A DNA stretch of 64,000 nucleotides, from contig UQNF01000002.1 in assembly GCA_900542285.1 (NCBI GenBank), positions 10,376 to 74,375 on the forward strand, written 5' to 3'. This DNA comes from an uncultured Clostridium sp. (lineage in GTDB: Bacteria > Bacillota > Clostridia > Christensenellales > CAG-138). Shown piece by piece: positions 1-64,000 of the stretch. Numbering within the stretch: the stretch's first letter is position 1; each line of letters starts with the position of its first letter. The notes under the pieces are model-generated. The model had not been told where the DNA came from and searched no databases. It worked only from the letters and a program-made list of their open reading frames with translations. A program made the translations under genes and the position numbers.

Positions 1-85
1 CTTCTGTTCTTTTGTTTATTTCCGTATCTGTCGATGATTCGCCGTTATGTTCGGCATCGTATCGCCGGGCACGGTTCAATTCGCT

Positions 86-667
86 TTATGAATCCTTGTG
101 CTGAAGCTTTTTCTTTAGAACAAGCGCAAGGATAACTCCGGCTATGATGAATAATCCGCCTACCGCCATCATGGCGTATGAGATGTAAATCACCGGCGAT
201 CCGAACGAGCCGACGCTAACATCAATGGGCGAGGAAAGCGGAAAGCTTCCAAATTGGTCGACAATATCCGTGAACTTATTTATCATGGAGCCGGCAATGA
301 AATATGCCAGAAGTCCGAGCCCGAGAATAAACACACCGCCGATCCCGAGGTATACGCCCGTAAGCCAGCCGTACCTTCTGATTATCCTCGTAACAAAGTT
401 CGGCATGGATTCGGGTTTACTCTCGTTTGAATGCTGCTCCCGGATGGGTTCTGCTGTGAATTCCTCCTCATCATCCTCCGACAGCAGCCAATCGGTCGTT
501 ACGCCGAATATCTGCGCAAGGCGTGAGAGCTTGTTCACCTCCGGCAATGCGTCGCCGGTTTCCCATTTGCTGACTGCCTGCCTTGAAACGTTCAGCAGCT
601 CTGCCAGATTCTCCTGAGACAGCCCTGCTTTCCTTCTGCAATAAATAATCTTTTCATTGAGCTTCAT
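86..667 (-). CDS. XRE-family HTH transcriptional regulator with C-terminal transmembrane region
   Basis: N-terminal LSQENLAELLNVSRQAVSKWETG is a classic Cro/C1 HTH. The C-terminal half has two long hydrophobic helices (GWLTGVYLGIGGVFILGLGLLAYFIAG and VIYISYAMMAVGGLFIIAGVILALVL). Start placed at ATG 667 with AGGAGG 8 nt upstream; the ORF is open to 685. Confidence 0.75.
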   Translation of the reverse strand: MKLNEKIIYCRRKAGLSQENLAELLNVSRQAVSKWETGDALPEVNKLSRLAQIFGVTTDWLLSEDDEEEFTAEPIREQHSNESKPESMPNFVTRIIRRYGWLTGVYLGIGGVFILGLGLLAYFIAGSMINKFTDIVDQFGSFPLSSPIDVSVGSFGSPVIYISYAMMAVGGLFIIAGVILALVLKKKLQHKDS

Positions 668-1183
668 ACTATATGCCTCCTGCAATTAATACTGGGGACT
701 TATCCCCATGACGCCCTCGTCACGCTCATATAATGCCATATCAGCCGTGGGAATGCTATCAAGCTTGGCTGGAAAATCCGCAACCGACGGTTGCATAAGC
801 CCAAAAAACGCATGTTTTTTCAAATATCAGCGCCTGTACCGCCATTCCGGAGCCCGATATTCGGCAATAAAGCTTTCCTCCTAAACGGACTTCCATAGAC
901 CTGTTCAAACCGATAGTACACGGACGGATAATGAACCATAATACTCATTATGTAATATGCAGGTTCGCTTATGCGCAGAACGGCGCAATTCGGTTCGCTC
1001 GGCAGCCATTATATCATAAGACACAGCATTCGGGAAAGACCCAAATGCCGTTCCGTGCACGCAATGCTGCTCCAAATTGACCTTACAAGGCCGCTCTCCC
1101 GACAAGACCGCCGCACATTCGGTTCATGAGTCCGACAGCCGCCTCTTTGCACAAAATATGCCGAAATTTAATCAATTTACGCC

Positions 1184-1213
1184 TTGCTATTCCGGGCGTA
1201 TCTGTGCTATAAT
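1184..1213 (+). promoter_or_regulatory. candidate sigma-70 promoter of zapA (TTGCTA-N18-TGcTATAAT)
   Basis: TTGCTA at 1184-1189, 18-nt spacer, extended -10 TGCTATAAT ending at 1213, 30 nt upstream of the zapA start. Confidence 0.4.
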
Positions 1214-1243
1214 GATTTTGAATAATCGGCAGGGTGGTGCGCT

Positions 1244-1564
1244 ATGGATAAGATAAGGACTAAGGTTACTCTCGCAGGACAAAACTTCTATGTCACCGGG
1301 AACGGCGACGAGGAATATGTAAAGCAGCTTGAACAGATGGTGAATGCACGCATTCATGAGGTAAGCGAGGTTTATCCGAGCCTCGGTGCGAATCATTGCG
1401 CACTGCTTGCGATGCTGAATCTGGCTGATGAGTATATGCAGCTCAAGAACAGCACAGAGCAGATAGACGCCAAGCTTGCACAGCTCAGGGGTATGCCCCG
1501 TATCGGAAGTCAGGCGCAGAAGAGCGCTTCCTCCGCCCGACAGGACGAACCGGTCGGCGTTTGA
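1244..1564 (+). CDS. zapA: cell division protein ZapA
   Basis: 106 aa. The pattern KVTLAGQNFYVTG..EEYVKQLEQMVNARIHEV....ALLAMLNLADEY followed by a C-terminal coiled coil is typical of the ZapA family. Confidence 0.7.
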   Translation: MDKIRTKVTLAGQNFYVTGNGDEEYVKQLEQMVNARIHEVSEVYPSLGANHCALLAMLNLADEYMQLKNSTEQIDAKLAQLRGMPRIGSQAQKSASSARQDEPVGV

Positions 1565-1668
1565 CACCGGCGCTGCCTGATATGGAATTACTGACCCCGT
1601 TGCGGCTTTATTAAGTGTGCGATGGGGCTTTATTCTGCCCACAATAAATAATACGAATTGGAGAGATT

Positions 1669-3768
1669 ATGGAACTCCTTTCCCCGGCAGGCGGTATGGA
1701 CTGCCTTGTTGCCGCCGTGCAGAACGGAGCGGATGCCGTTTATTTCGGCGGCGGAAGCTTCAATGCAAGGCGCTTTGCGAATAATTTCTGCGGCGATGAG
1801 CTGACCCGCGCGGTGGATTACTGCCACGAACGGGGAGTACGCAGCTATATAACGTTAAATACCCTGCTGTTCAACAGGGAGCTTTCGTCTGCTTTGGATT
1901 TTGCGGCGGAACTTTACCGGATAGGCGTTGATGCCGTTCTGGTGCAGGATCTCGGCCTTGCAGGACTGATAAAACAGCAGCTCCCCGGTCTGATCCTTCA
2001 TGCCAGCACCCAGATGGGCATTCACGACCTTGGCGGGCTTGAATACTGCCGTGATATGGGTCTGACACGCGCCGTGCTCGCCAGGGAGGTCAGCATGGAG
2101 CGGATTGAATTCCTTGCAAAAAACAGCGATATAGAGATAGAGACCTTCGCTCACGGTGCGCTGTGCATGAGCTTTTCCGGGAGCTGTCTGTATTCGTCAA
2201 TGTCCGGCGAACGCAGCGGCAACCGCGGCACCTGCGCCCAGCCCTGCCGCAAGCGCGCCTGCGTTTCGGGGCGTCCGGGGGAAAACGATTTCTGCCTGTC
2301 GCCAAACGATATTTCGATGCTGGAACAGCTTCCGGCGCTGCAAAGAGCCGGAGTTGCCTGCGTAAAGATTGAGGGAAGGATGAAGAAGAGCGAGTATGTC
2401 GCCACCGTTACCCGCTGCTATCGTGCCGCTATCGACGGTGCGGAGGGAAAGGAGCTTAGGAGGATGCAGGGCGAGCTGTTCGAGCTGTTCAACAGGGGCA
2501 GCTTCAGCACATCGCATCTCTACGGCGATTCCGTGCGGACGGATAGGGTGGGTTCAAGCAAGCCAGGCCGTGAGCTGGTGACGCTTGCACAAAGGAGCGT
2601 CGAGGGCGAAAACATCAGGCGGGCCGTGGATTTTTCATTGAAGCTCTCCGTGGGCGAACCTGCGGCGTTGACCGCTCGGTTTTCGGACGGATCAGGCTTG
2701 ACGGAGCATTTCGGCGCTGTCGTTCAGCGTGCCAATAAGCCGCAGACTGCCGAAACCTATGAACAAAGGCTTGCAAAGCTCGGCTGCTATCCGCTCGAAA
2801 TGGGAAAGTGCAGAGTGGAGATGGATGAATACTGCTATCTGTCTGCGGCGGAGCTGAACGCGCTCAGAAGGGAAGCATGCGATGCGCTGTTGAATTCGCT
2901 TCATGTAAGGAATGAGGTTCCGAATTACGCTTTCCCGTATCTTTCGGAAGGGAAACCGACTGCACAGCCCCAAAATAGTATCATCTACGCAAGAGTCCGT
3001 ACTGCGGCGGAGGCAGGCTTGGCATTCGGCGCAGGAGCGGAATATGTCGGCATAGAGCCTTTAGCCTTCTCCGAAGCCGAGCTTGCGGCGCTGAAGTCAT
3101 TGGGCAGACCCGAAGGGCTGATACTAATACTTCCGAATGTGCTTATCACGGACGAAGCGCAGGCGAAGGCAAAGGCGTTTTTGGAAAGCGGCGTATTCTG
3201 CGGCGTCGAGACAAATAATATAGGTCAATGGCGGCTTGGCACGGAGCTTCCTGTACGCATAGCCGGAATAGGCATGAATGCCATGAACTCAGCCACGATG
3301 GATGAGCTTGTCCGCTTTGGGTTTGACTATATCATTCCATCGCAGGAGCTGACGGCGGTCCAGACGGAGGAGCTTTGCAGGCGTCACGGGGATAGAATCC
3401 TGCTGCTCGTTCACGGAAGGGTACCGCTGATGCAGCTTCTTCACTGCCCGGTAAAGGAGCATATGGGCTGCCGGAACTGCGGCGGCAGCGCAGGAACCGT
3501 CACCGACGAAGCCGGAAGGCAGTTTCCGCTCGTCAATACACGCTTTTCCTCCGGCTGCCTTGTACGGATGCTGAATTGCAGCAGTACGGATTTGATCGAT
3601 ATTTACGGTAAGCTCCCCTCCTGCCGGGGTTTTGTGCTGAGCTTTATCGGAGAGAAGGAGGAAGCCGTGCCCGAACGCATTTCGGCGCTTTACAGGGCTA
3701 TGGATGGCGGGGCGGTCTCCCAGCTTCCCGGAGGCACAAGGGGGCATTGGAACAGAAAGGTCGACTAA
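1669..3768 (+). CDS. U32 family peptidase (collagenase-like), long form
   Basis: MELLSPAG..AVQNGADAVYFGG..FNAR, FAHGALCMSFSGSCLYS and RSGNRGTCAQPCR are U32 signature blocks; 699 aa with a C-terminal extension. Confidence 0.85.
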   Translation: MELLSPAGGMDCLVAAVQNGADAVYFGGGSFNARRFANNFCGDELTRAVDYCHERGVRSYITLNTLLFNRELSSALDFAAELYRIGVDAVLVQDLGLAGLIKQQLPGLILHASTQMGIHDLGGLEYCRDMGLTRAVLAREVSMERIEFLAKNSDIEIETFAHGALCMSFSGSCLYSSMSGERSGNRGTCAQPCRKRACVSGRPGENDFCLSPNDISMLEQLPALQRAGVACVKIEGRMKKSEYVATVTRCYRAAIDGAEGKELRRMQGELFELFNRGSFSTSHLYGDSVRTDRVGSSKPGRELVTLAQRSVEGENIRRAVDFSLKLSVGEPAALTARFSDGSGLTEHFGAVVQRANKPQTAETYEQRLAKLGCYPLEMGKCRVEMDEYCYLSAAELNALRREACDALLNSLHVRNEVPNYAFPYLSEGKPTAQPQNSIIYARVRTAAEAGLAFGAGAEYVGIEPLAFSEAELAALKSLGRPEGLILILPNVLITDEAQAKAKAFLESGVFCGVETNNIGQWRLGTELPVRIAGIGMNAMNSATMDELVRFGFDYIIPSQELTAVQTEELCRRHGDRILLLVHGRVPLMQLLHCPVKEHMGCRNCGGSAGTVTDEAGRQFPLVNTRFSSGCLVRMLNCSSTDLIDIYGKLPSCRGFVLSFIGEKEEAVPERISALYRAMDGGAVSQLPGGTRGHWNRKVD

Positions 3769-3806
3769 GGAACATAGCATAAAGGTTTAGAAGGATAAAA
3801 AGATAA

Positions 3807-6173
3807 ATGATTACAGAAAGAGTATTAAAGGTTCTTGAATATGATAAGATGCTCGCCAAGCTCCGCCTGCACTGCGGCTGCTGCGTGAGCAGAGAGATGG
3901 CGGATGAACTGCGTCCGCTGACGGAATTGGATGATGTGAGTGCGGAGCTGAAGCTGACCGCCGAGGCGGAGAGCCGCTATCTGCGCACCGGCTATTCACC
4001 CGTGGACGATTTCCCGGATGTGCGCTCAACTCTGAAGCGGCTGAACGCTGCGCTGTATCTGAACTGCGAGGAGCTTTTGAACATAGGCAAATGCCTCAAG
4101 GCCATCAGGGTCTGCCGTGAGCAGCTTGCGGCCGTCTCGGAATCCGATGACGACTCCGCAATGGGGCTTGCGAATCTGGCTTCGGGGCTTATCTCCCACC
4201 AGTATATCGAGGAGGAGATACAACGCTGCGTGCTGTCCGAGGATGAGCTTTTCGACGGCGCGTCGCCCGCCCTTGCAAGGATACGCCGAAATAAGCGCAT
4301 TGCCAACGAGCGTGTTCGTGAAAAGCTCAACAGCATTATCCGTTCCTCCACGCTGTCCAAATACCTTCAGGATCCCATCATAACCATCAGGAACGGCAGG
4401 TTCGTCGTCCCGGTAAAGCAGGAATACCGCGCCAATATCCCTGGGCTCATCCATGACCAGTCCGGCAGCGGCCAGACCCTTTTCATCGAACCGACGGCAG
4501 TGGTGGAGCTTGGAAACGAATTCAAAAAGCTTGTGATAGAGGAGCAGGCGGAGGTCGAACGCATACTTACCGAGCTTACCGCGATGATAAAGCCCTCTGC
4601 GAACGATATCTATACCGATTTGATGACGCTGGGCAGGATAGACCTCATCTTTGCCAAGGCCAAGCTTGCCAAGGAATACCGCGCGGTACAGCCCAAGCTC
4701 AATTCTGAGGGCAGGCTGCGCATAGTCAAGGGCAGGCATCCGTTGATACCGGGCTTCCGTGTGGTCCCCATCGATGTGTGGCTGGGTACGGAGTTTACTA
4801 CCCTCATCATCACCGGCCCGAATACAGGCGGCAAGACCGTAACGCTAAAGACCATCGGACTGTTTACGCTCATGGCACAGGCAGGCATGTTCGTGCCTGC
4901 AAATGTCGGCACGGAGCTTTCGGTGTTTGAAAGCGTGTTCGCGGACATAGGCGATGAGCAGAGCATAGAGCAGTCCCTCTCCACCTTCTCCAGCCATATG
5001 AAGAATATCGTCGGCATACTGGACGAGGCGGACGATCGCTCACTGGTGCTTATCGATGAGCTGGGCGCAGGTACCGACCCGATCGAGGGTGCGGCGCTTG
5101 CGATGAGCATACTCGACGAGCTGCACGGAAGGGGCTGCTATACGGCGGCGACAACCCATTACAGCGAGATAAAGGCATTTGCGCTCACACGCTGCGGCAT
5201 GGAGAACGCATCCATGGAGTTCGATGTGGATAAGCTTGCGCCCACATACAGGCTGTTCATCGGCATTCCCGGCAAGTCCAACGCATTTGAGATAAGCTCA
5301 CGCCTTGGCATCAGCGACTCAATAATCGAGAACGCAAGGAGCTATCTCAAGAAGGAGGATACCGATTTCGAGGCCGTCATATCCGACGCCGAACGCAAGA
5401 GGATCCGCGCCGAGGAGGAGATGGAACAGGCGGAGCAGGCAAGGCTGGAGCATGAAAAGCTTAGGGCGGAGCTTGAAGTCGAGAGGGCGAAGCTGGAGCG
5501 TGAACGGCAGGAGATGAAGCTCAAGGCGCGCGAGGAGGCAAGGGCGATCGTCGAGAGGGCAAGGCGCGAGATGGAGCAGCTGATAGTTGAGATACGCTCC
5601 ATCAAGAGCATCGATCAGCGTGCTGCCGACAGGGTAATTCAGCAGCAGCGCGATACACTCCGTGCCAAGGAAGGTGAGCTTGCGGAGGATCTTCCCATGC
5701 TTCGCACAAGCGACGGCAAGCCTCCCAAGAGCGTATTCCCGGGCCAGAGCGTAAAGGTGCTGAGCCTCGATAAGACCGGTACGGTGCTGACCAAGCCCGA
5801 TAAAAACGGAGAGGTCAGCGTGCAGCTCGGCATTATCAAAATGAAGGTACGGCTCGATGATATCCGTCCGGTCAAGGATACGGCAAGCGAAACATCGAGC
5901 AGAAAGGTCGAATACAACCCTGCCGCCACCGTGGGGCTGGAGCTGGATATTCGCGGAATGCTCGTTGATGAAGCCAAGCCCATTGTGGACAGATACCTGT
6001 ATTCTGCGAAGCAGCAGGGCCTTACCGAGGTCAACATCATCCACGGCAAGGGGACCGGCGCACTGCGTGCAGGCATTCAGGAGTATCTGAAGCACCACAG
6101 CCTTTGCAAATCATTCCGCAACGGAAACTACGGCGAGGGAGATTACGGAGTTACGGTCGTTACGATTAAGTAG
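3807..6173 (+). CDS. mutS2: endonuclease MutS2 (MutS ATPase plus C-terminal Smr domain)
   Basis: Walker A GPNTGGKTV, DELGAGTDP, a long charged coiled coil, and a C-terminal Smr domain (LDIRGMLVDEA...IIHGKGTGALR). Confidence 0.9.
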   Translation: MITERVLKVLEYDKMLAKLRLHCGCCVSREMADELRPLTELDDVSAELKLTAEAESRYLRTGYSPVDDFPDVRSTLKRLNAALYLNCEELLNIGKCLKAIRVCREQLAAVSESDDDSAMGLANLASGLISHQYIEEEIQRCVLSEDELFDGASPALARIRRNKRIANERVREKLNSIIRSSTLSKYLQDPIITIRNGRFVVPVKQEYRANIPGLIHDQSGSGQTLFIEPTAVVELGNEFKKLVIEEQAEVERILTELTAMIKPSANDIYTDLMTLGRIDLIFAKAKLAKEYRAVQPKLNSEGRLRIVKGRHPLIPGFRVVPIDVWLGTEFTTLIITGPNTGGKTVTLKTIGLFTLMAQAGMFVPANVGTELSVFESVFADIGDEQSIEQSLSTFSSHMKNIVGILDEADDRSLVLIDELGAGTDPIEGAALAMSILDELHGRGCYTAATTHYSEIKAFALTRCGMENASMEFDVDKLAPTYRLFIGIPGKSNAFEISSRLGISDSIIENARSYLKKEDTDFEAVISDAERKRIRAEEEMEQAEQARLEHEKLRAELEVERAKLERERQEMKLKAREEARAIVERARREMEQLIVEIRSIKSIDQRAADRVIQQQRDTLRAKEGELAEDLPMLRTSDGKPPKSVFPGQSVKVLSLDKTGTVLTKPDKNGEVSVQLGIIKMKVRLDDIRPVKDTASETSSRKVEYNPAATVGLELDIRGMLVDEAKPIVDRYLYSAKQQGLTEVNIIHGKGTGALRAGIQEYLKHHSLCKSFRNGNYGEGDYGVTVVTIK

Positions 6174-6209
6174 AAAAGCCAGGAAGCAGAAAAGCAGAAA
6201 GGAAGCCAT

Positions 6210-6866
6210 ATGACAAGGACAATCACCGTTAAGGGCGTCGGCAGCTTTAAGGCTAAGCCGGATTACGTCGTTATAGGCATGAACATCGAAGTAAAGGATA
6301 AGGATTACGCAAAGGCCGTCGAGAATGCGAACAAAAGGATAAGCATCCTCGAACAGACCGTATCCGGCATCGGATTTGACAAGGGGAGCGTTAAGACCAC
6401 CCGATTCGGCGTCAGTGCGCAATACGAAAACAAAAAGGATACAGGGGGGAATTTCAAGCGCGTGTTTGCAGGCTATTCCTGCTCATACGGCTTGAAGCTC
6501 GGCTTTGATTTTGACAGCGGACGCCTTGCCGAAACGCTGACCTCCATTGCCGAATGCGAAGCGGAGCCCATGCTGAATATTTCATTCACCATAAAGGACC
6601 CTGCAAATGCAAGAGAGGAGCTGCTTACGAGCGCAGCAAAAAACGCAAGGCACAAGGCGGAGATACTCTGCGCTGCGTCCGGCGAGGAGCTTGGCAGGCT
6701 CATTTCCATAAATTACGACTGGAGCGAGCCGAACCTTGTTTCAAGGGCGATGTACGATGCCGGTGCGGAATGCATGAGCATGATGAGAAATGCCGTTCCG
6801 CAGATGGAGCCCGATGACATCGAGCTCAGCGATACTGCAGCCTTTGTCTGGGAGATCAGGGACTGA
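6210..6866 (+). CDS. SIMPL/DUF541 domain protein
   Basis: N-terminal ITVKGVGSFKAKPDYVVIGMNIEV and overall size (218 aa) match the SIMPL family pattern. Confidence 0.65.
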   Translation: MTRTITVKGVGSFKAKPDYVVIGMNIEVKDKDYAKAVENANKRISILEQTVSGIGFDKGSVKTTRFGVSAQYENKKDTGGNFKRVFAGYSCSYGLKLGFDFDSGRLAETLTSIAECEAEPMLNISFTIKDPANAREELLTSAAKNARHKAEILCAASGEELGRLISINYDWSEPNLVSRAMYDAGAECMSMMRNAVPQMEPDDIELSDTAAFVWEIRD

Positions 6867-6884
6867 AAGCTTTAGAAACCGATT

Positions 6885-6931
6885 GGGATATGCCTTCTCT
6901 TATCAAATGAGAGCGGCATATCCTTCTCTTT
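6885..6931 (+). terminator. rho-independent terminator after the SIMPL gene
   Basis: Perfect 9-bp stem GGATATGCC (6886-6894) / GGCATATCC (6915-6923) with inner CTCT/AGAG pairing, followed by the T-rich TTCTCTTTAT. Confidence 0.55.
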
Positions 6932-7120
6932 ATGGGGCATTACGGAAAAATAGAGATAATTGGTTCCGAATTTTCCTATAATTCCGCAAAATTTGCTTGC
7001 AAGCGGAGCATTATTCGTGTAAAATAAAACTGAGGGACTTTACTCCATTGGTGGGTTATGCCCGAATAAAGAAATAATGCCCGTGCATACGGCTTGCCGG
7101 GCTTCATATAGGAGAACGCA

Positions 7121-8728
7121 ATGGGTCTTTCGATCGAGATTAGGAAGTTTATTAATTCAAAGAATACCGGAGAATTTGTGGATGTTACGCTGCCGGGCGA
7201 GCTGCCTGCAAAGCGTGCGGAGGTACGCTCTGCGCAGAGGGACAGCGCGGCGGTAGAGGATGCAAAGCGCAGGGTGAAGGAGCTTGCATCGGCCAAGCTT
7301 ACGGCGGATAAGACGCTTCGAGCGGCGCAGGAAACGCTGCGCAAGACAAGGACGGAATTCGACAGATGCTCCGCCGAATATGCGCAGCTTGAGGAGCAGC
7401 AGCGCAGGCTGCAGCCCGATTTTGATGCAAAGAAGGCTGCATATGAGAATGCAAAGCGTTATAGCCAGCAAAAGAAGAGCGAGCTTGACAAGGCGAATGC
7501 CGAGCTCAGGGAGGCGGAGGAAGCAAGGCACAGGGCGGAGCAGATACTCCGTGCCGCGACCGCTGCGAGCGAAGCACCGGACGAAAAGCAGAAGCAGGAG
7601 CTTGAAGCGAGCCTGAAGTCGGCAAGCGACAGGTACGACCTTAAGCGCACCGTTTTGGAGGCAGCCAAGGCTGTGGCGGATGCTGCCGATGAGGAATACA
7701 GGGGCTGCAAGGCGGAGTTTGACGAGGTCAACGCCGCCATGACCAAGCTCAACGGCTCCATGCGCTCCGCAGCGTCTGTCAAGAATACACTTAGCAGCAA
7801 GCTTGAAAAGCTGACCGCAAGGGAAGCGGGTGCGGCTAAGAGGCTTGAAAACCTGACCGCCGAGCATCGTTCGGCCGAGCAGGAGGTTTTGGAGTGCGAG
7901 GGCAGGGTTCGCCCGATAGCTGCCCGCTATGAGACCGCAAGGTTTCATTACATCGAGTCGGGCAAGGGTGAGCCGCTGATCTTGGTTCACAGCGCAGGTC
8001 AGTCGCTATACACCTTTAATAAGCTCATATCCAAGCTTTCTCTCAAGTACAGGGTCATTGCGCTCGATCTTGCAGGCCACGGCTATTCCGAACTTCCGAA
8101 CTATTTTGACTATTCGATTGCCGACCATGCCGAAAGCCTTGCAAGGTTCATGGATGCGATGGGCATCGAGACTGCTCATTTTCTGGGCTTTTCGATGGGC
8201 GCGGATTTCGTGCTGATGCTTGCGAGCATGCACCCCGAGCGTGTGGATAAGGTCATTGCCATTGCGCCCGGCGGCGTTACTGCGGCTATGCCGTTCTCCA
8301 TACGCCTGCTTGAAAGCGGAATATTCGGGCCGCTTGCCGGAAGCGTGTTTTCAAGAAAGAGCGTTGCAAAGCTTATCAACGAATGCACGTTTGACCATAC
8401 GATACTCAAGGAGCATGATGTGGATCAGTACGCCAATCCCTTCCAGAATCCCGATGTCCGCTACGGCGTGAGGAGAACCGTCAATGCCTTTGACGAGGAC
8501 GATGCGCTTGAAGTGCTTCGAAGCGTGGAGGCGGAAACGCTTCTGCTCTGGGGTGATGAGGATAAGTGGCATCCTCTTGATATGCGTGACGAATACCTTG
8601 CCGCACTCCCGAATGTAAAGTTCCAGCTTGTTCGCAATTCCGGACATCTTCCGCATGAGGAGCGTTCCGACAGAGTCTGCGAGCTGGTGTTCGATTTCAT
8701 ACCCGCAGGCTACGATATTGAGGACTGA
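7121..8728 (+). CDS. coiled-coil domain fused to alpha/beta-hydrolase
   Basis: About 270 aa of A/E/K/R-rich heptad-like sequence, then an alpha/beta-hydrolase fold (PLILVHSAGQS, nucleophile elbow GFSMGA, C-terminal NSGHLPHEE). AGGAGA RBS lies 5 nt upstream. Confidence 0.75.
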   Translation: MGLSIEIRKFINSKNTGEFVDVTLPGELPAKRAEVRSAQRDSAAVEDAKRRVKELASAKLTADKTLRAAQETLRKTRTEFDRCSAEYAQLEEQQRRLQPDFDAKKAAYENAKRYSQQKKSELDKANAELREAEEARHRAEQILRAATAASEAPDEKQKQELEASLKSASDRYDLKRTVLEAAKAVADAADEEYRGCKAEFDEVNAAMTKLNGSMRSAASVKNTLSSKLEKLTAREAGAAKRLENLTAEHRSAEQEVLECEGRVRPIAARYETARFHYIESGKGEPLILVHSAGQSLYTFNKLISKLSLKYRVIALDLAGHGYSELPNYFDYSIADHAESLARFMDAMGIETAHFLGFSMGADFVLMLASMHPERVDKVIAIAPGGVTAAMPFSIRLLESGIFGPLAGSVFSRKSVAKLINECTFDHTILKEHDVDQYANPFQNPDVRYGVRRTVNAFDEDDALEVLRSVEAETLLLWGDEDKWHPLDMRDEYLAALPNVKFQLVRNSGHLPHEERSDRVCELVFDFIPAGYDIED

Positions 8729-8735
8729 AAAAAGG

Positions 8736-9572
8736 ATGGAATTCCGCTTTTCCAAGATGCACGGTCTGGGCAACGATATGGTGCTGATAGATGACCGTGA
8801 GGAAAAAATCAAGAATGTAAACGAATTTGCCGCGCGCATACTGCACCGCAATACCGGCGTCGGCGCTGACAGCCTGCTTATCGTACGCAATTCGGATATT
8901 GCCGATATTCGCATGATGATACTGAATATCGACGGCAGCGAGGCGGAGATGTGCGGCAATGGCATACGCTGCTTTGTCAAATTCGTCATCGAAAAGGGCA
9001 TAATGCCCGTAAACGAGTTCACCGTCGAAACGCTTTCCGGCATCAAAAGGCCCACTGCGGTCGTTGAGGACGGCAGGGTCGTCTCCATTGGGGTCGACAT
9101 GGGCGAGCCGAGGCTCGATTGCGCCGACATTCCGGTCGCCGCAGAGGGCAGGTTCATTGAAAAGAGTCTCTTTTCGCACGGCAAACGCTTCACAGTGACA
9201 AGCGTTAATACCGGAGTTCCGCATACCGTTGCCTTTGTGGACGACTGCGATCTGCTGGATGTTGAATACTACGGCAAGGATATAGAGCATTCACCCATAT
9301 TTCCAAGGCGAACCAATGTTGACTTTGTGCAGATAATCGACAGGAGCAATATCGTTATGCGTGCATGGGAGCGAGGCTGCGGCTGTACCATGTGCTGCGG
9401 CACGGGCGCATGCGCCTCCGTCGTCGCCTGCATTCTTGCCGGAAGGACGGAACGCAGGGTCAATGTCCATGTGGAGATAGGCACGCTCGTCATCGAATGG
9501 CGTGATGACAATACGCTCTATATGACAGGGCCTGCAGAAACGGTCTGCGAGGGGACGTATTTCTATAATTGA
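8736..9572 (+). CDS. dapF: diaminopimelate epimerase
   Basis: FSKMHGLGNDMVLID, with catalytic Cys blocks MCGNGIRC and ERGCGCTMCCGTGACA. Start set at ATG 8736; the ORF track begins upstream at 8628, inside the preceding gene. Confidence 0.9.
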   Translation: MEFRFSKMHGLGNDMVLIDDREEKIKNVNEFAARILHRNTGVGADSLLIVRNSDIADIRMMILNIDGSEAEMCGNGIRCFVKFVIEKGIMPVNEFTVETLSGIKRPTAVVEDGRVVSIGVDMGEPRLDCADIPVAAEGRFIEKSLFSHGKRFTVTSVNTGVPHTVAFVDDCDLLDVEYYGKDIEHSPIFPRRTNVDFVQIIDRSNIVMRAWERGCGCTMCCGTGACASVVACILAGRTERRVNVHVEIGTLVIEWRDDNTLYMTGPAETVCEGTYFYN

Positions 9573-10159
9573 ACATCGAAATGAACCGTGCATCGGCAAT
9601 GCCCGATACCGTGTTCTTTGTCGGCATAGGACAAGCGCCTGTGCCGCTTTTTATTGCCTTCTGCTCTCTCCGTGAACAGCTCCGAAACGCTCAATGCTTT
9701 TTTTCCATGAGCGAAGCCAATGAGCAAACCGTTGGATGAAAAATTGATTTTTACGGGTCTTTGACCCTTGCATCGGCGGAAGGGCATTATGAAATTACAT
9801 TGTCGTTGAATGTGACAATGGCATAGAGTATGACAATGGCATAGAACCGGCTGCGGCCATCCTTTTGTGCAAATTCTTTCACATTGATAAGCAATGATTT
9901 TTTCTTCCTATTGCGTTCATGAATAAAAGCTTACGGCATACTTCCGATTGCTGCATGGATTTTTACAGCGGAATAGGCCGTATTTTCGCTTTGTCCTGTG
10001 CGTCAAGGCATGGTTAGTGTAAACTTCAATAGAATATATTGCAGAAATTGCCAAATTGGCAGACATATGTATTGACTTTTATTTTTTTTATGTATAATTA
10101 GTGTTGTATACCTGATTTCAGGTGTGCAAATATGTCAGACACTAAAAGGAGGAATTGAA

Positions 10160-11038
10160 ATGACGAAACGAATCAGAATGACCATTGCTATCGTTCTCTG
10201 CGCTGCGCTGCTCCTCGGAGCGCTGGCGGTGTATGCCGCCGACAGCTCGAAGCAGTCCGGTGCTGCCGTGCAGTCCGGCAGGGTTGATGAGACCGGAAAC
10301 CCGGCGGCAGACAGCGCAAGGGTTGACGAGAGCGAGGACCCGGCGGCAGACAGTGCAAGGGCTGACGAGAGCGAGGACTCGGCGGCAGACAGTGCAAGGG
10401 TTGACGAGAGCGTAAACGGCAATGCTTCACGCATTGACGAAGCCAAGAAATCGCTGCTTCCCGAAGGGGTGACCGAGACCCCCATACAGGACGGGATAAG
10501 CATCTATTGGATATTCAGCTGCGGCTTGTACTTTGGCTCGGCGAGTATGACTTTCGATTTGCCCGGAACTACGCTTAAAATCGAGTGCGATAACGAATAC
10601 CTGTTCGATTCGGGCATCGGAGATCTGCGCTCCTTTGAACGGAATAAGAGCGTTGTCAGGGATGGATGCAGCAACATAACAATTCGCGGAGCTTACCATG
10701 AGGAATGGGTTGGCTCCACTTGGAAAAACGGATATGACTTGGAAGCTTCCGATACAAGGGTTCGCATAACCATTATGGATGGCGACGAGATAATTGGCTA
10801 TGCGCTCTGCTGCTTCTGGAATCCGTATGGCTGCGATACTCATACGTATTATGAAAGCGGAGCCATCGTTAAAGCGGTGATGTTTGAATATGATGAGGGC
10901 TGCCGGGCAGCCATATCCCAAGAGCTTGTGGACGCGCTGCTCGATAATGCGGTAGAGGAGCTCATTACGGAAACAAATCTCACGGACATGAACACTGATG
11001 AATACCTTCTTCCTGCCGGCTCTGTAACCGGCGAATGA
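10160..11038 (+). CDS. secreted or membrane-anchored protein with acidic 13-aa tandem repeats, unknown C-terminal domain
   Basis: Start at ATG 10160 (AAAGGAGG upstream). Signal/anchor sequence MTKRIRMTIAIVLCAALLLGALAVYA, three PAADSARVDESED repeats, and a Cys-rich C-terminal domain of about 200 aa with no recognised family. Confidence 0.6.
   Translation: MTKRIRMTIAIVLCAALLLGALAVYAADSSKQSGAAVQSGRVDETGNPAADSARVDESEDPAADSARADESEDSAADSARVDESVNGNASRIDEAKKSLLPEGVTETPIQDGISIYWIFSCGLYFGSASMTFDLPGTTLKIECDNEYLFDSGIGDLRSFERNKSVVRDGCSNITIRGAYHEEWVGSTWKNGYDLEASDTRVRITIMDGDEIIGYALCCFWNPYGCDTHTYYESGAIVKAVMFEYDEGCRAAISQELVDALLDNAVEELITETNLTDMNTDEYLLPAGSVTGE
10300..10416 (+). repeat. 3 x 39-bp in-frame tandem repeat
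   Basis: Units at 10300-10338, 10339-10377 and 10378-10416 (cccggcggcagacagYgcaagggYtgacgagagcgagga), differing at a few positions. Confidence 0.9.
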
Positions 11039-11155
11039 CAGACTATTCGATAAACACACACCATCGGGGACTCACCCCGATGGTGAATTTTTTCTATTGA
11101 TTCCGTTTGGCGCATCGGATATTGCGGCGAAGCTGTGGGGCGATTCGGCAGGGTA

Positions 11156-11872
11156 TCAGCCCACGACCTTGCCAACGACGCGAAGCTCATAGCTGTATTT
11201 GACCTTGATGGGCTTATACATCGGGTTGAGGGAAACGAGTCGCACGCCGCCATCGGTCTCCAGTTTTTTGCAGTACGCTTCTCCGTTTAGCACGAATATG
11301 CCAATATCCCCGGATTTAAGCTCCGGCTGCTGGCGCACATAGACTATCTGACCGTCGGAAAACAGGGGACTCATGGAATCGCCGCTGATGCGCACGGCAA
11401 TATTGGCGGTCTCCGGCACGTTTTCATCAACATCGATGAGCGTGTAGCTGTCGCTGTCTAAGAATACGCCCGTACCTGCCGAAGCTGGCAGGTCGTAAAG
11501 GGGCATCTGCCTTGTAACGCGGATTATCTTCTGCTTGTAGGAGAATTCGGGGCTTTCGGCAAGCAGAGAGGCATATTCCTCCACACGCTCGCGCCCAAGC
11601 TTGTTGAGCTGCGCCATCGGGCCGTCCGCCGCGCCTTCCGGTGCGCTTATGCCGAGAAAGCAGGCGAGTACGTCGCGAACATCGAATATCCTGCACAGCG
11701 CAAGAAACTGTTCGGCGTTCGGCTGGCTGTCGCCGGTCTCCCATTTGCTGACGGCGCGGTTGGTTATCGGGTCGCCGCTTACGGACACGAGCTTTGCCAC
11801 ATCCCACTGGGACAGCCTGCGCGCCTTGCGAAGCTCGGCAAGCTTGCTGCCGAGATTGATTTTCTGCTCCAT
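11156..11872 (-). CDS. LexA/CI/HdiR-like repressor (XRE HTH plus S24 self-cleaving peptidase)
   Basis: N-terminal HTH (LSQWDVAKLVSVS...AVSKWETG). C-terminal S24 domain with Ser in GDSMSPLF and Lys in YCKKL. AGGAGG RBS. Divergent from dinB. Confidence 0.8.
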   Translation of the reverse strand: MEQKINLGSKLAELRKARRLSQWDVAKLVSVSGDPITNRAVSKWETGDSQPNAEQFLALCRIFDVRDVLACFLGISAPEGAADGPMAQLNKLGRERVEEYASLLAESPEFSYKQKIIRVTRQMPLYDLPASAGTGVFLDSDSYTLIDVDENVPETANIAVRISGDSMSPLFSDGQIVYVRQQPELKSGDIGIFVLNGEAYCKKLETDGGVRLVSLNPMYKPIKVKYSYELRVVGKVVG

Positions 11873-11986
11873 AGTTCCTCCTGTAATAAATTAACGCATA
11901 CAGCATTTATAGCATTACAGCTTTTTTCTCATTATACAGCATAGGATTCCCGATTGCAAGCACTTTTTTTGAAAAAAGTCTCTTAA

Positions 11987-12031
11987 AAATAGAATAATGC
12001 TATTTACATCTCTTGATAGGGGTGATATAAT
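11987..12031 (+). promoter_or_regulatory. dinB promoter (TTTACA-N17-TATAAT) with overlapping inverted repeat
   Basis: TTTACA at 12003-12008 and TATAAT at 12026-12031 with an exact 17-nt spacer. The inverted repeat AAATAG-N7-CTATTT (11987-12005) overlaps the -35 element. Confidence 0.45.
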
Positions 12032-12060
12032 TCGCTTATTAGCTCATTAGGAGAATTATG

Positions 12061-13305
12061 ATGGACAGAACGATACTCCATATAGACATGAACAACTTCT
12101 ATGCGAGCGTGGAGATCCACGATAACCCTTCGCTTGCAGGGCTTCCCGTCGCCGTTGGGGGCAGCGAAGAGGCGAGGCACGGCATAATCCTTGCCAAAAA
12201 CTATGCCGCCAAGGCGTTCGGGGTAATGACGGCCGAGCCCATTTGGGAGGCAAGGCGCAAATGCCCGAACCTGGTCATAGTGCCTCCGCATTTCGAGAGG
12301 TATGAGGAATTTATGCTCAAAAGCCGCGCGCTGCTGGCGACCTACAGCGACCGTGTGGAGCCGTTCGGCATGGATGAGGCATGGATAGATATCAGCACCT
12401 ATGCGCCGAGCGCAGAAGCAGGCAGGGAGATAGCGGACGAGATAAGAGATCGCTATCGCAGCGAACTGGGGCTTACCGCTTCCGTGGGGGTGAGCTTCAA
12501 TAAAACCTTTGCCAAGCTTGGTTCGGATATGAAAAAGCCCGACGCCACCACCGTGATAACGCCCGAAAATTTCCGAACAAGGGTCTGGTGCCTGCCGGTG
12601 GAGGATCTGCTCTTTGTCGGCAGGCGCACGCAGGAGAAGCTCAATAAGAGGGGGATAATGACGATAGGGCAGCTTGCCAACGCCGATGAAAGGCTCGTGC
12701 ATTCATGGCTGGGGCTGAGCGGAGATATGCTGAGATGCCACGCCAACGGTCTGGATTTTGACCCCGTGATGCCCCTCGGCAGCGAGGCGGCGATAAAGTC
12801 CATCGGCAACAGCAGCACGCCGCCGCGGGATATGCACGATGAAAGGGATGCGCTGTCGCTGCTTCAGGCGCTGAGCGAGACCGTTGCGGAACGCCTCCGC
12901 AGGCATGAGCTGCTAGCTTCTACCGTGGTTTTGAGCATAAGGGATACGAACCTTGTGACCTTTGAACGCCAAATGCAGCTTACAAGGCCAAGCTGTATCG
13001 CGCTGGAGCTTCGTGATGCGGCGCTGAAGCTGCTGAGAGATAACTATGCCTGGGAAAGACCCATACGCAGCCTTGGCATAAGGGGCACGGCGCTCGTGAG
13101 TGCAAACGCTCCCATGCAGCTCAGCTTCTTTTCCGATGAGGAAGAGAGGGACAAGCGGCTGACCGTGGAGCGCACCGTTGACGCTATCCGCACTAAGCAC
13201 GGGAAGGCCGCGCTTTCGCTGGCGACCGCAGCCTATATCAGGGAGCTTGGCACGCTGCCGGAGAACGATAAAAATCCGACCGCCGTGTTCAAAATGCATA
13301 TGTGA
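12061..13305 (+). CDS. dinB: DNA polymerase IV (Y-family)
   Basis: ILHIDMNNFYASVE, SVGVSFNKTFAKLGSDMKKP and the little-finger region are present. Two adjacent ATGs (12058 and 12061); the second has better RBS spacing. Confidence 0.9.
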   Translation: MDRTILHIDMNNFYASVEIHDNPSLAGLPVAVGGSEEARHGIILAKNYAAKAFGVMTAEPIWEARRKCPNLVIVPPHFERYEEFMLKSRALLATYSDRVEPFGMDEAWIDISTYAPSAEAGREIADEIRDRYRSELGLTASVGVSFNKTFAKLGSDMKKPDATTVITPENFRTRVWCLPVEDLLFVGRRTQEKLNKRGIMTIGQLANADERLVHSWLGLSGDMLRCHANGLDFDPVMPLGSEAAIKSIGNSSTPPRDMHDERDALSLLQALSETVAERLRRHELLASTVVLSIRDTNLVTFERQMQLTRPSCIALELRDAALKLLRDNYAWERPIRSLGIRGTALVSANAPMQLSFFSDEEERDKRLTVERTVDAIRTKHGKAALSLATAAYIRELGTLPENDKNPTAVFKMHM

Positions 13306-13392
13306 CAAGAAAAATTCATAATAATTCGTTGCTTGAGACAAACTAAGATGCTATAATTATACAAATAAATATACAGGATGGATGGAGAAGAA

Positions 13393-14088
13393 ATGCAATC
13401 AGTTCTTAAGAAAATCGCCATTTTCGTGCTGGCGTTGGCGCTCATCGCCGCTTTTGGCTGCAAAGGCGATACGCCTCCGATACAGACGGACGAACAGGGA
13501 ATGCAGACGACGAACACGCCGGGACAGACTGCCTCTGCGGAAGCGGAAGATCCGGATATCGGCGAGGAGGTCGCTTCGCTTTTCGGCAGCATTGAGAACA
13601 TAGAGAAGTATGACGGCGAAAATGCGGTCAGCGCTGTCGGCAGCCTTGTCATCGAAAGCGGCAGCTTCGTAATTCCCTATTGCTATGAGGGCTTGGAGGC
13701 CACGAGCGTGACCATCAGAAGCGGCAGCATTGATATCATCTCCTCCGATGACGGCATAAACGCTGCCGACGATGATGACGACAGCCGAGACCCGTTCAAG
13801 GCAAGCACCGATAACTTCGTCATTATCGACAGCGGTTCGCTCACGATCGTGTCGGAAGGCGACTGCATCGACTCCAACGGCGATATCATCGTCAACGGCG
13901 GTACGCTGCGTCTGACCTGCGGCGGCAACGGCAACACAGCGATTGACGCGAGCGGAAGCTTCACGAATAACGGCGGCGACGTAACAACAAACGACGGTTC
14001 CGAATCAGGCAATATGGGCGGCGGCATGGGTGGAGGAAAACCCGGCGGCCCGGGCGGAGGAAAACCCGGAGGCCCGGGAAGGCCGTAA
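13393..14088 (+). CDS. lipoprotein, Cthe_2159-like carbohydrate-binding beta-helix family (short form) with Gly/Pro-rich tail
   Basis: Lipobox LALALIAAFGC. Repeated SGS..I.S.DDGINA / GD.IDSNGDIIVNGG motifs. C-terminal GGGMGGGKPGGPGGGKPGGPGRP. The family assignment is from memory. Confidence 0.55.
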   Translation: MQSVLKKIAIFVLALALIAAFGCKGDTPPIQTDEQGMQTTNTPGQTASAEAEDPDIGEEVASLFGSIENIEKYDGENAVSAVGSLVIESGSFVIPYCYEGLEATSVTIRSGSIDIISSDDGINAADDDDDSRDPFKASTDNFVIIDSGSLTIVSEGDCIDSNGDIIVNGGTLRLTCGGNGNTAIDASGSFTNNGGDVTTNDGSESGNMGGGMGGGKPGGPGGGKPGGPGRP

Positions 14089-14365
14089 CGGTGAATCGGC
14101 ATGATGCGTTCATGGCATAAAGCTCGCCGAACGCATGATGAAGAAGCGGCGCAAACGCTCATAATCTTCATCAAAGATATTAATTCTTTCAATAATACTC
14201 CGGATCAAGATGACCGGAATCTCGGGCTGCGCATCTTTTGCATACTCTGCAAAGGAGAGCAGCCTTTCTTTTTCCGACCTTATTTCGGGCAGAAGTCATA
14301 TTGCTTTCCCTGTTTTTCGCCGGCCAATAAGCAGCTGCTCGGTTTCTCACAGCTCCACGGACATA

Positions 14366-16975
14366 TTAACCGAAGAAGTTAAACTCGTCCGGAGCAAAGG
14401 CGATGTCGATCCTGAACTCCTCACGCTGCGGCTTGTGAAAACCGGACTCATCTGCAATGACAAGATAGTAGCTGTCCTGCTTACTGAATTTCATGCTTTT
14501 CAGGTTAAAGCTGCAGCGGAAGGTGCGATCCTGTCCGTTATCGCTTGTTTTGTCTGCAATGATACGAGCTGTATCACTGATATGCTTGCCGCCGGCATCG
14601 GTAAAGTACAGTTGGTAATTGCAAACAGAACGATTATCTCCAACAGCTTCTTTCTGGTAGAAATTCAATGAGAAAATCATGTTGCTTATCTTTCGTGTAG
14701 CAGACAGCAAGCTGATGGAAACAGGCTTTGTATCATACTTTTCACGGTTGCGCTGATAGGTCATACTTGCGTTGCGCAGGAACTGATAGTCAATCACAGG
14801 GACGACCATTTCCTGCAGACTGATACCGCCATGCACATAGTTCAGACCTCCGCCGCTCGTTTTGATGCGAACATTTTCCCTCGGTGCAAAAGCATCAAAT
14901 CCGGATTGCTCGTCAACAAATTTTACCGGCATAAGGTAGTCCGGCTTTGCGCCTTTCTGCATGATTGCATAGCGACGTCCATACTCCACACACTGCTGAT
15001 TGAAGCCGGCCTTATCGACCTTATCGTCCTCGGTCAGCGGGCTGTAGGTGTACAGGAAACCGTGGTCAGCCGTGATAAAGATTCTGGTTCCGCCGAACTC
15101 GTTGCAGATAATGCGGACGATATTTTTTATTTCGGCAATCGCATCAGCACAGGCCGGGAACACCAGATTGTCAGCCGTATGGCTGGCTTCATCTATTTTG
15201 TCGTGGTAAATGTACACGACATCCATGCCCTTGACCAACGCCTGTCGGTCGGCACGTTTCATCTTGATAATATTCTTGTACTGCAATGCCACGCTTGCGC
15301 CATGGGCGTTTTTCAGTACCTTATCACGGTTCTGCATTTCAGTAGAAGCGCCGTCTGCAAGGACGGAAACACCGCCGGTCGTCTTTGGCACCACATTCAA
15401 TTCCCTGTGCGGAAGCAATGCAGCCATACCGAATTTAGTGATCGTCGGGAAAATGCCCTGGACGCTTTCCAATGTGACCCTGCCCTGGGTCTCACGGCGC
15501 AGCTGCTCCGTCAGGGATGCCGCAACCTCGTAGCGCAGAGCATCGGAAACGATGACATACACCTTGTTTTCGCTGGATGCCACCTTACTGCGGTAGAACG
15601 ACTCCTGCTGACCAACCTCCAAAATGCGTCCATACTTAGCAAGTTCATCGGCACAAACATCCGACCAGTTGCTGCTCAGCTGCGTCAGGAACCGGCCGTT
15701 ATACAGCCCTTCCACCTTTTCAACAACATGCTTGAACAGATCGTCAAGCACTTCATTGGAGACGGTCAGGCTGTTATCAAAGCACAAATGGAACTGTCGA
15801 TAATAGGTATCCATCTTGAAGTAGTCAGTTGTGTAGGCTTTCCAAATCTGACGTGCCTGCGCAAGGTGGAATCCGGATGCGTGTTCCTGTAAGAATGCCT
15901 GCATATTGGCCACCTGCAGGAGACCTTCATAATAGCAGGACACCGGAGCGTACCATGCCATGGTTCGACGCTTTTCTACAACAGAGCTGATGGTATCCAC
16001 ATTGATGATGTAATCGCTGATCTCTTTCATCAAAATTTTTAGGATACATTCGTTGATGCAAGGGAAACACTCGGTATCGACCAAATCTTCCGCATTCAGC
16101 TTCATAAACCTTGCGCTCAGCCTTGCTTCATCCTCTACGAAACGGGCAATATGGTAAAGCCCGTCAGGATCGGCCTGAAGCCACTCTGAAACCATATCAT
16201 AGCAATATGACTGATGGGGAGCGGAAATAAAGCTGTCCAATCCTGCCAGATATTCCGGGCGCATGGTTCTGGTAGCGGCGGTCAGCAGAATATGGGCGGC
16301 AAGGCGCCCCAGATCCATGTCATCCCCTTCAGAATAGCCGGTAGCCTGGGCAACCATCACCCAAAACGGATTCTGAGCGCCATACTTCACCAAATCCTGA
16401 TAAATGGTATTGGCGTCCATATCCGGAGACTGCGAAAGCACTGTACGGATAATGCCGGAAGGCTGTGCTTCCTTTATGCCGCATATAGAAGCCATGACCG
16501 CCATATGCAGCTGTGAAGCCGTGGCAATATTCTTTGCCATTGCGGCAACGTTTTTGCGGCGCTCGATATTGTTGAAGAACTTTTGATACCCCTTCACCAC
16601 CCGGCGCACAGTGGCATTGTTCGGCAAGCCCATCTCGTCCATCCGGATGGAGTTGAGATCCGCGCGAAATTCCTCGCTGTAAAGCTCGATGTTGATAAGC
16701 CAGTTGTCATCCGGCTTTTCATAGCGCAGCGGACAATACACAAGATAATTGCTCGTTGTATCGTCCACGGCAAGAAGCTTTTTAGCTTCAAAGTTATTGC
16801 ATCCGGTCAGCACAAGCACCTTGGCATTATCCGGAGCCAGCTCTTCGACCTTATCTTCAAATTCTCTGTCCTCGTCATACCAGAAGATGATACGGCGCTT
16901 ATAGAACTCAGGCAGAGGAGCTGCAAAGCGCTTGTTCAGATCATGTACTATTTTTTGCAAGTCAATACTAGCCAT
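14366..16975 (-). CDS. pglZ: BREX type 1 alkaline-phosphatase-like protein PglZ (full length)
   Basis: 869 aa. The N-terminal block RRIIFWYDEDREFE...NNFEAKKLL...YLVYCP...DNWLINIELYSEEFRADL and the PglZ domain (VYVIVSDALRYEV, FITADHGFLY) match BREX PglZ. Confidence 0.9.
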   Translation of the reverse strand: MASIDLQKIVHDLNKRFAAPLPEFYKRRIIFWYDEDREFEDKVEELAPDNAKVLVLTGCNNFEAKKLLAVDDTTSNYLVYCPLRYEKPDDNWLINIELYSEEFRADLNSIRMDEMGLPNNATVRRVVKGYQKFFNNIERRKNVAAMAKNIATASQLHMAVMASICGIKEAQPSGIIRTVLSQSPDMDANTIYQDLVKYGAQNPFWVMVAQATGYSEGDDMDLGRLAAHILLTAATRTMRPEYLAGLDSFISAPHQSYCYDMVSEWLQADPDGLYHIARFVEDEARLSARFMKLNAEDLVDTECFPCINECILKILMKEISDYIINVDTISSVVEKRRTMAWYAPVSCYYEGLLQVANMQAFLQEHASGFHLAQARQIWKAYTTDYFKMDTYYRQFHLCFDNSLTVSNEVLDDLFKHVVEKVEGLYNGRFLTQLSSNWSDVCADELAKYGRILEVGQQESFYRSKVASSENKVYVIVSDALRYEVAASLTEQLRRETQGRVTLESVQGIFPTITKFGMAALLPHRELNVVPKTTGGVSVLADGASTEMQNRDKVLKNAHGASVALQYKNIIKMKRADRQALVKGMDVVYIYHDKIDEASHTADNLVFPACADAIAEIKNIVRIICNEFGGTRIFITADHGFLYTYSPLTEDDKVDKAGFNQQCVEYGRRYAIMQKGAKPDYLMPVKFVDEQSGFDAFAPRENVRIKTSGGGLNYVHGGISLQEMVVPVIDYQFLRNASMTYQRNREKYDTKPVSISLLSATRKISNMIFSLNFYQKEAVGDNRSVCNYQLYFTDAGGKHISDTARIIADKTSDNGQDRTFRCSFNLKSMKFSKQDSYYLVIADESGFHKPQREEFRIDIAFAPDEFNFFG

Positions 16976-16987
16976 ACGGCCTCCTCC

Positions 16988-18131
16988 TTATTTTATCTTC
17001 GCCAGGACATCCTTGAAGATCTCGTAATTATTCTTCACGCCGTCATCAAGGTCGATAGCAATGTACCGGTCCGCCAGATGATGAATCTTTTCTTCATAGC
17101 CATGGATTTCCGCAGCCTGCTCCTGCAGGGTCTTGAGACGCTTGCTCAGCTTCACACGCTCACCGGTGGACGCAGAAGCAATACGCTGCTCCAGATCCGC
17201 AATGGCGGTGCGATAACGTGCCTGCTGTTCATGCACATAGTCGGTGCGCATTCTGGCAATGGTATCCGGCTGATAACGGTGCATATAGACCAGCGCTCTG
17301 AATCCGCCTTTCTTACCGGAGTCAAACAGCCAGTAAATCGGGCGCTTTTGATAAATTTTGCAATGGTCATTGAAGAAGTCGTTCATGAAATAGCTGCGAA
17401 TGACATCCTTGGGCTGACCTTTGCCGCCCAGAGCATCGGCAATGAATTTCAGGTTTTCGTCCAGTGTGTCTGCACCGTAGACTGTTTCCACAAACTTCAC
17501 AAAGCGGCCAACAATATCGTCCTCAAAATATTCATCGTCGCATATCGGAATGATATTGTCCTTGTCTGCCGGGAAGGTCTTATATTTGTTAGCATCCCAC
17601 ACTCCGCCGGCATATGCAAGGCCGGCTTCATCCAAAGAGTAACGGCCAAACATACAGCCCACAGCATAGGAAATGAAGGAACGAATATCCCGGCCAAGGT
17701 CAGCTTTGCGGACGGTTACATCCTTGTCATCAACCTCCGGTGTCAACTCGTCCTGCAATCCGTAGATGTCGATGAAAATGCGGTTCAGTTCTTCCTCGTT
17801 GGCTTTGAGGCACTGAAAACGTTCCTCACAGACCATTTCCCAGTTTTTAAATGCTTGAGAGATCTTAAAACTCCACTTATTCATGTCCGTACCGTACCCG
17901 GCACCAGTTTTAATTCAATCAGCGGATGGCACTGGAAATCCCATGAGGTTTCAAAGGAATCCCAATCAAGTTTCGATACATTAAGGTTTGCATCTACAAT
18001 GTTAAGTACTCTTAAATCATCCTGATGCGGTATGGGAATATTCAGAACATCTTCTGGCGACACTCCAAGAGTTGGACTGAGCATTTCCGAGATATAGTTG
18101 CTTGGTTTGGAGTTTAGTACAGCTAAGACCT
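16988..18131 (-). pseudogene. pglX: pglX (BREX adenine methyltransferase) 3' remnant, N-terminally deleted and frameshifted
   Basis: Two fragments. Fragment 17881-18131 reads ..VLAVLNSKPSNYISEML...DWDSFETSWDFQCHPL. Fragment 16988-17884 reads NEEELNRIFIDIYGLQDEL...AVGCMFGRYSLD...RPIYWLFDSGKKGGFRALVYMHRYQPDT. No methyltransferase motifs remain, and the frames differ across 17881-17900. Confidence 0.8.
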
Positions 18132-18202
18132 TTTCCTTCAAGGAACTCCGGCTCCTGAATATGGATGCGCAGCCCGTCCAAACGCTCTTGTATGTCAGCC
18201 AT
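18122..18202 (-). pseudogene. brxB: brxB (DUF1788) 5' remnant, about 26 codons
   Basis: MADIQERLDGLRIHIQEPEFLEGKGLS resembles the conserved BrxB N-terminus (EFL...GL). Homology then stops and the PglX sequence continues in another frame. Confidence 0.55.
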
Positions 18203-18214
18203 ATTGTGCCTCCT

Positions 18215-18820
18215 TTAAGAAAAATAGTTGAACGCCGGAAGAATAACATCATCATTATTGCTTCTGATAGCGTTTTCCAGAATGGGATTAAGCCAAACCG
18301 GATTTAAGTGGTCTGCACGAATGTCATCAAGATACTCCGTCTCAACCAAAACTCGAGTGATTATTTGTTTCAGCTTTGTAATCGTAGTATCGCTCCAACC
18401 GGCAACAGCATCGTTCTGTTCCTGCAAACGCAGAAAGAATGAATTCAAGTCTATCTTACCAAACGAGGAATCCCTTAAGCGGTACTTCTCTCCGATTACT
18501 GTCAGCATAAATTCCCAGACCAGGCGGCTTTGCTTCATAAGGGCATAAAGGCAAATCTGCTTTGCGACATCCGTAGGCTGTGATGCAATCGCAGAAATCA
18601 GCGTTTCATCTCCCATCCCTTTTAGCCTTTTTACACAGGCTTTTGCCATCTTCCTGATCGACTTTTCCGTCGGATACTGAAACAGGTTGTCGGCGCAAAT
18701 CCGATCAACGATTTCTGATTCAGCCAGGCCTTCGACCATCAGTTTTGCAGTTGTTCTCATCTCATAAAACAGGAACGGCTCTCTTGTAAGTGAGGCTATA
18801 TAAGGAAACGAACTGTCCAT
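18215..18820 (-). CDS. brxA: BREX protein BrxA (DUF1819 family)
   Basis: 201 aa, first gene of the BREX array. The sequence pattern (..ADNLFQYPTEKSIRKMAKACVKRL...WSDTTITKLKQIITRVL..) fits my recollection of DUF1819, and the position directly upstream of the brxB remnant supports the call. Confidence 0.7.
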   Translation of the reverse strand: MDSSFPYIASLTREPFLFYEMRTTAKLMVEGLAESEIVDRICADNLFQYPTEKSIRKMAKACVKRLKGMGDETLISAIASQPTDVAKQICLYALMKQSRLVWEFMLTVIGEKYRLRDSSFGKIDLNSFFLRLQEQNDAVAGWSDTTITKLKQIITRVLVETEYLDDIRADHLNPVWLNPILENAIRSNNDDVILPAFNYFS

Positions 18821-18832
18821 TCCTATTCCTCC

Positions 18833-19051
18833 TTAACCGAGTACCCTTGTTTCCGGGAGGATGTCCATAATATCATCAACGCTGCAGCCAAGCGCTCTGC
18901 AAATACGGATAATTACTTCCATTGAGACGGTTTCATTTCTGGAAAGTTTCGCAAGAGTATTCGCACTTATGCCCACCTCTTTGGCAAACTCCGTCTTTTT
19001 CATTCCTTTATCAATAAGCATCTTGAATAATTTGTTATAGCTTACATCCAT
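18833..19051 (-). CDS. small XRE-family HTH regulator
   Basis: 72 aa. KKTEFAKEVGISANTLAKLSRNETVSMEVIIRICRALGCSVDDIM is a Cro/C1-type HTH. GGAGG RBS. Lies immediately upstream of brxA. Confidence 0.8.
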   Translation of the reverse strand: MDVSYNKLFKMLIDKGMKKTEFAKEVGISANTLAKLSRNETVSMEVIIRICRALGCSVDDIMDILPETRVLG

Positions 19052-19151
19052 GCCATATACCTCCTACAAACAGCCTTGTTGTTTCCGCACAATAGCGCAA
19101 TTACGCATTCTAAAATACATTATAGCATATCCGCCCTCATAAATAAACACA

Positions 19152-19173
19152 AATATTGGCGTTCTCCAATATT
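19152..19173. promoter_or_regulatory. perfect 8-bp-arm palindrome, candidate operator upstream of the XRE/brxA promoter
   Basis: AATATTGG-N6-CCAATATT at 19152-19173. On the minus strand it sits just upstream of an extended -10 (TGCTATAAT; TATAAT = 19119-19124). Confidence 0.35.
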
Positions 19174-19259
19174 TTTACTTGTTTTTCAAGTTTTGTTCTC
19201 CAAATATGAAACTGAAACACACAGTCGATGAGCCATGCACCAGTTGACGGAACGAATAA

Positions 19260-19523
19260 ATGATTTGCGAGATTCCACAAATTGACAAGGAGGCTCTTTC
19301 GCAGATAGTTAATTCCTTCCGGAAGAATTGGGATTCCATCATAGAGCGTCTGAACGGAGTCCATTTCGGAAGCTGCACCGAGCCGCTTATCAGTCATATT
19401 CTCTCCGAAAGGCTTTCAAGGAATCCCCTTGCGTGGAGCAGGGGAGGCCTCGGCAAGCCGGCTATGCTCCGCATATTCACCGAGAACGGCGGCAAGGCTG
19501 CTGCCGAACATATCCGGGTTTGA
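19260..19523 (+). pseudogene. transposase C-terminal fragment (ISLre2/UPF0236-like)
   Basis: ..NWDSIIERL..GSCTEPLISHILSERLSRNPLAWSRGGLGKPAMLRIFTENGGK resembles the conserved C-terminal block (..sH..s.RlssrPmgWS..Ga..ma.LR....NGG) of this transposase family. No catalytic part is present. Assignment from memory. Confidence 0.4.
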
Positions 19524-19723
19524 ATGGAAAAGCTGGAACGAGCAAAGGACAACAACGCCCTTAGAAACGGGCTTGAGATATATAACAAATACGCCGAAAA
19601 GCTATGTACGCTTTCGGCGATCCCTTGCTTTAACTTTCACCAACACGATCAGCGTTGGGCGTCATCAATATTCCATTATTAAGATTTCTGATTTACGGGA
19701 ATAACGGAGTGATTGCGGGAAAG

Positions 19724-20770
19724 CTAATTGAGCCTGAAATAGCATGTGTTCTTGCCATTGCCCTCTCGCTTCAGTTCGCCCGAGTCCACAAGCTTTCTGA
19801 GTGCGCCCTCGATTGAGCTGTCGCTGAGCGTGGGACACAGCTCTCTAATATCCTGTTTATTGAATCGGCCGATCTTTTTCAGGGTCGCCCTCCTCACCAT
19901 TTCATGCGCAGGAAGTTTTGCTTCGATGAGTTCAAACCTTTCTTCAAAATCCTTATATGCTGCAAGGATTGTTCCGAGAAGATAGTTGATGAATGGTGTT
20001 GCATCCTCTTCAACGTCGTGCCAACCCGTCTGCGCCTTGGCAAGCGCATCATAGTACAGGTCTTTAGTCTGGGCAATCTTGGCTTCAAGCGATATGTACC
20101 TGCCCACATAGAAGCCATTTCTATATAGAAGCAGGGTGGTTAAGAGCCTGCTCATTCTGCCGTTCCCATCGTTAAACGGATGAATGCACAGAAAATCATG
20201 GATGAATACCGGAATTGCAATCAGCGGTTCAACCTCCATGTTGCCTATCACCCGATTGTATTCCTCGCAAATCCTGTCGAGCGCCTCCGGAGTCTCATAT
20301 GGTGCAAGCGGAGTAAACAGGGTTTCCATCCTGCCGCCCGGATAGGCAGCGCTGATATAGTTCTGCACCGATTTGGTTCTTCCTGCCATTGGGTTGTTGG
20401 TGTGGCTGTACATAATCTTATGCAGCTGAAGGATATAGTTCTGCGTAATCGGAATAACATCAAAGCTTTCATGGATGATGGATAGCGCCTCCCGGTAGCC
20501 GGCTATCTCCTGCTCATTGCGATCCCTGGGCGTTGTCTTTTCATTAATGATCTGTCGGAGGCGTGAACTCGTGGTGACGATTCCCTCGATGGCATTTGAT
20601 GTTTCGGTGCTCTGTATCATTGCAATATCAACAAGCTTGTCGAGTTTTTCGGGGCGCTGATTCAAATAGAGCTCCTGCTTGCCTGCGTACCTGTAAATGG
20701 CCGCAATCAGTCCAAGGGTATCCGATCCCCACTTTTGATCCTTTATGGAAGAGTAATTAAAGATTCTCAT
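19724..20770 (-). CDS. Fic family protein (AMPylase type) with C-terminal winged-helix domain
   Basis: Fic motif HPFNDGNGRMSRLL. N-terminal Fic_N-like region and a C-terminal wHTH-like tail. Start at ATG 20770 (GGAGG upstream); the ORF is open to 21001. Confidence 0.85.
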   Translation of the reverse strand: MRIFNYSSIKDQKWGSDTLGLIAAIYRYAGKQELYLNQRPEKLDKLVDIAMIQSTETSNAIEGIVTTSSRLRQIINEKTTPRDRNEQEIAGYREALSIIHESFDVIPITQNYILQLHKIMYSHTNNPMAGRTKSVQNYISAAYPGGRMETLFTPLAPYETPEALDRICEEYNRVIGNMEVEPLIAIPVFIHDFLCIHPFNDGNGRMSRLLTTLLLYRNGFYVGRYISLEAKIAQTKDLYYDALAKAQTGWHDVEEDATPFINYLLGTILAAYKDFEERFELIEAKLPAHEMVRRATLKKIGRFNKQDIRELCPTLSDSSIEGALRKLVDSGELKREGNGKNTCYFRLN

Positions 20771-20986
20771 ATCCTTGCCTCCGATGTTATTACCTTTAAT
20801 ATTAGCATAAAACAATGCATTTTTCAAGCATTTGCAGATTATTCCCTTATTATCATGCTCAAAATACGGTATTAGATTCATATTCAGCTTTGAAGGCTTG
20901 ACAGCAGGCGCATTATTTTGTAACATTCTATTTACGGAGTTTACATCTGAGTACAGTAAAAAGAATAAAGGATGGGGGGCGAAAAA

Positions 20987-22114
20987 TTGAAGCTGATTCA
21001 TCTGTCGGATTTACACATTGGAAAGCGTGTCAATGGTTTTTCTATGCTTGACGACCAGAAGCGCATATTGGAGCAGATCATTGGAATAGTCGATGCGGAG
21101 CAGCCGGATGCGGTGATAATTGCAGGCGATGTCTATGATAAATCAGTACCGTCTACGGATGCCGTACAGGTTTTTGACGATTTTCTATACTGCTTATCGC
21201 GGCGCAAAATTCATGTATTTGTCATAAGCGGCAACCACGATTCACCGGAGCGCATTGCCTTTGGTTCCCGGATAATGGATGCCGGCGGCATTCATATGTC
21301 GCAGGTATACGGAGGGAAGCTGAATCCTACCGTCCTTTATGACGAATGGGGAGCTGTGGATGTGTATATGCTGCCATTTATCAAGCCTGCTCATGTCAGA
21401 AGCTTCCGCCAAGATGCGGAGATAACATCCTATACGGATGCCGTCCGCACTGCGCTGGAAGGCTTGCCCTTATGCAGCGAGAATCGCAATGTTCTTATCA
21501 CACATCAGTTCATAACAAATGCGGAAAGATCCGAATCGGAGGAGGTATCCGTCGGCGGCGCGGATAATGTGGACGCCGATGTTTTCGATGGCTTCGACTA
21601 TGTGGCACTGGGTCACATTCATAAGCCGCAGTTCATCGGCCGCGAAACCATACGCTACTGCGGCACGCCGCTGAAATATTCCCTGTCCGAGGCGGATCAT
21701 AACAAGACCGTCACCATAGTGGAGATGACAGAAAAGGGTCATATCAACATCCGTGAGCTGCCGCTGCTGGCGCCGCGCGAAATTAAGAAGCTAAAGGGGA
21801 CATTCGAAGAATTGACCCGAATTAGGGAGCTGATGGGCGATGATTATTACTACATCACCCTCACCGATGAAGATGATATTCCAAACGCCCTGACTCGGCT
21901 TAGGGATTTTTATCCGAATTTGATGAAGCTGGATTATGATAACAAGCGTACTCGAACGGACCGACAGGTGGGTATTGCGGATGATGTTGACAGCAAGACG
22001 CCAATAAAGCTGTTTGAGGAGCTGTACGAGCTTCAGAACAATCAGCCCATGAGCGAAGAGCAGCGAAGCTATGTCAACACACTTATCGAAAAGATTTGGG
22101 AGGGCAGCCTATGA
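20987..22114 (+). CDS. sbcD: exonuclease SbcCD, nuclease subunit D
   Basis: Calcineurin-like phosphoesterase motifs IHLSDLHIG, AGDVYD, GNHD and GHIH. TTG start at 20987 gives the canonical N-terminus; an in-frame ATG at 20972 is the alternative. Confidence 0.85.
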   Translation: MKLIHLSDLHIGKRVNGFSMLDDQKRILEQIIGIVDAEQPDAVIIAGDVYDKSVPSTDAVQVFDDFLYCLSRRKIHVFVISGNHDSPERIAFGSRIMDAGGIHMSQVYGGKLNPTVLYDEWGAVDVYMLPFIKPAHVRSFRQDAEITSYTDAVRTALEGLPLCSENRNVLITHQFITNAERSESEEVSVGGADNVDADVFDGFDYVALGHIHKPQFIGRETIRYCGTPLKYSLSEADHNKTVTIVEMTEKGHINIRELPLLAPREIKKLKGTFEELTRIRELMGDDYYYITLTDEDDIPNALTRLRDFYPNLMKLDYDNKRTRTDRQVGIADDVDSKTPIKLFEELYELQNNQPMSEEQRSYVNTLIEKIWEGSL

Positions 22115-24894
22115 GACCATTGCGTTTGAAGATGTCAGCCTTTGGCCCATATGCAGGGTGCGAAGAGCTTGATATGGAAAGGCTTGGCGATAACGGTATC
22201 TATCTCATCTGCGGAGATACGGGCGCAGGCAAAACCACCATTTTTGATGCCATAACCTATGCGCTGTACGGAAAAGCCAGCGGCAGGATGCGTGAGCCGT
22301 CAACGATGCGTTCAAAATATGCCGAGCCGGAGACCCCAACCTTGGTTGAATTGGTTTTCTCATACGGCGGAAAGGAATACACCGTTCGCCGCAATCCCGA
22401 ATATGAACGTCCCTCCAGAAACGGAGCGAAAATGGTTACGCAGAAAGCGGATGCCGAGCTGATTCGCCCGGATGGCAGTGTCATAACCGGAACGACCGCC
22501 GTCACGAAAGCGTCGAGGGAGATTTTGGGCGTCGATTATCAGCAGTTTTCGCAGATAGCCATGATAGCTCAAGGGGATTTCCGCGAGCTGCTGTTTGCCG
22601 ATACGACCAAAAGGCAGGAGATATTCCGCAATATCTTTCAGACGGATTATTTCAAAAAGCTGCAGGACGAGCTGAAAGCCGATGCCAATTCGCTTAATCA
22701 AAGATTCGGCGAGGCGCAGCGAGTGCTGAAAGGCTTTGTTCAGAACATTGCCTGCCCGGATGACAGTCCGCATACGGATGCGGTGAAGCGTATAAAGGAT
22801 TGCGCCGCGTCAATGTCACCGGCATTTACAGCCGACGAAATAATTGAAACGGTCAATGATTTGATTAGAGCCGATGAAGAATCGGAGGAGCTTTTCAGGC
22901 AGCAAGCCGAACCCATTACGCTGGAGATTGAAGCGGTGGGAGCACAGCTCGGCATGGCGGAAGCGCGGGAGAAAGCGTTGGCGGATTTGGAAAAATCAAA
23001 TGAGGAACTTAAAGCCAAGGAAGCTTTGCTCGAGAAGCTGACGACTGCCTTGAATGATGAAGAAGCCAAATCACCGCTGCTCGATGAACGAAGAAAGGAG
23101 CTTGCACGGCTCGAGGCTCAAATGCCGCAGTATGATGAGCTGGCTGAGATTGAAAAAGCCTTTGCTGCGATTGAAAAAACCATTGCGGATAACAATAGAT
23201 CGTGCGAAGAGCTGACCAAAAAGGCGGAGGATATCAAAAGCCGAAGGGAGGAAAGAGAGCGGCAGCACAAGGAGCTTGAGGATGCCGGAGTTCAGAGGGA
23301 ACGCATAAGCAACGAATTGAGCAAGGCGAAGGAAAGGCTGGATTCGCTGAAAAAGCTGGCTATTGAGCAGAGGGATTTTGAGGTCTATCGCTCCATACTG
23401 AAGGACAAACAGGACGATTACAGAAAGGCGGATGAGAGAGCCGCAGAGCTTCAGAATGAACATCTGCGTTTGAACAGGCTGTTTCTGAGCGCCCAAGCCG
23501 GAATACTTGCGCAGACCCTTGAGGAGGGCAAGCCCTGCCCCGTGTGCGGTTCGTACGACCATCCGTGCATTGCCGCACTGTCGAGCGATGTCCCGACGGA
23601 GGATTCCGTGGAAGAAGCGAGGATTAAAGCCGATAGGGCGCAGGCTTTGGCGAAGAAGGCGAGCGAAGATGCAGCGGAGGCCAAGAATAATGCGGACCGC
23701 AGGAAGGCGGTGCTGCTCGAACATGCCGAAACGCTTTTTGAGGGCTGTGACGAAGAACACATCGTTATTCTGCTGAAAAACGCCCGCAGCGATGCGGAAG
23801 CGAAGCTGATAGAGCTGGAAGAAGCATTCAGGCGTGAAGAAAACCGGATTAAGGCAAGGGAGCAATTGGAAGCTCTTATCCGGGATGATGGTATTGAGCT
23901 TGAAAGAGCAGACAAGCAATTATCCGATTTGAACGCCGGCATTTCCGCCGACTCGGCCAAGCGGCAGGCCTATATGCAGCAGGAACAGTCGCTCCGTGAA
24001 AAGCTTGCATTTCCAAGCAGAGAGGCTGCCAAGGCGCGCAGGGATGAATTGAGCAGGCAGATCAGGCAGATGGAGAATGCGCTCAAATCGGCACAGGAGT
24101 CGCTCAATTCCTGCAAAAGGGAGCTTGCAGGCATTAGGGGACGCATTGAGCAGGCGCAGCAGCAGCTATCCGAAACAGAGGTTTTTGACAAGGAACAGCT
24201 AATAGAAACAAGCGATGAGCTTAAGGCGAAGCAGAGGCGATTGACAGAGCTTCAAAAGTCCGTCTTTGCACGGCTTGAAACCAACAGAAAGGTGCGAGAT
24301 GACATAGTAAAGCAGCTGAGCGAGCTAACGGCTTTGGAGCATAGGACGGCTTGGATCGGCGCACTATCCAATACTGCCAACGGACAGGTCAGGGGCAAGG
24401 AGAAGATCACGCTCGAAACCTTCATTCAGATGGCGTATTTTGACCGCATTATTGTCAGGGCCAACAGACGCTTGGACGTAATGACGGGCGGACAGTATTC
24501 GCTCCGGCGGCATAGCGATGCGGATCAGTTTAGAAGCCAGAGCGGATTGGAGCTGGATGTCATAGACCATTATAACGGTACGATCAGAAGCGTTACATCG
24601 CTGTCCGGAGGCGAAACGTTCAAAGCGTCGCTCTCACTGGCGCTTGGCTTGGCAGACGAGGTGCAGTCGTCCGCCGGAGGTATCCAATTGGATACCATGT
24701 TCATCGACGAGGGCTTCGGAACGTTGGACGATGAATCACGCCGGCAGGCAATACAAACACTGTGCAGCTTGTCCGGAGGCAGTCGCCTTGTGGGAATAAT
24801 CTCCCATGTTCCGGAACTGAAGGAGCGTATTGAAAGACAGATAATAGTACGCAAGGATAAATCCAATGGCAGCAGTACGGAGATTTGCATTTAG
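22111..24894 (+). CDS. sbcC: exonuclease SbcCD, ATPase subunit C
   Basis: Walker A GDTGAGKTTIFDAITYALYG, long coiled coils, zinc hook CPVCGS, signature LSGGETF, Walker B MFIDEGFGTLD. Confidence 0.85.
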   Translation: MRPLRLKMSAFGPYAGCEELDMERLGDNGIYLICGDTGAGKTTIFDAITYALYGKASGRMREPSTMRSKYAEPETPTLVELVFSYGGKEYTVRRNPEYERPSRNGAKMVTQKADAELIRPDGSVITGTTAVTKASREILGVDYQQFSQIAMIAQGDFRELLFADTTKRQEIFRNIFQTDYFKKLQDELKADANSLNQRFGEAQRVLKGFVQNIACPDDSPHTDAVKRIKDCAASMSPAFTADEIIETVNDLIRADEESEELFRQQAEPITLEIEAVGAQLGMAEAREKALADLEKSNEELKAKEALLEKLTTALNDEEAKSPLLDERRKELARLEAQMPQYDELAEIEKAFAAIEKTIADNNRSCEELTKKAEDIKSRREERERQHKELEDAGVQRERISNELSKAKERLDSLKKLAIEQRDFEVYRSILKDKQDDYRKADERAAELQNEHLRLNRLFLSAQAGILAQTLEEGKPCPVCGSYDHPCIAALSSDVPTEDSVEEARIKADRAQALAKKASEDAAEAKNNADRRKAVLLEHAETLFEGCDEEHIVILLKNARSDAEAKLIELEEAFRREENRIKAREQLEALIRDDGIELERADKQLSDLNAGISADSAKRQAYMQQEQSLREKLAFPSREAAKARRDELSRQIRQMENALKSAQESLNSCKRELAGIRGRIEQAQQQLSETEVFDKEQLIETSDELKAKQRRLTELQKSVFARLETNRKVRDDIVKQLSELTALEHRTAWIGALSNTANGQVRGKEKITLETFIQMAYFDRIIVRANRRLDVMTGGQYSLRRHSDADQFRSQSGLELDVIDHYNGTIRSVTSLSGGETFKASLSLALGLADEVQSSAGGIQLDTMFIDEGFGTLDDESRRQAIQTLCSLSGGSRLVGIISHVPELKERIERQIIVRKDKSNGSSTEICI

Positions 24895-24967
24895 GCCCGA
24901 ACCCGATTCTCCTTCACCGCTTCGATTTTCTCCGGTATCGTTTGTTTCGGCTGAGCCAACACTGCCG

Positions 24968-24996
24968 TTGACGGCCGGGCTTTCACATGGTATAAT
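24968..24996 (+). promoter_or_regulatory. near-consensus sigma-70 promoter (TTGACG-N17-TATAAT), copy 1 of a duplicated promoter cassette
   Basis: TTGACG at 24968-24973 and TATAAT at 24991-24996 with a 17-nt spacer, followed by AAGGAGA at 25021-25027. It is 61/68 identical to the minus-strand cassette at 43268-43335. Confidence 0.5.
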
Positions 24997-25077
24997 GAAC
25001 TAAATGTCAAAGCCAAAACCAAGGAGAATTATTATTATACACCGCAATACTTCAACGGTGTACCGCAATACTTCACC

Positions 25078-25272
25078 GGGTTGATGAAGCAGCTGAGCCG
25101 GCAGGGTGTGCCTGCAAAAGATGATCGGGAGCTCATGGCAGACCGGTTTTGTCTGTCCGTTTCCGTAAGGATAATGGGTTGATGAAGCAGCTGAGCCGGC
25201 AGGGTGTGCCTGTAGAAGATGATCGGGAGCTCATGGCAGACCGGTTTTGTCTGCCGTTTCCGTAAGGATAAA
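25078..25272 (+). repeat. 2 x ~98-bp tandem direct repeat with embedded hairpins and mini-ORFs
   Basis: Unit 1 is 25078-25175 and unit 2 is 25176-25272; they differ by 2 substitutions and 1 single-nt indel. Each unit contains the hairpins GCAGG-gtgtg-CCTGC and GGCAGAC-cggtttt-GTCTGCC. Confidence 0.9.
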
Positions 25273-25445
25273 TCGCTGTGACCGGGAACCGGATCGTGAC
25301 CGGGAAGTCTTGGAAACAGTATTGTGGGGGGAGTGGGCATTGCAGGTTCGGAATAACGAAGAAGTGAAGAGCAGACTGCTGTATTTCAAAAGCCGGTTGG
25401 ACGGCATTTGATGTATAAATAGGGATTTGAGGAGAGGATAAGCGT

Positions 25446-26021
25446 ATGATGAATCAGAAGATCACGATTCGCCCGGAGGAACATAAGGATTATAAGAGCA
25501 TTGTTTCTCTAATACTGCGTTCGTTTCAGGAAGGCACGGACTATTCCGACGGAACCGATATTATTGCATTAGTTGAGGAAATCAGAGATTCAAAATATTA
25601 TATTCCGGAATTGTCCTTTGTGGCTGAACTGGATAACAAAGTGGTGGGGCACTTTTTATTTTCAAAATTTCCGTTGTCTCCCACAAGAGATGGCGGACAT
25701 GGCGACGGGAGCGATTCCGAAATCGTTATGCTGGCGCCCGTATCTGTTCATGCGGATTATTTTCGCCAAGGAATCGGAACCGCTATGTTGATGATGGGAA
25801 TTGAGAAAGTGAGAGAATTGGGCTATAAAGGAATAACCGTTGAAGGAAATTATAAATTTTATAACCAAGTCGGATTTCGCACATCATCAGATTACAATAT
25901 CTTTCCAACCGGTGGTTACCCAATGAAAGAACCGCGGTGCATGATGTGTCAGGAAACATATGACGGATCATTGGACGGCATACATGGCTATATCGTTTAT
26001 GACATGTACTTCAATGCATAA
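25446..26021 (+). CDS. GNAT family N-acetyltransferase
   Basis: 191 aa. Acetyl-CoA motif A FRQGIGTAMLMMGIEKVRELGYKGI. YhbS-like overall layout. Confidence 0.8.
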   Translation: MMNQKITIRPEEHKDYKSIVSLILRSFQEGTDYSDGTDIIALVEEIRDSKYYIPELSFVAELDNKVVGHFLFSKFPLSPTRDGGHGDGSDSEIVMLAPVSVHADYFRQGIGTAMLMMGIEKVRELGYKGITVEGNYKFYNQVGFRTSSDYNIFPTGGYPMKEPRCMMCQETYDGSLDGIHGYIVYDMYFNA

Positions 26022-26096
26022 AAATGAAGTCATTTCTACGCTAAGCAACCGATACAGTCCGATTTACGGAAACTGATAAAAGCCCTTTTGCAGAGC

Positions 26097-26134
26097 GTGC
26101 AGCTGTGTCCTTCCGGGTATGGCTGCACTTTTTT
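26097..26134 (+). terminator. rho-independent terminator after the GNAT gene
   Basis: Stem GTGCAGC (26097-26103) / GCTGCAC (26122-26128) followed by TTTTTT. Confidence 0.55.
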
Positions 26135-26358
26135 GAACCGCATACATACCGAACGATGACAAGCGCAGAATCCATAAACCGGACGCATATGCATACGGAA
26201 AATGTCAATATGCAGCCTTTTTATGCTGCAGGTTCTTTTCTCTTTTCCGCCAGACGGAGCGTGACAGAATGCGCGGAGCGTGGTATAATGAACCGATTTT
26301 ACCGAAATAGGTCAAAATTAACAAAAAATCCACATTTTATACGGGAGTTTATGATAAA

Positions 26359-26826
26359 ATGATTGCAGTATCGGCATGCCTGCTCGGAATATGCTGCCGC
26401 TATGACGGCGGCTGCGCAGTCAACCATGAACTGAAGGAGCTGTATGCCAAGGGGCTTGCCGTCCCGGTATGCCCCGAATGCGAGGGAGGACTTCCTACCC
26501 CCAGAACTCCGGCGGAGATCGTCGGGGGAAGCGGAGAGGACGTGCTTGACGGAAACGCCTCGGTCGTAACAAGGGACGGCCGCGATGTGACGGCGGAATA
26601 TGTGCTTGGTGCGGAAAGGATACTGGCAAAGCTTGGCGAACTCGGCATAGACCGCTGCGTGCTCAAAAGCCGCAGTCCGTCCTGCGGAGCAGGGACCATC
26701 TATGACGGAAGCTTTTCGGGGAAAACCGTCCCCGGCAATGGCGTTGCCGCCGCGCTGTTTAAGCGAAGCGGAATAAGGGTCGAATGTGCCGACGCCTCTC
26801 GGGATGTCAATACCACCGGAGTCTGA
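26359..26826 (+). CDS. DUF523 (YbbK-like) protein
   Basis: N-terminal SACLLGICCRYDGG and the CPE..GGLPTPR block are typical of DUF523. Confidence 0.75.
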   Translation: MIAVSACLLGICCRYDGGCAVNHELKELYAKGLAVPVCPECEGGLPTPRTPAEIVGGSGEDVLDGNASVVTRDGRDVTAEYVLGAERILAKLGELGIDRCVLKSRSPSCGAGTIYDGSFSGKTVPGNGVAAALFKRSGIRVECADASRDVNTTGV

Positions 26827-26835
26827 GCGGTTCCT

Positions 26836-26941
26836 AAAGCCGCCGCAAAAGGCGTAGCAGTTCGGGAGAAAGCAACACCACCGTTTTCCGGGCGGTGTAT
26901 CGAAAGCCGCCGCAAAAGCTTATCTGTTCGGGAGAAAGCAA
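26836..26941 (+). repeat. two ~40-nt direct repeats in the response-regulator 5' region
   Basis: aaagccgccgcaaaag-[7-8 nt variable]-gttcgggagaaagcaa occurs at 26836-26875 and 26903-26941. The second copy supplies the RBS and the A of the start codon. Confidence 0.85.
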
Positions 26942-27636
26942 TGGATAATGAACGAATACTGGTTATAGACGACGATGAAAACATAGTCAGGATACTGACC
27001 CTATATCTTAGGAGCAAGGGCTACGACGTCGTGAGCTGCAAGAGCGGCAGCCGCGCACTGTCGGTATTCACGGATACCAAGCCGGATCTGGTGCTTTTGG
27101 ATGTGATGCTGCCCGGCATGGACGGCAGGGAAATACTTTCTAAGATCCGGAAGCTCAGCCGTACACCTGTAATAATGCTGACCGCCAAGGGCGAGACCGA
27201 TGACCGCATCCATGCGCTGGACGGCGGAGCGGACGATTACATAGTCAAGCCCTTCGATTCCAAGGAGCTGTTCGCACGCATTCGCGCCGTGCTGCGCCGC
27301 TCATCCTCCTCCGGTAACAAGACCGGGAGCAGGCGTGTGGAATTTGCAAACATCTCGGTGGATTTTGATAATTATACCGTTATGAAGAACGGCGAGAAGG
27401 TCCGAATGTCGCCCAAGGAGATAGAACTTTTGTACTATCTTGCTTCGAACCTCGGCAGGGCGATAACGAGGAGCGAGCTTCTGCGCGCTGTCTGGGGCGA
27501 GGACTATTTCGGCGACGGAAGGACGCTTGACGTTCACATAAAGCGCATTCGCTCCCATCTCGGAACCGATAACCCATGGAAGATCACGACTATCTGCTCT
27601 GTCGGCTATAAGCTGGAGCTGACGGACAACGAGTGA
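26941..27636 (+). CDS. OmpR-family response regulator
   Basis: Receiver domain (ILVIDDDENI, DLVLLDVMLPGMDG, MLTAKG) plus a winged-helix trans_reg_C domain (..VHIKRIRSHL..GYKLE). Confidence 0.9.
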   Translation: MDNERILVIDDDENIVRILTLYLRSKGYDVVSCKSGSRALSVFTDTKPDLVLLDVMLPGMDGREILSKIRKLSRTPVIMLTAKGETDDRIHALDGGADDYIVKPFDSKELFARIRAVLRRSSSSGNKTGSRRVEFANISVDFDNYTVMKNGEKVRMSPKEIELLYYLASNLGRAITRSELLRAVWGEDYFGDGRTLDVHIKRIRSHLGTDNPWKITTICSVGYKLELTDNE

Positions 27637-27658
27637 CGGAAAACAATGACGCCGAGCG

Positions 27659-29107
27659 ATGTTTAGGACTCTCTTTTCAAAACTGCTGGTGACGTTCATT
27701 TCGTTGGCGCTGGTGATGCTGCTCACATGCGGCGCGGCAGCGGCACTGATATTTCGTTCGCACTATTTGTGGGAAACGCGGAACGAGCTGAAGGGCGAGC
27801 TGAACGCCATCCACCGCATAGTCGAAGGGGAGTACCTCGACAGCAGGCAGTATGCCGTCGCAATGGAAAAGCTTTATGCGATATCACGGCAGTACGGAGC
27901 ATCCATACACATCATTTTTCAGCGCAACCACCCTATGAACGCGCATGTGGTGGATGCGGAATATGCGGATCGCTGGCAGGGCGACGACATCGCCCTCTAT
28001 GATAAGCTTACGGAGAGGGCGTTGGCTTCGGAGAATACCTTCGACTACGAATACGACCTGCTTGAAAAAGCCACCGGGCTAAGGACGCTCACCATGACAA
28101 GGCTCATCATGACGCAGGACGGCGCAAGGCTCGGAGTCATCGTGATGAGCTATGACATGAGCTCCGTTTACAGCACGCTTGGCAAGCTCTATGTGGACAT
28201 TTTCATTTTTGCGTGTATTGCGCTATTGATTGCGATACCGATAGCATTTATAATAAGTCAGAGGATAACCCGCCCGATAGCGGGCATCAACAGGGCTGTT
28301 ACCGCATTTTCAAGGGGCAGCTATGATACCAGAGCCGAGGTAGAGGGCCGTGACGAGGTCGCTGCGCTTGCCGTCAGCTTCAACCGCATGGCGGACGAGA
28401 TATCGGAGGCGGAGACACAGCGGCGCAACTTTGTCGCCAACGTTTCACACGAGCTGCGCTCCCCCCTTACGAGTATGCACGGCTTCCTTGAGGCTATGTC
28501 GGACGGCACGATACCTATCGAGGAGCACGACAGATACCTGCCCGTGCTGCTGGACGAAACGGAGCGCATGACGAGGCTTGTGAATAATCTGCTGGATCTG
28601 TCGAGGATAGAATCCGGACACGGGGCGCTTACGCTCACCGAATTCGATATCAACGAGCTCATCACCGGCACGCTTCTCACCTTTGAAACGAGGATAAATG
28701 AGAAGGATCCGGAGATAGACGTGCGCCTTGACGGCAGGAACATGGTGCTTGCCGACCCGAACCGCATAGCGCAGGTCGTCAACAACCTGCTCGACAATGC
28801 GATAAGATACCTGCCCGACGAGGGCGGAAGGCTCACGCTGTCCTCCGAAACGAACTCTCAGTTCGTCACCGTTTCGATCGGAAACAACGGCGAGCCGATT
28901 GCGCCGGAGGATATGCCGCATATTTTTGAACGGTTCTACAAGGCCGAAAAGGCGAGGACGCGCACAAAGACGGGCGGCACCGGGCTTGGGCTGGCGATAG
29001 CAAAGCTCATAATCAACGAACACGGCGGCGAGCTTACCGCAGTGAGCGATGAAAAGCAAACGGTATTCAGCTTCAGCGTAAAAAGGGCTCCCAACAGGCG
29101 GAGCTGA
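27659..29107 (+). CDS. sensor histidine kinase (two TM segments, HAMP, HisKA, HATPase)
   Basis: H-box FVANVSHELRSPLTSM, N-box LDNAIRY, G-box GTGLGLAIAK. Two hydrophobic segments flank an extracytoplasmic domain of about 150 aa. Confidence 0.9.
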   Translation: MFRTLFSKLLVTFISLALVMLLTCGAAAALIFRSHYLWETRNELKGELNAIHRIVEGEYLDSRQYAVAMEKLYAISRQYGASIHIIFQRNHPMNAHVVDAEYADRWQGDDIALYDKLTERALASENTFDYEYDLLEKATGLRTLTMTRLIMTQDGARLGVIVMSYDMSSVYSTLGKLYVDIFIFACIALLIAIPIAFIISQRITRPIAGINRAVTAFSRGSYDTRAEVEGRDEVAALAVSFNRMADEISEAETQRRNFVANVSHELRSPLTSMHGFLEAMSDGTIPIEEHDRYLPVLLDETERMTRLVNNLLDLSRIESGHGALTLTEFDINELITGTLLTFETRINEKDPEIDVRLDGRNMVLADPNRIAQVVNNLLDNAIRYLPDEGGRLTLSSETNSQFVTVSIGNNGEPIAPEDMPHIFERFYKAEKARTRTKTGGTGLGLAIAKLIINEHGGELTAVSDEKQTVFSFSVKRAPNRRS

Positions 29108-29176
29108 GAATCAGCGACAGGGATCCGGAGAGTTATCATCGGCTGTTCGGCCGTTTATAAATAACAAGGAGTAATC

Positions 29177-30532
29177 ATGAAAAAAACCGGGAAAAACGGA
29201 AAAGCCGCGGCATTCGATGCCGAAAGCTGGGCGGAATGCAGGCGCCGCATAGAGGAAGAATACACCCCTGGCAGGCAGATCTCCACCACCACGCACACCT
29301 GTGAGGACGGCGTGCTCAAAAGCGAGACCATCATCGTGCATAAGCACAGGTCCAATGGCGGAACCATCGTGCTGACCGCAGTCGTATTCCTGCTTATCGG
29401 CGCATTGATCGCCTCCGGCGTGGTATTTGCCGGGCTGCTCTCACGAGGAACGCTGCTCTTGGGCGAACATTCGTCATCACTCACGCCCTCTCCGCAGCCG
29501 GGAAGCCCGAATAACGGCTCCTCCGTGTCGCTTATCGCCGATGGCAGGTTAACGGAGATTTATGACCGTTCGGTGACCGGAGTCGTGCTCGTCAAAAACT
29601 ATGACAGCGAAAAGATCACCTCCTCACACCTTACCGGCATCGGAGCAGGCTTTTTCTACACCGACGACGGCTTCATACTCACCAACGAGCATGTTGTAAG
29701 GGATGCGGTGACCATCATCGTGGAGCTGTATGACGGGACTACCTATGAGGCGGAGCTTATAGGTAGGGACTCAATGACGGATATTGCGGTTCTCCGCATC
29801 GAGGGCAGCGGCTTCAACGCCCTTCCCATCGGGGATTCGGCAGGCGTAAAGGTCGGCCAGTTCGTCATGACGATAGGCCATCCCACAGGGCAGGAGCTCG
29901 ATTTCACCGCAACCTTCGGCATCGTAGGCTCAGTTGACCGCAATGTCAACGTGAACGGCATCGTCAACAGCTACATCCAGATAGACGCAGCCATCAATCC
30001 CGGCAACAGCGGAGGCCCTCTGTTCGACATGAACGGATATGTTATCGGCATCAACTCCGCAAAGACCGTCGCCGCAGGTTATGATGACGACGGAAAGCCC
30101 ATTTCCGCAGACGGCCTCGGCTTCGCACTCCCGATGAACAGGGTAATGGAGGTCGCGAACGGCATCGTCAAAAACGGCACGAGCGGCCAGCCCGGCATCG
30201 GACTCAGCGTCATAACCATCGAACCTGAACGCGCGGAGCAGTACGGCATTCCGCAGGGCGTTCTCGTCTACAAGGTGGTCAGGGACGGCCCCTGCCACAA
30301 GGCCGGGCTTTACGCCGATGACATCATCACAAAGGTCGACGGAACGGCGATAACCACCTCCGACGAATTCGTTGCTATTGTTCGCGCCCACAGCATCGGC
30401 GACAGCCTGGAGATTGAGTTCTTCCGTGACGGCGAGATAAAGACCTGCACAGTGGTTATCGGGGACTTTACCGAGATCGGCGACGAGGTGCTTGACGGCG
30501 TGTACGGCGGCGCAAAATACGGATTTAACTGA
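29177..30532 (+). CDS. htrA: membrane-anchored HtrA/DegP-type serine protease with PDZ domain
   Basis: Catalytic triad context TNEHVV, DIAVLRI and GNSGGPLF. C-terminal PDZ domain. N-terminal TM anchor VVFLLIGALIASGVVFAGLL. Confidence 0.85.
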   Translation: MKKTGKNGKAAAFDAESWAECRRRIEEEYTPGRQISTTTHTCEDGVLKSETIIVHKHRSNGGTIVLTAVVFLLIGALIASGVVFAGLLSRGTLLLGEHSSSLTPSPQPGSPNNGSSVSLIADGRLTEIYDRSVTGVVLVKNYDSEKITSSHLTGIGAGFFYTDDGFILTNEHVVRDAVTIIVELYDGTTYEAELIGRDSMTDIAVLRIEGSGFNALPIGDSAGVKVGQFVMTIGHPTGQELDFTATFGIVGSVDRNVNVNGIVNSYIQIDAAINPGNSGGPLFDMNGYVIGINSAKTVAAGYDDDGKPISADGLGFALPMNRVMEVANGIVKNGTSGQPGIGLSVITIEPERAEQYGIPQGVLVYKVVRDGPCHKAGLYADDIITKVDGTAITTSDEFVAIVRAHSIGDSLEIEFFRDGEIKTCTVVIGDFTEIGDEVLDGVYGGAKYGFN

Positions 30533-30616
30533 CGCAGCCCTTATGCCGAAAGCAGCATTTTGATTTCTCATATTTGAACGCAATACGCCGGATTTGTATT
30601 TTCCGGAAAGTTTTGT

Positions 30617-30650
30617 CTCCGTATGCCTTTACATGCGGAGGCATTTTTTT
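30617..30650 (+). terminator. rho-independent terminator after htrA
   Basis: 9-bp stem 30617-30625 / 30632-30640 (one G-U pair), followed by GCATTTTTTT. Confidence 0.55.
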
Positions 30651-30896
30651 CGCTGCATGGCAGACAATCGGTTTTCAAGGCGAAGTGAAGTCATGCTTCG
30701 TCGGAAACCATAAAGAAGCTGAAATACCGTAAAGGTGCAAACATATCCGTGCTTGATATCGGGCTTTATGTCGTACTTTTGGGCAGGATACGGCCCCCTC
30801 CGGGTCTTTCATTCTCCGTCAAAATTAAATACAAAAAATTATATTGTTATCGGCCCGTTTTTCCTTGCAATAGATGAATTATACACTTAATTGCTG

Positions 30897-30925
30897 TTGA
30901 CTTTTTATTTCTATGCTATTATAAT
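30897..30925 (+). promoter_or_regulatory. consensus-like sigma-70 promoter upstream of nfnA (TTGACT-N17-TATAAT)
   Basis: TTGACT at 30897-30902 and TATAAT at 30920-30925 with an exact 17-nt spacer, leaving a leader of about 160 nt. Confidence 0.5.
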
Positions 30926-31093
30926 GAATCCGAACGGCAATTAAGGGATTTTTTGCTGTGTTTCTGCATGAAACGAATGTTTTTTGCCGAAGCGCGCGGA
31001 GGTTTCCTAAATTGAACGGGTCTATCCGCAAATCATGATCCTGCCGTACGGCATGGTCTAAGCGATTTTTTTGAAAGGAATTGCAAAACAAAA

Positions 31094-31948
31094 ATGTACA
31101 AAATCGTAGCAAAGAAAGAACTCAACCCCACCGTAACGATGATGGACATTGAAGCTCCCCTCGTTGCGGCAAAGGCCGAGCCCGGTCAGTTCATCATCCT
31201 GCGCGTTGATGCTGACGGCGAGCGTATCCCCCTTACCATCGCTCACTATGACCGCGAGGCAGGCACCGTAAGGATCATTTTCCAGGTTGTCGGCGCAACT
31301 ACCGAAAAGCTCAACCACAAGCAGGTCGGCGAGTACATTCAGGACTTCGTCGGTCCCCTCGGCGTTGCCACCCATCTTGAGGGTCTCAAGAACGTCTGCA
31401 TCGTCGGCGGCGGCGTCGGCTGCGCTATCGCTCTTCCCATCGCACAGAAGCTGCATGAGATGGGCTGCAAGGTGACCAGCGTTATCGGATTCCGCACCAA
31501 GGATCTGCTCATCCTCGAGGACGAGTTCAAAGCCTGCTCCGACAAGCTCTATGTCATGACCGACGACGGCTCCTACGGCAGGCACGGCAATGTCTGCGTT
31601 CCCCTCAACGAGATGTTCGCAGAGGGACAGACCTTTGACGAAGTTATCACCATCGGTCCGTTGATCATGATGAAGTTCGTCGTTGCCGCAACCAAGCCCA
31701 CCGGGATCCCCTGCACCGTTTCCATGAACCCCATCATGATCGACGGTACCGGAATGTGCGGCGGCTGCCGTCTTACCCTCAACAGGGACGGCGAAAGGAT
31801 CACCAAGTTCGCCTGCGTTGACGGCCCCGATTTCAACGGCTACGAAGTTGACTTTGACGAAGCAATGTCCAGAGGCACCATGTACTTCGGTTTCGAGCGT
31901 CACGCTCACGAGGAAGCATGCAACCTGTTCAAGAAGGAGGTAAAGTAA
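31094..31948 (+). CDS. nfnA: NADH-dependent ferredoxin:NADP oxidoreductase small subunit (NfnA-like)
   Basis: FAD/NAD-binding ferredoxin-reductase fold (GQFIILRV..GERIPLTIA, VGGGVGCA) and C-terminal 2Fe-2S cysteines GTGMCGGCR. Confidence 0.8.
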   Translation: MYKIVAKKELNPTVTMMDIEAPLVAAKAEPGQFIILRVDADGERIPLTIAHYDREAGTVRIIFQVVGATTEKLNHKQVGEYIQDFVGPLGVATHLEGLKNVCIVGGGVGCAIALPIAQKLHEMGCKVTSVIGFRTKDLLILEDEFKACSDKLYVMTDDGSYGRHGNVCVPLNEMFAEGQTFDEVITIGPLIMMKFVVAATKPTGIPCTVSMNPIMIDGTGMCGGCRLTLNRDGERITKFACVDGPDFNGYEVDFDEAMSRGTMYFGFERHAHEEACNLFKKEVK

Positions 31949-31949
31949 T

Positions 31950-33365
31950 ATGCCTAACATGAGCCCCAAAAAGAACCCCATGCCCAGCCAGGACCCCAAG
32001 GTCAGGGCGCATAATTTTGATGAAGTTGCTATCGGCTATACCGAGGAGATGGCGCTTGACGAGGCGCTGCGCTGCCTCAACTGCAAGAATATGCCCTGCT
32101 CCAACGGCTGCCCCGTTAACATCCATATCCCCGAATTCATCTCCAAGATCAAGGAAGGTGATTTCGAGGGCGCTTATCAGGTGATCAGCAAGACCTCATC
32201 CCTCCCCGCAGTCTGCGGCAGGGTATGCCCCCAGGAATCCCAGTGCGAATCCAAGTGCGTTCGCGGCATCAAGGGCGAACCCGTCGGCATCGGCAGGCTT
32301 GAAAGATTCGTTGCCGACTGGCACAATGCCCACAGCACCGAAGCTCCCGAAGTCGCTCCCTCCAACGGCCACCGCGTTGCCATCGTAGGATCCGGCCCCT
32401 CCGGCCTCACCTGCGCAGGCGACCTCGCCAAGAAGGGCTACAAGGTCACCGTTTATGAAGCTCTCCATACCGCAGGCGGCGTTCTCGTCTATGGTATTCC
32501 CGAATTCCGTCTTCCCAAGAGGATAGTTCAGAAGGAAGTCGACAACCTCATCGCCATGGGCGTTGACGTTGAGACCAACATCGTCATCGGCAAGACCCTC
32601 ACCATCGACGAGCTGTTCGAGCAGGGCTTTGAGGCCGTATTCGTCGGCTCCGGCGCAGGCCTTCCCAACTTCATGAACATCCCCGGCGAGGCATACAAGG
32701 GCGTTTACTCCGCCAACGAATTCCTCACCCGCTCCAACCTCATGAAGGCATATCTCGATGACCCCGTGACCCCCATCATGAAGGGCGGCAATGTGGCAGT
32801 CGTCGGCGGCGGCAACGTTGCTATGGACGCCGCAAGGACCGCGCTCCGTCTCGGCGCAGAGCATGTTTACATCGTCTACCGCCGCTCCCTCGAAGAGCTT
32901 CCCGCAAGGAAGGAAGAGGTTGAGCACGCAATGGAGGAAGGCGTTGACTTCCGTCTTCTCAACAACCCCGTTGAGATCCTCGGCTACCACAATCCCGACG
33001 ACAGGCGCGACCCGAAGAACGGCTGCGTAGTCGGCATGAAGTGCATCCGCATGGAGCTTGGCGAGCCTGACGAAAAGGGCCGCCGCCGTCCCATCCCCGT
33101 TGAGGGCAGCGAGTTCGTTCTCGATGTCGATACCGTCGTAATCGCTATCGGCACCAGCCCCAACCCCCTAATCAAGTCCACCACCAAGGGCCTTGACGTC
33201 AACAAGAAGGGCGGCATCATCGTTGAAGAGGGTACCGGAAAGACCAGCCGAGAAGGCGTTTATGCCGGCGGCGACGCGGTTACCGGCGCAGCTACCGTTA
33301 TCTCCGCCATGGGCGCAGGCAAGGCAGCGGCAAAGGCTATCGACGAGTATCTTTCCGACAAATAA
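31950..33365 (+). CDS. nfnB: NfnB / GltD-like NADPH-dependent oxidoreductase subunit
   Basis: N-terminal 4Fe-4S cysteines (CLNCKNMPCSNGCPV), Rossmann motifs VAIVGSGPSGLTCAGDLAKKGY and VAVVGGGNVAMD, plus GGDAVTGAATV. Confidence 0.85.
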   Translation: MPNMSPKKNPMPSQDPKVRAHNFDEVAIGYTEEMALDEALRCLNCKNMPCSNGCPVNIHIPEFISKIKEGDFEGAYQVISKTSSLPAVCGRVCPQESQCESKCVRGIKGEPVGIGRLERFVADWHNAHSTEAPEVAPSNGHRVAIVGSGPSGLTCAGDLAKKGYKVTVYEALHTAGGVLVYGIPEFRLPKRIVQKEVDNLIAMGVDVETNIVIGKTLTIDELFEQGFEAVFVGSGAGLPNFMNIPGEAYKGVYSANEFLTRSNLMKAYLDDPVTPIMKGGNVAVVGGGNVAMDAARTALRLGAEHVYIVYRRSLEELPARKEEVEHAMEEGVDFRLLNNPVEILGYHNPDDRRDPKNGCVVGMKCIRMELGEPDEKGRRRPIPVEGSEFVLDVDTVVIAIGTSPNPLIKSTTKGLDVNKKGGIIVEEGTGKTSREGVYAGGDAVTGAATVISAMGAGKAAAKAIDEYLSDK

Positions 33366-33517
33366 TCCTGCTTCGATTTGAATATAGGTATTGTTTTGCA
33401 GACTAACTCTCTGCCGAGCAGCTTGAATTAAGCTATGGGCTCGGTGGGTTTGACCTGCCGGGCTCAGCTTTTTAGAGGGTGCTGCATGTAATAATCAATA
33501 TAATAAGGAGATAAACA

Positions 33518-34003
33518 ATGGAACAAAAGTTTGACTACGGTACGATCGATGAGATCCTCAAGAATCATGATTACAGTGAGACCATGATCGTTACCATCCT
33601 CCAGGAAGTCCAGGCGCATTTTGGATACCTCCCCAAGGAAGCGTTCCCCTATCTCGCCCAGGAGCTGAAGGTAAGCGAAGCAATGCTTTACGGCGTTGCG
33701 ACCTTCTATGAGAACTTCTCTCTCGAGCCCAAGGGCAAGTGCGTCATCCGCGTATGCGACGGTACCGCCTGCCATGTACGCCATTCCACCGACGTGCTCA
33801 AATTCCTCCGCGAGGAACTGAACCTCCCCGAGGGCAGAACGACCACCGACGATGGTCTCTTCACCGTTGAGATCGTTTCCTGCCTCGGCGCATGCGGTCT
33901 TGCTCCCGCTATGACCGTAAACGGCAAGGTATACCCCGCCATGACCAAGGAAAAGGCAGCTGAAATCATCAAAGCTATCAAGGAGGAAGAAGCTAATGCT
34001 TAA
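33518..34003 (+). CDS. hydC: [FeFe]-hydrogenase NuoE-like 2Fe-2S subunit (HydC/HndA type)
   Basis: Thioredoxin-like 2Fe-2S ligands VCDGTACHV....SCLGACGLAPAM. Confidence 0.85.
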   Translation: MEQKFDYGTIDEILKNHDYSETMIVTILQEVQAHFGYLPKEAFPYLAQELKVSEAMLYGVATFYENFSLEPKGKCVIRVCDGTACHVRHSTDVLKFLREELNLPEGRTTTDDGLFTVEIVSCLGACGLAPAMTVNGKVYPAMTKEKAAEIIKAIKEEEANA

Positions 34004-35888
34004 GTTCAATAATCGTCAGGAGCTCGACCTCGCGCGTCTTGCTTATCAGAACGCAATGGCAGCAGAAACCCGCCGCATCCTCGTTTGCGGTGAGACCGGC
34101 TGCGTTTCCATCGGCTCGCTCGACGTGTTCGAAGAGCTGAAGAGGATAATGGAGGAGAGGAACATTCCCGTATCCGTGGAGATCTCCGAAGACCCCGAAA
34201 ACATCGGCAAGGAAAAGGTCGGACTCAAGAAGTGCTCCTGCCACGGCATCTGCGAGCGCGGTCCCCTCATCAGGATCGAGCCCGAGGGCTGGCTGTATAC
34301 CAAGGTTCAGGTCAGCGACTGTGAAGAGATAGTCGAAAAGACCATCCTCAAGGGCGAGATAATCGAAAGGCTGCTGTTCACCCAGGACGGCGAGACCTAT
34401 GCACGCCGTGACGACATCCCCTTCTTCAAGAAGCAGAAGATGGTCGTTCGTGAGCTTGCCGGCAAGATGGACTCCACCTCCATCAAGGAGTACATCGCCA
34501 ACGGCGGTTACATCGCATTTGAAAAGGCGCTGTTCGATATGACCGGCGACGAGATCGTCAACGAGATTACCGAGTCCAACCTTAGGGGCAGGGGCGGCGG
34601 AGGATTCCCCACCGGCAAGAAGTGGAGCCAGGTACGCCGTCAGAAGGAACTGCCCAAGTACGTCGTATGCAACGGCGACGAGGGTGACCCCGGCGCATTC
34701 ATGGACCGCTCCGTCATGGAGGGCGACCCCCATCGTATGCTCGAAGGCATGATGATCGCAGGTATTGCCACCGGCGCAGAATACGGCTACATCTACGTTC
34801 GTGCAGAATACCCCCTTGCCGTCGCAAGGCTCCGCAACGCTATCGCACAGGCTGAGGAAGCAGGCCTTCTCGGCGAGCATATCCTCGGCTCCGATTTCAA
34901 TTTCACCATCCGCATCAACTGCGGCGCAGGCGCATTCGTCTGCGGCGAAGGCTCTGCGCTTACCGCCTCCATCGAGGGTAAGCGCGGTATGCCCCGTACC
35001 AAGCCCCCCCGCACCGTAGAACACGGTTTGTTTGAGAAGCCCACCGTTCTCAACAACGTTGAGACCTATGCCAACGTTTCCTCCATCATCAACAGGGGCG
35101 CGCAGTGGTACAGGTCCATCGGAAGGGACGAGGGAAGCCCCGGCACGAAGATCTTCGCGCTCACCGGCAACATCGCCAACACCGGACTTATCGAGGTCCC
35201 CATGGGCACCACCCTCCGCGAGATCATCTATGACATCGGCGGCGGCATCCGCGGCGGCGGCAACTTTAAGGCCGTTCAGATCGGCGGACCTTCCGGCGGC
35301 TGTCTGACCACTGCCAATATGGACACCCCCCTTGATTTCGACTCCCTCAAGAAGGTTGGCGCAATGATCGGCTCCGGCGGTCTGGTCGTTATGGACGATA
35401 AGACCTGCATGGTAGAGGTTGCAAGGTTCTTCATGAACTTCACCCAGAGCGAATCCTGCGGCAAGTGCACCCCCTGCCGCGAGGGCACCAAGCGTATGCT
35501 TGAGATCCTTGAGCGCATCGTTGCGGGCAAAGGCCGTGAAGGCGATATCGAGCTGCTGCTCGAGCTTGCCGACACCATATCCTCGACCGCTCTGTGCGGC
35601 CTCGGCAAATCCGCTCCCAACCCCGTCGTAAGCACCATCAAGAACTTCCGCGAAGAGTATGAGGAGCATATCAGGGATAAGCACTGCGCAACCAAGACCT
35701 GCCACAAGCTCAGGAAGATCGTTATCGATCCCGAAGTCTGCCGCGGCTGCTCCAAGTGCGCAAGACAGTGCCCCGTATCCGCGATCAGCGGCGAGATCAA
35801 GAAGCCCTTCAGTATCGACAGCGAAAAGTGCATCCGCTGCGGCGCCTGCATCGAGACTTGTCCGTTCCACGCAATCAGGGAGGAATAA
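33996..35888 (+). CDS. hydB: [FeFe]-hydrogenase NuoF-like flavoprotein subunit (HydB/HndC type)
   Basis: GRGGGGFPTGKKW (FMN/NADH site), ESCGKCTPCREG, and a C-terminal 2x[4Fe-4S] domain (CRGCSKCARQCP, CIRCGACIETCP). Overlaps hydC by 8 nt. Confidence 0.9.
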   Translation: MLKFNNRQELDLARLAYQNAMAAETRRILVCGETGCVSIGSLDVFEELKRIMEERNIPVSVEISEDPENIGKEKVGLKKCSCHGICERGPLIRIEPEGWLYTKVQVSDCEEIVEKTILKGEIIERLLFTQDGETYARRDDIPFFKKQKMVVRELAGKMDSTSIKEYIANGGYIAFEKALFDMTGDEIVNEITESNLRGRGGGGFPTGKKWSQVRRQKELPKYVVCNGDEGDPGAFMDRSVMEGDPHRMLEGMMIAGIATGAEYGYIYVRAEYPLAVARLRNAIAQAEEAGLLGEHILGSDFNFTIRINCGAGAFVCGEGSALTASIEGKRGMPRTKPPRTVEHGLFEKPTVLNNVETYANVSSIINRGAQWYRSIGRDEGSPGTKIFALTGNIANTGLIEVPMGTTLREIIYDIGGGIRGGGNFKAVQIGGPSGGCLTTANMDTPLDFDSLKKVGAMIGSGGLVVMDDKTCMVEVARFFMNFTQSESCGKCTPCREGTKRMLEILERIVAGKGREGDIELLLELADTISSTALCGLGKSAPNPVVSTIKNFREEYEEHIRDKHCATKTCHKLRKIVIDPEVCRGCSKCARQCPVSAISGEIKKPFSIDSEKCIRCGACIETCPFHAIREE

Positions 35889-35891
35889 TCA

Positions 35892-37583
35892 ATGGAAAAG
35901 CAATTCATGACAATCGACGGTATTCGTGTTGAGCTCAACGGCGAAAAGACCGTTCTTCAAGTAATCCGCAAGGCCGGCATCGATATGCCCACCCTTTGCT
36001 ATCACCCCGACCTCTCCATCTACGGCGCATGCCGCCTGTGCATGTTTGAGAACGAGCGCGGCGGTCTTGACGCTGCCTGCTCCGCTCAGCCCCGTGACGG
36101 TATGGTCATCTACACCAACACCGCAAGGCTCCGCAAGTATCGCAGGAACATCATTGAGCTGCTGCTTGCAAACCACTGCGTTGAGTGCCCAACCTGCCCC
36201 AAGAGCGGCAGCTGCAAGCTCCAGGAGCTGGCAGAGCGTTACGGCGTTACCAATGTACGTTTCCCCAACACCTCCAAGGACAAGAGGGACTATTCCTCCG
36301 TCAGCATCGCCCGCGACGCCAGCAAGTGCGTCCTCTGCGGCAAGTGTGTAAGGATGTGCAACGAGGTTCAGGCCGTCGGTGCCATCCACTATGCATACCG
36401 CGGATCCCATATGCTCATCAGCACCTCCTTCGAAAAGCCCATCGCTGATACCTCCTGCGTCGGCTGCGGTCAGTGCGCGGCAGTCTGCCCCGTAGGCGCG
36501 ATCACCATCAAGCAGGATATCAACAAGATCTGGGACGCTATCGCCGACAAGAACACCTTTGTCACCGCTCAGATCGCTCCCGCAGTCCGCGTTGCGTTCG
36601 GCAAAGAGCTCGGCATGGCCGAGGGTACCGATGTCATGGGCAAGATCGTTGCTGCGCTGCATAGGATCGGCGTAGACAGGGTCTATGACACCTCCGTCAG
36701 CGCAGACCTTACCATCATGGAAGAGTCCGCAGAATTTCTCGAGTTCCACGCAAGGAACCTTGGAATGCCCATGTTTACCTCCTGCTGCCCCGGCTGGATC
36801 CGCTTTGTTGAAACAAAGTATCCCGAGATTATGCCCTATGTCTCCACCTGCCGTTCGCCCATGCACATGCTGTCCTCCGTCATCATCGAGAGCGAGAAGG
36901 ACAACGGCATGAACAACTTCAACTTTGCCGTAATGCCCTGCACCGCCAAGAAGTTCGAGGCAGACCGCGAGGAGTTCAAGCATGACGGCAAGCCCGAGGT
37001 CGATGCCGTTCTCACCACCCAGGAGCTTATCCGCATGATAAAGACCGCAGGCATTGACTTCGAAAACATCGCACCCGAGGCTGTCGATGCACCCTTCGGT
37101 ATGTTCTCCGGCGGCGGCGTTATCTTCGGCGCAACCGGCGGCGTTACCGAGGCAGTCCTCCGCCGCGTATCCACCGAAAAGACCCATGACGCCATCACCG
37201 CCATCGGCAACTGCGGCGTCCGCGGTCTTGAAGGCATCAAGGAGTTCAGCGTTCCCTTCGGCGAGGGCGAGCTTCGCATTGCAGTCGCAAGCGGCCTTGC
37301 AAACGCAGGCAAGCTCATCGAGAAGCTTCTTGCCAAGGAGGTCAGCTATGATTTCGTTGAGATCATGGCATGCCCCGGCGGCTGCGTAAACGGCGGCGGT
37401 CAGCCCGTTCCCGGCGACGCCTCCAGGCAGACCCGTGCCGACGGTCTCTACTCCTCCGACCGCACCAACACCATCAAGAGCTGTGATACCAACCCCCTCA
37501 TCGAGCGCATCTATGCCGACTTCGTCAAGGGCAGGAATCATGAGCTGTTCCATGTTCACTATCCCGCTCACCATGCGGAGTAA
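35892..37583 (+). CDS. hydA: [FeFe]-hydrogenase catalytic subunit
   Basis: H-cluster motifs TSCCPGW, MPCTAKKFE and EIMACPGGCVNGGGQP, with N-terminal 2Fe-2S and 4Fe-4S domains. Confidence 0.9.
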   Translation: MEKQFMTIDGIRVELNGEKTVLQVIRKAGIDMPTLCYHPDLSIYGACRLCMFENERGGLDAACSAQPRDGMVIYTNTARLRKYRRNIIELLLANHCVECPTCPKSGSCKLQELAERYGVTNVRFPNTSKDKRDYSSVSIARDASKCVLCGKCVRMCNEVQAVGAIHYAYRGSHMLISTSFEKPIADTSCVGCGQCAAVCPVGAITIKQDINKIWDAIADKNTFVTAQIAPAVRVAFGKELGMAEGTDVMGKIVAALHRIGVDRVYDTSVSADLTIMEESAEFLEFHARNLGMPMFTSCCPGWIRFVETKYPEIMPYVSTCRSPMHMLSSVIIESEKDNGMNNFNFAVMPCTAKKFEADREEFKHDGKPEVDAVLTTQELIRMIKTAGIDFENIAPEAVDAPFGMFSGGGVIFGATGGVTEAVLRRVSTEKTHDAITAIGNCGVRGLEGIKEFSVPFGEGELRIAVASGLANAGKLIEKLLAKEVSYDFVEIMACPGGCVNGGGQPVPGDASRQTRADGLYSSDRTNTIKSCDTNPLIERIYADFVKGRNHELFHVHYPAHHAE

Positions 37584-37657
37584 TTGAACCGAATAACACG
37601 CATATGCCGCAGCGACCGCTGAATGCAGCGCACGCATACAGGCATAGAGAGTGAATA

Positions 37658-37697
37658 ATGCCCGGGACTCTGTTGGGTTCCGGGCATGGTTTTGCTT
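37658..37697. terminator. hairpin terminator between convergent hydA and the giant helicase gene
   Basis: ATGCCCGG...CCGGGCAT stem (37658-37687), followed by GGTTTTGCTT on the plus strand. Could act for both convergent genes. Confidence 0.5.
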
Positions 37698-37765
37698 ATG
37701 GGTTGTTATGACGATTAATTCTAATGCTGAAAGAGTGCGCCGCATAAATAGGAGCATTTGCGGTC

Positions 37766-40700
37766 TTACCCTTTGTTCCTACAAATACTTTGCCTGCGAA
37801 AATGCAGATTCGGCAAAACAACGGCGATTTCTTCGGTATCGTCCTCACCCTTCCATGCAACTATGAAACGAATGTCCGCAGAATAAGGATGGTACCCCCT
37901 GCCTTCCAAGCCTTGAAGTGTGTCAATACACGCCTTCGAAAGCTTTGCGATTGGCACCCCTCTGCCGTTTAACTCAGTATAAAGAAATGCATCTTTTATT
38001 GACAGTTCTGCTCCGCTTCGGAGTTGGAGAACAGTTCTCTTCTTGTCTTTGAAGAAATCAAGAACAACATCCCTATGGGCCAGCTGCAGAGATATCTCTG
38101 CGGGCTCATCGTATACATGACTATCCTCTTTATGCATTACGCCCGGGATATCGAAAGAAGAAAACAGCCTTGTATTGCAGTGAATATAGAGCTCATTTTT
38201 CGCTCGTGTCATGCCTACATAAATTTTTCGTTTTTCTTCATCGGCTGCAGCGGTATTTCCGTTAAGCATCATATATACAGAATCAAACTCACGCCCTTTT
38301 GCCTTGTGAATGGTCGACACATAAACCGTCTCGCCCTCATCATCATAAAAATCCTCGTAGCAGGATTCATTTATGAACTCTTCAAGATCGGTGCGATACT
38401 TTGTTGGGTTTGTTGCTTCAAAATCGCGTATCAGATTAACGCATATCTCATAGCAGGTGCTTCCGGCATAAGTATCATACAGCTGCTTCTTCGCTCTTTG
38501 CCAAAGTTCATCCGAAATTACCGGAGTTCTTAGCGTGCGGTCTATCTGCTTCAAGAAAAAGCGTATTTCGGCCAAGTTATAGAGACGAAATCCATCAAGA
38601 GATTGGATAAGCTTGGCTCGAACCCTGTTCTTTGTCAACAGACCCAACAATTGCAGCGCCTCGTCATTTGTGTTTGTAAGAACACAGCATCTGGCATTGC
38701 CGCGCGTGCTAATAATTTGATCGACCACTGCCGCTTCCATATGCTTTCCGCAATGGTGGGTAATGATAACCGTTCCTGCGTCACTTTCAACCGCTTCGAT
38801 AGGTGTTGATTTCATGCGGTCTTTGATGGATGACACAAATGCATTGCCAAGCGAGATGATCGCAGACTTGCTGCGATAATTCTCCGTCATTTCATATTTG
38901 ACAGCGCCATATTCTTCGATCAAAGTCCTCATATGTCTTGAGTTCGATCCGCGGAATTCATAGATATTCTGATCATCATCTCCGACAGCTATCAAGCGCA
39001 TATCGTCATTGTTTTGCATCAAAGCGCGCACCAAATCGAATTCATCGTCATCCATGTCCTGCGCTTCATCGATCACAAGAACGCTCTTTGTGATTTTCCC
39101 TTGCTCGACCTCTCCGTTACGAATCAATTCGGCAGCATTTCTGACGACATTGTCAACGCCCTCCAAACTGCCGATTTTCCCGAGAAGGTCAAAGCAATAG
39201 GAGTGAAAGGTCTTGATCTCTACAAAATTTGCGGCATTGCCTATAAGTGAGACGAGGCGTTTCTTGAACTCGGTAGCAGCTGCGCGCGAGAATGTCAGCA
39301 TCAAAAGCTGCTCGTGCTTGACATCCTCAAGCAGCAGCAAAGCCGCCAGTTTATGAACAAGCACACGCGTTTTTCCGCTTCCGGGGCCGGCAGCCACTAC
39401 GATATACTTTGAATCCGCATCGTTGATGATTTGGTATTGAACATCGGAAAGCTCTCCAAACAACCGGTTATACTTGCCCGGAGTAATATTTCGGTCGATA
39501 TCTTTGGCGCGTTCTCCCTTGAAATACTTGGAGATAAACTTTCGGAAATCCATCTGAAAATAATCCTGAACAAACTGAAGTGCGGCATCATAATCGCGCA
39601 CCATAAGATTTGCATATTCACCAACGATATGGATCTGACGAATCTTCTGCTTGTAGAACTCATCCAGAAAGCGATAATCATCAACCTTATACTTGATTCG
39701 GTTATCGGTTATAAGACGCTTTATCTCCATGCCGTTATAAAGAACGAGAAACCCTCCTTCAAGTTTCAGTGCGCCAATCTTCGACAGATACAGCAGTGCG
39801 TCCTCCACATCCGACAGAGAAGCTTCATATGCAGAGGTGTTCATATTGGGCATTGCTTTGTATTCGCTGTACAGTCCCACAAGGGAAAAAAGCACAGGCT
39901 TTTCCTCTCTGTCAGTTGCGGCAAGTTCACCGGCTTTTGAGTAGAGCACATCAAGAATAAACCGGCACAAATCAATTCTAAGCCGATATTTTTCGACCAG
40001 CTTTCCGATATCAAGCAAGGGTATAAGCCTTACTGTCTTAGATGCGCCATATTGGGACTTGCCCACATAGTTCTTAATCGTATGATAGTATATCAATGTG
40101 AGGAGACTCTTAACGCTGGACGCGGCAATACCTTCGGCATGAGCTAACTCATTCAGCTCTTTTAGGTTGAAGTCGCAGCCGTCTGACGTAAGCTGCGATA
40201 GAAGGAATTTTTCCAGTTTTGCAAAGCGATCCAGTATCAAAGAAGATTTGTATTCTGTGTCTGATGCAAGAATGTATGCGGACATATCCTGCGTATCTGC
40301 CAAAAGCCCTTCTTGTCGCATTAGGTTAACAGCGTTAATGACTTCTTCTTTCGTCATTCCAAGTGTATCCGCTAGATAGTCTACTCTGGACTCGGCATCA
40401 TCATTGCCGGCGTCGGTAATGCTCCTGGAGGAAATAAGAGATTTAATGATGCGCTTTGCGTTTTTGCGCTGATCTTCCGAAAACAGTGCCGACTGATCAA
40501 TGCGAAAAGACGCTTCACGCATATCCTTTGCCAAAATACTTGTTGCATACACATGGGGCATATTTCTTCCGCGCTTAACATATCCTGCGCTTTCCAGTGC
40601 GGAAACAGCGGTTTTTACGCGGGTTTCAATTTCGCTGACGGAATCATCCCACCCCGCCTGCCGCGCAATTTCCAAAGGCGAGCAGCATACGCTTGTGCGC

Positions 40701-42586
40701 GATTTCGTTAAGTCCTTTATCGCTTTCCACACCTGCTGTATCTCACTTATACTTAGCTTGGTTTGGTTGAGCAGGATGAAATGCTTGTCCAAGTCGCTGT
40801 CGTTATAAAGCACATAACACTCTGCCTGCATATCGGGATCACGCCCTGCGCGTCCGGCTTCTTGCACATAGTCTTCCAGCGAACTTGAAATATCGTAGTG
40901 AACTACCAGCTTAACATCCTTTTTGTCTACACCCATGCCGAAAGCGGACGTTGCAACTATGACTTTCACCTCATTTCGACTGAAAGCCTCTTGGGTTGTT
41001 ATTTTATCGTTCGGATCCATTTTCCCGTTGAACGGCCTTGCAGGGAAACCATCACTTGTCAATTTCTCAGCGATTTCCCGAGTGCGTCTTGTTCTGGAAA
41101 CATAGACGATCGTTGGGCAATCCTTCTGCGCAATGAGGTTGCGGAGCGCACTGTATTTTTCTTCATCGGTTTCCTTGTACAGAACCGTGTAATGCAGGTT
41201 TTCGCGCGTTGCCGTGGAAGCAAAGAGCTCAAGATCCAAATCCAGCTTTTGCTTAAAGTAATCGCGGATATCACTGATTACTTTTTGCTTTGCTGTTGCC
41301 GTAAAACATGATACAGGTATTGGCTTTTTAGCGATCTTTTTCTTCTGCAATTCCCGAATAAAATCACCGATGTACAAATAATCGACGCGAAAATCCTGCC
41401 CCCATGCGGAGAAACAATGCGCTTCATCGATCACGAAACGGACGATATTCCGCGAAACCAAAATTCTTTCTATCGTGCGTGAACGCAATTGCTCGGGTGA
41501 AATATACATCAGTGTTGCGGATCCATTCTTGACTCGTTCCAGCGCATCCGCTCGTTCAATCGGATTAAGAAGACCGTTGACCGTTACAGCCTCCGTGATG
41601 CCGATACTGTTCAGATTGTCCACCTGATCTTTCATCAGGGATTGCAGCGGCGAGATAACAACCGTCAATCCATGAGCTGCTCTTCCTGCCATAAGCGCAG
41701 GGAGTTGAAAAGTTAAAGACTTTCCTCCGCCCGTCGGGAAAACCGCAAGCAATGATTTGCCTTCTGCCGCTGCTTGCACCGCCTTCTCCTGAAGCGGCTC
41801 GCCATTAAATGTTCTGAAACTGTCATAGCCAAAAATCCGCTTTAGATTGACGTGAATGTTAAGCGCATTTTTGCAATACACACACCCTTCTGCGCATGGG
41901 GTATTGCGGAGATATTTGATTACGTTTTCGATCTTTGGATAGTTCCGCAGGAGCCACGGCGGCGTAATAGAATAAAAGTCATCTGCTCCTATAAGTGCGA
42001 GGGCGTATGCAAGTTCAACCGGGTAGTGACGAATCAAAGGAAGAATATCCGCTTTTTCACATATCTTCCCTGCATATGCGCTGCGGATCAGATCCTGCAC
42101 ATTTGAATTGCACGGTTTGAAATTCAAATATTCAAAAAAACCGGTGAATTCGGGATAACCGTACAACAGGCAGCAGAAGATCCGCTGAACCTTTGCTGGC
42201 AGCGCAAAAAAAGCATTGACTTCATCATAAAAAAGATTTGCGGCCTTTTTGCAATCATTTACAGGATTATTAAGCTCTTCTGTTTGGAGCTTGTCGTCTT
42301 TCAGCAGGGCGTGGTATGGACGCTTTGGAAACAAAAGCGGTGACAGATAGAGCGTGTCAATTACTCCGACATTTATCTCCTTGCCAATAGCGGCTTGAAT
42401 GTACTTCAAATCATGGTAAATGATATTATGACCGCAAACAAATTCCGCTCCGAAAATAAACCGGATGAAATCACTAATGGAAGCGGAGTGAAAATAAGTC
42501 CTATTATTTCGTACCGCGCCAAGATCATGTATCTTCTTATCCTCAACACCGATCTCGGCGTCAATAAATACAACGGACTTTGCCAT
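37766..42586 (-). CDS. 1,606-aa fusion protein: DEDDh 3'-5' exonuclease + RecQ-type SF2 helicase + UvrD-type SF1 helicase
   Basis: Exonuclease motifs: VVFIDAEIG, FVCGHNIIYHDLKYI, YHALLKDD. RecQ motifs: AVFPTGGGKSLTFQLPAL, DEAHCFSAWGQDFR, CFTATA, SAFGMGVDKKDV, QEAGRAGRD. UvrD motifs: VAAGPGSGKTRVLVHK, LTFSRAAATEF, VLVIDEAQDMD, VGDDDQNIYEFRGS, TENYRS, TIHKAKGREFDSVYM, YVGMTRAKNELYI. Confidence 0.85.
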   Translation of the reverse strand: MAKSVVFIDAEIGVEDKKIHDLGAVRNNRTYFHSASISDFIRFIFGAEFVCGHNIIYHDLKYIQAAIGKEINVGVIDTLYLSPLLFPKRPYHALLKDDKLQTEELNNPVNDCKKAANLFYDEVNAFFALPAKVQRIFCCLLYGYPEFTGFFEYLNFKPCNSNVQDLIRSAYAGKICEKADILPLIRHYPVELAYALALIGADDFYSITPPWLLRNYPKIENVIKYLRNTPCAEGCVYCKNALNIHVNLKRIFGYDSFRTFNGEPLQEKAVQAAAEGKSLLAVFPTGGGKSLTFQLPALMAGRAAHGLTVVISPLQSLMKDQVDNLNSIGITEAVTVNGLLNPIERADALERVKNGSATLMYISPEQLRSRTIERILVSRNIVRFVIDEAHCFSAWGQDFRVDYLYIGDFIRELQKKKIAKKPIPVSCFTATAKQKVISDIRDYFKQKLDLDLELFASTATRENLHYTVLYKETDEEKYSALRNLIAQKDCPTIVYVSRTRRTREIAEKLTSDGFPARPFNGKMDPNDKITTQEAFSRNEVKVIVATSAFGMGVDKKDVKLVVHYDISSSLEDYVQEAGRAGRDPDMQAECYVLYNDSDLDKHFILLNQTKLSISEIQQVWKAIKDLTKSRTSVCCSPLEIARQAGWDDSVSEIETRVKTAVSALESAGYVKRGRNMPHVYATSILAKDMREASFRIDQSALFSEDQRKNAKRIIKSLISSRSITDAGNDDAESRVDYLADTLGMTKEEVINAVNLMRQEGLLADTQDMSAYILASDTEYKSSLILDRFAKLEKFLLSQLTSDGCDFNLKELNELAHAEGIAASSVKSLLTLIYYHTIKNYVGKSQYGASKTVRLIPLLDIGKLVEKYRLRIDLCRFILDVLYSKAGELAATDREEKPVLFSLVGLYSEYKAMPNMNTSAYEASLSDVEDALLYLSKIGALKLEGGFLVLYNGMEIKRLITDNRIKYKVDDYRFLDEFYKQKIRQIHIVGEYANLMVRDYDAALQFVQDYFQMDFRKFISKYFKGERAKDIDRNITPGKYNRLFGELSDVQYQIINDADSKYIVVAAGPGSGKTRVLVHKLAALLLLEDVKHEQLLMLTFSRAAATEFKKRLVSLIGNAANFVEIKTFHSYCFDLLGKIGSLEGVDNVVRNAAELIRNGEVEQGKITKSVLVIDEAQDMDDDEFDLVRALMQNNDDMRLIAVGDDDQNIYEFRGSNSRHMRTLIEEYGAVKYEMTENYRSKSAIISLGNAFVSSIKDRMKSTPIEAVESDAGTVIITHHCGKHMEAAVVDQIISTRGNARCCVLTNTNDEALQLLGLLTKNRVRAKLIQSLDGFRLYNLAEIRFFLKQIDRTLRTPVISDELWQRAKKQLYDTYAGSTCYEICVNLIRDFEATNPTKYRTDLEEFINESCYEDFYDDEGETVYVSTIHKAKGREFDSVYMMLNGNTAAADEEKRKIYVGMTRAKNELYIHCNTRLFSSFDIPGVMHKEDSHVYDEPAEISLQLAHRDVVLDFFKDKKRTVLQLRSGAELSIKDAFLYTELNGRGVPIAKLSKACIDTLQGLEGRGYHPYSADIRFIVAWKGEDDTEEIAVVLPNLHFRRQSICRNKG

Positions 42587-42654
42587 CTGCCTCCACTCCT
42601 TATAAGCTTAAACTTCCATTCTCCCGATACAATGTATTCGATATGTCCTTTCTA

Positions 42655-43260
42655 TTATCCGGCTCTGCTGAAATGCCTGAACGACAGTATCCCTATCGGG
42701 AGAAAATACGCACACCAGAATTCGAGAGCAGCCACACTTGCAGCGCCCGTTCCTCCGTCGGCCATGCCGCTGAAAGCGTCCGTCATCGGCATAATAAAGC
42801 ACCCAAAGAAGAAAATGCCATGGATAATCATCAGGTATTTCAGCCATTTGTCCGCCCTGTTATCCGCCTTGATGGTTAGGCCGATAAAGAAAGTCGAAAG
42901 GGCCATCATTCCGTAGCCGAGAAGATCGTAGCTGAAGAGCAGTCCGCCTCTTTTAAAATCCAGTATGGCCATTGCCTGCTCGCCAAGATTGCCAAGCCTG
43001 ACGGCGGTCGTCTGAGCAAAGTATACAAGGAATATCAGAACAGCATATATGGCCGCGAAGACCAGTCCGATATTTGCGGCGACCCTATGCCCGTCATCGC
43101 TTTCGCTGCAAAAGCCTGCAGCCATCATTATGTATCCAATCGGAAGCAGCATACACACGAAGTATGACCCGAAGCTAAAATCCAAAAGCAGAAACACGGC
43201 AAATACAAGCACCGCAGCGGATACTGTCAGCGAGCCGAGTTTGGAAAGCAGTCTGTTCAT
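42655..43260 (-). CDS. polytopic membrane protein, unknown family
   Basis: About 200 aa with at least 5 hydrophobic helices. ATG at 43260 lies 7 nt after AAGGAGA (the ORF track starts at a TTG one codon upstream). Ends 68 nt upstream of the giant helicase gene, on the same strand. Confidence 0.65.
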   Translation of the reverse strand: MNRLLSKLGSLTVSAAVLVFAVFLLLDFSFGSYFVCMLLPIGYIMMAAGFCSESDDGHRVAANIGLVFAAIYAVLIFLVYFAQTTAVRLGNLGEQAMAILDFKRGGLLFSYDLLGYGMMALSTFFIGLTIKADNRADKWLKYLMIIHGIFFFGCFIMPMTDAFSGMADGGTGAASVAALEFWCAYFLPIGILSFRHFSRAG

Positions 43261-43298
43261 CAAAGGATCTCCTTGGTTTTCGTTTCGACATTTGGTTC

Positions 43299-43327
43299 AT
43301 TATATCATGTGAAAGCCCGACCGTCAA
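43299..43327 (-). promoter_or_regulatory. sigma-70 promoter (TTGACG-N17-TATAAT), copy 2 of the duplicated cassette
   Basis: On the minus strand TTGACG = 43327-43322 and TATAAT = 43304-43299 with a 17-nt spacer. Drives the membrane-protein gene. Confidence 0.5.
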
Positions 43328-43574
43328 CGACAGTGAAGGTGTAACCGAAGATATGTTGGCGCGTCGATCATAGCTGACACTGTTTTCCTGCAATAAGTCC
43401 TGCGGCAAGCGTAGACCGGCGGCTCGGGTATGGGGGTCGCTCCATTGACCGAAAACAATGTGTGCATAAAAGCAAAGGGCTGCTGAAAAAGCGTACATCG
43501 CTTGGACAGCGGCCCCATGATATCCGAATATCTGTTGTCATTGTTGTCGGGGCCTAACTCAGCAGCCCCAATGG

Positions 43575-43766
43575 TTATTTCGTGCCTATCGCCGCCTCAA
43601 GCAGTGTTCTAAGCTCCCTCAGCTCGTCCGCAAGGAGCTTGAAATTCTGATTCAGGCAGTTCTCGTTGGCTTTGACATCGGCTTCGTAATCGAGCCTGTC
43701 AATGCCTTCCTCCCTGCCGGAGGGCAGGGCAACATAGTAAAGTGCTCTCATCTCCATATCCGTCAT
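43575..43766 (-). CDS. small phage-associated protein (63 aa), unknown
   Basis: Last ORF of the co-oriented structural string, starting 19 nt after the preceding gene. C-terminal coiled-coil-like sequence LADELRELRTLLEAAIG. Confidence 0.35.
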   Translation of the reverse strand: MTDMEMRALYYVALPSGREEGIDRLDYEADVKANENCLNQNFKLLADELRELRTLLEAAIGTK

Positions 43767-43784
43767 CTCCTCATAGCGATATTG

Positions 43785-45197
43785 TCATTCCGTTCCGCAC
43801 CGTTCGCTTATCAGAAGCTCCAGTCCGCCGACAAGCTCCAGCGCACCGCCCTCATCGTTGGAAATGACGAGCTGTATCGTCCTTCCCTCGTCCGCAAGGG
43901 GTATCTCCAGCACCTCTTCCTCGCCCGACGGCATACGGCGGTTGTAGGTGTTCAGGTGAACGCCCGAAAGCGTCGTGACATTCACCTTTCCGCCGCTGCC
44001 CCTAAGATAAAGCTTTCGGAGGCTCTTTATCGTACCCTTGTCGCCAAGATCGGTCAGCGGCGTCGTCCAGTAGGCGTCTATCATCTCGCCGTCATAGCTG
44101 TAGCCGATACCGAACCGATAGATGTATCCGCTGCCGTTTGTAAACAGCAGCCAGCCGTTGACGCTTGCCATGCAGCCGATGGAAAAGCCCCGGTGCAGAA
44201 GGTACTTCCTTTCAAGGATATCGTATTCCACCAGCATATCCTCCCTGCCTTGACGGATGTTGAAATAGAGCTTGTCGCCGACGGTCACGACATGGGACGA
44301 AACGATCAGCGCGTCCCTCATTAGCTTCTTTATCCTGAAGATATCCGCGCTGGGCCTTGCGGTGACGCCGTTATAATAGTAAAGTCCGCTGCTCGTCAGG
44401 AAGAACAGCACGTCACCGTACGCTGCTATGGCGTGCTGCCTTGCGGAGCGGTAGCTGGCGTCGATATGCTCGATCGTGAAATTGGACGGTCGATCACCTA
44501 TGAGCCTGAATAGGCTGCTGCGCTTGAAGATTAGAAGCTGGTTTGACAGCGCCGCTATTCCGATGATTGGGTCGCCTCCCGATGTTCCTACCTCCGCATG
44601 GCCGCCCTCCACGGCAGGGGAGGCTTCGATATAGCCCCAGTTGTCGATGCTCCGTCCGTCCCCGGGCAGTACGGAATAGTAGAGTCTGTTAGGATTTTCG
44701 CCGTCCCCGGCGGCAAAGAGCCTGCCGCGGTACATGGCGAGATAGGAAATGGGCATATCGGAGCAGCCCTCCTCAGAGCCGAACTGGGATACGCTTTCGC
44801 CGTCGTATTTTATCAGCGGATGGATGCCGTCGGCGATAATAAGGCAGTCGGCGGTGCCTATTTGTGCCATAACGGAATCGAACTCAGCTCCGCTCAAGCT
44901 TCCCTGTATCGTGTAAAGGCTTTGCCAGCTCATGTCCTTGTAGGCGTAAACTGTGCTGCCTGCGATAACGACAGGGTATTGCGCCGTGCTGCTGCGGTAG
45001 TAGGTCAGGTGCCGTATCCTGTCCGTGCCGGGTATGGGGTCGGGGAGCAGCTTAATAAAACCGTGCGCAAGGCTCAGCCTTCCGCCGTCGGTGGAAACGT
45101 TTGCTGCGTCGGGCGAGCAGGAAGGGGAGATACGGTTCTCGTCCATGCTCTGGTCAAGCCCTGAAAATCCGTCAATCCTGTATCGTTTAAGTGCCAT
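43785..45197 (-). CDS. phage structural protein, beta-propeller-like (possible tail hub/nozzle, P22 gp10-like by size and position)
   Basis: 470 aa with recurring blade-like strands (VVIAGSTVYAYKD, GRLFAAGDG, QLLIFKRSSLFRLIG, VLFFLTSSGLYYYNG, DKLYFNI, GWLLFTNGSGYIYRFG). The functional call is inference from gene order. Confidence 0.4.
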   Translation of the reverse strand: MALKRYRIDGFSGLDQSMDENRISPSCSPDAANVSTDGGRLSLAHGFIKLLPDPIPGTDRIRHLTYYRSSTAQYPVVIAGSTVYAYKDMSWQSLYTIQGSLSGAEFDSVMAQIGTADCLIIADGIHPLIKYDGESVSQFGSEEGCSDMPISYLAMYRGRLFAAGDGENPNRLYYSVLPGDGRSIDNWGYIEASPAVEGGHAEVGTSGGDPIIGIAALSNQLLIFKRSSLFRLIGDRPSNFTIEHIDASYRSARQHAIAAYGDVLFFLTSSGLYYYNGVTARPSADIFRIKKLMRDALIVSSHVVTVGDKLYFNIRQGREDMLVEYDILERKYLLHRGFSIGCMASVNGWLLFTNGSGYIYRFGIGYSYDGEMIDAYWTTPLTDLGDKGTIKSLRKLYLRGSGGKVNVTTLSGVHLNTYNRRMPSGEEEVLEIPLADEGRTIQLVISNDEGGALELVGGLELLISERCGTE

Positions 45198-45205
45198 GAT
45201 TCACC

Positions 45206-45745
45206 TCAGAATTTATTGATTATGCGGTACGAATCCTCCGCTCCGCGCTGTATTCTCAGCTGCGATTTGGCGTTCTCGAACATGGAAAGGTAGATGTTTC
45301 CGCCCCTCTGGGAGTTCACGTCGCCCACGAGTCTTTCGCGCCCGACTACATAGGTGACTATAAGCCCCTGAACGCCCTGGTCAAGCTCGCATTCGTCCGA
45401 GCTTCGCATTAGCTTTTTGGGCTGACAGCGGTAGGTGATGAGCGCAGGTGAGTTGTAGGGAAGCAGTATTCTGTCGCTGTTGTCGCCGCTCCCGAAGGGG
45501 ACGCAGTGTCCCTGCTGCACCACCCTCAGCACCTTGACGCAGACCCTTGGCAGGCTTGACAGGGTGATAACGCCGCCGTCGGCAGGCACGGTATCGGTCC
45601 TGTAAAAGCCTATCGCGTCCGCAAGCTCCTGCTGCGCCTGGTTGGCGTAGAGCGAAAATCGTATCCGGCATTCGGAAACGTTCGCGGCGTCGCTGCTCCG
45701 TCCGAGCTGTGTCAGCGCGGAAACCGTGATTTCGTTAAGATTCAT
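45206..45745 (-). CDS. phage structural protein (possible head-tail adaptor)
   Basis: 179 aa, directly upstream of the hub-like gene with an 8-nt gap. The function is positional inference only. Confidence 0.35.
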   Translation of the reverse strand: MNLNEITVSALTQLGRSSDAANVSECRIRFSLYANQAQQELADAIGFYRTDTVPADGGVITLSSLPRVCVKVLRVVQQGHCVPFGSGDNSDRILLPYNSPALITYRCQPKKLMRSSDECELDQGVQGLIVTYVVGRERLVGDVNSQRGGNIYLSMFENAKSQLRIQRGAEDSYRIINKF

Positions 45746-45759
45746 CTTTGCTCCTCCCT

Positions 45760-45972
45760 TCAGCCGAGCCTCGCTCCGCTGCCGCAGGTGAAACGGCGAT
45801 AGCGGCTTTCACTCAGCATTCGCTCCGCCTCGCCGGCCCTTATCAGCTCCGCAAGCGCTTCCGGCACTTCAACGGGTACGCCGCGCTCGATCCTGTAGTT
45901 TACGGAATTGATGCAGCCCTCCCAGGGGAGGTTATCCCGTGTTCTTTCCAATGTGATGGTTACTTTTTCCAT
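45760..45972 (-). CDS. small phage-associated protein (70 aa), unknown
   Basis: Tightly packed with the following gene (14-nt gap) on the same strand. Confidence 0.35.
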   Translation of the reverse strand: MEKVTITLERTRDNLPWEGCINSVNYRIERGVPVEVPEALAELIRAGEAERMLSESRYRRFTCGSGARLG

Positions 45973-45998
45973 TTTTTCTTCCTTTCATTTTCTCATTG

Positions 45999-46027
45999 TT
46001 GAACTTTGTCACGGCTTGATGTAAAAT
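45999..46027 (+). promoter_or_regulatory. candidate promoter of the EamA gene (TTGAAC-N17-TAAAAT)
   Basis: TTGAAC at 45999-46004 and TAAAAT at 46022-46027 with a 17-nt spacer; AAGGAG RBS before ATG 46075. Confidence 0.4.
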
Positions 46028-46074
46028 AGGGGACGCCTGCCCAAGGCCTTTATTTCCCTATAAGGAGCATATAA

Positions 46075-47043
46075 ATGAGACGCAAGACCCTGATAGGCGT
46101 GCTCTGTGTAGTCCTCGCCTCCATGTGCTACGGCATAACGCCCATCCTCTCCAATGCCGCTCTCCGCGGCGGCCTGCCTGCGGATTTCGTCCTCCGCGTG
46201 TTCGGCGAAGGGGCCGTTTCCGTCATGGCAGCGGATGCGAGCCGTGCCATGAGCAATGAAAGCGTCGTCGGCATCAGCATGGGCATTGCCTGCGTGCTTT
46301 CGGCTGCGGTATGCCTTATCGGCGGCAGACGCCTCCGCGTCAGCGGCAAACAGACATGGCAGCTCCTCGTCATGGGCGGCGGCGCATTTGCGGTCACCTG
46401 CCTGCTCATCTCCTTTGCGTATAATTTCATACCGGCAGGCATGGCGATAGTGCTGCATTTTACCTATCCGGTATTCGTGCTGCTTGCGTCCCTGCTCTTC
46501 TTCGGGGAAAGGGTCACGCCGCTCAGGCTCTGCTCGCTCGCCGCCGCGATAGCAGGCATCGTGCTTATGTCGGTCGGCAGCTTCGGCGGCAGCATAAAGC
46601 CCATAGGCATCATTCTCGCCCTGATATCGGGCATGACCTATGCCGCATACTTTCTCGCCGGCAAAAACGCCTCCTATTCGGAGCTTGATACCCCCATATC
46701 CAACACCTATATCACCGGCGCTGCCTGCGTTGTATGCATCGCCGCAGGGCTTTGCGGAGGGAGGTTCTCCGTTCCGTCCGATTGGTTCATGTGGGTGATA
46801 CTCGTGCTGGAGGCGCTCCTCGGCTATGTCATCGGCCTGCAGCTCCTGCTGAAGGGGGTGCGGCTCATAGGCTCCTCCGCCGCGTCCGCACTCAACACCT
46901 TGGAACCGGCCTTCGCTTCGATAACAAGCATGATAGTCTTCGGCGAAACGATGGGTCTTTTGAAGGGTTCGGGCGTTGTTCTTGTGCTCTTGGCGGCGCT
47001 TGCAAGCATTCTTGCGCTCAGAAAGAGCGGCGCAGAGGCGTGA
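46075..47043 (+). CDS. EamA/DMT-superfamily transporter
   Basis: 322 aa with about 10 TM helices in two homologous halves; typical DMT pattern (..ASMCYGITPIL.., ..LNTLEPAFASITSMIVFGE..). Confidence 0.8.
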   Translation: MRRKTLIGVLCVVLASMCYGITPILSNAALRGGLPADFVLRVFGEGAVSVMAADASRAMSNESVVGISMGIACVLSAAVCLIGGRRLRVSGKQTWQLLVMGGGAFAVTCLLISFAYNFIPAGMAIVLHFTYPVFVLLASLLFFGERVTPLRLCSLAAAIAGIVLMSVGSFGGSIKPIGIILALISGMTYAAYFLAGKNASYSELDTPISNTYITGAACVVCIAAGLCGGRFSVPSDWFMWVILVLEALLGYVIGLQLLLKGVRLIGSSAASALNTLEPAFASITSMIVFGETMGLLKGSGVVLVLLAALASILALRKSGAEA

Positions 47044-47044
47044 T

Positions 47045-47797
47045 TCAGGCAGTGTCCAGATGGGCCTCGACGAATTCCTTCACGCCTATCATGGTCTGCC
47101 TGCCGCATTTGCCGTCCACTCCGCCGCAGTAGTAGCCGAGTGAGTTGAGCGCACGCTGCAGGTTCTTTATCGCATCGCCCTGTATCATGGGCTTTGTGAC
47201 GGAAAGCACCACCTGCTCGTCATAGCAGTTCTCATCGTAGATGAGCTGGCGTGTCACAAGCCCCCTGTGGGTCCAGGGTCTTTCACTGAGCTTTGTCACG
47301 ACGACGCCGAAGCGTATTCCCCTTGCTTCCACGACAAGCGGCTCGCCGTTCAGAAATCCGCAAACCCAGCCCACATGGCTCATGCGTCCGTCGGGGTTCC
47401 GGTAAAACACCGCTTCGCCGAGCTGATAGCTTCGGTCCACCTCGTTCAGTGCGCCCTTGTCGCTGCACCATGCGATATAGCAGTAGTTGGCGTTCACGTC
47501 CGTACCGATGTAAACATCGAGCAGCCCCTGGCAGTCGCAGGCTCTGACCTTGCCGAGCACCCAGCTTTCGGTCGCATTTCGGTAGCTCTCGCCCGACCAG
47601 CCCTTTTTGCTGTAATAGCACTTGAACCGCTGCTCCAAAAGCTCCCGGGTCACGATGTTGCCGGTCGTCCCGAACAGGTATTCCCAAGGCTCCGTGCCGC
47701 ATTCCTCGATATCAAGGGGCAGCTCCGCACCCTCCGGAATGCTTTCGCGCTTGCAGTGTGAAAGTGCAAAGCGTACGAAATCGATAGCGTTTTTCAT
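47045..47797 (-). CDS. NlpC/P60-type peptidoglycan hydrolase with C-terminal PG_binding_1 domain (phage lysin-like)
   Basis: Catalytic Cys in CDCQGLL and His in RMSHVGWV. C-terminal GDAIKNLQRALNSLGYYCGGVDGKCGRQT. Start ambiguous: ATG 47797, or ATG 47911, which would overlap the upstream gene by 44 nt. Confidence 0.7.
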   Translation of the reverse strand: MKNAIDFVRFALSHCKRESIPEGAELPLDIEECGTEPWEYLFGTTGNIVTRELLEQRFKCYYSKKGWSGESYRNATESWVLGKVRACDCQGLLDVYIGTDVNANYCYIAWCSDKGALNEVDRSYQLGEAVFYRNPDGRMSHVGWVCGFLNGEPLVVEARGIRFGVVVTKLSERPWTHRGLVTRQLIYDENCYDEQVVLSVTKPMIQGDAIKNLQRALNSLGYYCGGVDGKCGRQTMIGVKEFVEAHLDTA

Positions 47798-47867
47798 TTT
47801 CTTGTTCGTTCCTTTCTCATGTTTCAAAATTCGATCGAAAGTCAGGCCCTGCTTTTCCCATATGCGC

Positions 47868-48797
47868 CTAATCGAGCGTATTGGGACGGTTTGACCTGCT
47901 TCCTGCGCCACTGCGTCCGTAGCCGCTGCCGGATCCGCTTCCGTTTGCGGCTATGCCGAATATCTCATCGATAAGCCGTTCGTATTCCCCGGGCGTCAGG
48001 GCTGACTGCGCGCTCTCCCTCAGCTTTCGCCAGTAGCTCAGATTTGAGTGCAGGAAGGACTGCCTGTCGTTGGGCTTGAGCGAGGAGATATAATTAAAGT
48101 ATTCGTTGTAGTATCCGGAGCTTTCGCTTTCCTCCGGCTCGTCAGCGCCGCCTGCGAGCCGATTGCGGTAGGCTATCTCCTCCATGGCGTTCCTGTGCTG
48201 AAGCTCTGTCTCATACAGCTGCGCTCTTATCCTTGCAAACTCGACGGAGGCGTTGTAGACGTATTGGGCAAGTTCTGCGCTGTAATCGGATTCGAGCCTT
48301 GCGATATCTCGGGCTATCGAATCGTATTCACGCTTTTTCATGCTCGAAAGATAGGTTGAGCCGCCCATTCCGCGCGAATAGGCGTCGGCGTCCAGCTCCG
48401 CCATAGCCGTCATGCCATAGTTCCTCCTGTCCTCAATAGCGGCATCGACCGCCGGGCGAAGGAAGGCTTCAAGCTGTGAATAGAGGCTTTCGAGGCCGGG
48501 AAGATCGGGCGATGCTCCGTAGCTCTGCAGCGTTGAGATGATGCTGCCGTAGTAATCGTCGATGCTGCCGCTCTGCGCTCCCTGCGCCGAACCTGCGGAA
48601 TTTGGGGCGGATACGGCCGAATCGCCATTGCCGCTTTCATAGAGCGAACCGGGGCCGTATGCCCTTTGGGAGGCGTTTCCGCCGACGGGAGCGATCGTCC
48701 CGGCTGCCTTTTCGACGGAGCCGCGCTTTACGGCGGAGCTGTCCTCCGCAACGGCGTCGGCAAGCTTCTTCCTCCTTCGGTAAAGTTTATATGCCAT
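47868..48797 (-). CDS. phage-associated protein, unknown (Gly/Ser-rich termini, central helical region)
   Basis: Start at ATG 48797 (GAAAGGAAG 5 nt upstream). Lies between the capsid and lysin genes. No recognisable motif. Confidence 0.5.
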   Translation of the reverse strand: MAYKLYRRRKKLADAVAEDSSAVKRGSVEKAAGTIAPVGGNASQRAYGPGSLYESGNGDSAVSAPNSAGSAQGAQSGSIDDYYGSIISTLQSYGASPDLPGLESLYSQLEAFLRPAVDAAIEDRRNYGMTAMAELDADAYSRGMGGSTYLSSMKKREYDSIARDIARLESDYSAELAQYVYNASVEFARIRAQLYETELQHRNAMEEIAYRNRLAGGADEPEESESSGYYNEYFNYISSLKPNDRQSFLHSNLSYWRKLRESAQSALTPGEYERLIDEIFGIAANGSGSGSGYGRSGAGSRSNRPNTLD

Positions 48798-48858
48798 ATT
48801 CTTCCTTTCCGGGATCATGGGCGATTTAGGAGGCCCACGATCCCTTGCCGAGCCGGTT

Positions 48859-50067
48859 TTAGGATACGGTATGCTCGATCCTTACGAGCCAAAGGTCGTT
48901 GAGTATCGCCGCGGTGTATGCGGTGACCTTTGCTCCGATGGTCGCCCTCTGGTCGAGGGGGTCGGCGGTGCCGGAGCTGCCGTGGGGCTTGACGATGAGC
49001 TGAACTGCACCCTTGCCTTCGACGTCGATAACGCCGTAAGCGTCCTTGCCAAATACGAGCGCACAGTGAACGTCCAGCGCCTTGCCGTCGCTTCCCTTGG
49101 ATGCCGCATCGTTGCTCCAAACCTCAGCGTTGGCGGTGAGGCTTGCGGCTGCGGAAAGGGTGACGGTATTGGTGTCCTCATCAAAGGGGGCTACGGCTGC
49201 AAGCGTGTATTCGTTGGAGCCTATCATGATTTTGTTGCCGGGGACGGAGAGGTACTCGATCTCGGCCTTTGTGGGGGTGTTCGCAAGCACGAAGGAGGTG
49301 CTTGAGTTCGTGGAGCTCTTAACGAAATTGCGTACTGCCTGCGTATATACCTTAGCCTCGGTGCTTTCGACGAATACCACGCCGTAAAGCATTCCGATCT
49401 CGCCGCTGTAAACGGCCTCTGCGTTGCTGTAAGCGGAAACGTTCTTCCACATCTCATCGCTCTGAAGGTCGTAGGTGGCCTCGGGTGAGCAGATGCAGAT
49501 ATAGTGGGGCTTTCTGCCGTCCTCAGAGAACTGGCGCGCCTTGTTCTTCTTGAGCGTGCGCACCGCCTTCCTGACCTCATCGGTGGTGAGCCTGTCGCTC
49601 GAGGTCAGCGCGGAACGGGATGTCTTGCCGCCTGCATACTGGACGTTGGTTCCGGCGCACATTGCGTCTCGGGTTACCCACTCGACGACGGTGCCGAGCT
49701 GTTCGCCCAAAAGCTCTGCGGAATCGTTGATGACGGCATCGTATGCGGTGAGGTCGAGGAGATCGCTGACCTCGACATATGCGCCGTACTGCTTGACCTC
49801 CGCTTCAACGTCGCTCTGCGAGAGGGTCTGTCCGCTCGGGGTCACGCCCTCAACGAGGCCGCGCATTGCGCTCTGGGGGTCGAAAAGGTTCCAGCGGCGG
49901 AAGTTTACATACTTGCCGTTTCCGCGCGGGATGGGTCGCTTCTGGCCGAATTCGGCGTGAACGAACCTGGTCTTTGCGCTCTCCAAAAGCTGCCTGTCAT
50001 AAAACTTCACAGGGAATTTCGCGCTCTGTGCTGCGCTGACAGTGGTGTTAATATTGATATTTGCCAT
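48859..50067 (-). CDS. phage major capsid protein (HK97-fold; N-terminus resembles N4-gp56-family MCPs)
   Basis: 402 aa. The N-terminal block ..KFYDRQLLESAKTRFVHAEFGQKRPIPRGNGKYVNFRRW.. matches my recollection of this capsid family. Preceded by a scaffold-like gene. Confidence 0.7.
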   Translation of the reverse strand: MANININTTVSAAQSAKFPVKFYDRQLLESAKTRFVHAEFGQKRPIPRGNGKYVNFRRWNLFDPQSAMRGLVEGVTPSGQTLSQSDVEAEVKQYGAYVEVSDLLDLTAYDAVINDSAELLGEQLGTVVEWVTRDAMCAGTNVQYAGGKTSRSALTSSDRLTTDEVRKAVRTLKKNKARQFSEDGRKPHYICICSPEATYDLQSDEMWKNVSAYSNAEAVYSGEIGMLYGVVFVESTEAKVYTQAVRNFVKSSTNSSTSFVLANTPTKAEIEYLSVPGNKIMIGSNEYTLAAVAPFDEDTNTVTLSAAASLTANAEVWSNDAASKGSDGKALDVHCALVFGKDAYGVIDVEGKGAVQLIVKPHGSSGTADPLDQRATIGAKVTAYTAAILNDLWLVRIEHTVS

Positions 50068-50142
50068 AGTTGTTCCTTTCTTTTCTTCTTTTTTGTGTGT
50101 TTATCGTGCGTTTACGGTCTTGGGCTGAGCCGCCGCAGCCGT

Positions 50143-50721
50143 TCAGATCCTGACCCTGCGGCCGTCCATGCTCGCCTTCTTTAGCTGTCTGCGGAGCTTG
50201 CGGAAGTCCTCACTGCTCATGTTCTCATAGTCGGTTTCCGGAGCCTGTCCCATGCTGCCGCGTATCGGCCTTGGGAGCATTGCGTTCCTTTTGGCGTTCA
50301 TGCTGTCCTGACCGTCCTCCGGACCGTCCGGACTGTCCTTTGGACCGTCCGTGTTGTCATTTTCATTGTCCATGCGTCGCAGAAGCGTTACCACAACGGC
50401 AATGGGGTTGATGCCCTCCGGGATGCCGACACGCTCCAGCATCGCTTCGCCGAGCATCATTGCGGCACGCTCATAGCTGTCATGGCTGCCATTGCTGTCG
50501 CCGCTGTCCGAACCGTCCGCATTGTCAGCATTGTCCGAATTGTCCGTATTGTTTTCGCCGCCTGCATCCGCAGGGGCGGTGCATATCTGTTCACCTTCGC
50601 ACCCTTCCGCGGCCTTCCTGCCGCTCTTGGCGGTTCCATTCGCCTCTTCTTTGGGGTTCGGCTTGCCCCTTGTACCTGCGAGCCTGTCGAGAAGCTCCTG
50701 CAGTTTCTTATTCCTGCTCAT
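50143..50721 (-). CDS. possible capsid scaffolding protein (acidic, low complexity)
   Basis: 192 aa with D/N/S/G-rich linkers (DNSDNADNADGSDSGDSNGS and DGPKDSPDGPEDGQDS) and a basic C-terminal helix. The position just upstream of the capsid gene suggests a scaffold. Confidence 0.4.
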   Translation of the reverse strand: MSRNKKLQELLDRLAGTRGKPNPKEEANGTAKSGRKAAEGCEGEQICTAPADAGGENNTDNSDNADNADGSDSGDSNGSHDSYERAAMMLGEAMLERVGIPEGINPIAVVVTLLRRMDNENDNTDGPKDSPDGPEDGQDSMNAKRNAMLPRPIRGSMGQAPETDYENMSSEDFRKLRRQLKKASMDGRRVRI

Positions 50722-51044
50722 TTTTCTTTCGGGCTGCGTGTTTCAGCAGCCCATCCTTTCTCCCCGGGACTGATGCGCCGCCCGGGGACGGCTTTTCCGA
50801 TACGGCCGAAGCTCCCCAAGATAAAATAAAGCCCTCCGCAGATGAGTTGGATTTCTGCGGAAAGCTCTTTTCATCAGCCCGGCTGTAAAGGTGTATGACG
50901 GAAAGAGCGATGCCAATTCTGCCAACGCAATTCCCATCGACAACTATTATACCACATTTGGAGAATTAAATCAACTGTTTAGAGAATTATTTTTGAAAAA
51001 ATCTCTACTTACGAGATTGAAATGACAAATCCTTCCTCCGGATT

Positions 51045-51365
51045 GTCCCAACCAGTGCGGCGAGTTAACCCCCGACCGCCAAGCAGGGAGCGAGTTCCCC
51101 GGTTTTCCAGAACAAAGCGGCGAGTTTCCCGAACTGTCCATACCAGTTCGGCGAGTCGTACTCCGACCGCCACGCAGGGAGCGAGCTTCTCCGGCTTTCC
51201 CGAACTGTCCAAACCAATGCGGCGAGTCGTCCCCCGACCGCCAAGCAATGCGGCGAGCTTCTCCGGCTTTCCCGAACTGTCCAAACCAATGCGGCGAGTC
51301 CCCTCATGCACCCCCGAACAGTGGGCGAGTATCTTTTGCTTCCCCGAATTTTGCGGCGAACTGTG
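51045..51365. repeat. array A: ten phased copies of a GCGGCGAG-type 8-mer inside higher-order 61-72-bp repeats
   Basis: 8-mers start at 51057, 51087, 51117, 51148, 51178, 51219, 51250, 51291, 51322 and 51353, with spacings of 30, 30, 31, 30, 41, 31, 41, 31 and 31 nt. A 41-nt block is exactly repeated at 51186 and 51258. Confidence 0.9.
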
Positions 51366-51447
51366 CTCAGAACAAAAACAGCACAGCACTCACCATCGGT
51401 AATGAGGGTATCCAAATACAATGGCCTTCGCGCGCACACACACGCAA

Positions 51448-51486
51448 GCACGAGGCGGCTTTGCCGCCCGTGCTTATGTTTTTTTA
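51448..51486 (+). terminator. GC-rich hairpin plus T-run between the two arrays (terminator-like)
   Basis: GCACGAGGCGGC-ttt-GCCGCCCGTGC (11 bp, one bulged A), followed by TTATGTTTTTTTA. Confidence 0.4.
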
Positions 51487-51521
51487 TAATTTTTTTATTA
51501 ATATTATTTTATTTTATTATT

Positions 51522-51770
51522 GGGTGACAAATCGTGACTTTATTGACCTATTTTGTCACCCCCCCTTAAGACCTGATTTGTCGCACCCTAAGTCCTATTT
51601 TGTCACCCCCCCTCAGACCTGATTTGTCGCACCCTCAGACCTGATTTGTCGCACCCTAAGTTCTATTTTGCCACCCCCTCCTCAGACCTGTTTTGTCCCC
51701 CCCTCAGACCTGTTTTGTCACACCCTCCGATCGGCTTCTTTGTTCGCATTATGACCACTTTTGTCACCCC
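51522..51770. repeat. array B: about 11 direct copies (21-25-bp period) of a TTTGTC(A/G)C-containing iteron plus one inverted copy, adjacent to an AT-rich tract
   Basis: TTTGTC (or 1-nt variant) starts at 51552, 51577, 51599, 51623, 51645, 51667, 51692, 51714, 51739 and 51760. The exact 22-mer cctcagacctgatttgtcgcac occurs at 51611 and 51633. The inverted copy GGGTGACAAA (51522-51531) pairs with TTTGTCACCC (51552-51561). The tract 51474-51521 is almost pure A/T. Confidence 0.9.
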
Positions 51771-51807
51771 CTCCGATCGGCTTTGCAGTTCGCATATTGG
51801 CCTGCCA

Positions 51808-51891
51808 ATCACAGCTGAGAAGGACTTTAGCAACGGCATTATCAATACTGCCGACGCCCTCCTTGCGATAAGGGTAGGCATGGGGCTGTAA
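51808..51891 (+). pseudogene. possible 3' remnant of a dockerin-containing gene
   Basis: The frame ends in AEKDFSNGIINTADALLAIRVGMGL*, which resembles the second Ca-binding segment and helix of type I dockerins (D.N.DG.IN..DAL..LR...GL). No upstream coding part remains. Confidence 0.3.
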
Positions 51892-52021
51892 GCCGATCGC
51901 CGTCTGCGACTTAATACGAGTTGAATAGTTAACGAATGTTTTTTCGTTCTCCATGCGCCGGACATCTGCCCGGTGCATTTTCCATCATCGGAGTATCTGC
52001 TCTCATTCATGGCACGGATTA

Positions 52022-52058
52022 AATAAAAAACACCGCCCCGAAAGCCGGAGCGGCGGTG
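52022..52058 (-). terminator. rho-independent terminator of the DHHW operon
   Basis: Minus strand: CACCGCC...GGCGGTG hairpin followed by TTTTTTATT, 10 nt after the stop at 52069. Confidence 0.6.
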
Positions 52059-52068
52059 AAAAAACGAA

Positions 52069-53232
52069 TCATCTCAGCCAGACGAGATCGCCGGTGGTCT
52101 GTGCGGTGTCCACGCCGTAGATAACGAGAAGCTCCTCTATACCGTATTCGGAACAAAGCTCCGAGGGGAGCGGCATTGCGGAGTTAAAGTACCTGACATC
52201 CAGCATGACTATCCTGCTGTAATGGTTTGCAAGGAACGGCACTATCGCATTGCCGTAGCTGTCCTTCAGCACCAGCAGCGTTCCGCCCTCGGCGTTTGGA
52301 TTCTCGATAACGGTGATGCCGTGGTTGCTGTACAGATATGCCGCATAGCGGTCAACGACGCCTTCCTCAAGGCAGCTTTCGTCTATCATGCCGCTGTGGG
52401 CGGTCTCCTTGCCGCCGTCAATGGTGGTAACGGCGATGTCGGAGTCGCTGTCCGCAGTCCAAACCTCCAGACTGTCGGGCTTGGTCAGCATAAGACCGCT
52501 GCTGCCGTAGCTTGTGCCGTAAAATTCAAATGAACGCTTGGAAAACTCCGACTCAGGCAGCGGAGTGAAGCCAAGGCTTTCCCCAATGCTTTGGTACAGC
52601 AGATAGCTGCCCTGCATCGTCAGATGGTGGTCGGTGCGGTAGTAGAGGGAGGATACATCCGCTGCGGATGAAAAAAGCTCCCCGACAGGAATGCTACTGC
52701 CGCCGGCCGCCTCCGAAAAGCCGCTGACAATGCTGCCGTCATCGTATTCAAGGTGAAGCTTCGGGAGCTCATCTTCGAGCATATAGCCGGAGCTCGGAAT
52801 GATAACGAGCGTTGTGTTAAGGGAATTTTCCTCGGCAAATCTCTTTACAAGGCCGCCGTTCGTCAGGAGCTTGGCTTCATCGTATACCGTTGGGGTGTTG
52901 AAAAGCCTGTCGCCCTTGCCCATGATGATGCTCTCGGTCGCGTTGCGGCCGGTATAGCGGTTGAGATAGGAATAGAGCGATACGAAGAAATTCCTTGCCG
53001 GGAAATGGTCCTGCAGCCAGGTGTCCACCTCTGCGGCAAAGTTTCCGCTGATAAAGCTGCTCAGGCTGGCGTCCGGAGCCTTGGCAAGCATACGCCGTTC
53101 GTTCGGGCTAAGCTCGCCCTCATGCTTGGGCAGAAAGCATATGAGCAGAAAGAATACGACGATAACCGCCAAAAAAGCGGCTATCATCGCGATCTGTGAT
53201 GTTCTGACCTTGTTGTTACTTGATGAGCTCAT
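52069..53232 (-). CDS. DHHW-family protein (AlgX/AlgJ-like, putative polysaccharide O-acyl transfer accessory)
   Basis: N-terminal TM anchor. LSPNERRMLAKAP....FP.R and the YYRTDHHLT motif (a DHHW variant). Confidence 0.7.
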   Translation of the reverse strand: MSSSSNNKVRTSQIAMIAAFLAVIVVFFLLICFLPKHEGELSPNERRMLAKAPDASLSSFISGNFAAEVDTWLQDHFPARNFFVSLYSYLNRYTGRNATESIIMGKGDRLFNTPTVYDEAKLLTNGGLVKRFAEENSLNTTLVIIPSSGYMLEDELPKLHLEYDDGSIVSGFSEAAGGSSIPVGELFSSAADVSSLYYRTDHHLTMQGSYLLYQSIGESLGFTPLPESEFSKRSFEFYGTSYGSSGLMLTKPDSLEVWTADSDSDIAVTTIDGGKETAHSGMIDESCLEEGVVDRYAAYLYSNHGITVIENPNAEGGTLLVLKDSYGNAIVPFLANHYSRIVMLDVRYFNSAMPLPSELCSEYGIEELLVIYGVDTAQTTGDLVWLR

Positions 53233-53716
53233 CCAACAGCTTCTCCGCAGCGGGGTTGTCGTTAGTGATTATGAGAAATGCGTACTGACCGACGACCTTG
53301 TTGATGCAGGTGTTGAGCTTGTCGAGCTGGTCGGGGCCGTAGTTGCTGTAATCGTGGATATAGGCGTCTACACGGCTTGCAAGGTATTCTTCGCTTATTT
53401 TCTTTGCGGAAGCCTCATCAACGGCCTTGATAACGAGCACGGTCTCGGGGGTAGAGGAGCATACGGCAATGCAGCCGACATAGCTGTCTCCGTCCTTGGC
53501 GACGAGTGCAAGGTCGATGCCGAACAGCTTGCCGATAGCGAACTCGCTGTCAGCGATGATTGCGGGCTTCTCCTCAAAGGAGCAGCCGTCGATAAGCCTT
53601 TGCGCCGTATCCTTTGGGTCGATGCTGATATTTGCAGGGGTCTTGCTGCAGGCTGCGGCGCTTAACAGCATAATGCAGGCAAGCAGGATAACGATGAGCT
53701 TGTTAGTGGTTTTCAT
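53216..53716 (-). CDS. DUF4358-like lipoprotein
   Basis: Lipobox LLSAAACS, size 166 aa, and the usual pairing with DHHW genes. Family assignment from memory. Confidence 0.5.
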   Translation of the reverse strand: MKTTNKLIVILLACIMLLSAAACSKTPANISIDPKDTAQRLIDGCSFEEKPAIIADSEFAIGKLFGIDLALVAKDGDSYVGCIAVCSSTPETVLVIKAVDEASAKKISEEYLASRVDAYIHDYSNYGPDQLDKLNTCINKVVGQYAFLIITNDNPAAEKLLDELIK

Positions 53717-53756
53717 ATGTGTTCCTCCAAAGTTTTATTAGTTCTGTTCAGTGGTC

Positions 53757-54656
53757 TCAGTTTCCTCTCAACGCAGCCATGACGGTCAGGCAGATGTGGT
53801 CGGCCCAAACCGAGGAATACTGCATATTGAGGTGCATTCCGTCGCTCGATGCGTCGTCGGGCAGGTCTCCGTCGGCGGTTATCATGACGTCCGGAACGGT
53901 GATATAGTAGCAGCCCCTGGTCCTTGCAAGCTGCTCTATCTGCTCATTGTACATGCGAACGCGCTCATTGTTCGCTCCGGTCTCGCCGCCCTGTGCGCTC
54001 TTCGCCTTGGAGAACGGGGGGAGTCCGGTCAGGAATATCTTGGCGTTCGGATGCATTTCCCATACATCGGTTATGAAGTCGGAATAGTGATCGATGAACG
54101 AGGTCAGGCTCGGCCAGCCAAGCTCATTCTGCCCGAACATCAGTATTACCGCCTCATATTCGCCGTCCTCCAGCTCCTGTATGATGGGGATGGTACCGTC
54201 GGTCTTGGGATCGGTATAGACGGACAGGATGTTCAGTCCGACCTTGGTCATAAACTTGCCGTGAGTGATGACGCCGTAGCGGTAAAGCCCTTCAAACACG
54301 GAATTGCCGACGAACACGCTGTTGTCGAATACCGAATAATCGGGCTCGGGCGCAGCTGTATAGCCGGGGACGGGCGTTGCCGTGGGCTCAGGGGTGGGCG
54401 TGGGCGCTTCCGTATTGAGCGGAGGCTCGGTCACGTCCGTCACTTCCGTAGGGACGGGTACAGAGGTAGGGGAGTTCGTGCCGTAGATGTCAATAGGGGT
54501 TTTGGGATCGTCGGGCTGCCTTGAGGCTCTGATAAGCAGCACTGCAAGCACTACCGCCGTAATGCCGACTATTGCCCATGCGATCTTGGCAACGACGGAC
54601 AAGCCGTCATGCTTTCTGCCGTTAAAATTGTGCATCTGTCTGTCCTTGCTGAGCAA
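53757..54656 (-). CDS. membrane-anchored SGNH/GDSL-type hydrolase
   Basis: TM anchor, a Pro/Thr-rich linker, then SGNH blocks FVGNSVFEG (block I), GQNELG (block III) and SDGMHLN (block V, DxxH). Confidence 0.7.
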   Translation of the reverse strand: MLSKDRQMHNFNGRKHDGLSVVAKIAWAIVGITAVVLAVLLIRASRQPDDPKTPIDIYGTNSPTSVPVPTEVTDVTEPPLNTEAPTPTPEPTATPVPGYTAAPEPDYSVFDNSVFVGNSVFEGLYRYGVITHGKFMTKVGLNILSVYTDPKTDGTIPIIQELEDGEYEAVILMFGQNELGWPSLTSFIDHYSDFITDVWEMHPNAKIFLTGLPPFSKAKSAQGGETGANNERVRMYNEQIEQLARTRGCYYITVPDVMITADGDLPDDASSDGMHLNMQYSSVWADHICLTVMAALRGN

Positions 54657-54818
54657 GGTCTCCTTTCATAAAGCAAATGAACGAATCCTTTCGTTCGGAG
54701 CAGAAATAGTATTCCATGCGATCCGGACTAATTATAGCAGATATTTTTACGGATATCAACCTTTTGCGTTCGGCAGCGGTTATGCTGCTTAAAGCAGTTT
54801 TTTTACGGATATTTACTG

Positions 54819-54856
54819 CAAAAACCGATGCGGACACATCGCTTTGGCCGCATCGG
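54819..54856 (-). terminator. rho-independent terminator after the DUF4430 gene
   Basis: Perfect 9-bp stem CCGATGCGG (54825-54833) / CCGCATCGG (54848-54856), with TTTTT following on the minus strand. Confidence 0.6.
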
Positions 54857-54898
54857 AGATTATGGCATTTCTGTTAATCCTTAAAAACGGAAGCCGGC

Positions 54899-55393
54899 TC
54901 AGCCGCCGAAATCGGCACCGATATCTTCGCCGCCGTCAACGGTGTAGATCCATTCCACCAGGTCGCCGTCGTTCAGTATGACGCTGTCGGCGCCAACCTC
55001 GGGGAATTCGCCGTTGACACGAAGCAGCCAATAGCTTGCGTCGCCGAATGCGCCGTTTTCGATGCCGCAAATACCCTTGACGAACAGACCGTATGCTCCG
55101 TTCTCGCTGTTGAGCGCGATCGAGTGGACCTTGCATACGAGCGTAAGCGCACTGCTGACGCTGCAGCCCTTGTTGACGGTGAGTTTCTCCGAACTGTAAA
55201 TGAGTCCGTCATTGGGAAGCTTCGATTTGAGGTCCGGATCGATAGCCTCGTTATTATAGGCGGTCGAAGAGTCGATAACGAATTTGATACTGATATTGTC
55301 CGCTTTATCGGTGGTATCCGGCGATTTGAATGCGCAGCCGCCGAATGCCAGCAGCAGCGCGAGCGACAGGAACAGGGAAACAAATTTCTTCAT
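54899..55393 (-). CDS. DUF4430 lipoprotein
   Basis: Start at ATG 55393 (AAAGGAGGG upstream). Lipobox LLAFGGC. C-terminal WLLRVNGEFPEVGADSVILNDGDLVEWIYT is typical of DUF4430. Confidence 0.65.
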   Translation of the reverse strand: MKKFVSLFLSLALLLAFGGCAFKSPDTTDKADNISIKFVIDSSTAYNNEAIDPDLKSKLPNDGLIYSSEKLTVNKGCSVSSALTLVCKVHSIALNSENGAYGLFVKGICGIENGAFGDASYWLLRVNGEFPEVGADSVILNDGDLVEWIYTVDGGEDIGADFGG

Positions 55394-55509
55394 AGGGTAT
55401 GACCCTCCTTTAACTAATGGCTTAATTATACACATTTCTTAACAATTTGCAAGCAAAGGTATCAAATCGCTGCAATATGGGGATATTAGGGCGTGAATAC
55501 GGAGGGAAT

Positions 55510-56235
55510 ATGCTGACATTATTTATCAGAACCATAATTATTTACCTGTTCATGTTCGTGATAATGAGGCTCATGGGCAAGCGCCAGCTCAGCGATATGC
55601 AGCCCTTTGACCTTGTCGTAACGCTTCTCATTGCCAATCTCGCTTCGGTGCCGGTATCCGACCCGGCAGTACCGCTTGCATACGGCGTTGTGACGATACT
55701 TGGGCTTTTTATCATGCAGAGGCTCGTTTCTCATATCTCGCTCAAGAGTGAGAAGATTAGGACGGTCATCTGCGGAAGTCCGCTTGTCGTCATCGCCAAG
55801 GGCGTGCTGCGTGAGGATGTTATGCGCGCGGCGAATTTTACATTGGACGACCTGTCCGAGCAGCTTCGGGACAAGGGAGTATTTTCATTTTCAGATGTTG
55901 AATATGCGATACTTGAGACCAACGGAAGCCTAAGCGTGCTGCTGAAGCCGCAGAACCAGCCGCCCACGATGGAGAGCCTGAATCTTCCGACAGACAAGGC
56001 AAGGCCTGCGCTGCTCCTGATAACCGACGGAAAGCTGCATCGGGATGCGCTCGGCGCGGCAGGCATTGAGGAAAAATACCTGAGCGGTATCCTATCCGGC
56101 ATGGGCTTTTCGGGCTGCAGGGATGTGCTGTTCGCATCGCTGGACGGCAGCGGAATGCTCCATGTGCAGGGCAAGCAGCGGAAGAATGCGGAGCCGGAGG
56201 CACGGTTCTTTAAGGTAAATGGCGGAAATCGGTAA
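55510..56235 (+). CDS. DUF421 (YetF-like) membrane protein
   Basis: MLTLFIRTIIIYLFMFVIMRLMGKRQLSDMQPFDLVVTLLIANLA is the canonical DUF421 N-terminus. GGAGGG RBS. Confidence 0.75.
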   Translation: MLTLFIRTIIIYLFMFVIMRLMGKRQLSDMQPFDLVVTLLIANLASVPVSDPAVPLAYGVVTILGLFIMQRLVSHISLKSEKIRTVICGSPLVVIAKGVLREDVMRAANFTLDDLSEQLRDKGVFSFSDVEYAILETNGSLSVLLKPQNQPPTMESLNLPTDKARPALLLITDGKLHRDALGAAGIEEKYLSGILSGMGFSGCRDVLFASLDGSGMLHVQGKQRKNAEPEARFFKVNGGNR

Positions 56236-56248
56236 AGGAGGAAAAAAC

Positions 56249-56680
56249 ATGCAGTCACTGATGAAGCAAAAGTCACATAAGAAGCTGGTCCATCAGTCCG
56301 TTGCCATTGCGCTCGGGCTTGCGATAGGGTTTGCGATATTGGCAGCGGTGTTCATATTGAGCGCAGCATATATGAATTCGCTCGAAGGGGAGCTGCTTCC
56401 GCTGCTCGACAGCTGTGAGCAGGCGGCACGGTCGGGGGAGCTTGAAAGGGTAAACTCGATTGCGCTCGAAATATTGGAGCTTCTTGACAGATCGCAGGTG
56501 AAGCTCCAGCTCTTTGCGAACCATTACGACATTGAAAAATGCATGAATGCCGCGCGTCTGCTTGCGCTGCTCGGCGAAAAGGGGGATATCCCTGCGTATC
56601 TCAATTCAATAGTTGAGATAAGGAGTCAGGTGCTGTTCATCAAGGAGAACAACCGCCTGTCGCTTGGCATCATCATATAG
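56249..56680 (+). CDS. DUF4363-like small membrane-anchored protein
   Basis: Single TM segment followed by a helical domain. Usual partner downstream of DUF421 genes. Family assignment from memory. Confidence 0.5.
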   Translation: MQSLMKQKSHKKLVHQSVAIALGLAIGFAILAAVFILSAAYMNSLEGELLPLLDSCEQAARSGELERVNSIALEILELLDRSQVKLQLFANHYDIEKCMNAARLLALLGEKGDIPAYLNSIVEIRSQVLFIKENNRLSLGIII

Positions 56681-56811
56681 GCGCAGAGCCGGAGAAAATC
56701 GACGGAAAAATATGTAATTCACTAAGAAATATAAGATTTCCATGCAGGAAAAAAGGAATTAAAATCGAATATAGAGAATGCACGAATTTTGTTTGAAAGG
56801 ATGGGGCAGGC

Positions 56812-58587
56812 ATGGCGTTACCCGATGCATGGATGCACGAACTGATGACACGGAACGATATCGTGTCGGTTATTTCCGAATACACCCATCTTTCAAGCAA
56901 GGGAGGCAGGCTGTGGGGCCTGTGTCCGTTCCATCCGGAGCGGGATCCGTCGTTCAGCGTGTCGCCCGATAAGCAGCTTTTTCATTGCTTCAGCTGCAAG
57001 GCAGGCGGCAGCGTGATCCAGTTCATCATGCAGGCGGAGAATCTGACCTATATCGAGGCGGTGCGCCATCTTGCCCAGCGCGTCGGAATGGACATGCCGA
57101 ACGAGGCGGACGACGCAAGGCTGCGCGAGGACAAGGCAAAGAGGGATAGGCTTTACAGCGCCAACCGCGAGGCTGCGCTCTTCTATGTAAAGCAGCTCTT
57201 TTCAAATGCCGGCGCGGCGGCGAGGCAGTATCTTATCGGCAGGGGCATAGACCGCAGCACGGCCGTGCGCTTTGGGCTTGGCTATGCGCCGAACGACTGG
57301 GATGCGCTGTTTCGGCATATGACGGAGCTTGGCTATTCAAGGGAGGAGCTGCTGGATGCAGGGCTTTGCGTCCGTGGGAGAAAGAACGATGAAGCGACAT
57401 TCGATTTCTTCCATGACAGGCTCATGTTCCCGGTGATCTCCGCAAGCGGCAGGGTCATAGCGTTCGGCGGCAGGATAATCTCCGGCAGCGACGGCGCAAA
57501 GTATATGAACACCGGGGATACGCTTATCTACAACAAGCGGCATAACATATACGGAATAAACCTTATGAAGGGCAAAAAGCTCTCCGAGCTCATCATGGTG
57601 GAGGGCTATATGGATGTGATAAGCCTTCATCAGGCAGGTATCGATAATGCCGTCGCCTCGCTCGGCACCGCGCTCACCGCACAGCAGGCCAAGCTTCTCG
57701 GCAGATACGCTCCGAGCGTGTATTATGCCTATGACGGCGACAGCGCAGGGCAGAAGGCGATGCTAAGGGGCATTGATGTGCTGGAGCAAAACGGAGTCGA
57801 ACCCAGGGTCATCAGGATACCGGAGGGCAAGGACCCCGATGAGTACGTCAGGGCGTACGGCACGGAAGCGTTTCTGCTTCTCAAGGATTCGTCGATATCC
57901 GCTCCCGCCTTCAGGCTGGAATACATGGCGGAAAAGTACGATTTCGCAACGCCGGACGGAAGGGAAAAGTATGCAAAGGAAGCCTGCGATTACATATCGG
58001 GGCTGGAACCGGTGGAGCGTGACCGCTATATAAGGCTCGTCTCCGAAAAAAGCGGCGTCGGCCAAGACGTGCTTCGTCAGCAGTGCGGAGAGGTCAGGCA
58101 CGACGGCGGCGCAGCTCAGCAGCGTGTGATCGGCGGCGCATACAGGCGTCAGCCCGTTTTGACCGAGCGAATAAAGGCCGAACAGATGCTGCTTGCCGGC
58201 ATGATGGTATCACGGGCGGATACGCAGCAAATAGTTCAGCTTCCGGATTTCTCGTATTCGCTTTTTGAAAAAACCGGGCTTGCGGACTTTGCCAAAGCAC
58301 TCGTAAAGGCGTATTCCGGGGGCGACAGTCCCGACATCACCTCGCTTATTGCCGCCTGCGAAGGCAGGGACGGCGAGTATGCCGGGGGGGCAGCCGATAT
58401 GGCCGAGAGCATAAGCTTTCCGCTTGCCACGGCTAAGGACTGCATCATGACGATAAAGAAGAGCGAGCTGGACGCAAGGATAAGGGAGCTGACCGCACTG
58501 ATAGATGAGGAAACGGATCCGGACAGGCGAAGGCAATTCCAGAAGGAGCAATCCGACTTGATAATAAAGAGCAGAAGCATCAGATAG
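56812..58587 (+). CDS. dnaG: DNA primase
   Basis: Zinc finger [29 protein letters not shown], the RNA polymerase core, and TOPRIM motifs ([24 protein letters not shown]). Confidence 0.9.
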
Positions 58588-58621
58588 CATGCTGTATTCG
58601 ACAGGAACACGGAGGTTAAAC

Positions 58622-59722
58622 ATGGAACACGACAGAGAAGAACTCAAAACGACGTCACAGAAGGTGGACGAGCTGATCGAAAGAGGACGCATCAGCGGCA
58701 CGCTGCCCTATGATGAATTTGAGGAAGCATTTGAGGACGAGGATATCTCCCCGGAGCAGATCGAGCTTGCGTACGACAAGATAGAGGACGCGAATATCGA
58801 TGTTATCGACACCGTCGAGGGGAGCGATCTTGAAAGCATCGCCAGCGAGGATATTGCCGAGACGGATTCAAAGCTCGTCGATACGGAAGGAACCACCGTC
58901 GACGACCCGGTACGCATGTACCTCAAGGAGATAGGCAGGATACCCCTGCTTTCCATCGAGGAGGAGACGGAGCTTGCCAAGCGCATGGCGGAGGGCGACG
59001 AGGAAGCCAAGCACAAGCTGGAGGAAGCGAACCTTCGCCTTGTCGTAAGCGTTGCCAAGCGCTATGTCGGAAGGGGAATGCAGCTTCTCGACCTCATACA
59101 GGAGGGAAACCTCGGCCTTATCAAGGCTGTGGATAAGTTCGACTACCGCAAGGGCTTCAAGTTCTCGACCTATGCGACATGGTGGATTCGTCAGGCCATC
59201 ACCCGTGCCATTGCCGATCAGGCGCGCACCATCCGCATACCGGTTCATATGGTAGAAACCATCAATAAGCTCGTCAGGGTTAACCGTCAGCTTCTTCAGG
59301 AGCTTGGCAGGGAGCCCCGTCACGACGAGATCGCAAAGGCAATGGGCGTCAGCGAGGAAAAGGTGCGCGAGATAATCAAAATAGCGCAGGATCCCGTTTC
59401 GCTGGAGACCCCGATAGGCGAGGAGGAGGATTCCCATCTCGGCGATTTCATTGCGGATGACGACGCCCCCGCCCCCGACAGCATGGCGACTCAGGCGATG
59501 CTCAAAAAGCAGCTCAACGATGTCCTTGCAACCCTCACCCCAAGGGAGGAAAAGGTGCTTCGCCTGCGCTTTGGCCTTGACGATGGCAGGACAAGGACGC
59601 TTGAGGATGTCGGCAAGGAGTTTAACGTCACCAGGGAGCGTATCCGCCAGATCGAGGCAAAGGCTTTGAGAAAGCTGCGTCATCCCAGCCGCAGCAAGAG
59701 GCTAAAGGACTATCTGGACTGA
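58622..59722 (+). CDS. rpoD: RNA polymerase primary sigma factor
   Basis: Region 2 ([27 protein letters not shown]) and region 4.2 ([30 protein letters not shown]). Start at ATG 58622. Confidence 0.9.
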
Positions 59723-59812
59723 TAAGCCCTTAGTTTCGGCGGTCTGAGCCGGAATTGCTGCGAGCGTTCGGGATATTGCCAATAGCCGAGAAATGGCCGA
59801 CAAACAATATAT

Positions 59813-59841
59813 TTGACAGCGGAGCGATTTTAATATAGAAT
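59813..59841 (+). promoter_or_regulatory. promoter of the metG T-box leader (TTGACA-N17-TAGAAT)
   Basis: TTGACA at 59813-59818 and TAGAAT at 59836-59841 with a 17-nt spacer. Confidence 0.5.
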
Positions 59842-59847
59842 CGAACC

Positions 59848-60100
59848 GAATATGAACTATGACGGAAAGAGTAGGATATCATCCTCTGCAAAGAGAGCCG
59901 GCGGTCGGTGCAAGCCGGACGGGGGACTATCCGAACATGGCTCCCGAGTTCCCATCGCCGAACCGAATTTCGCTCAGGCCTTGGCGTGTTCGCACGTTAC
60001 AGCGTCAATGAAGCCCTCGCTCTGCGGGGGGAATTAGGGTGGTACAGCGTTTTTTTCGCCCCTATGCTTGGTTTTCCCGGGCATAGGGGTATTAATTTCC
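59848..60100 (+). promoter_or_regulatory. T-box riboswitch leader, Met specifier
   Basis: AGAGA/GNUGNGA-type stem I elements (aaagagagccggcggtcggtgcaagccgg), candidate specifier AUG at 59937-59939, T-box sequence AATTAGGGTGGTACAGCG at 60032-60049, and terminator stem CCCCTATGC (60059-60067) / GCATAGGGG (60081-60089). Confidence 0.8.
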
Positions 60101-60144
60101 CGGGAAATACCGCAAAATTTCGGCTGAATTATATAGGAAAGGAA

Positions 60145-62151
60145 ATGATTATGGAAAACAAGACCTTTTATATCACGACCCCGATCTATTACCCGAGTGC
60201 CAAGCTGCACATCGGGCATACCTACTGCACCGTCAATACCGATGCGCTTGCACGCTACAAGCGTCTTACGGGGTATGATGTGTACTTCCTGACCGGTGCG
60301 GATGAGCACGGCCAGAAGATAGAGCGCAAGGCTGCCGAGAAGGGCGTCACCCCTCAGCAGTATGTGGATGAGATTGTTGACGGCTTCCATGCCCTGTGGA
60401 AGCTCATGGACATCTCCAATGACGGCTTTGTCCGCACGACCGATGATTATCATATCGCCTGCGTGCAGAAGGCTTTTAGGAAGCTCTATGAAAAGGGCGA
60501 TATCTACAAGAGCACCTATAAGGGCAAGTACTGCACCCCCTGCGAAGCGTTCTGGACGGAAACCCAGCTCAAGGAGAGCGGCGGCGTCTGCCCCGACTGC
60601 GGAAGGCCCGTCGAGGAGGTCACGGAGGAAAGCTACTTCCTGCGCGTCAGCAAGTATGCTCCGAGGCTCATTCAGTACATAAACGACAACTCCGATTTCA
60701 TCCAGCCCGCTTCACGCGCCAAGGAGATGCTCAATAACTTCCTGCTTCCGGGCCTTGAGGACCTCTGCGTCAGCCGCAGCACCTTCAAGTGGGGCGTGCC
60801 GGTGGATTTTGACGACAAGCATGTGGTCTATGTTTGGTTCGATGCCGTTCTGAACTATCTGTCCAAGCTCGGCTTCCTCTCCGACGATGATTCGATGTAT
60901 CGCCGCTATTGGCCTGCCGATGTGCATATCGTCGGCAAGGAGATAATGAGATTCCATACGATAGTATGGCCCATTATCCTTATGGCGCTGGATGTACCGC
61001 TGCCCAAGCATGTATATGGTCACGGCTGGCTCGTGCTGGACGGCAAGAAGATGGGCAAGTCCACCGGAAATGTCGTTGACCCCGTCATGCTCGTAGAGCG
61101 TTACGGCGTGGATGCGATACGCTATTTCCTTCTCAGCGAGTTCCCATTCGGAAATGACGGCAGCTTTGACAACGCAACCCTCGTCACACGCATCAACAGC
61201 GACCTTGTAAACGATTTGGGCAACCTGCTGTCGAGGACGGTTGCGATGATAGAAAAATACTTTGACGGCCGCATTCCGCAGCACGATGCTCCCGTTCCGG
61301 AGGAGGACGAAGCCATTATCGAAGCGGCGCTTGCACTTTCCGGCCGCATTGAGGAATGCATGAATGCCTTCCATCCCAATGAGGCGCTCAGCGAGATATT
61401 CAGGCTCGTTCGTTTGTGCAACAAGTACATTGATATCACTGCTCCGTGGCTGCTTGCCAAGGATGAAAGCAAGCGGGCGAGGCTCGGCACGGTGCTGTAC
61501 AACCTTGCGGAGTGCCTGCGTATAGTCGGCGTATGCTTACAGCCCTACCTCACCAGGACTTCGCCGAAGATCTTCGCCCAGCTCGGCGTTGCGGACGATG
61601 CGCTTATGAGCTTTGAAAGCATTCATGAGTTCGGCAGGATATGTGTCGGTCAGAAGGTCGAAAAGGGAGAAGCCTTGTTCCCCAGAATAGATATCAAAAA
61701 GGAGCTTGAATATCTCGAGACCCTGCTCCCCAAGAATGATGAGCCTGCAGCTCCCGAGGCAAATAAGGAAGCCTCCGCACCCTCCGATAAGGCTGAAAGC
61801 TCCGACCTGCCCGATCTGCTCGATGAGATAAGCTATGATGACTTTGCCAAGCTCGATCTGCGCCTTGCCAAGGTAGTGGCGTGCGAGGAGGTCCCCAAGT
61901 CCAAGAAGCTGCTCAAATGCACCCTCGATTTGGGCTTTGAAACGAGGACAGTGCTCTCCGGCATCAAAAAATGGTATTCGCCCGATCAGCTCGTTGGAAA
62001 GACGGTCGTTGTCGTCGCCAATCTTGCTCCGAAGGTCATGTGCGGCATCGAAAGTCACGGCATGATACTCTGTGCGAGCGATGCAGGCGATGTCAACCTT
62101 TCCGCATTGACGACTCTTAAAGACATGGCTCCGGGGCTCAAGGTGAGATAA
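60145..62151 (+). CDS. metG: methionine--tRNA ligase with C-terminal tRNA-binding (EMAP/Trbp111-like) domain
   Basis: HIGH motif (KLHIGHTY), KMSKS variant (KMGKSTGN), zinc knuckle CTPCEAF....CPDCG, and C-terminal LDLRLAKVVACEEVPKSKKLLKCTLDLG. Start at ATG 60145 or 60151. Confidence 0.9.
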   Translation: MIMENKTFYITTPIYYPSAKLHIGHTYCTVNTDALARYKRLTGYDVYFLTGADEHGQKIERKAAEKGVTPQQYVDEIVDGFHALWKLMDISNDGFVRTTDDYHIACVQKAFRKLYEKGDIYKSTYKGKYCTPCEAFWTETQLKESGGVCPDCGRPVEEVTEESYFLRVSKYAPRLIQYINDNSDFIQPASRAKEMLNNFLLPGLEDLCVSRSTFKWGVPVDFDDKHVVYVWFDAVLNYLSKLGFLSDDDSMYRRYWPADVHIVGKEIMRFHTIVWPIILMALDVPLPKHVYGHGWLVLDGKKMGKSTGNVVDPVMLVERYGVDAIRYFLLSEFPFGNDGSFDNATLVTRINSDLVNDLGNLLSRTVAMIEKYFDGRIPQHDAPVPEEDEAIIEAALALSGRIEECMNAFHPNEALSEIFRLVRLCNKYIDITAPWLLAKDESKRARLGTVLYNLAECLRIVGVCLQPYLTRTSPKIFAQLGVADDALMSFESIHEFGRICVGQKVEKGEALFPRIDIKKELEYLETLLPKNDEPAAPEANKEASAPSDKAESSDLPDLLDEISYDDFAKLDLRLAKVVACEEVPKSKKLLKCTLDLGFETRTVLSGIKKWYSPDQLVGKTVVVVANLAPKVMCGIESHGMILCASDAGDVNLSALTTLKDMAPGLKVR

Positions 62152-62166
62152 GGATGAGGTAAACGC

Positions 62167-62826
62167 ATGATAACATTTTCGGATATCAAGAATAATGAAA
62201 GGATAAAGACTTTTATCGCGCGTGCGGATGCTTCGCTGCTGGCGCTTGGCTATACGGAGCATTCCTTTGCGCACGTCGGAATGGTCAGCAGCAACGCCGC
62301 TTATATCCTTGAAATGCTCGGCTATTCGGAGCACGAGGTCGAGCTTGTCAGGATAGCGTCCTATCTGCACGACATAGGCAACCTTGTCAACCGTGCGGAC
62401 CATTCCCAGAGCGGAGCTATCATGGCATTCCGCATACTGGAGGAGATGGATATGGATGCGGAGGATCTTGCGCTTATCGTGACCGCAATAGGCAACCATG
62501 ACGAGGGGACGGGCGTTCCGGTCAACGCCATTGCCGCCGCGCTCATCATTGCCGATAAGTCCGACGTTCGCCGCAGCAGGGTGCGCAACCGCAACCGCGA
62601 GACCTTCGATATTCACGACAGGGTGAACTACTCCGTAACCGAGAGCGGTATCGCCATCGATGACGCCAAGACCGTTTTGACGCTGCGGCTGACCATCGAC
62701 ACCCAGTATTGCTCCATCATGGATTTCTTCGAGATATTCCTTGCCCGAATGAAGCTCTGCTGCAAGGCTGCCGAAAGGCTTGGCCTGCGGTTCGAGCTTG
62801 TCATCAACGGACAGAAGCTGCTGTGA
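62167..62826 (+). CDS. HD-domain phosphohydrolase
   Basis: H...HD metal-binding pattern (EHSFAHVGMV....ASYLHDIGN...HSQSG....GNHDEG). Confidence 0.75.
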   Translation: MITFSDIKNNERIKTFIARADASLLALGYTEHSFAHVGMVSSNAAYILEMLGYSEHEVELVRIASYLHDIGNLVNRADHSQSGAIMAFRILEEMDMDAEDLALIVTAIGNHDEGTGVPVNAIAAALIIADKSDVRRSRVRNRNRETFDIHDRVNYSVTESGIAIDDAKTVLTLRLTIDTQYCSIMDFFEIFLARMKLCCKAAERLGLRFELVINGQKLL

Positions 62827-62842
62827 TTCTATAACGCAAAAA

Positions 62843-62881
62843 GGGGCTGCTGCAAAGCTATGTCAGCTTTGCAGCAGCCCC
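62843..62881. terminator. bidirectional terminator between the HD gene and the convergent cpsD-like gene
   Basis: 16-bp perfect stem GGGGCTGCTGCAAAGC (62843-62858) / GCTTTGCAGCAGCCCC (62866-62881), with an A-run upstream and a T-rich run downstream. Confidence 0.7.
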
Positions 62882-62895
62882 TAATTCTGTTCTGT

Positions 62896-63600
62896 TTATT
62901 TATTTGCTCCGTACTTTCCGCTGTAGGAATTCTTGTACCTGCCATTGCGCGCGTAGTAATAGGCCTTGCCCTTGGTCTGAAGCTTGTTGATGACGACGCC
63001 GAGGATCCTGCTTCCGCCCTTTTGGAGCTGGGCGACGACCTCCTGCGCCTGACGGCTCTTCAGCTTGCTGTCGCCGATGACGAGAAGGGTACCGTCACAG
63101 CAGTTGGCTGCGACAGCCGCATCAATGACCCTGCCAAGGGGAGGGGTGTCGATAAGGATATAGTCATAGCTCTTTCTCTGCTGCTCTATCAGCGCGGCAA
63201 AATACTTTCCGCCGAGAAGCTCGACAGGATTCGGCGGATATTTGCCGGAGAAGATGATACGGAGGTTCGGGTACTGGGTCGCAAAGGTGGCTTCCTCCGC
63301 AGTAGCAAGCCCCGACAGCACTTCGCTGAGCCCGACTGCCGCCTTGGCATTGGCGTTTCGGCCTGCCATTACGGATTTGCGCATATCAGCGTCTATGACG
63401 AGAACCTTCTTCCCAAGCTCGGAGAGGCTCCTGCCCAGATGCAGTGCGATGGTGGTCTTGCCTTCGTTTTCGTTGTAGCTCGTCAGTGCGATGACCTTGA
63501 TGTCCTGGCCGCAGAACTGGACGTTGGTACGGAGTACCTTATAGGCTTCCTGAGTGAAATAGTCCTCATTGCCCGGCAATGATAGCTTAATGTTTTCCAT
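62896..63600 (-). CDS. CpsD/CapB-family bacterial tyrosine kinase
   Basis: Walker A NENEGKTT, A' VLVIDADMRKS, Walker B ILIDTPPLG, and a C-terminal Tyr cluster KAYYYARNGRYKNSYSGKY. Confidence 0.85.
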   Translation of the reverse strand: MENIKLSLPGNEDYFTQEAYKVLRTNVQFCGQDIKVIALTSYNENEGKTTIALHLGRSLSELGKKVLVIDADMRKSVMAGRNANAKAAVGLSEVLSGLATAEEATFATQYPNLRIIFSGKYPPNPVELLGGKYFAALIEQQRKSYDYILIDTPPLGRVIDAAVAANCCDGTLLVIGDSKLKSRQAQEVVAQLQKGGSRILGVVINKLQTKGKAYYYARNGRYKNSYSGKYGANK

Positions 63601-63603
63601 TGG

Positions 63604-64000
63604 TTAATCCCTTCTGCCTTCCTGCGCACCGCCGTACGGCTCGTTTAAGTAAGCCTTGCTCCCATAGTAGTATTTGCCGTAGCCGGAATAATGTCCGTAC
63701 TTGCCCTTTTTGCCGCCGTTGGCGTCGGGTATCTCGGCAAGCACCGTAAGGCCCAGCGACTGCATGATATCGTCCTCCGTGCGCAGACTGTCATCCGCCA
63801 CGAACATGATGAGAAATACGAGATAAGCCGCTATTGCGCCGACAAGCCCGATGAGCGCGTAGGTGAATACGCCCATGCGGTTGCTCGGTTCATCGCTGAC
63901 GGTGCCGTATTCGAAAAGATTCACCTGTTGGAAGCCCATGGCCTCGGCGATCTTGTCCTGGCCTATCTCGCACAGGCGGTCAACGATACGCTTTGCAAGC
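63604..64000 (-). CDS. CpsC/Wzz-type chain-length/kinase-activator membrane protein (3' part; gene continues beyond the window)
   Basis: C-terminal TM helix (YALIGLVGAIAAYLVFLIMFV) followed by the DDSLRTEDDI..LGLTVLAEIP activator segment. The frame stays open to the window edge. Ends with a Tyr/Gly-rich tail. Confidence 0.7.
   Translation of the reverse strand, partial: LAKRIVDRLCEIGQDKIAEAMGFQQVNLFEYGTVSDEPSNRMGVFTYALIGLVGAIAAYLVFLIMFVADDSLRTEDDIMQSLGLTVLAEIPDANGGKKGKYGHYSGYGKYYYGSKAYLNEPYGGAQEGRRD

Follow-up and report, generated by a model that had tools for sequence, protein, structure and literature searches.

A strain-hypervariable minisatellite with a conserved 8-bp core beside a relic phage-type replication origin in one species of gut Clostridia

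The 64,000-nt stretch of DNA analyzed here (hereafter the window) contains, on its + strand at positions 51022-51365, a tandem array of ten degenerate direct repeats, Array A. Array A is a real, strain-hypervariable minisatellite that was found in only one species of gut Clostridia. It is non-coding, its copy number and unit order are hypervariable, it is confined to a single lineage, its units keep a short core, and it lies beside the relic of a phage-type origin. Our preferred interpretation, held tentatively and somewhat short of an even chance, is that Array A is an orphan iteron-like array of candidate protein-binding repeats within a relic prophage replication module, where it turns over by slippage. 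We infer that a protein binds the core and that Array A and the neighboring Array B derive from one ancestral phage module. Array A is a possible strain-typing marker for an uncultured, Christensenellales-like gut species and a cause of assembly breaks at the locus; if its core is bound by a phage or host protein, it would also show how the cis-acting sites of a dead prophage survive gene loss and perhaps gain a role.

The units of Array A are 30-31 nt long, or 41 nt where they carry a 10-nt insert (cttctccggc), and each is closed by a box of the form G(C/G)(G/A)GCGAG. The ten GCGGCGAG-type boxes are all on the + strand between 51057 and 51360; they start at 51057, 51087, 51117, 51148, 51178, 51219, 51250, 51291, 51322, and 51353, giving spacings of 30, 30, 31, 30, 41, 31, 41, 31, and 31 nt. 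An earlier note on this DNA had listed the same boxes, and its positions and distances were recovered exactly. The exact repeat that it described within the array is also present, but is 48 nt long (51181-51228 and 51253-51300) and not the 41 nt claimed. Tandem Repeats Finder gives a higher-order period of 72 bp, with 2.5 copies and a 90% match. The 27- and 30-nt unit sequences have no further copy in the 64-kb window and were absent from 100 shuffles, and an extended box, RTGCGGCGAGT, has one match outside Array A in the window, with one mismatch. The repeats themselves have what is expected of an iteron array, namely one orientation, a conserved core, and a tandem arrangement. A CRISPR array was considered and rejected: no more than 8 nt of each unit are conserved, and what would be the "spacers" are interrelated. 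General Pfam and PHROG scans of the large ORFs in the window revealed no Cas families.

Among 46 distinct units from nine strain contigs, the box positions carry 1.0-2.0 bits, with CGA invariant (2.0 bits each), as against 0-1.3 bits for the spacer positions, although the box values are partly circular and somewhat inflated because units were located by their box. Weaker conservation (CCAAnCAnT) is seen about 10 bp left of the box and also 6 bp right of it, the other positions carrying 0-0.5 bits. The box stays intact even between units with many spacer differences; degenerate boxes (GGAACGAG, GCGGCGAT, and GCGGAGAT) do exist. The large contrast between box and spacer is the main argument that the box is best read as a recognition element, either present or recent. 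The earlier note had likened the block to an array of binding sites, and the strain data, in which a short core is kept and the rest of each unit varies, uphold that look.

All boxes had also been predicted to lie on one face of the helix. This depends on the helical repeat assumed: at about 10.2 bp/turn, the window boxes are in register (resultant length R = 0.95), but at 10.5 bp/turn (R = 0.20) they wind round the helix. Loss of the phasing in related copies had been named beforehand as refuting the idea, and the outcome is mixed. Relative to random spacings, the register is better in L354 (P = 0.006), L357 (P = 0.021), and L368 (P = 0.004), marginal in L366 (P = 0.057), and no better than random in two of seven strains (L307, P = 0.60; L364, P = 0.36), where it has been lost. 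Irregular spacings of 27 or 34-36 nt make up 11 of 63 across the nine strain contigs. The 41-nt unit, by comparison, is a 31-nt unit plus the 10-nt insert, and register is preserved across it. With at least four of seven strains above random, the boxes of Array A tend to be phased, but not strictly.

The Array A of an independent sample, L247, is identical to that of the window, and these two are the only arrays that confirm each other exactly. Most of the other strain variants come from short-read metagenome assemblies, which are prone to mis-assembly of repeats, and the unit counts are thus approximate: 7 boxes in L354, about 10 in L307, 14 in L357, 16 in L366, and 17 in L368. In L367 (positions 5036-6773), at least 46 boxes extend over at least 1.7 kb and reach the end of the assembly scaffold, with higher-order duplications of 211- and 280-bp periods that are 96-100% identical; so long an array may be a true large expansion or a product of mis-assembly. 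Unit types common to several strains occur in different orders. The flanking genes of the variant strains are 98-99% identical, and the immediate flanks of Array A are 96.7-100% identical, whereas the array itself aligns at 71-92% over only part of its length. With tandem units in the 10-100 bp range and a polymorphic copy number between conserved flanks, Array A qualifies as a variable-number tandem repeat. Many metagenome assemblies break inside the array.

The distribution of Array A is narrow. An ORF-based search of 5.8 billion proteins detected such arrays only here, in the three cases whose context was checked. The earlier note had proposed a search of phage and plasmid databases for the array; blastn of 50722-52068 against phage and plasmid collections gave no match. 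Degenerate box patterns, when run against viral and metagenome contigs, yielded almost only chance matches or GC-rich phage coding repeats, and the single real match, L307, is the same locus in another strain. Among 80 related genomes, none has a GCGAG cluster upstream of its scaffold gene, nor was a similar array seen in the examined parts of related viral contigs. Possible proto-units in sister species, GTGCGGCAA in L169 and ATGCGGCGGAG in L171, are at similar positions; not being conserved in close relatives, they were judged to be due to chance.

Array A occupies part of a 1,347-bp gap between a scaffold-like gene (50143-50721, - strand) and a host DHHW-family gene with its own terminator (52069-53232, - strand). 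The scaffold-like gene is the first of a phage-derived cluster that lies to the left of the array on the - strand (42655-50721) and includes a major capsid gene (48859-50067; PHROG major head protein, E = 1e-68) and, down to 42655, further virion-type genes of 311, 288, 179, and 470 aa. From left to right, the gap comprises a leader and promoter, an inverted repeat, Array A, a 180-bp unique segment with two hairpins, an AT-rich tract, Array B, and about 300 bp in which no credible gene was found. A predicted sigma-70-type promoter for the scaffold-capsid operon (50946-50974, - strand) has TTGATT with its -35 at 50974, a 17-nt spacer, and TATAAT with an upstream TG and its -10 at 50946, in a region conserved in sister species. 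Just upstream of this -35 is the inverted repeat AGAGAA-N14-ATCTCT (50981-51006), which is kept in at least six related species (L167, L169, L171, L178, L182, and L217) and is a likely operator. Homology with sister species ends at about 51007, at this inverted repeat, which marks the left limit of a species-specific insert. The nearest sister species that share the DHHW-scaffold gene order have a spacer of only 345 bp (L169) or 257 bp (L172), with neither array in it. Because the sister spacers lack the arrays and homology stops where it does, about 1 kb (51008-52030) is species-specific.

The 5' leader of the capsid operon is about 220 nt (50722-50945, - strand), and its promoter-proximal part is conserved across species; an internal hairpin, CCGCAGA...TCTGCGG with a T-rich run after it (about 50868-50830), resembles a terminator. 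The leader could be an attenuator or antitermination leader, judging from this hairpin; it has no Rfam match.

The right part of the species-specific segment is phage-like. The AT-rich tract (51474-51521) is about 110 bp to the right of Array A and abuts Array B, not Array A; it is presumed to be the DNA-unwinding element of a relic origin, its layout being that of viral contigs. It is followed by an inverted iteron copy, GGGTGACAAATCGTGAC (51522-51540, + strand), and by Array B (51545-51800, + strand), about 9-11 direct iterons of 22-23 bp, GACCTGATTTGTCGCACCCTCA, that were recognized through a repeat search and a viral-contig match and whose copy number differs markedly between strains. A pattern of two adjacent Array B units matched 30 viral contigs (L369-L398), where by our own estimate far fewer than one match would be expected by chance. 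Many of the 30 have an AT-rich tract and then two to six tandem units of 21-23 bp, such as tGTGACAATTTGTCACACCCC. In all eight viral contigs examined, the iterons are inside an opposite-strand gene of 208-400 aa, and seven of these eight genes have PHROG replication initiation, O-like, or DnaD-like matches, with E-values down to 7e-38. The layout of these contigs and of Array B is that of ori-lambda, in which four 18-bp iterons and a 38-bp AT-rich tract lie inside gene O (PMC3349717).

Peptides encoded by the iterons of the window (GGDKSG, GVTK, and GCDKSGL) resemble the linkers of phage initiators, but stop codons cross these iterons in every frame. Since the viral-contig iterons are in initiator genes and the window frames are stopped, Array B and the AT-rich tract are, to judge from sequence, a lambda-O-type origin inside a dead initiator gene: iterons and AT-rich tract are both there, and the gene is disrupted. 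Its presumed decayed 5' part (51731-52030, - strand) has short ORFs only, gave no match in a family search, and diverges by 3-8% between strains, about the neutral rate; that it is an initiator remnant is presumed from its position and the iteron-encoded peptides. A GC-rich palindrome by the AT-rich tract was entertained as a regular origin component, but was not seen in the phage origins examined. Array A is linked to this relic by TGACAAATC, a partial inverted Array B iteron core at its left edge (51023-51031, + strand); its reverse complement forms the core of the units in Array B. This 9-mer has only two copies in the 64 kb, at 51023 and 51525, which bracket Array A and the middle segment.

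The interpretation that we prefer would account for these features as follows. The 8-bp core (GCGGCGAG or GGAGCGAG) would be the recognition element of a sequence-specific DNA-binding protein whose gene is not adjacent, and the species-specific segment in which Array A sits would be the remnant of a prophage replication module, also carrying the dead lambda-O-like initiator gene with its internal origin of Array B and the AT-rich tract. Partial iteron copies flank Array A and the middle segment at both ends. The cognate gene may be gone, or may act only in trans from related phages; no candidate box-binding protein was found in the window. Units would be gained, lost, and shuffled by slipped-strand or unequal recombination, which we propose as the reason that strains have from 7 to at least 46 boxes. 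Like phage and plasmid iterons, the repeats of Array A share one orientation and a short conserved core within a longer, less conserved unit; they are spaced at nearly whole helical turns and lie about 110 bp from an AT-rich tract, one that abuts Array B, and from that genuine iteron array of the O-like type. They differ in that only 8 positions of the ~31-nt unit are strongly kept, in their copy number, which is 3-6 for iterons, and in being unrelated in sequence to Array B. Furthermore, O-type iterons are inside the initiator gene, whereas Array A is outside any gene and without an associated initiator; an iteron origin would have a cognate Rep or O gene in cis, and the sole initiator remnant here belongs to Array B. 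The span in box number also tells against the preferred interpretation, being unusually wide for a working array of cis-acting sites.

That same span is what would be expected if Array A were a functionless, neutral minisatellite, arisen from junk at the junction of the replication module and the capsid operon and varied by slippage, a strong alternative, though one that we consider somewhat less likely. The array is restricted to one species, and sister species of identical gene order lack it; large, recent higher-order duplications (the 211 and 280 periods, 96-100% match) are seen, and many metagenome contigs break within it. The adjoining Array B, the gene of which is dead, also varies in number, some boxes of Array A are degenerate, and some strains have lost the phasing. 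However, neutral decay should erode a unit evenly, and the 8-bp core has been preserved far better than the other positions; the long units differ by a 10-nt insert that preserves helical register; and the adjoining middle segment (51366-51545) is more conserved than synonymous sites. Divergence between strains in this segment is 0-3.3%, compared with 3-8% to the right of Array B and 3-11% at synonymous sites of the flanking genes, and it therefore appears constrained, as far as such comparisons go. The mycobacterial MIRU loci are well-known bacterial variable-number tandem repeats, or minisatellites. Array A resembles these in being intergenic, with units of tens of bp, strain-polymorphic copy number, and conserved flanks, but its units are heterogeneous except for the 8-bp core, and it is a single locus and not a member of a dispersed family.

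Two hairpins lie within or at the edge of the middle segment. CTGTGCT-N12-AGCACAG (51361-51386, + strand) is directly 3' of the last box. The second, a GC-rich and terminator-like hairpin on the + strand, GCACG-A-GGCGGC TTT GCCGCC CGTGC followed by TTATGTTTTTTT, extends from 51448 to 51486; the hairpin (51448-51473) and the T-run to 51486 are identical in five strains. The earlier note had reported this strong hairpin and T-run, and it is there; a simple terminator scan missed it because of the bulged A. It looks like an intrinsic terminator, functioning on the + strand only. Array A could be part of a + strand non-coding RNA of about 470 nt, from about 51010 to this terminator, in which a varying number of repeat modules (C-rich stretches and small box hairpins) would serve as sponge or scaffold, either for a protein or for G-rich RNA sequences. 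We regard this as unlikely. In its favor are the strong, strand-specific hairpin and T-run, which have no + strand gene upstream, the conserved 3' flank, and the middle segment, which diverges less than synonymous sites. In units with a downstream ...GACCGCC, the box can pair as GGCG-A-GUN...NAC-CGCC, and one paired position is variously C:G, U:G, or A:U, of which U:G is workable on the + strand only. Folding of the array alone gave z-scores of -0.5, -2.5, and -2.2 for the + strand, as against +1.0, -0.9, and +0.9 for the - strand.

These z-scores are weak, however, and the structural context of the box differs between unit types. The compensatory change is a lone one, a single double change for which both unpaired intermediates (A..G and C..U) are present, so that it perhaps reflects linkage and not selection; as evidence of hairpin covariation in the ...GACCGCC units it was rejected as unconvincing. 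In L307 the stem of the 51361-51386 hairpin is disrupted. Even the best candidate for a + strand promoter, with 9 of 12 matches at 50937-50966, is unconvincing, and the Rfam 15 covariance models gave no match to the region at gathering score and, at permissive thresholds (E up to 10), only chance-level ones. The type III toxin-antitoxin ToxI layout consists of a promoter, tandem repeats of 34-36 nt, a terminator, and the toxin gene. Array A likewise has tandem units, of about 30-36 nt, ahead of an intrinsic terminator on their own strand, but its units are irregular in length and sequence, and the terminator is followed by an AT-rich tract and iterons and not by a toxin gene. The only + strand ORF after 51486 is one of 81 aa that runs through Array B, for which no family match was found.

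It is less likely still that both arrays are maintained orphan cis-acting sites attached to a domesticated capsid cluster, serving either as phage decoys or as sites for a helper phage. In the decoy version, Array B would titrate the replication initiator of a superinfecting phage and Array A a second, box-binding protein, with copy number expanding and contracting in an arms race; the whole would be a chromosomal, repeat-based form of origin-derived phage exclusion. In the helper version, a helper phage would replicate via Array B and recognize the region via Array A, and the locally encoded capsid proteins could then be used to move host DNA. Origin-derived resistance to phage is known from lactococci as Per. 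Here too, orphan phage-origin repeats reside in a host and could in principle titrate replication proteins, but the known cases are of multicopy plasmids and were shown experimentally, whereas the repeats here are chromosomal and known from sequence alone. The "inhibition phenotype" of lambda likewise needs ori iterons in trans (PMC3349717).

The setting is noteworthy in itself: a capsid-gene cluster that has neither portal nor terminase, is under strong purifying selection, and has a capsid gene conserved in at least 167 species. These are Christensenellales-like gut and rumen Clostridia, in which the capsid gene is about 60-82% identical among the best 80. Within the species, pN/pS of the capsid gene is 0.00-0.07, compared with 0.16-0.22 for the host DHHW gene, with which the cluster is syntenic in sister species. 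The cluster looks domesticated, and not decaying. Array A is not needed for the capsid operon because sister species with an otherwise identical operon do not have it. The scaffold-like gene (50143-50721) is far more variable than the adjoining capsid gene, with 86-94% identity between strains, in-frame indels, pN/pS of 0.4-0.6, and short coding repeats of 9-27 bp. Ideas that the boxes are Chi-like, an anti-Shine-Dalgarno sponge, transposon ends, or sigma-54 enhancers found no support in the sequence.

In relatives, the portal gene is elsewhere or, in the more distant ones, directly upstream of the scaffold gene, and no array is present. This position, together with direct repeats at roughly helical spacing upstream of a scaffold-capsid operon, is what recommends Array A as a pac site for the small subunit of terminase, or as a plasmid or phage centromere of the parS/sopC kind, both of which the earlier note had suggested. 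We consider either to be very improbable. Pfam and PHROG searches of large ORFs, both in the cluster and throughout the window, found no gene for terminase, portal, ParA/ParB, or an intact Rep, although a pac site is expected in or next to terS/terL and a partition site adjacent to parA/parB-type genes. Moreover, no array occurs in sister species with the same gene order or in the related viral contigs examined. The accompanying suggestion that the array sits in place of the portal and terminase genes also fails, as the 257-345 bp spacers of sister species contain no array. F-plasmid sopC is a centromere-like array of direct repeats with short protein-recognition cores. Array A parallels it in its direct repeats, which number about ten or more, measure 30-45 bp, and contain a short core (a candidate one in the case of Array A); it differs in being chromosomal and unstable in copy number and in having no nearby gene for a partition ATPase or centromere-binding protein. 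The only positional analogue of Array A among the 80 related genomes is unrelated in sequence: a distant relative, the rumen MAG L237, has 1.5 kb of non-coding DNA (3126-4629) upstream of the scaffold gene, with 11 copies of GCTAAATA, variable small hairpins between them, and other repeat families.

Four overlapping ORFs of 124-128 codons, on both strands, cross Array A, and the earlier note had taken such ORFs to be a side effect of the repeats. This is borne out. Box spacings in the nine strain contigs are 27, 29-32, 34-36, and 40-41 nt, and because these lengths (27-41 nt) are not divisible by three, the units shift the reading frame. From a shared ATG onward, the frames of the window and L307 differ after residue 15, and an identical DNA unit is read as RRV, CGE, or AAS in the predicted products. 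Gene callers predict products of 102-213 aa that have several unrelated, frame-dependent C-termini; all four substitutions seen in the unique 5' codons are nonsynonymous, and in L357 the ATG has become ATA. Family searches with the ORFs gave no convincing match, and a HMMER scan of 1.84 billion representative proteins returned four, with 61-71% identity, which are presumably ORFs of the same locus. Two weak matches of the - strand ORF, to Pfam DUF7440 (E = 0.006) and phrog_3795 (E = 1e-4), had hinted at a decayed gene, a lead that was dropped because the HMMER scan yielded only those four presumed same-locus proteins. The relatives do not, therefore, have the normal repeat-protein gene that had been named as a refutation of the non-coding view, neither frame nor protein being conserved. 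Long ORFs do remain open through the array in many strains, but a gene for a repeat protein (either 51022-51402 on the + strand or one of the - strand ORFs) has scarcely any likelihood, as a coding gene is excluded by the missing frame conservation, and the divergent C-termini, the lost ATG, the uniformly nonsynonymous 5' substitutions, and the lack of homologues outside the locus all oppose it.

Several features elsewhere in the window deserve mention. The product of a - strand gene (37766-42586) is 1,606 aa long and combines DEAD/Helicase_C with UvrD-like helicase domains. This gene is missing in L007, another strain of the same species, where the capsid cluster abuts hydrogenase genes; the helicase gene is an insertion and possibly a defence gene. 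PglZ (14366-16975) and BrxA (18215-18820) genes, both on the - strand, are parts of a BREX-type phage-defence system (14366-18820), and a gene for a Fic-domain protein (19724-21001) adjoins them. Lastly, a T-box leader (59850-60066, + strand; Rfam RF00230, 97.9 bits) overlaps the first listed start codon of a 747-aa ORF (59908-62151).

Follow-up and report, generated by a model that had tools for sequence, protein, structure and literature searches.

A tandem array of ~22-bp repeats (Array B), together with the A/T tract beside it, probably constitutes a theta-replication origin module of the phage O/G38P type, as its descent and its architecture suggest when read from the DNA. The array lies in the window, a chromosomal segment of 64,000 nucleotides from a human-gut Clostridia bacterium. 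Phage iteron origins are a known kind of element; what is new here is an orphan example. The module and its immediate borders comprise the following.

51446 to 51475, plus strand: GC-rich hairpin of 13 pairs with one bulge, abutting the A/T tract; terminator-like, with a T-run after it.
51474 to 51521, no strand: A/T tract (47 of 48 positions A/T), a candidate DNA-unwinding element (DUE), with ~11-nt TTTTTTTATAA-like repeats within it.
51521 to 51531, minus strand: inverted iteron copy, reading TTTGTCACCCa on the minus strand and GGGTGACAAA on the plus strand.
51545 to 51728, plus strand: eight tandem direct iterons, consensus aGACCTrwTTTGTCrCmCCCtma, with cores at 51552, 51577, 51599, 51623, 51645, 51667, 51692 and 51714.
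51729 to 51798, plus strand: array tail, made up of a degenerate unit (51729-51752), a ninth good iteron (51753-51774, core at 51760) and another degenerate unit (51775-51798).
51890 to 51910, minus strand: partial inverted copy of an iteron 3' half and the start of a degenerate unit, 76% complementary to 51717-51737 and including a perfect 10-mer (CGATCGGCTT/AAGCCGATCG); a weak candidate for what may be a second inverted arm.

The GC content of the window is 52.8%, and across the whole 64 kb 48-nt stretches with at least 44 A/T occur only at 51470-51480, which makes the A/T tract unique. Its side of the iterons corresponds to the side that is A/T-rich or carries secondary repeats in viral O-type origins. 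The inverted arm GGGTGACAAA (51522-51531) abuts the tract and is 100% complementary to TTTGTCACCC (51552-51561), 20 nt apart from it, and the TTGTCA of the inverted copy overlaps the first hexamer of a leftward promoter-like site, TTGTCA-16-AATAAT (51530 to 51503). Folding of 51430-51600 gives a minimum free energy of -27.2 kcal/mol (z = -6.0).

The repeats themselves are not a product of chance. With at most one mismatch, the core TTTGTCRCMCC occurs in nine direct copies, at the eight positions given above and at 51760, with successive spacings of 25, 22, 24, 22, 22, 25, 22 and 46 nt, and elsewhere in the window there are only three scattered one-mismatch matches. The total of 13 for the window compares with 3.2 +/- 2.0 in shuffled sequences, and 0 of 100 shuffles reached 13. 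Similarly, the 19-mer GACCTGATTTGTCGCACCC is present in three exact copies and in five with at most three mismatches, and is found in none of the shuffles. Over the inverted and the nine direct copies, the core reads TTTGTC[A/G/C]C[A/C]CC. Positions G-7, C-4, TTTG, C5, C7 and C9-C11 of the iteron are invariant, and variation falls at positions -2, -1, 6 and 8, in the C-run and in the spacer. Tandem Repeats Finder reports a period of 22 with 8 copies. There are also higher-order units of 46 and 69 nt, among them a pair (51707-51752 and 51753-51798) of 80% identity, in which the two degenerate units account for the 46-nt gap and for the tail. The A/T tract, repeats and inverted copy were thus all present where the original prediction had placed them; its ~11 direct copies are a fair description of nine clear and two degenerate units, and the exact duplication of a 22-mer at 51611 and 51633 was correctly noted. 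Array B accordingly has the two anatomical marks of an iteron origin, at least three tandem direct repeats of ~20 bp, or about two helical turns (here 22-25 bp), and an A/T-rich unwinding element beside them (51474-51521).

What takes the iteron-origin reading beyond mere resemblance is that the same core, at the same spacing, is found inside or next to initiator genes in viral genomes. When IMG/VR was scanned for three TTTGTCNCNCC cores at intervals of 21-26 bp, 33 contigs were returned, compared with a chance expectation of ~0. Since core and spacing were the terms of this search, independent evidence comes only from the association with genes, the inverted copy and the polarity of A/T content. 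In 28 of the 33 contigs, the array is within or next to the gene for a replication initiator with an N-terminal HTH_36 winged helix (λ O-like or DnaD-like). In 26, it is wholly within an opposite-strand ORF, typically of 230-285 aa; in another contig (L027) it is inside the initiator gene on the same strand, and in L015 four iterons and an A/T-rich tract are immediately upstream of the initiator gene. The original prediction had held that its reading would fall if no similar array sat beside replication genes in other genomes; such arrays exist.

These initiators form a broad family. Thirteen representatives, covering all 11 clusters at <50% identity, match Pfam HTH_36, and the PHROG matches of the initiators (best E = 1e-42) are to phrog_270, 391, 678, 1032 and 428, annotated as "replication initiation protein" or "O-like". 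Among ten representatives plus L035, HTH_36 is present in all and DnaD_N in most, and a PHROG replication-initiation match is present in all except L035. The viral iterons directly follow the winged helix, mostly at codons ~90-160 (183-198 in L035). Repeats embedded in the initiator gene in this way are familiar from λ, with ori inside O, and SPP1 has its oriL within gene 38 (PMC5737612, PMC6316719). Their spacing is 21-24 bp, and 32 of 59 intervals are not multiples of 3; consequently, the repeat is a feature of the DNA rather than a peptide repeat. Tblastn finds relatives of the family in 228 cultured phages, lambdoid and Stx phages among them. A named case is gp47 of Arthrobacter phage Andrew, annotated as a "replication initiation protein": at the corresponding place, its gene has ACGGGGTG(A/C)AC 4-5 times, 22 bp apart, and four secondary repeats of 11 bp come next.

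The likeness extends to the finer layout. Of 27 non-redundant viral arrays, 6 have an inverted half-core, GGTGACA, no more than 70 nt away on the side that is A/T-rich or carries secondary repeats, and 1 of 27 has it on the other side, with ~0.4 expected by chance; its offset is -31 or -32 in three viral arrays and -29 in the window. In 17 of 26 viral arrays, A/T content is also higher on that side than on the other. A subset of the viral arrays shares with Array B both its polarity and its inverted end copy. All core variants of Array B, except TTTGCCACCCC, occur among the viral initiator-embedded origins, and the kinship also reaches beyond the core: the closest extended iteron, GACCTGATTTGTCACCCC, is inside the HTH_36 gene of a Candidatus Synoicihabitans prophage (L053) and gives an 18-mer match, and ACCTGGTTTGTCACCCC is inside an HTH_36 gene in the viral contigs L062 and L065. 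Array B thus shares its iteron sequence with initiator-linked origins; that its 9-11 units outnumber the usual 3-5 counts against the reading. More generally, the core TTTGTCACCCC and close variants, at ~22-bp spacing, recur in at least 11 initiator clusters of <50% identity and in the Candidatus Synoicihabitans prophage, and the iteron core can serve as a simple sequence signature for finding phage origins with HTH_36 initiators in metagenomes.

The array could instead be a neutral minisatellite, that is, a 22-bp unit in a non-coding gap that slippage or unequal exchange has multiplied, with a coincidental likeness to phage iterons, no binding protein and no function. The exact 22-mer duplicates and the 46/69-nt higher-order units are what such a process would leave, and strains of the species differ by whole units. 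One contig that spans the locus completely (L046) is identical except for a 48-bp deletion of exactly two iterons, and another (L066), which ends inside Array B, has the iteron variants in a different order and a rearranged Array A, the neighboring set of repeats that is likewise variable and non-coding. In addition, the window has yielded no cognate protein. It must be said against the origin module that the exact duplicates and the 48-bp indel fit neutral dynamics equally well. However, a random 22-bp unit would contain the core, with its 9 specified bases, with a probability of only ~2e-4, and the likeness reaches 16-18 nt (in L053), together with an inverted end copy at the same offset. 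Furthermore, the 47/48 A/T tract is on the expected side, and the variation among copies avoids the core. A neutral minisatellite is consequently an unlikely account of the array as a whole.

A dispersed family of the REP/MITE kind, or a chromosomal origin, might also present itself as repeats of this sort. A Caldimicrobium genome does contain, at dispersed sites, a 21-bp tandem unit whose core is similar, and the sign of the GC skew changes near 52 kb. In the 64-kb window, however, core and 19-mer form a single locus, so that within it the repeat is not the dispersed family that the original prediction said would undo its reading, and the sole match in JGI metagenomes is the same locus. A chromosomal oriC was rejected: there is no DnaA box within 3 kb, the window contains no dnaA or dnaN gene, and the skew follows gene orientation. 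Either explanation is hardly credible.

The surroundings of the array bear on how it came to be there. To its right are housekeeping genes (DHHW, DUF4358, GDSL, DUF4430, DUF421, dnaG, sigA and metG with a T-box leader), and to its left is a phage-derived capsid cassette on the minus strand. Besides the scaffold-like and major capsid genes listed below, the cassette encodes a 316-aa protein, a PG_binding endolysin-like protein, an SU10-adaptor-like protein and a 470-aa virion protein, and an EamA transporter gene lies within it on the opposite strand. The rest of the window holds ordinary metabolic and defense genes, including PglZ, SbcCD, a two-component system and hydrogenase subunits. No tRNA gene, integrase gene, or rep, par or terminase gene is present in the window; the absence of rep, par and integrase genes, originally claimed for several kb, is therefore true of all of it. 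Among Rfam families, only the T-box at metG reached its gathering threshold, and an E-value scan of 50600-52200 gave only chance matches below gathering scores. The relevant features are:

48859 to 50067, minus strand: major capsid protein of the N4-gp56 family (phrog_1357, E = 1e-68).
50143 to 50721, minus strand: scaffold-like gene of the capsid cassette.
50974 to 50946, minus strand: promoter of the capsid cassette, TTGATT-17-TATAAT.
50990 to 52030 (approximate), no strand: lineage-specific non-coding DNA with Arrays A and B, bounded by the DHHW terminator and the cassette promoter.
51038 to 51362, no strand: Array A, in which CCARTGCGGCGAGTY recurs ~10 times, every 29-43 bp, with a higher order of 72 bp; non-coding.
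52031 to 52055, minus strand: terminator of the DHHW gene.

The cassette is whole and unchanged in gene order in relatives with 75-85% identity in the capsid protein, and in three related lineages it adjoins the same DHHW/DUF4358/GDSL genes. At eight loci from six related lineages, the homologous gap upstream of the scaffold gene is 142-408 bp, compared with 1348 bp here, and neither the core motif nor the A/T tract is present in it. When the window is aligned with one of these relatives (L054), homology ends in the 3' end of DHHW (~52136) and restarts near the cassette promoter (~50985). By this comparison of sequences, a stretch of ~1 kb is confined to one lineage; it holds Arrays A and B, the hairpin, the A/T tract and 250 bp of unique sequence. 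The original prediction had allowed that Array B may be an origin or centromere of a decayed element; six related lineages keep the cassette intact without either array, and the arrays are not a decayed part of it.

Array A is within the same lineage-specific DNA and also differs between strains; several contigs of the species break inside it. Its motif, GCGGCGAGT, recurs at ~30-bp spacing and is unrelated in sequence to Array B. The spacings are not multiples of 3, and for the ORFs of Array A no frame is conserved between strains. A scan of viral contigs with GCGGCGAGT gave 63, a result that is uninformative, since the spacings there are mostly multiples of 3 and suggest coding repeats (Gly-rich or collagen-like).

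The position of the two arrays suggests two further ways in which they might be read. In one, they are the binding array of some other protein, either a partition centromere of the ParB/ParR type or an operator of the capsid cassette, with Array A as a second set of sites. Two different arrays of ~10 sites directly upstream of the cassette promoter would suit such a role, and centromeres such as parC of plasmid R1 do consist of ~10 direct repeats. Yet there is no par or regulator gene nearby, and neither a parA/parB nor a parM/parR operon lies beside the array or anywhere in the window, which leaves the centromere option of the original prediction unsupported. The core, moreover, matches initiator-embedded origins rather than known parS sites. 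As for an operator, six related lineages keep the same promoter and leader without arrays; consequently, the arrays are not part of the conserved control of the cassette. A binding array of either type is quite improbable. In the other reading, the region is a pac- or cos-like recognition site for packaging into particles made by the neighboring cassette. The array occupies the position that terminase and portal genes have in intact relatives (L002 and L006), and pac regions often hold repeats bound by the small terminase. Against this, the window contains no terminase gene, related cassettes lack the arrays, and the core is that of replication initiators, making a packaging site very improbable indeed.

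If Array B is an origin module, its initiator would be expected close at hand, as in O/G38P-type origins, where the cognate initiator gene contains or adjoins the repeats; no such gene contains or adjoins them here. A profile built from 20 viral initiators and run against all stop-to-stop ORFs of at least 30 aa in the window (hmmsearch --max) gave a best E of 3.9, and tblastn against the window a best E of 0.056. Pfam and PHROG initiator scans of the ORFs flanking the array were negative, and in the flanks there is no pseudogene remnant of a winged-helix or C-terminal domain. Two candidates were considered and set aside. One, a minus-strand ORF of 86 aa (51718-51978), overlaps the degenerate iterons and was treated as spurious; it matches nothing in Pfam or PHROG, nor, by tblastn with a cutoff as loose as E = 1, anything in phages or plasmids. 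The other, a 1606-aa helicase encoded 9 kb away, matches phrog_270 at E = 0.0088, which was judged not significant, and a further contig of the species lacks the helicase gene.

The search for a donor phage or a cognate initiator elsewhere was equally negative in the scans made. The extended iteron pattern has 0 matches in IMG/VR, and neither there nor in the GTDB representative genomes or the JGI metagenomes did a phage carrying the extended iteron GACCTGATTTGTCGCACCC come to light. In GTDB genomes, the extended iteron returned only the dispersed 21-bp Caldimicrobium repeat and one Candidatus Synoicihabitans O-type origin, and a stricter two-copy pattern returned from the JGI metagenomes only the same locus in another sample. 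Blastn of 50900-52100, in a setting for distant matches, gave no match in phages, plasmids or E. coli genomes, and a full-text literature search on the iteron sequences gave only unrelated primers.

Taken together, these results lead to a model of how an origin module of this type would work, in which protein binding, unwinding and any present activity are inferred by analogy with the phage systems. In this model, a dimeric initiator with an N-terminal HTH_36/DnaD_N winged helix would bind the tandem ~22-bp sites (core TTTGTCRCMCC) cooperatively, and the resulting nucleoprotein array would wrap or bend the DNA and melt the adjacent A/T tract. A helicase loader and a helicase would be recruited next. 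The inverted end copy, which lies over the promoter-like -35 hexamer, may act as an operator, as is suggested by L015-type layouts, in which the position of the inverted copy would be that of the initiator's own promoter.

Because no initiator is at hand, there are two ways to see the module, as a relic and as a site for a protein acting in trans. As a relic, it would stem from recombination with a phage replication region and would have been kept homogeneous by slippage or unequal exchange. As a site acted on in trans, it would respond to the initiator of a resident or infecting phage, in the form of a second binding site (like oriR of phage SPP1), of an origin fired in situ or of a titrating decoy (like the PER elements of phages). 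Present activity of this kind, argued from such analogies, is doubtful at best. That the host maintains the array as a working site for a phage HTH_36 initiator recognizing GACCTGATTTGTCGCACCC, whether as decoy or through firing in situ, is a long shot, and its consequences would depend on the form. As a decoy, the array would titrate and handcuff the initiator and would be a natural, single-copy counterpart of PER or incA elements that defends the cell. If it fired, it would amplify the conserved N4/SU10-like capsid cassette next to it, itself perhaps a domesticated system of the particle-forming, GTA-like kind, and phage attack would be coupled to the gene dosage of the cassette. Were the module a relic and nothing more, it would be the ordinary trace that recombination with a phage replication region leaves. 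An initiator-less putative origin beside a conserved phage-derived cassette is a testable candidate for trans-activated local amplification or origin-decoy defense in a gut anaerobe.

Among known systems, the original prediction had named the iteron plasmids and phage-plasmids (P1 incC/incA, R6K γ, pSC101 and RK2 oriV) as models. The layout that it inferred from them is borne out by 28 of the 33 viral arrays, and Array B does share with these plasmids an A/T-rich DUE, direct repeats of ~20-22 bp, or roughly two turns of the helix, and an inverted copy that lies across a promoter-like site. The nine-iteron array of P1 incA, which has no DUE, acts only by binding RepA. Nevertheless, Rep_3-type plasmid origins are not the closest kin of Array B; those are the origins of the λ O/SPP1 G38P type, with HTH_36/DnaD_N initiators, whose core it has. 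Unlike the plasmid origins, the window lacks a Rep_3/RepA-type gene, and there is no DnaA box (TTATCCACA, at most one mismatch) in 43470-55425. In iteron plasmids, an inverted half-iteron operator belongs to the rep gene, whereas here the inverted copy overlaps a -35 hexamer and no rep gene follows; leftward of it are the hairpin and the non-coding Array A.

Phage λ has four iterons of ~18-19 bp with internal dyad symmetry, and its ori is inside the O gene. Like the λ system, Array B places tandem repeats, putatively bound by an initiator, directly beside an A/T-rich unwinding region, and the initiators linked to its core match O-like PHROGs, with tblastn relatives in lambdoid and Stx phages. 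It differs from λ in that its 9-11 units of ~22 bp are asymmetric and non-coding, with no O-like gene in the 64 kb. In the SaPI/PICI satellites, which depend on helper functions, sets of repeats flank an A/T-rich region, much as Arrays A and B flank the A/T tract. SaPI iterons, however, are short, identical on both sides and located beside their own pri-rep genes, whereas Arrays A and B are unrelated to each other and lack a rep gene.

PER elements are cloned non-coding phage origins, such as that of Sfi21, that block superinfecting phage in a copy-dependent manner, as shown with plasmid-borne or prophage copies (PMC6356513). Array B is similar in being a non-coding, origin-like repeat region apart from an initiator, and PER acts in trans on the proteins of the incoming phage; unlike PER, Array B is a single chromosomal copy. 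Bacillus phage SPP1 provides both arrangements within one genome. Its oriL consists of direct repeats and a DUE embedded in initiator gene 38 (PMC6316719, PMC5737612), and its product, G38P, opens the DNA, after which loader and helicase enter (PMC5737612). The G38P family (pfam09524) is distinct from HTH_36 (PMC5737612). The second site, oriR, lies among the late (structural) genes and has intergenic repeats and a DUE; gp38 binds it tightly, and it is proposed to stall forks (PMC6316719). It has no initiator gene of its own beside it, its initiator being encoded 13 kb away in the same genome (PMC6316719, PMC5737612). For Array B, in contrast, no initiator was found in the window, and its repeats are unrelated in sequence to those of SPP1. 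Even so, Array B resembles oriR in being an initiator-less unit of repeats plus DUE that lies just upstream of scaffold and capsid genes, and in a Firmicute.

Array B, the tandem array of ~22-bp iterons with its A/T tract, may be bracketed at both ends because, judged from the sequence, inverted copies lie at 51521-51531 and 51890-51910. The latter is a partial copy, made up of the iteron 3' half and the start of the degenerate unit; it matches 51717-51737 at 76%, and a perfect 10-mer (CGATCGGCTT/AAGCCGATCG) lies within this inverted pair. To the left of Array B lie a second, sequence-unrelated array and a set of phage-derived genes, and further left a large helicase gene, as follows.

37766-42586, minus strand: 1606-aa protein whose N-terminus is a DEDDh-type exonuclease, combined with RecQ-like and UvrD-like helicases
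43600-50975, minus strand: capsid cassette of about nine genes, in order scaffold, N4-gp56-family capsid, ~316-aa protein, PG_binding endolysin-like protein, EamA transporter (opposite strand), ~70-aa protein, SU10-adaptor-like protein, 470-aa virion protein and ~60-aa protein
50722-50974, minus strand: cassette promoter (TTGATT-17-TATAAT) and 5' leader
51038-51362: Array A, about 10 copies of CCARTGCGGCGAGTY at a spacing of 29-43 bp, with a 72-bp higher-order unit

Array A is non-coding, given that its reading frames are unconserved from strain to strain, and its arrangement has been rearranged between strains. Both arrays arrived in the same lineage-specific DNA.

The gene order of the capsid cassette is kept in at least six other Clostridia lineages (L054, L055, L058, L131, L133 and L135), with a capsid identity of 75-85%, and the chromosomal neighbourhoods of the cassette differ among the lineages. 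In the window and in these six contigs, portal, terminase and integrase genes never adjoin the cassette; in L058, a portal and a terminase gene are found 5 kb away, with Rrf2-IscS-NifU genes in between. From its sequence, the cassette has the look of a particle system, domesticated or GTA-like, and not of a prophage in random decay. Its promoter and leader are also conserved. The leader contains an 8-bp stem, GATGGGAA...TTTCCGTC, which is retained in four of four lineages, and a terminator-like hairpin is present between this stem and the scaffold gene. A search of Rfam gave no match for this leader, which possibly acts as an attenuator or as a regulatory RNA.

The 1606-aa helicase gene is a strain-variable island and possibly a defence gene. 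The segment that holds it is low in GC (~45%), and the gene is missing from L040, a contig of the same species, where the gene for the membrane protein lies directly beside those of the hydrogenase. Elsewhere in the window, a PglZ-domain protein (869 aa) and its neighbouring genes (14366-18820) suggest a BREX-type defence locus, which is adjoined by genes for a Fic-domain protein (19724-21001) and SbcCD (20972-24894). A 98-bp tandem repeat (two copies, 96% match) lies just downstream of sbcC at 25078-25271, and a 39-bp repeat of 3.4 copies (10280-10412) is found within the ORF at 10124-11038.

In a Caldimicrobium sp. MAG, a 21-bp tandem unit, GAGCCCCTTTTTTGTCGCCCC, whose core resembles the iteron, occurs as 5-6 repeats at several unrelated contigs (four contigs, L049-L052) and bears no relation to initiator genes; this unit is a dispersed tandem-repeat family. 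Among the compared contigs L007-L039, L053, L062, L065 and L067, an iteron core of TTTGTCACCCC or TTTGTCGCCCC at ~22-bp spacing is common to the genes of HTH_36 initiators, winged-helix phage replication proteins, from 11 or more clusters below 50% identity, a shared signature of which no description was found in the searched literature. Secondary repeats of 11-26 bp often follow the core in these genes. The same core is also present in a prophage of a Candidatus Synoicihabitans genome (L053), and gp47 of Arthrobacter phage Andrew has a looser form of it, GGGGTGAAC.
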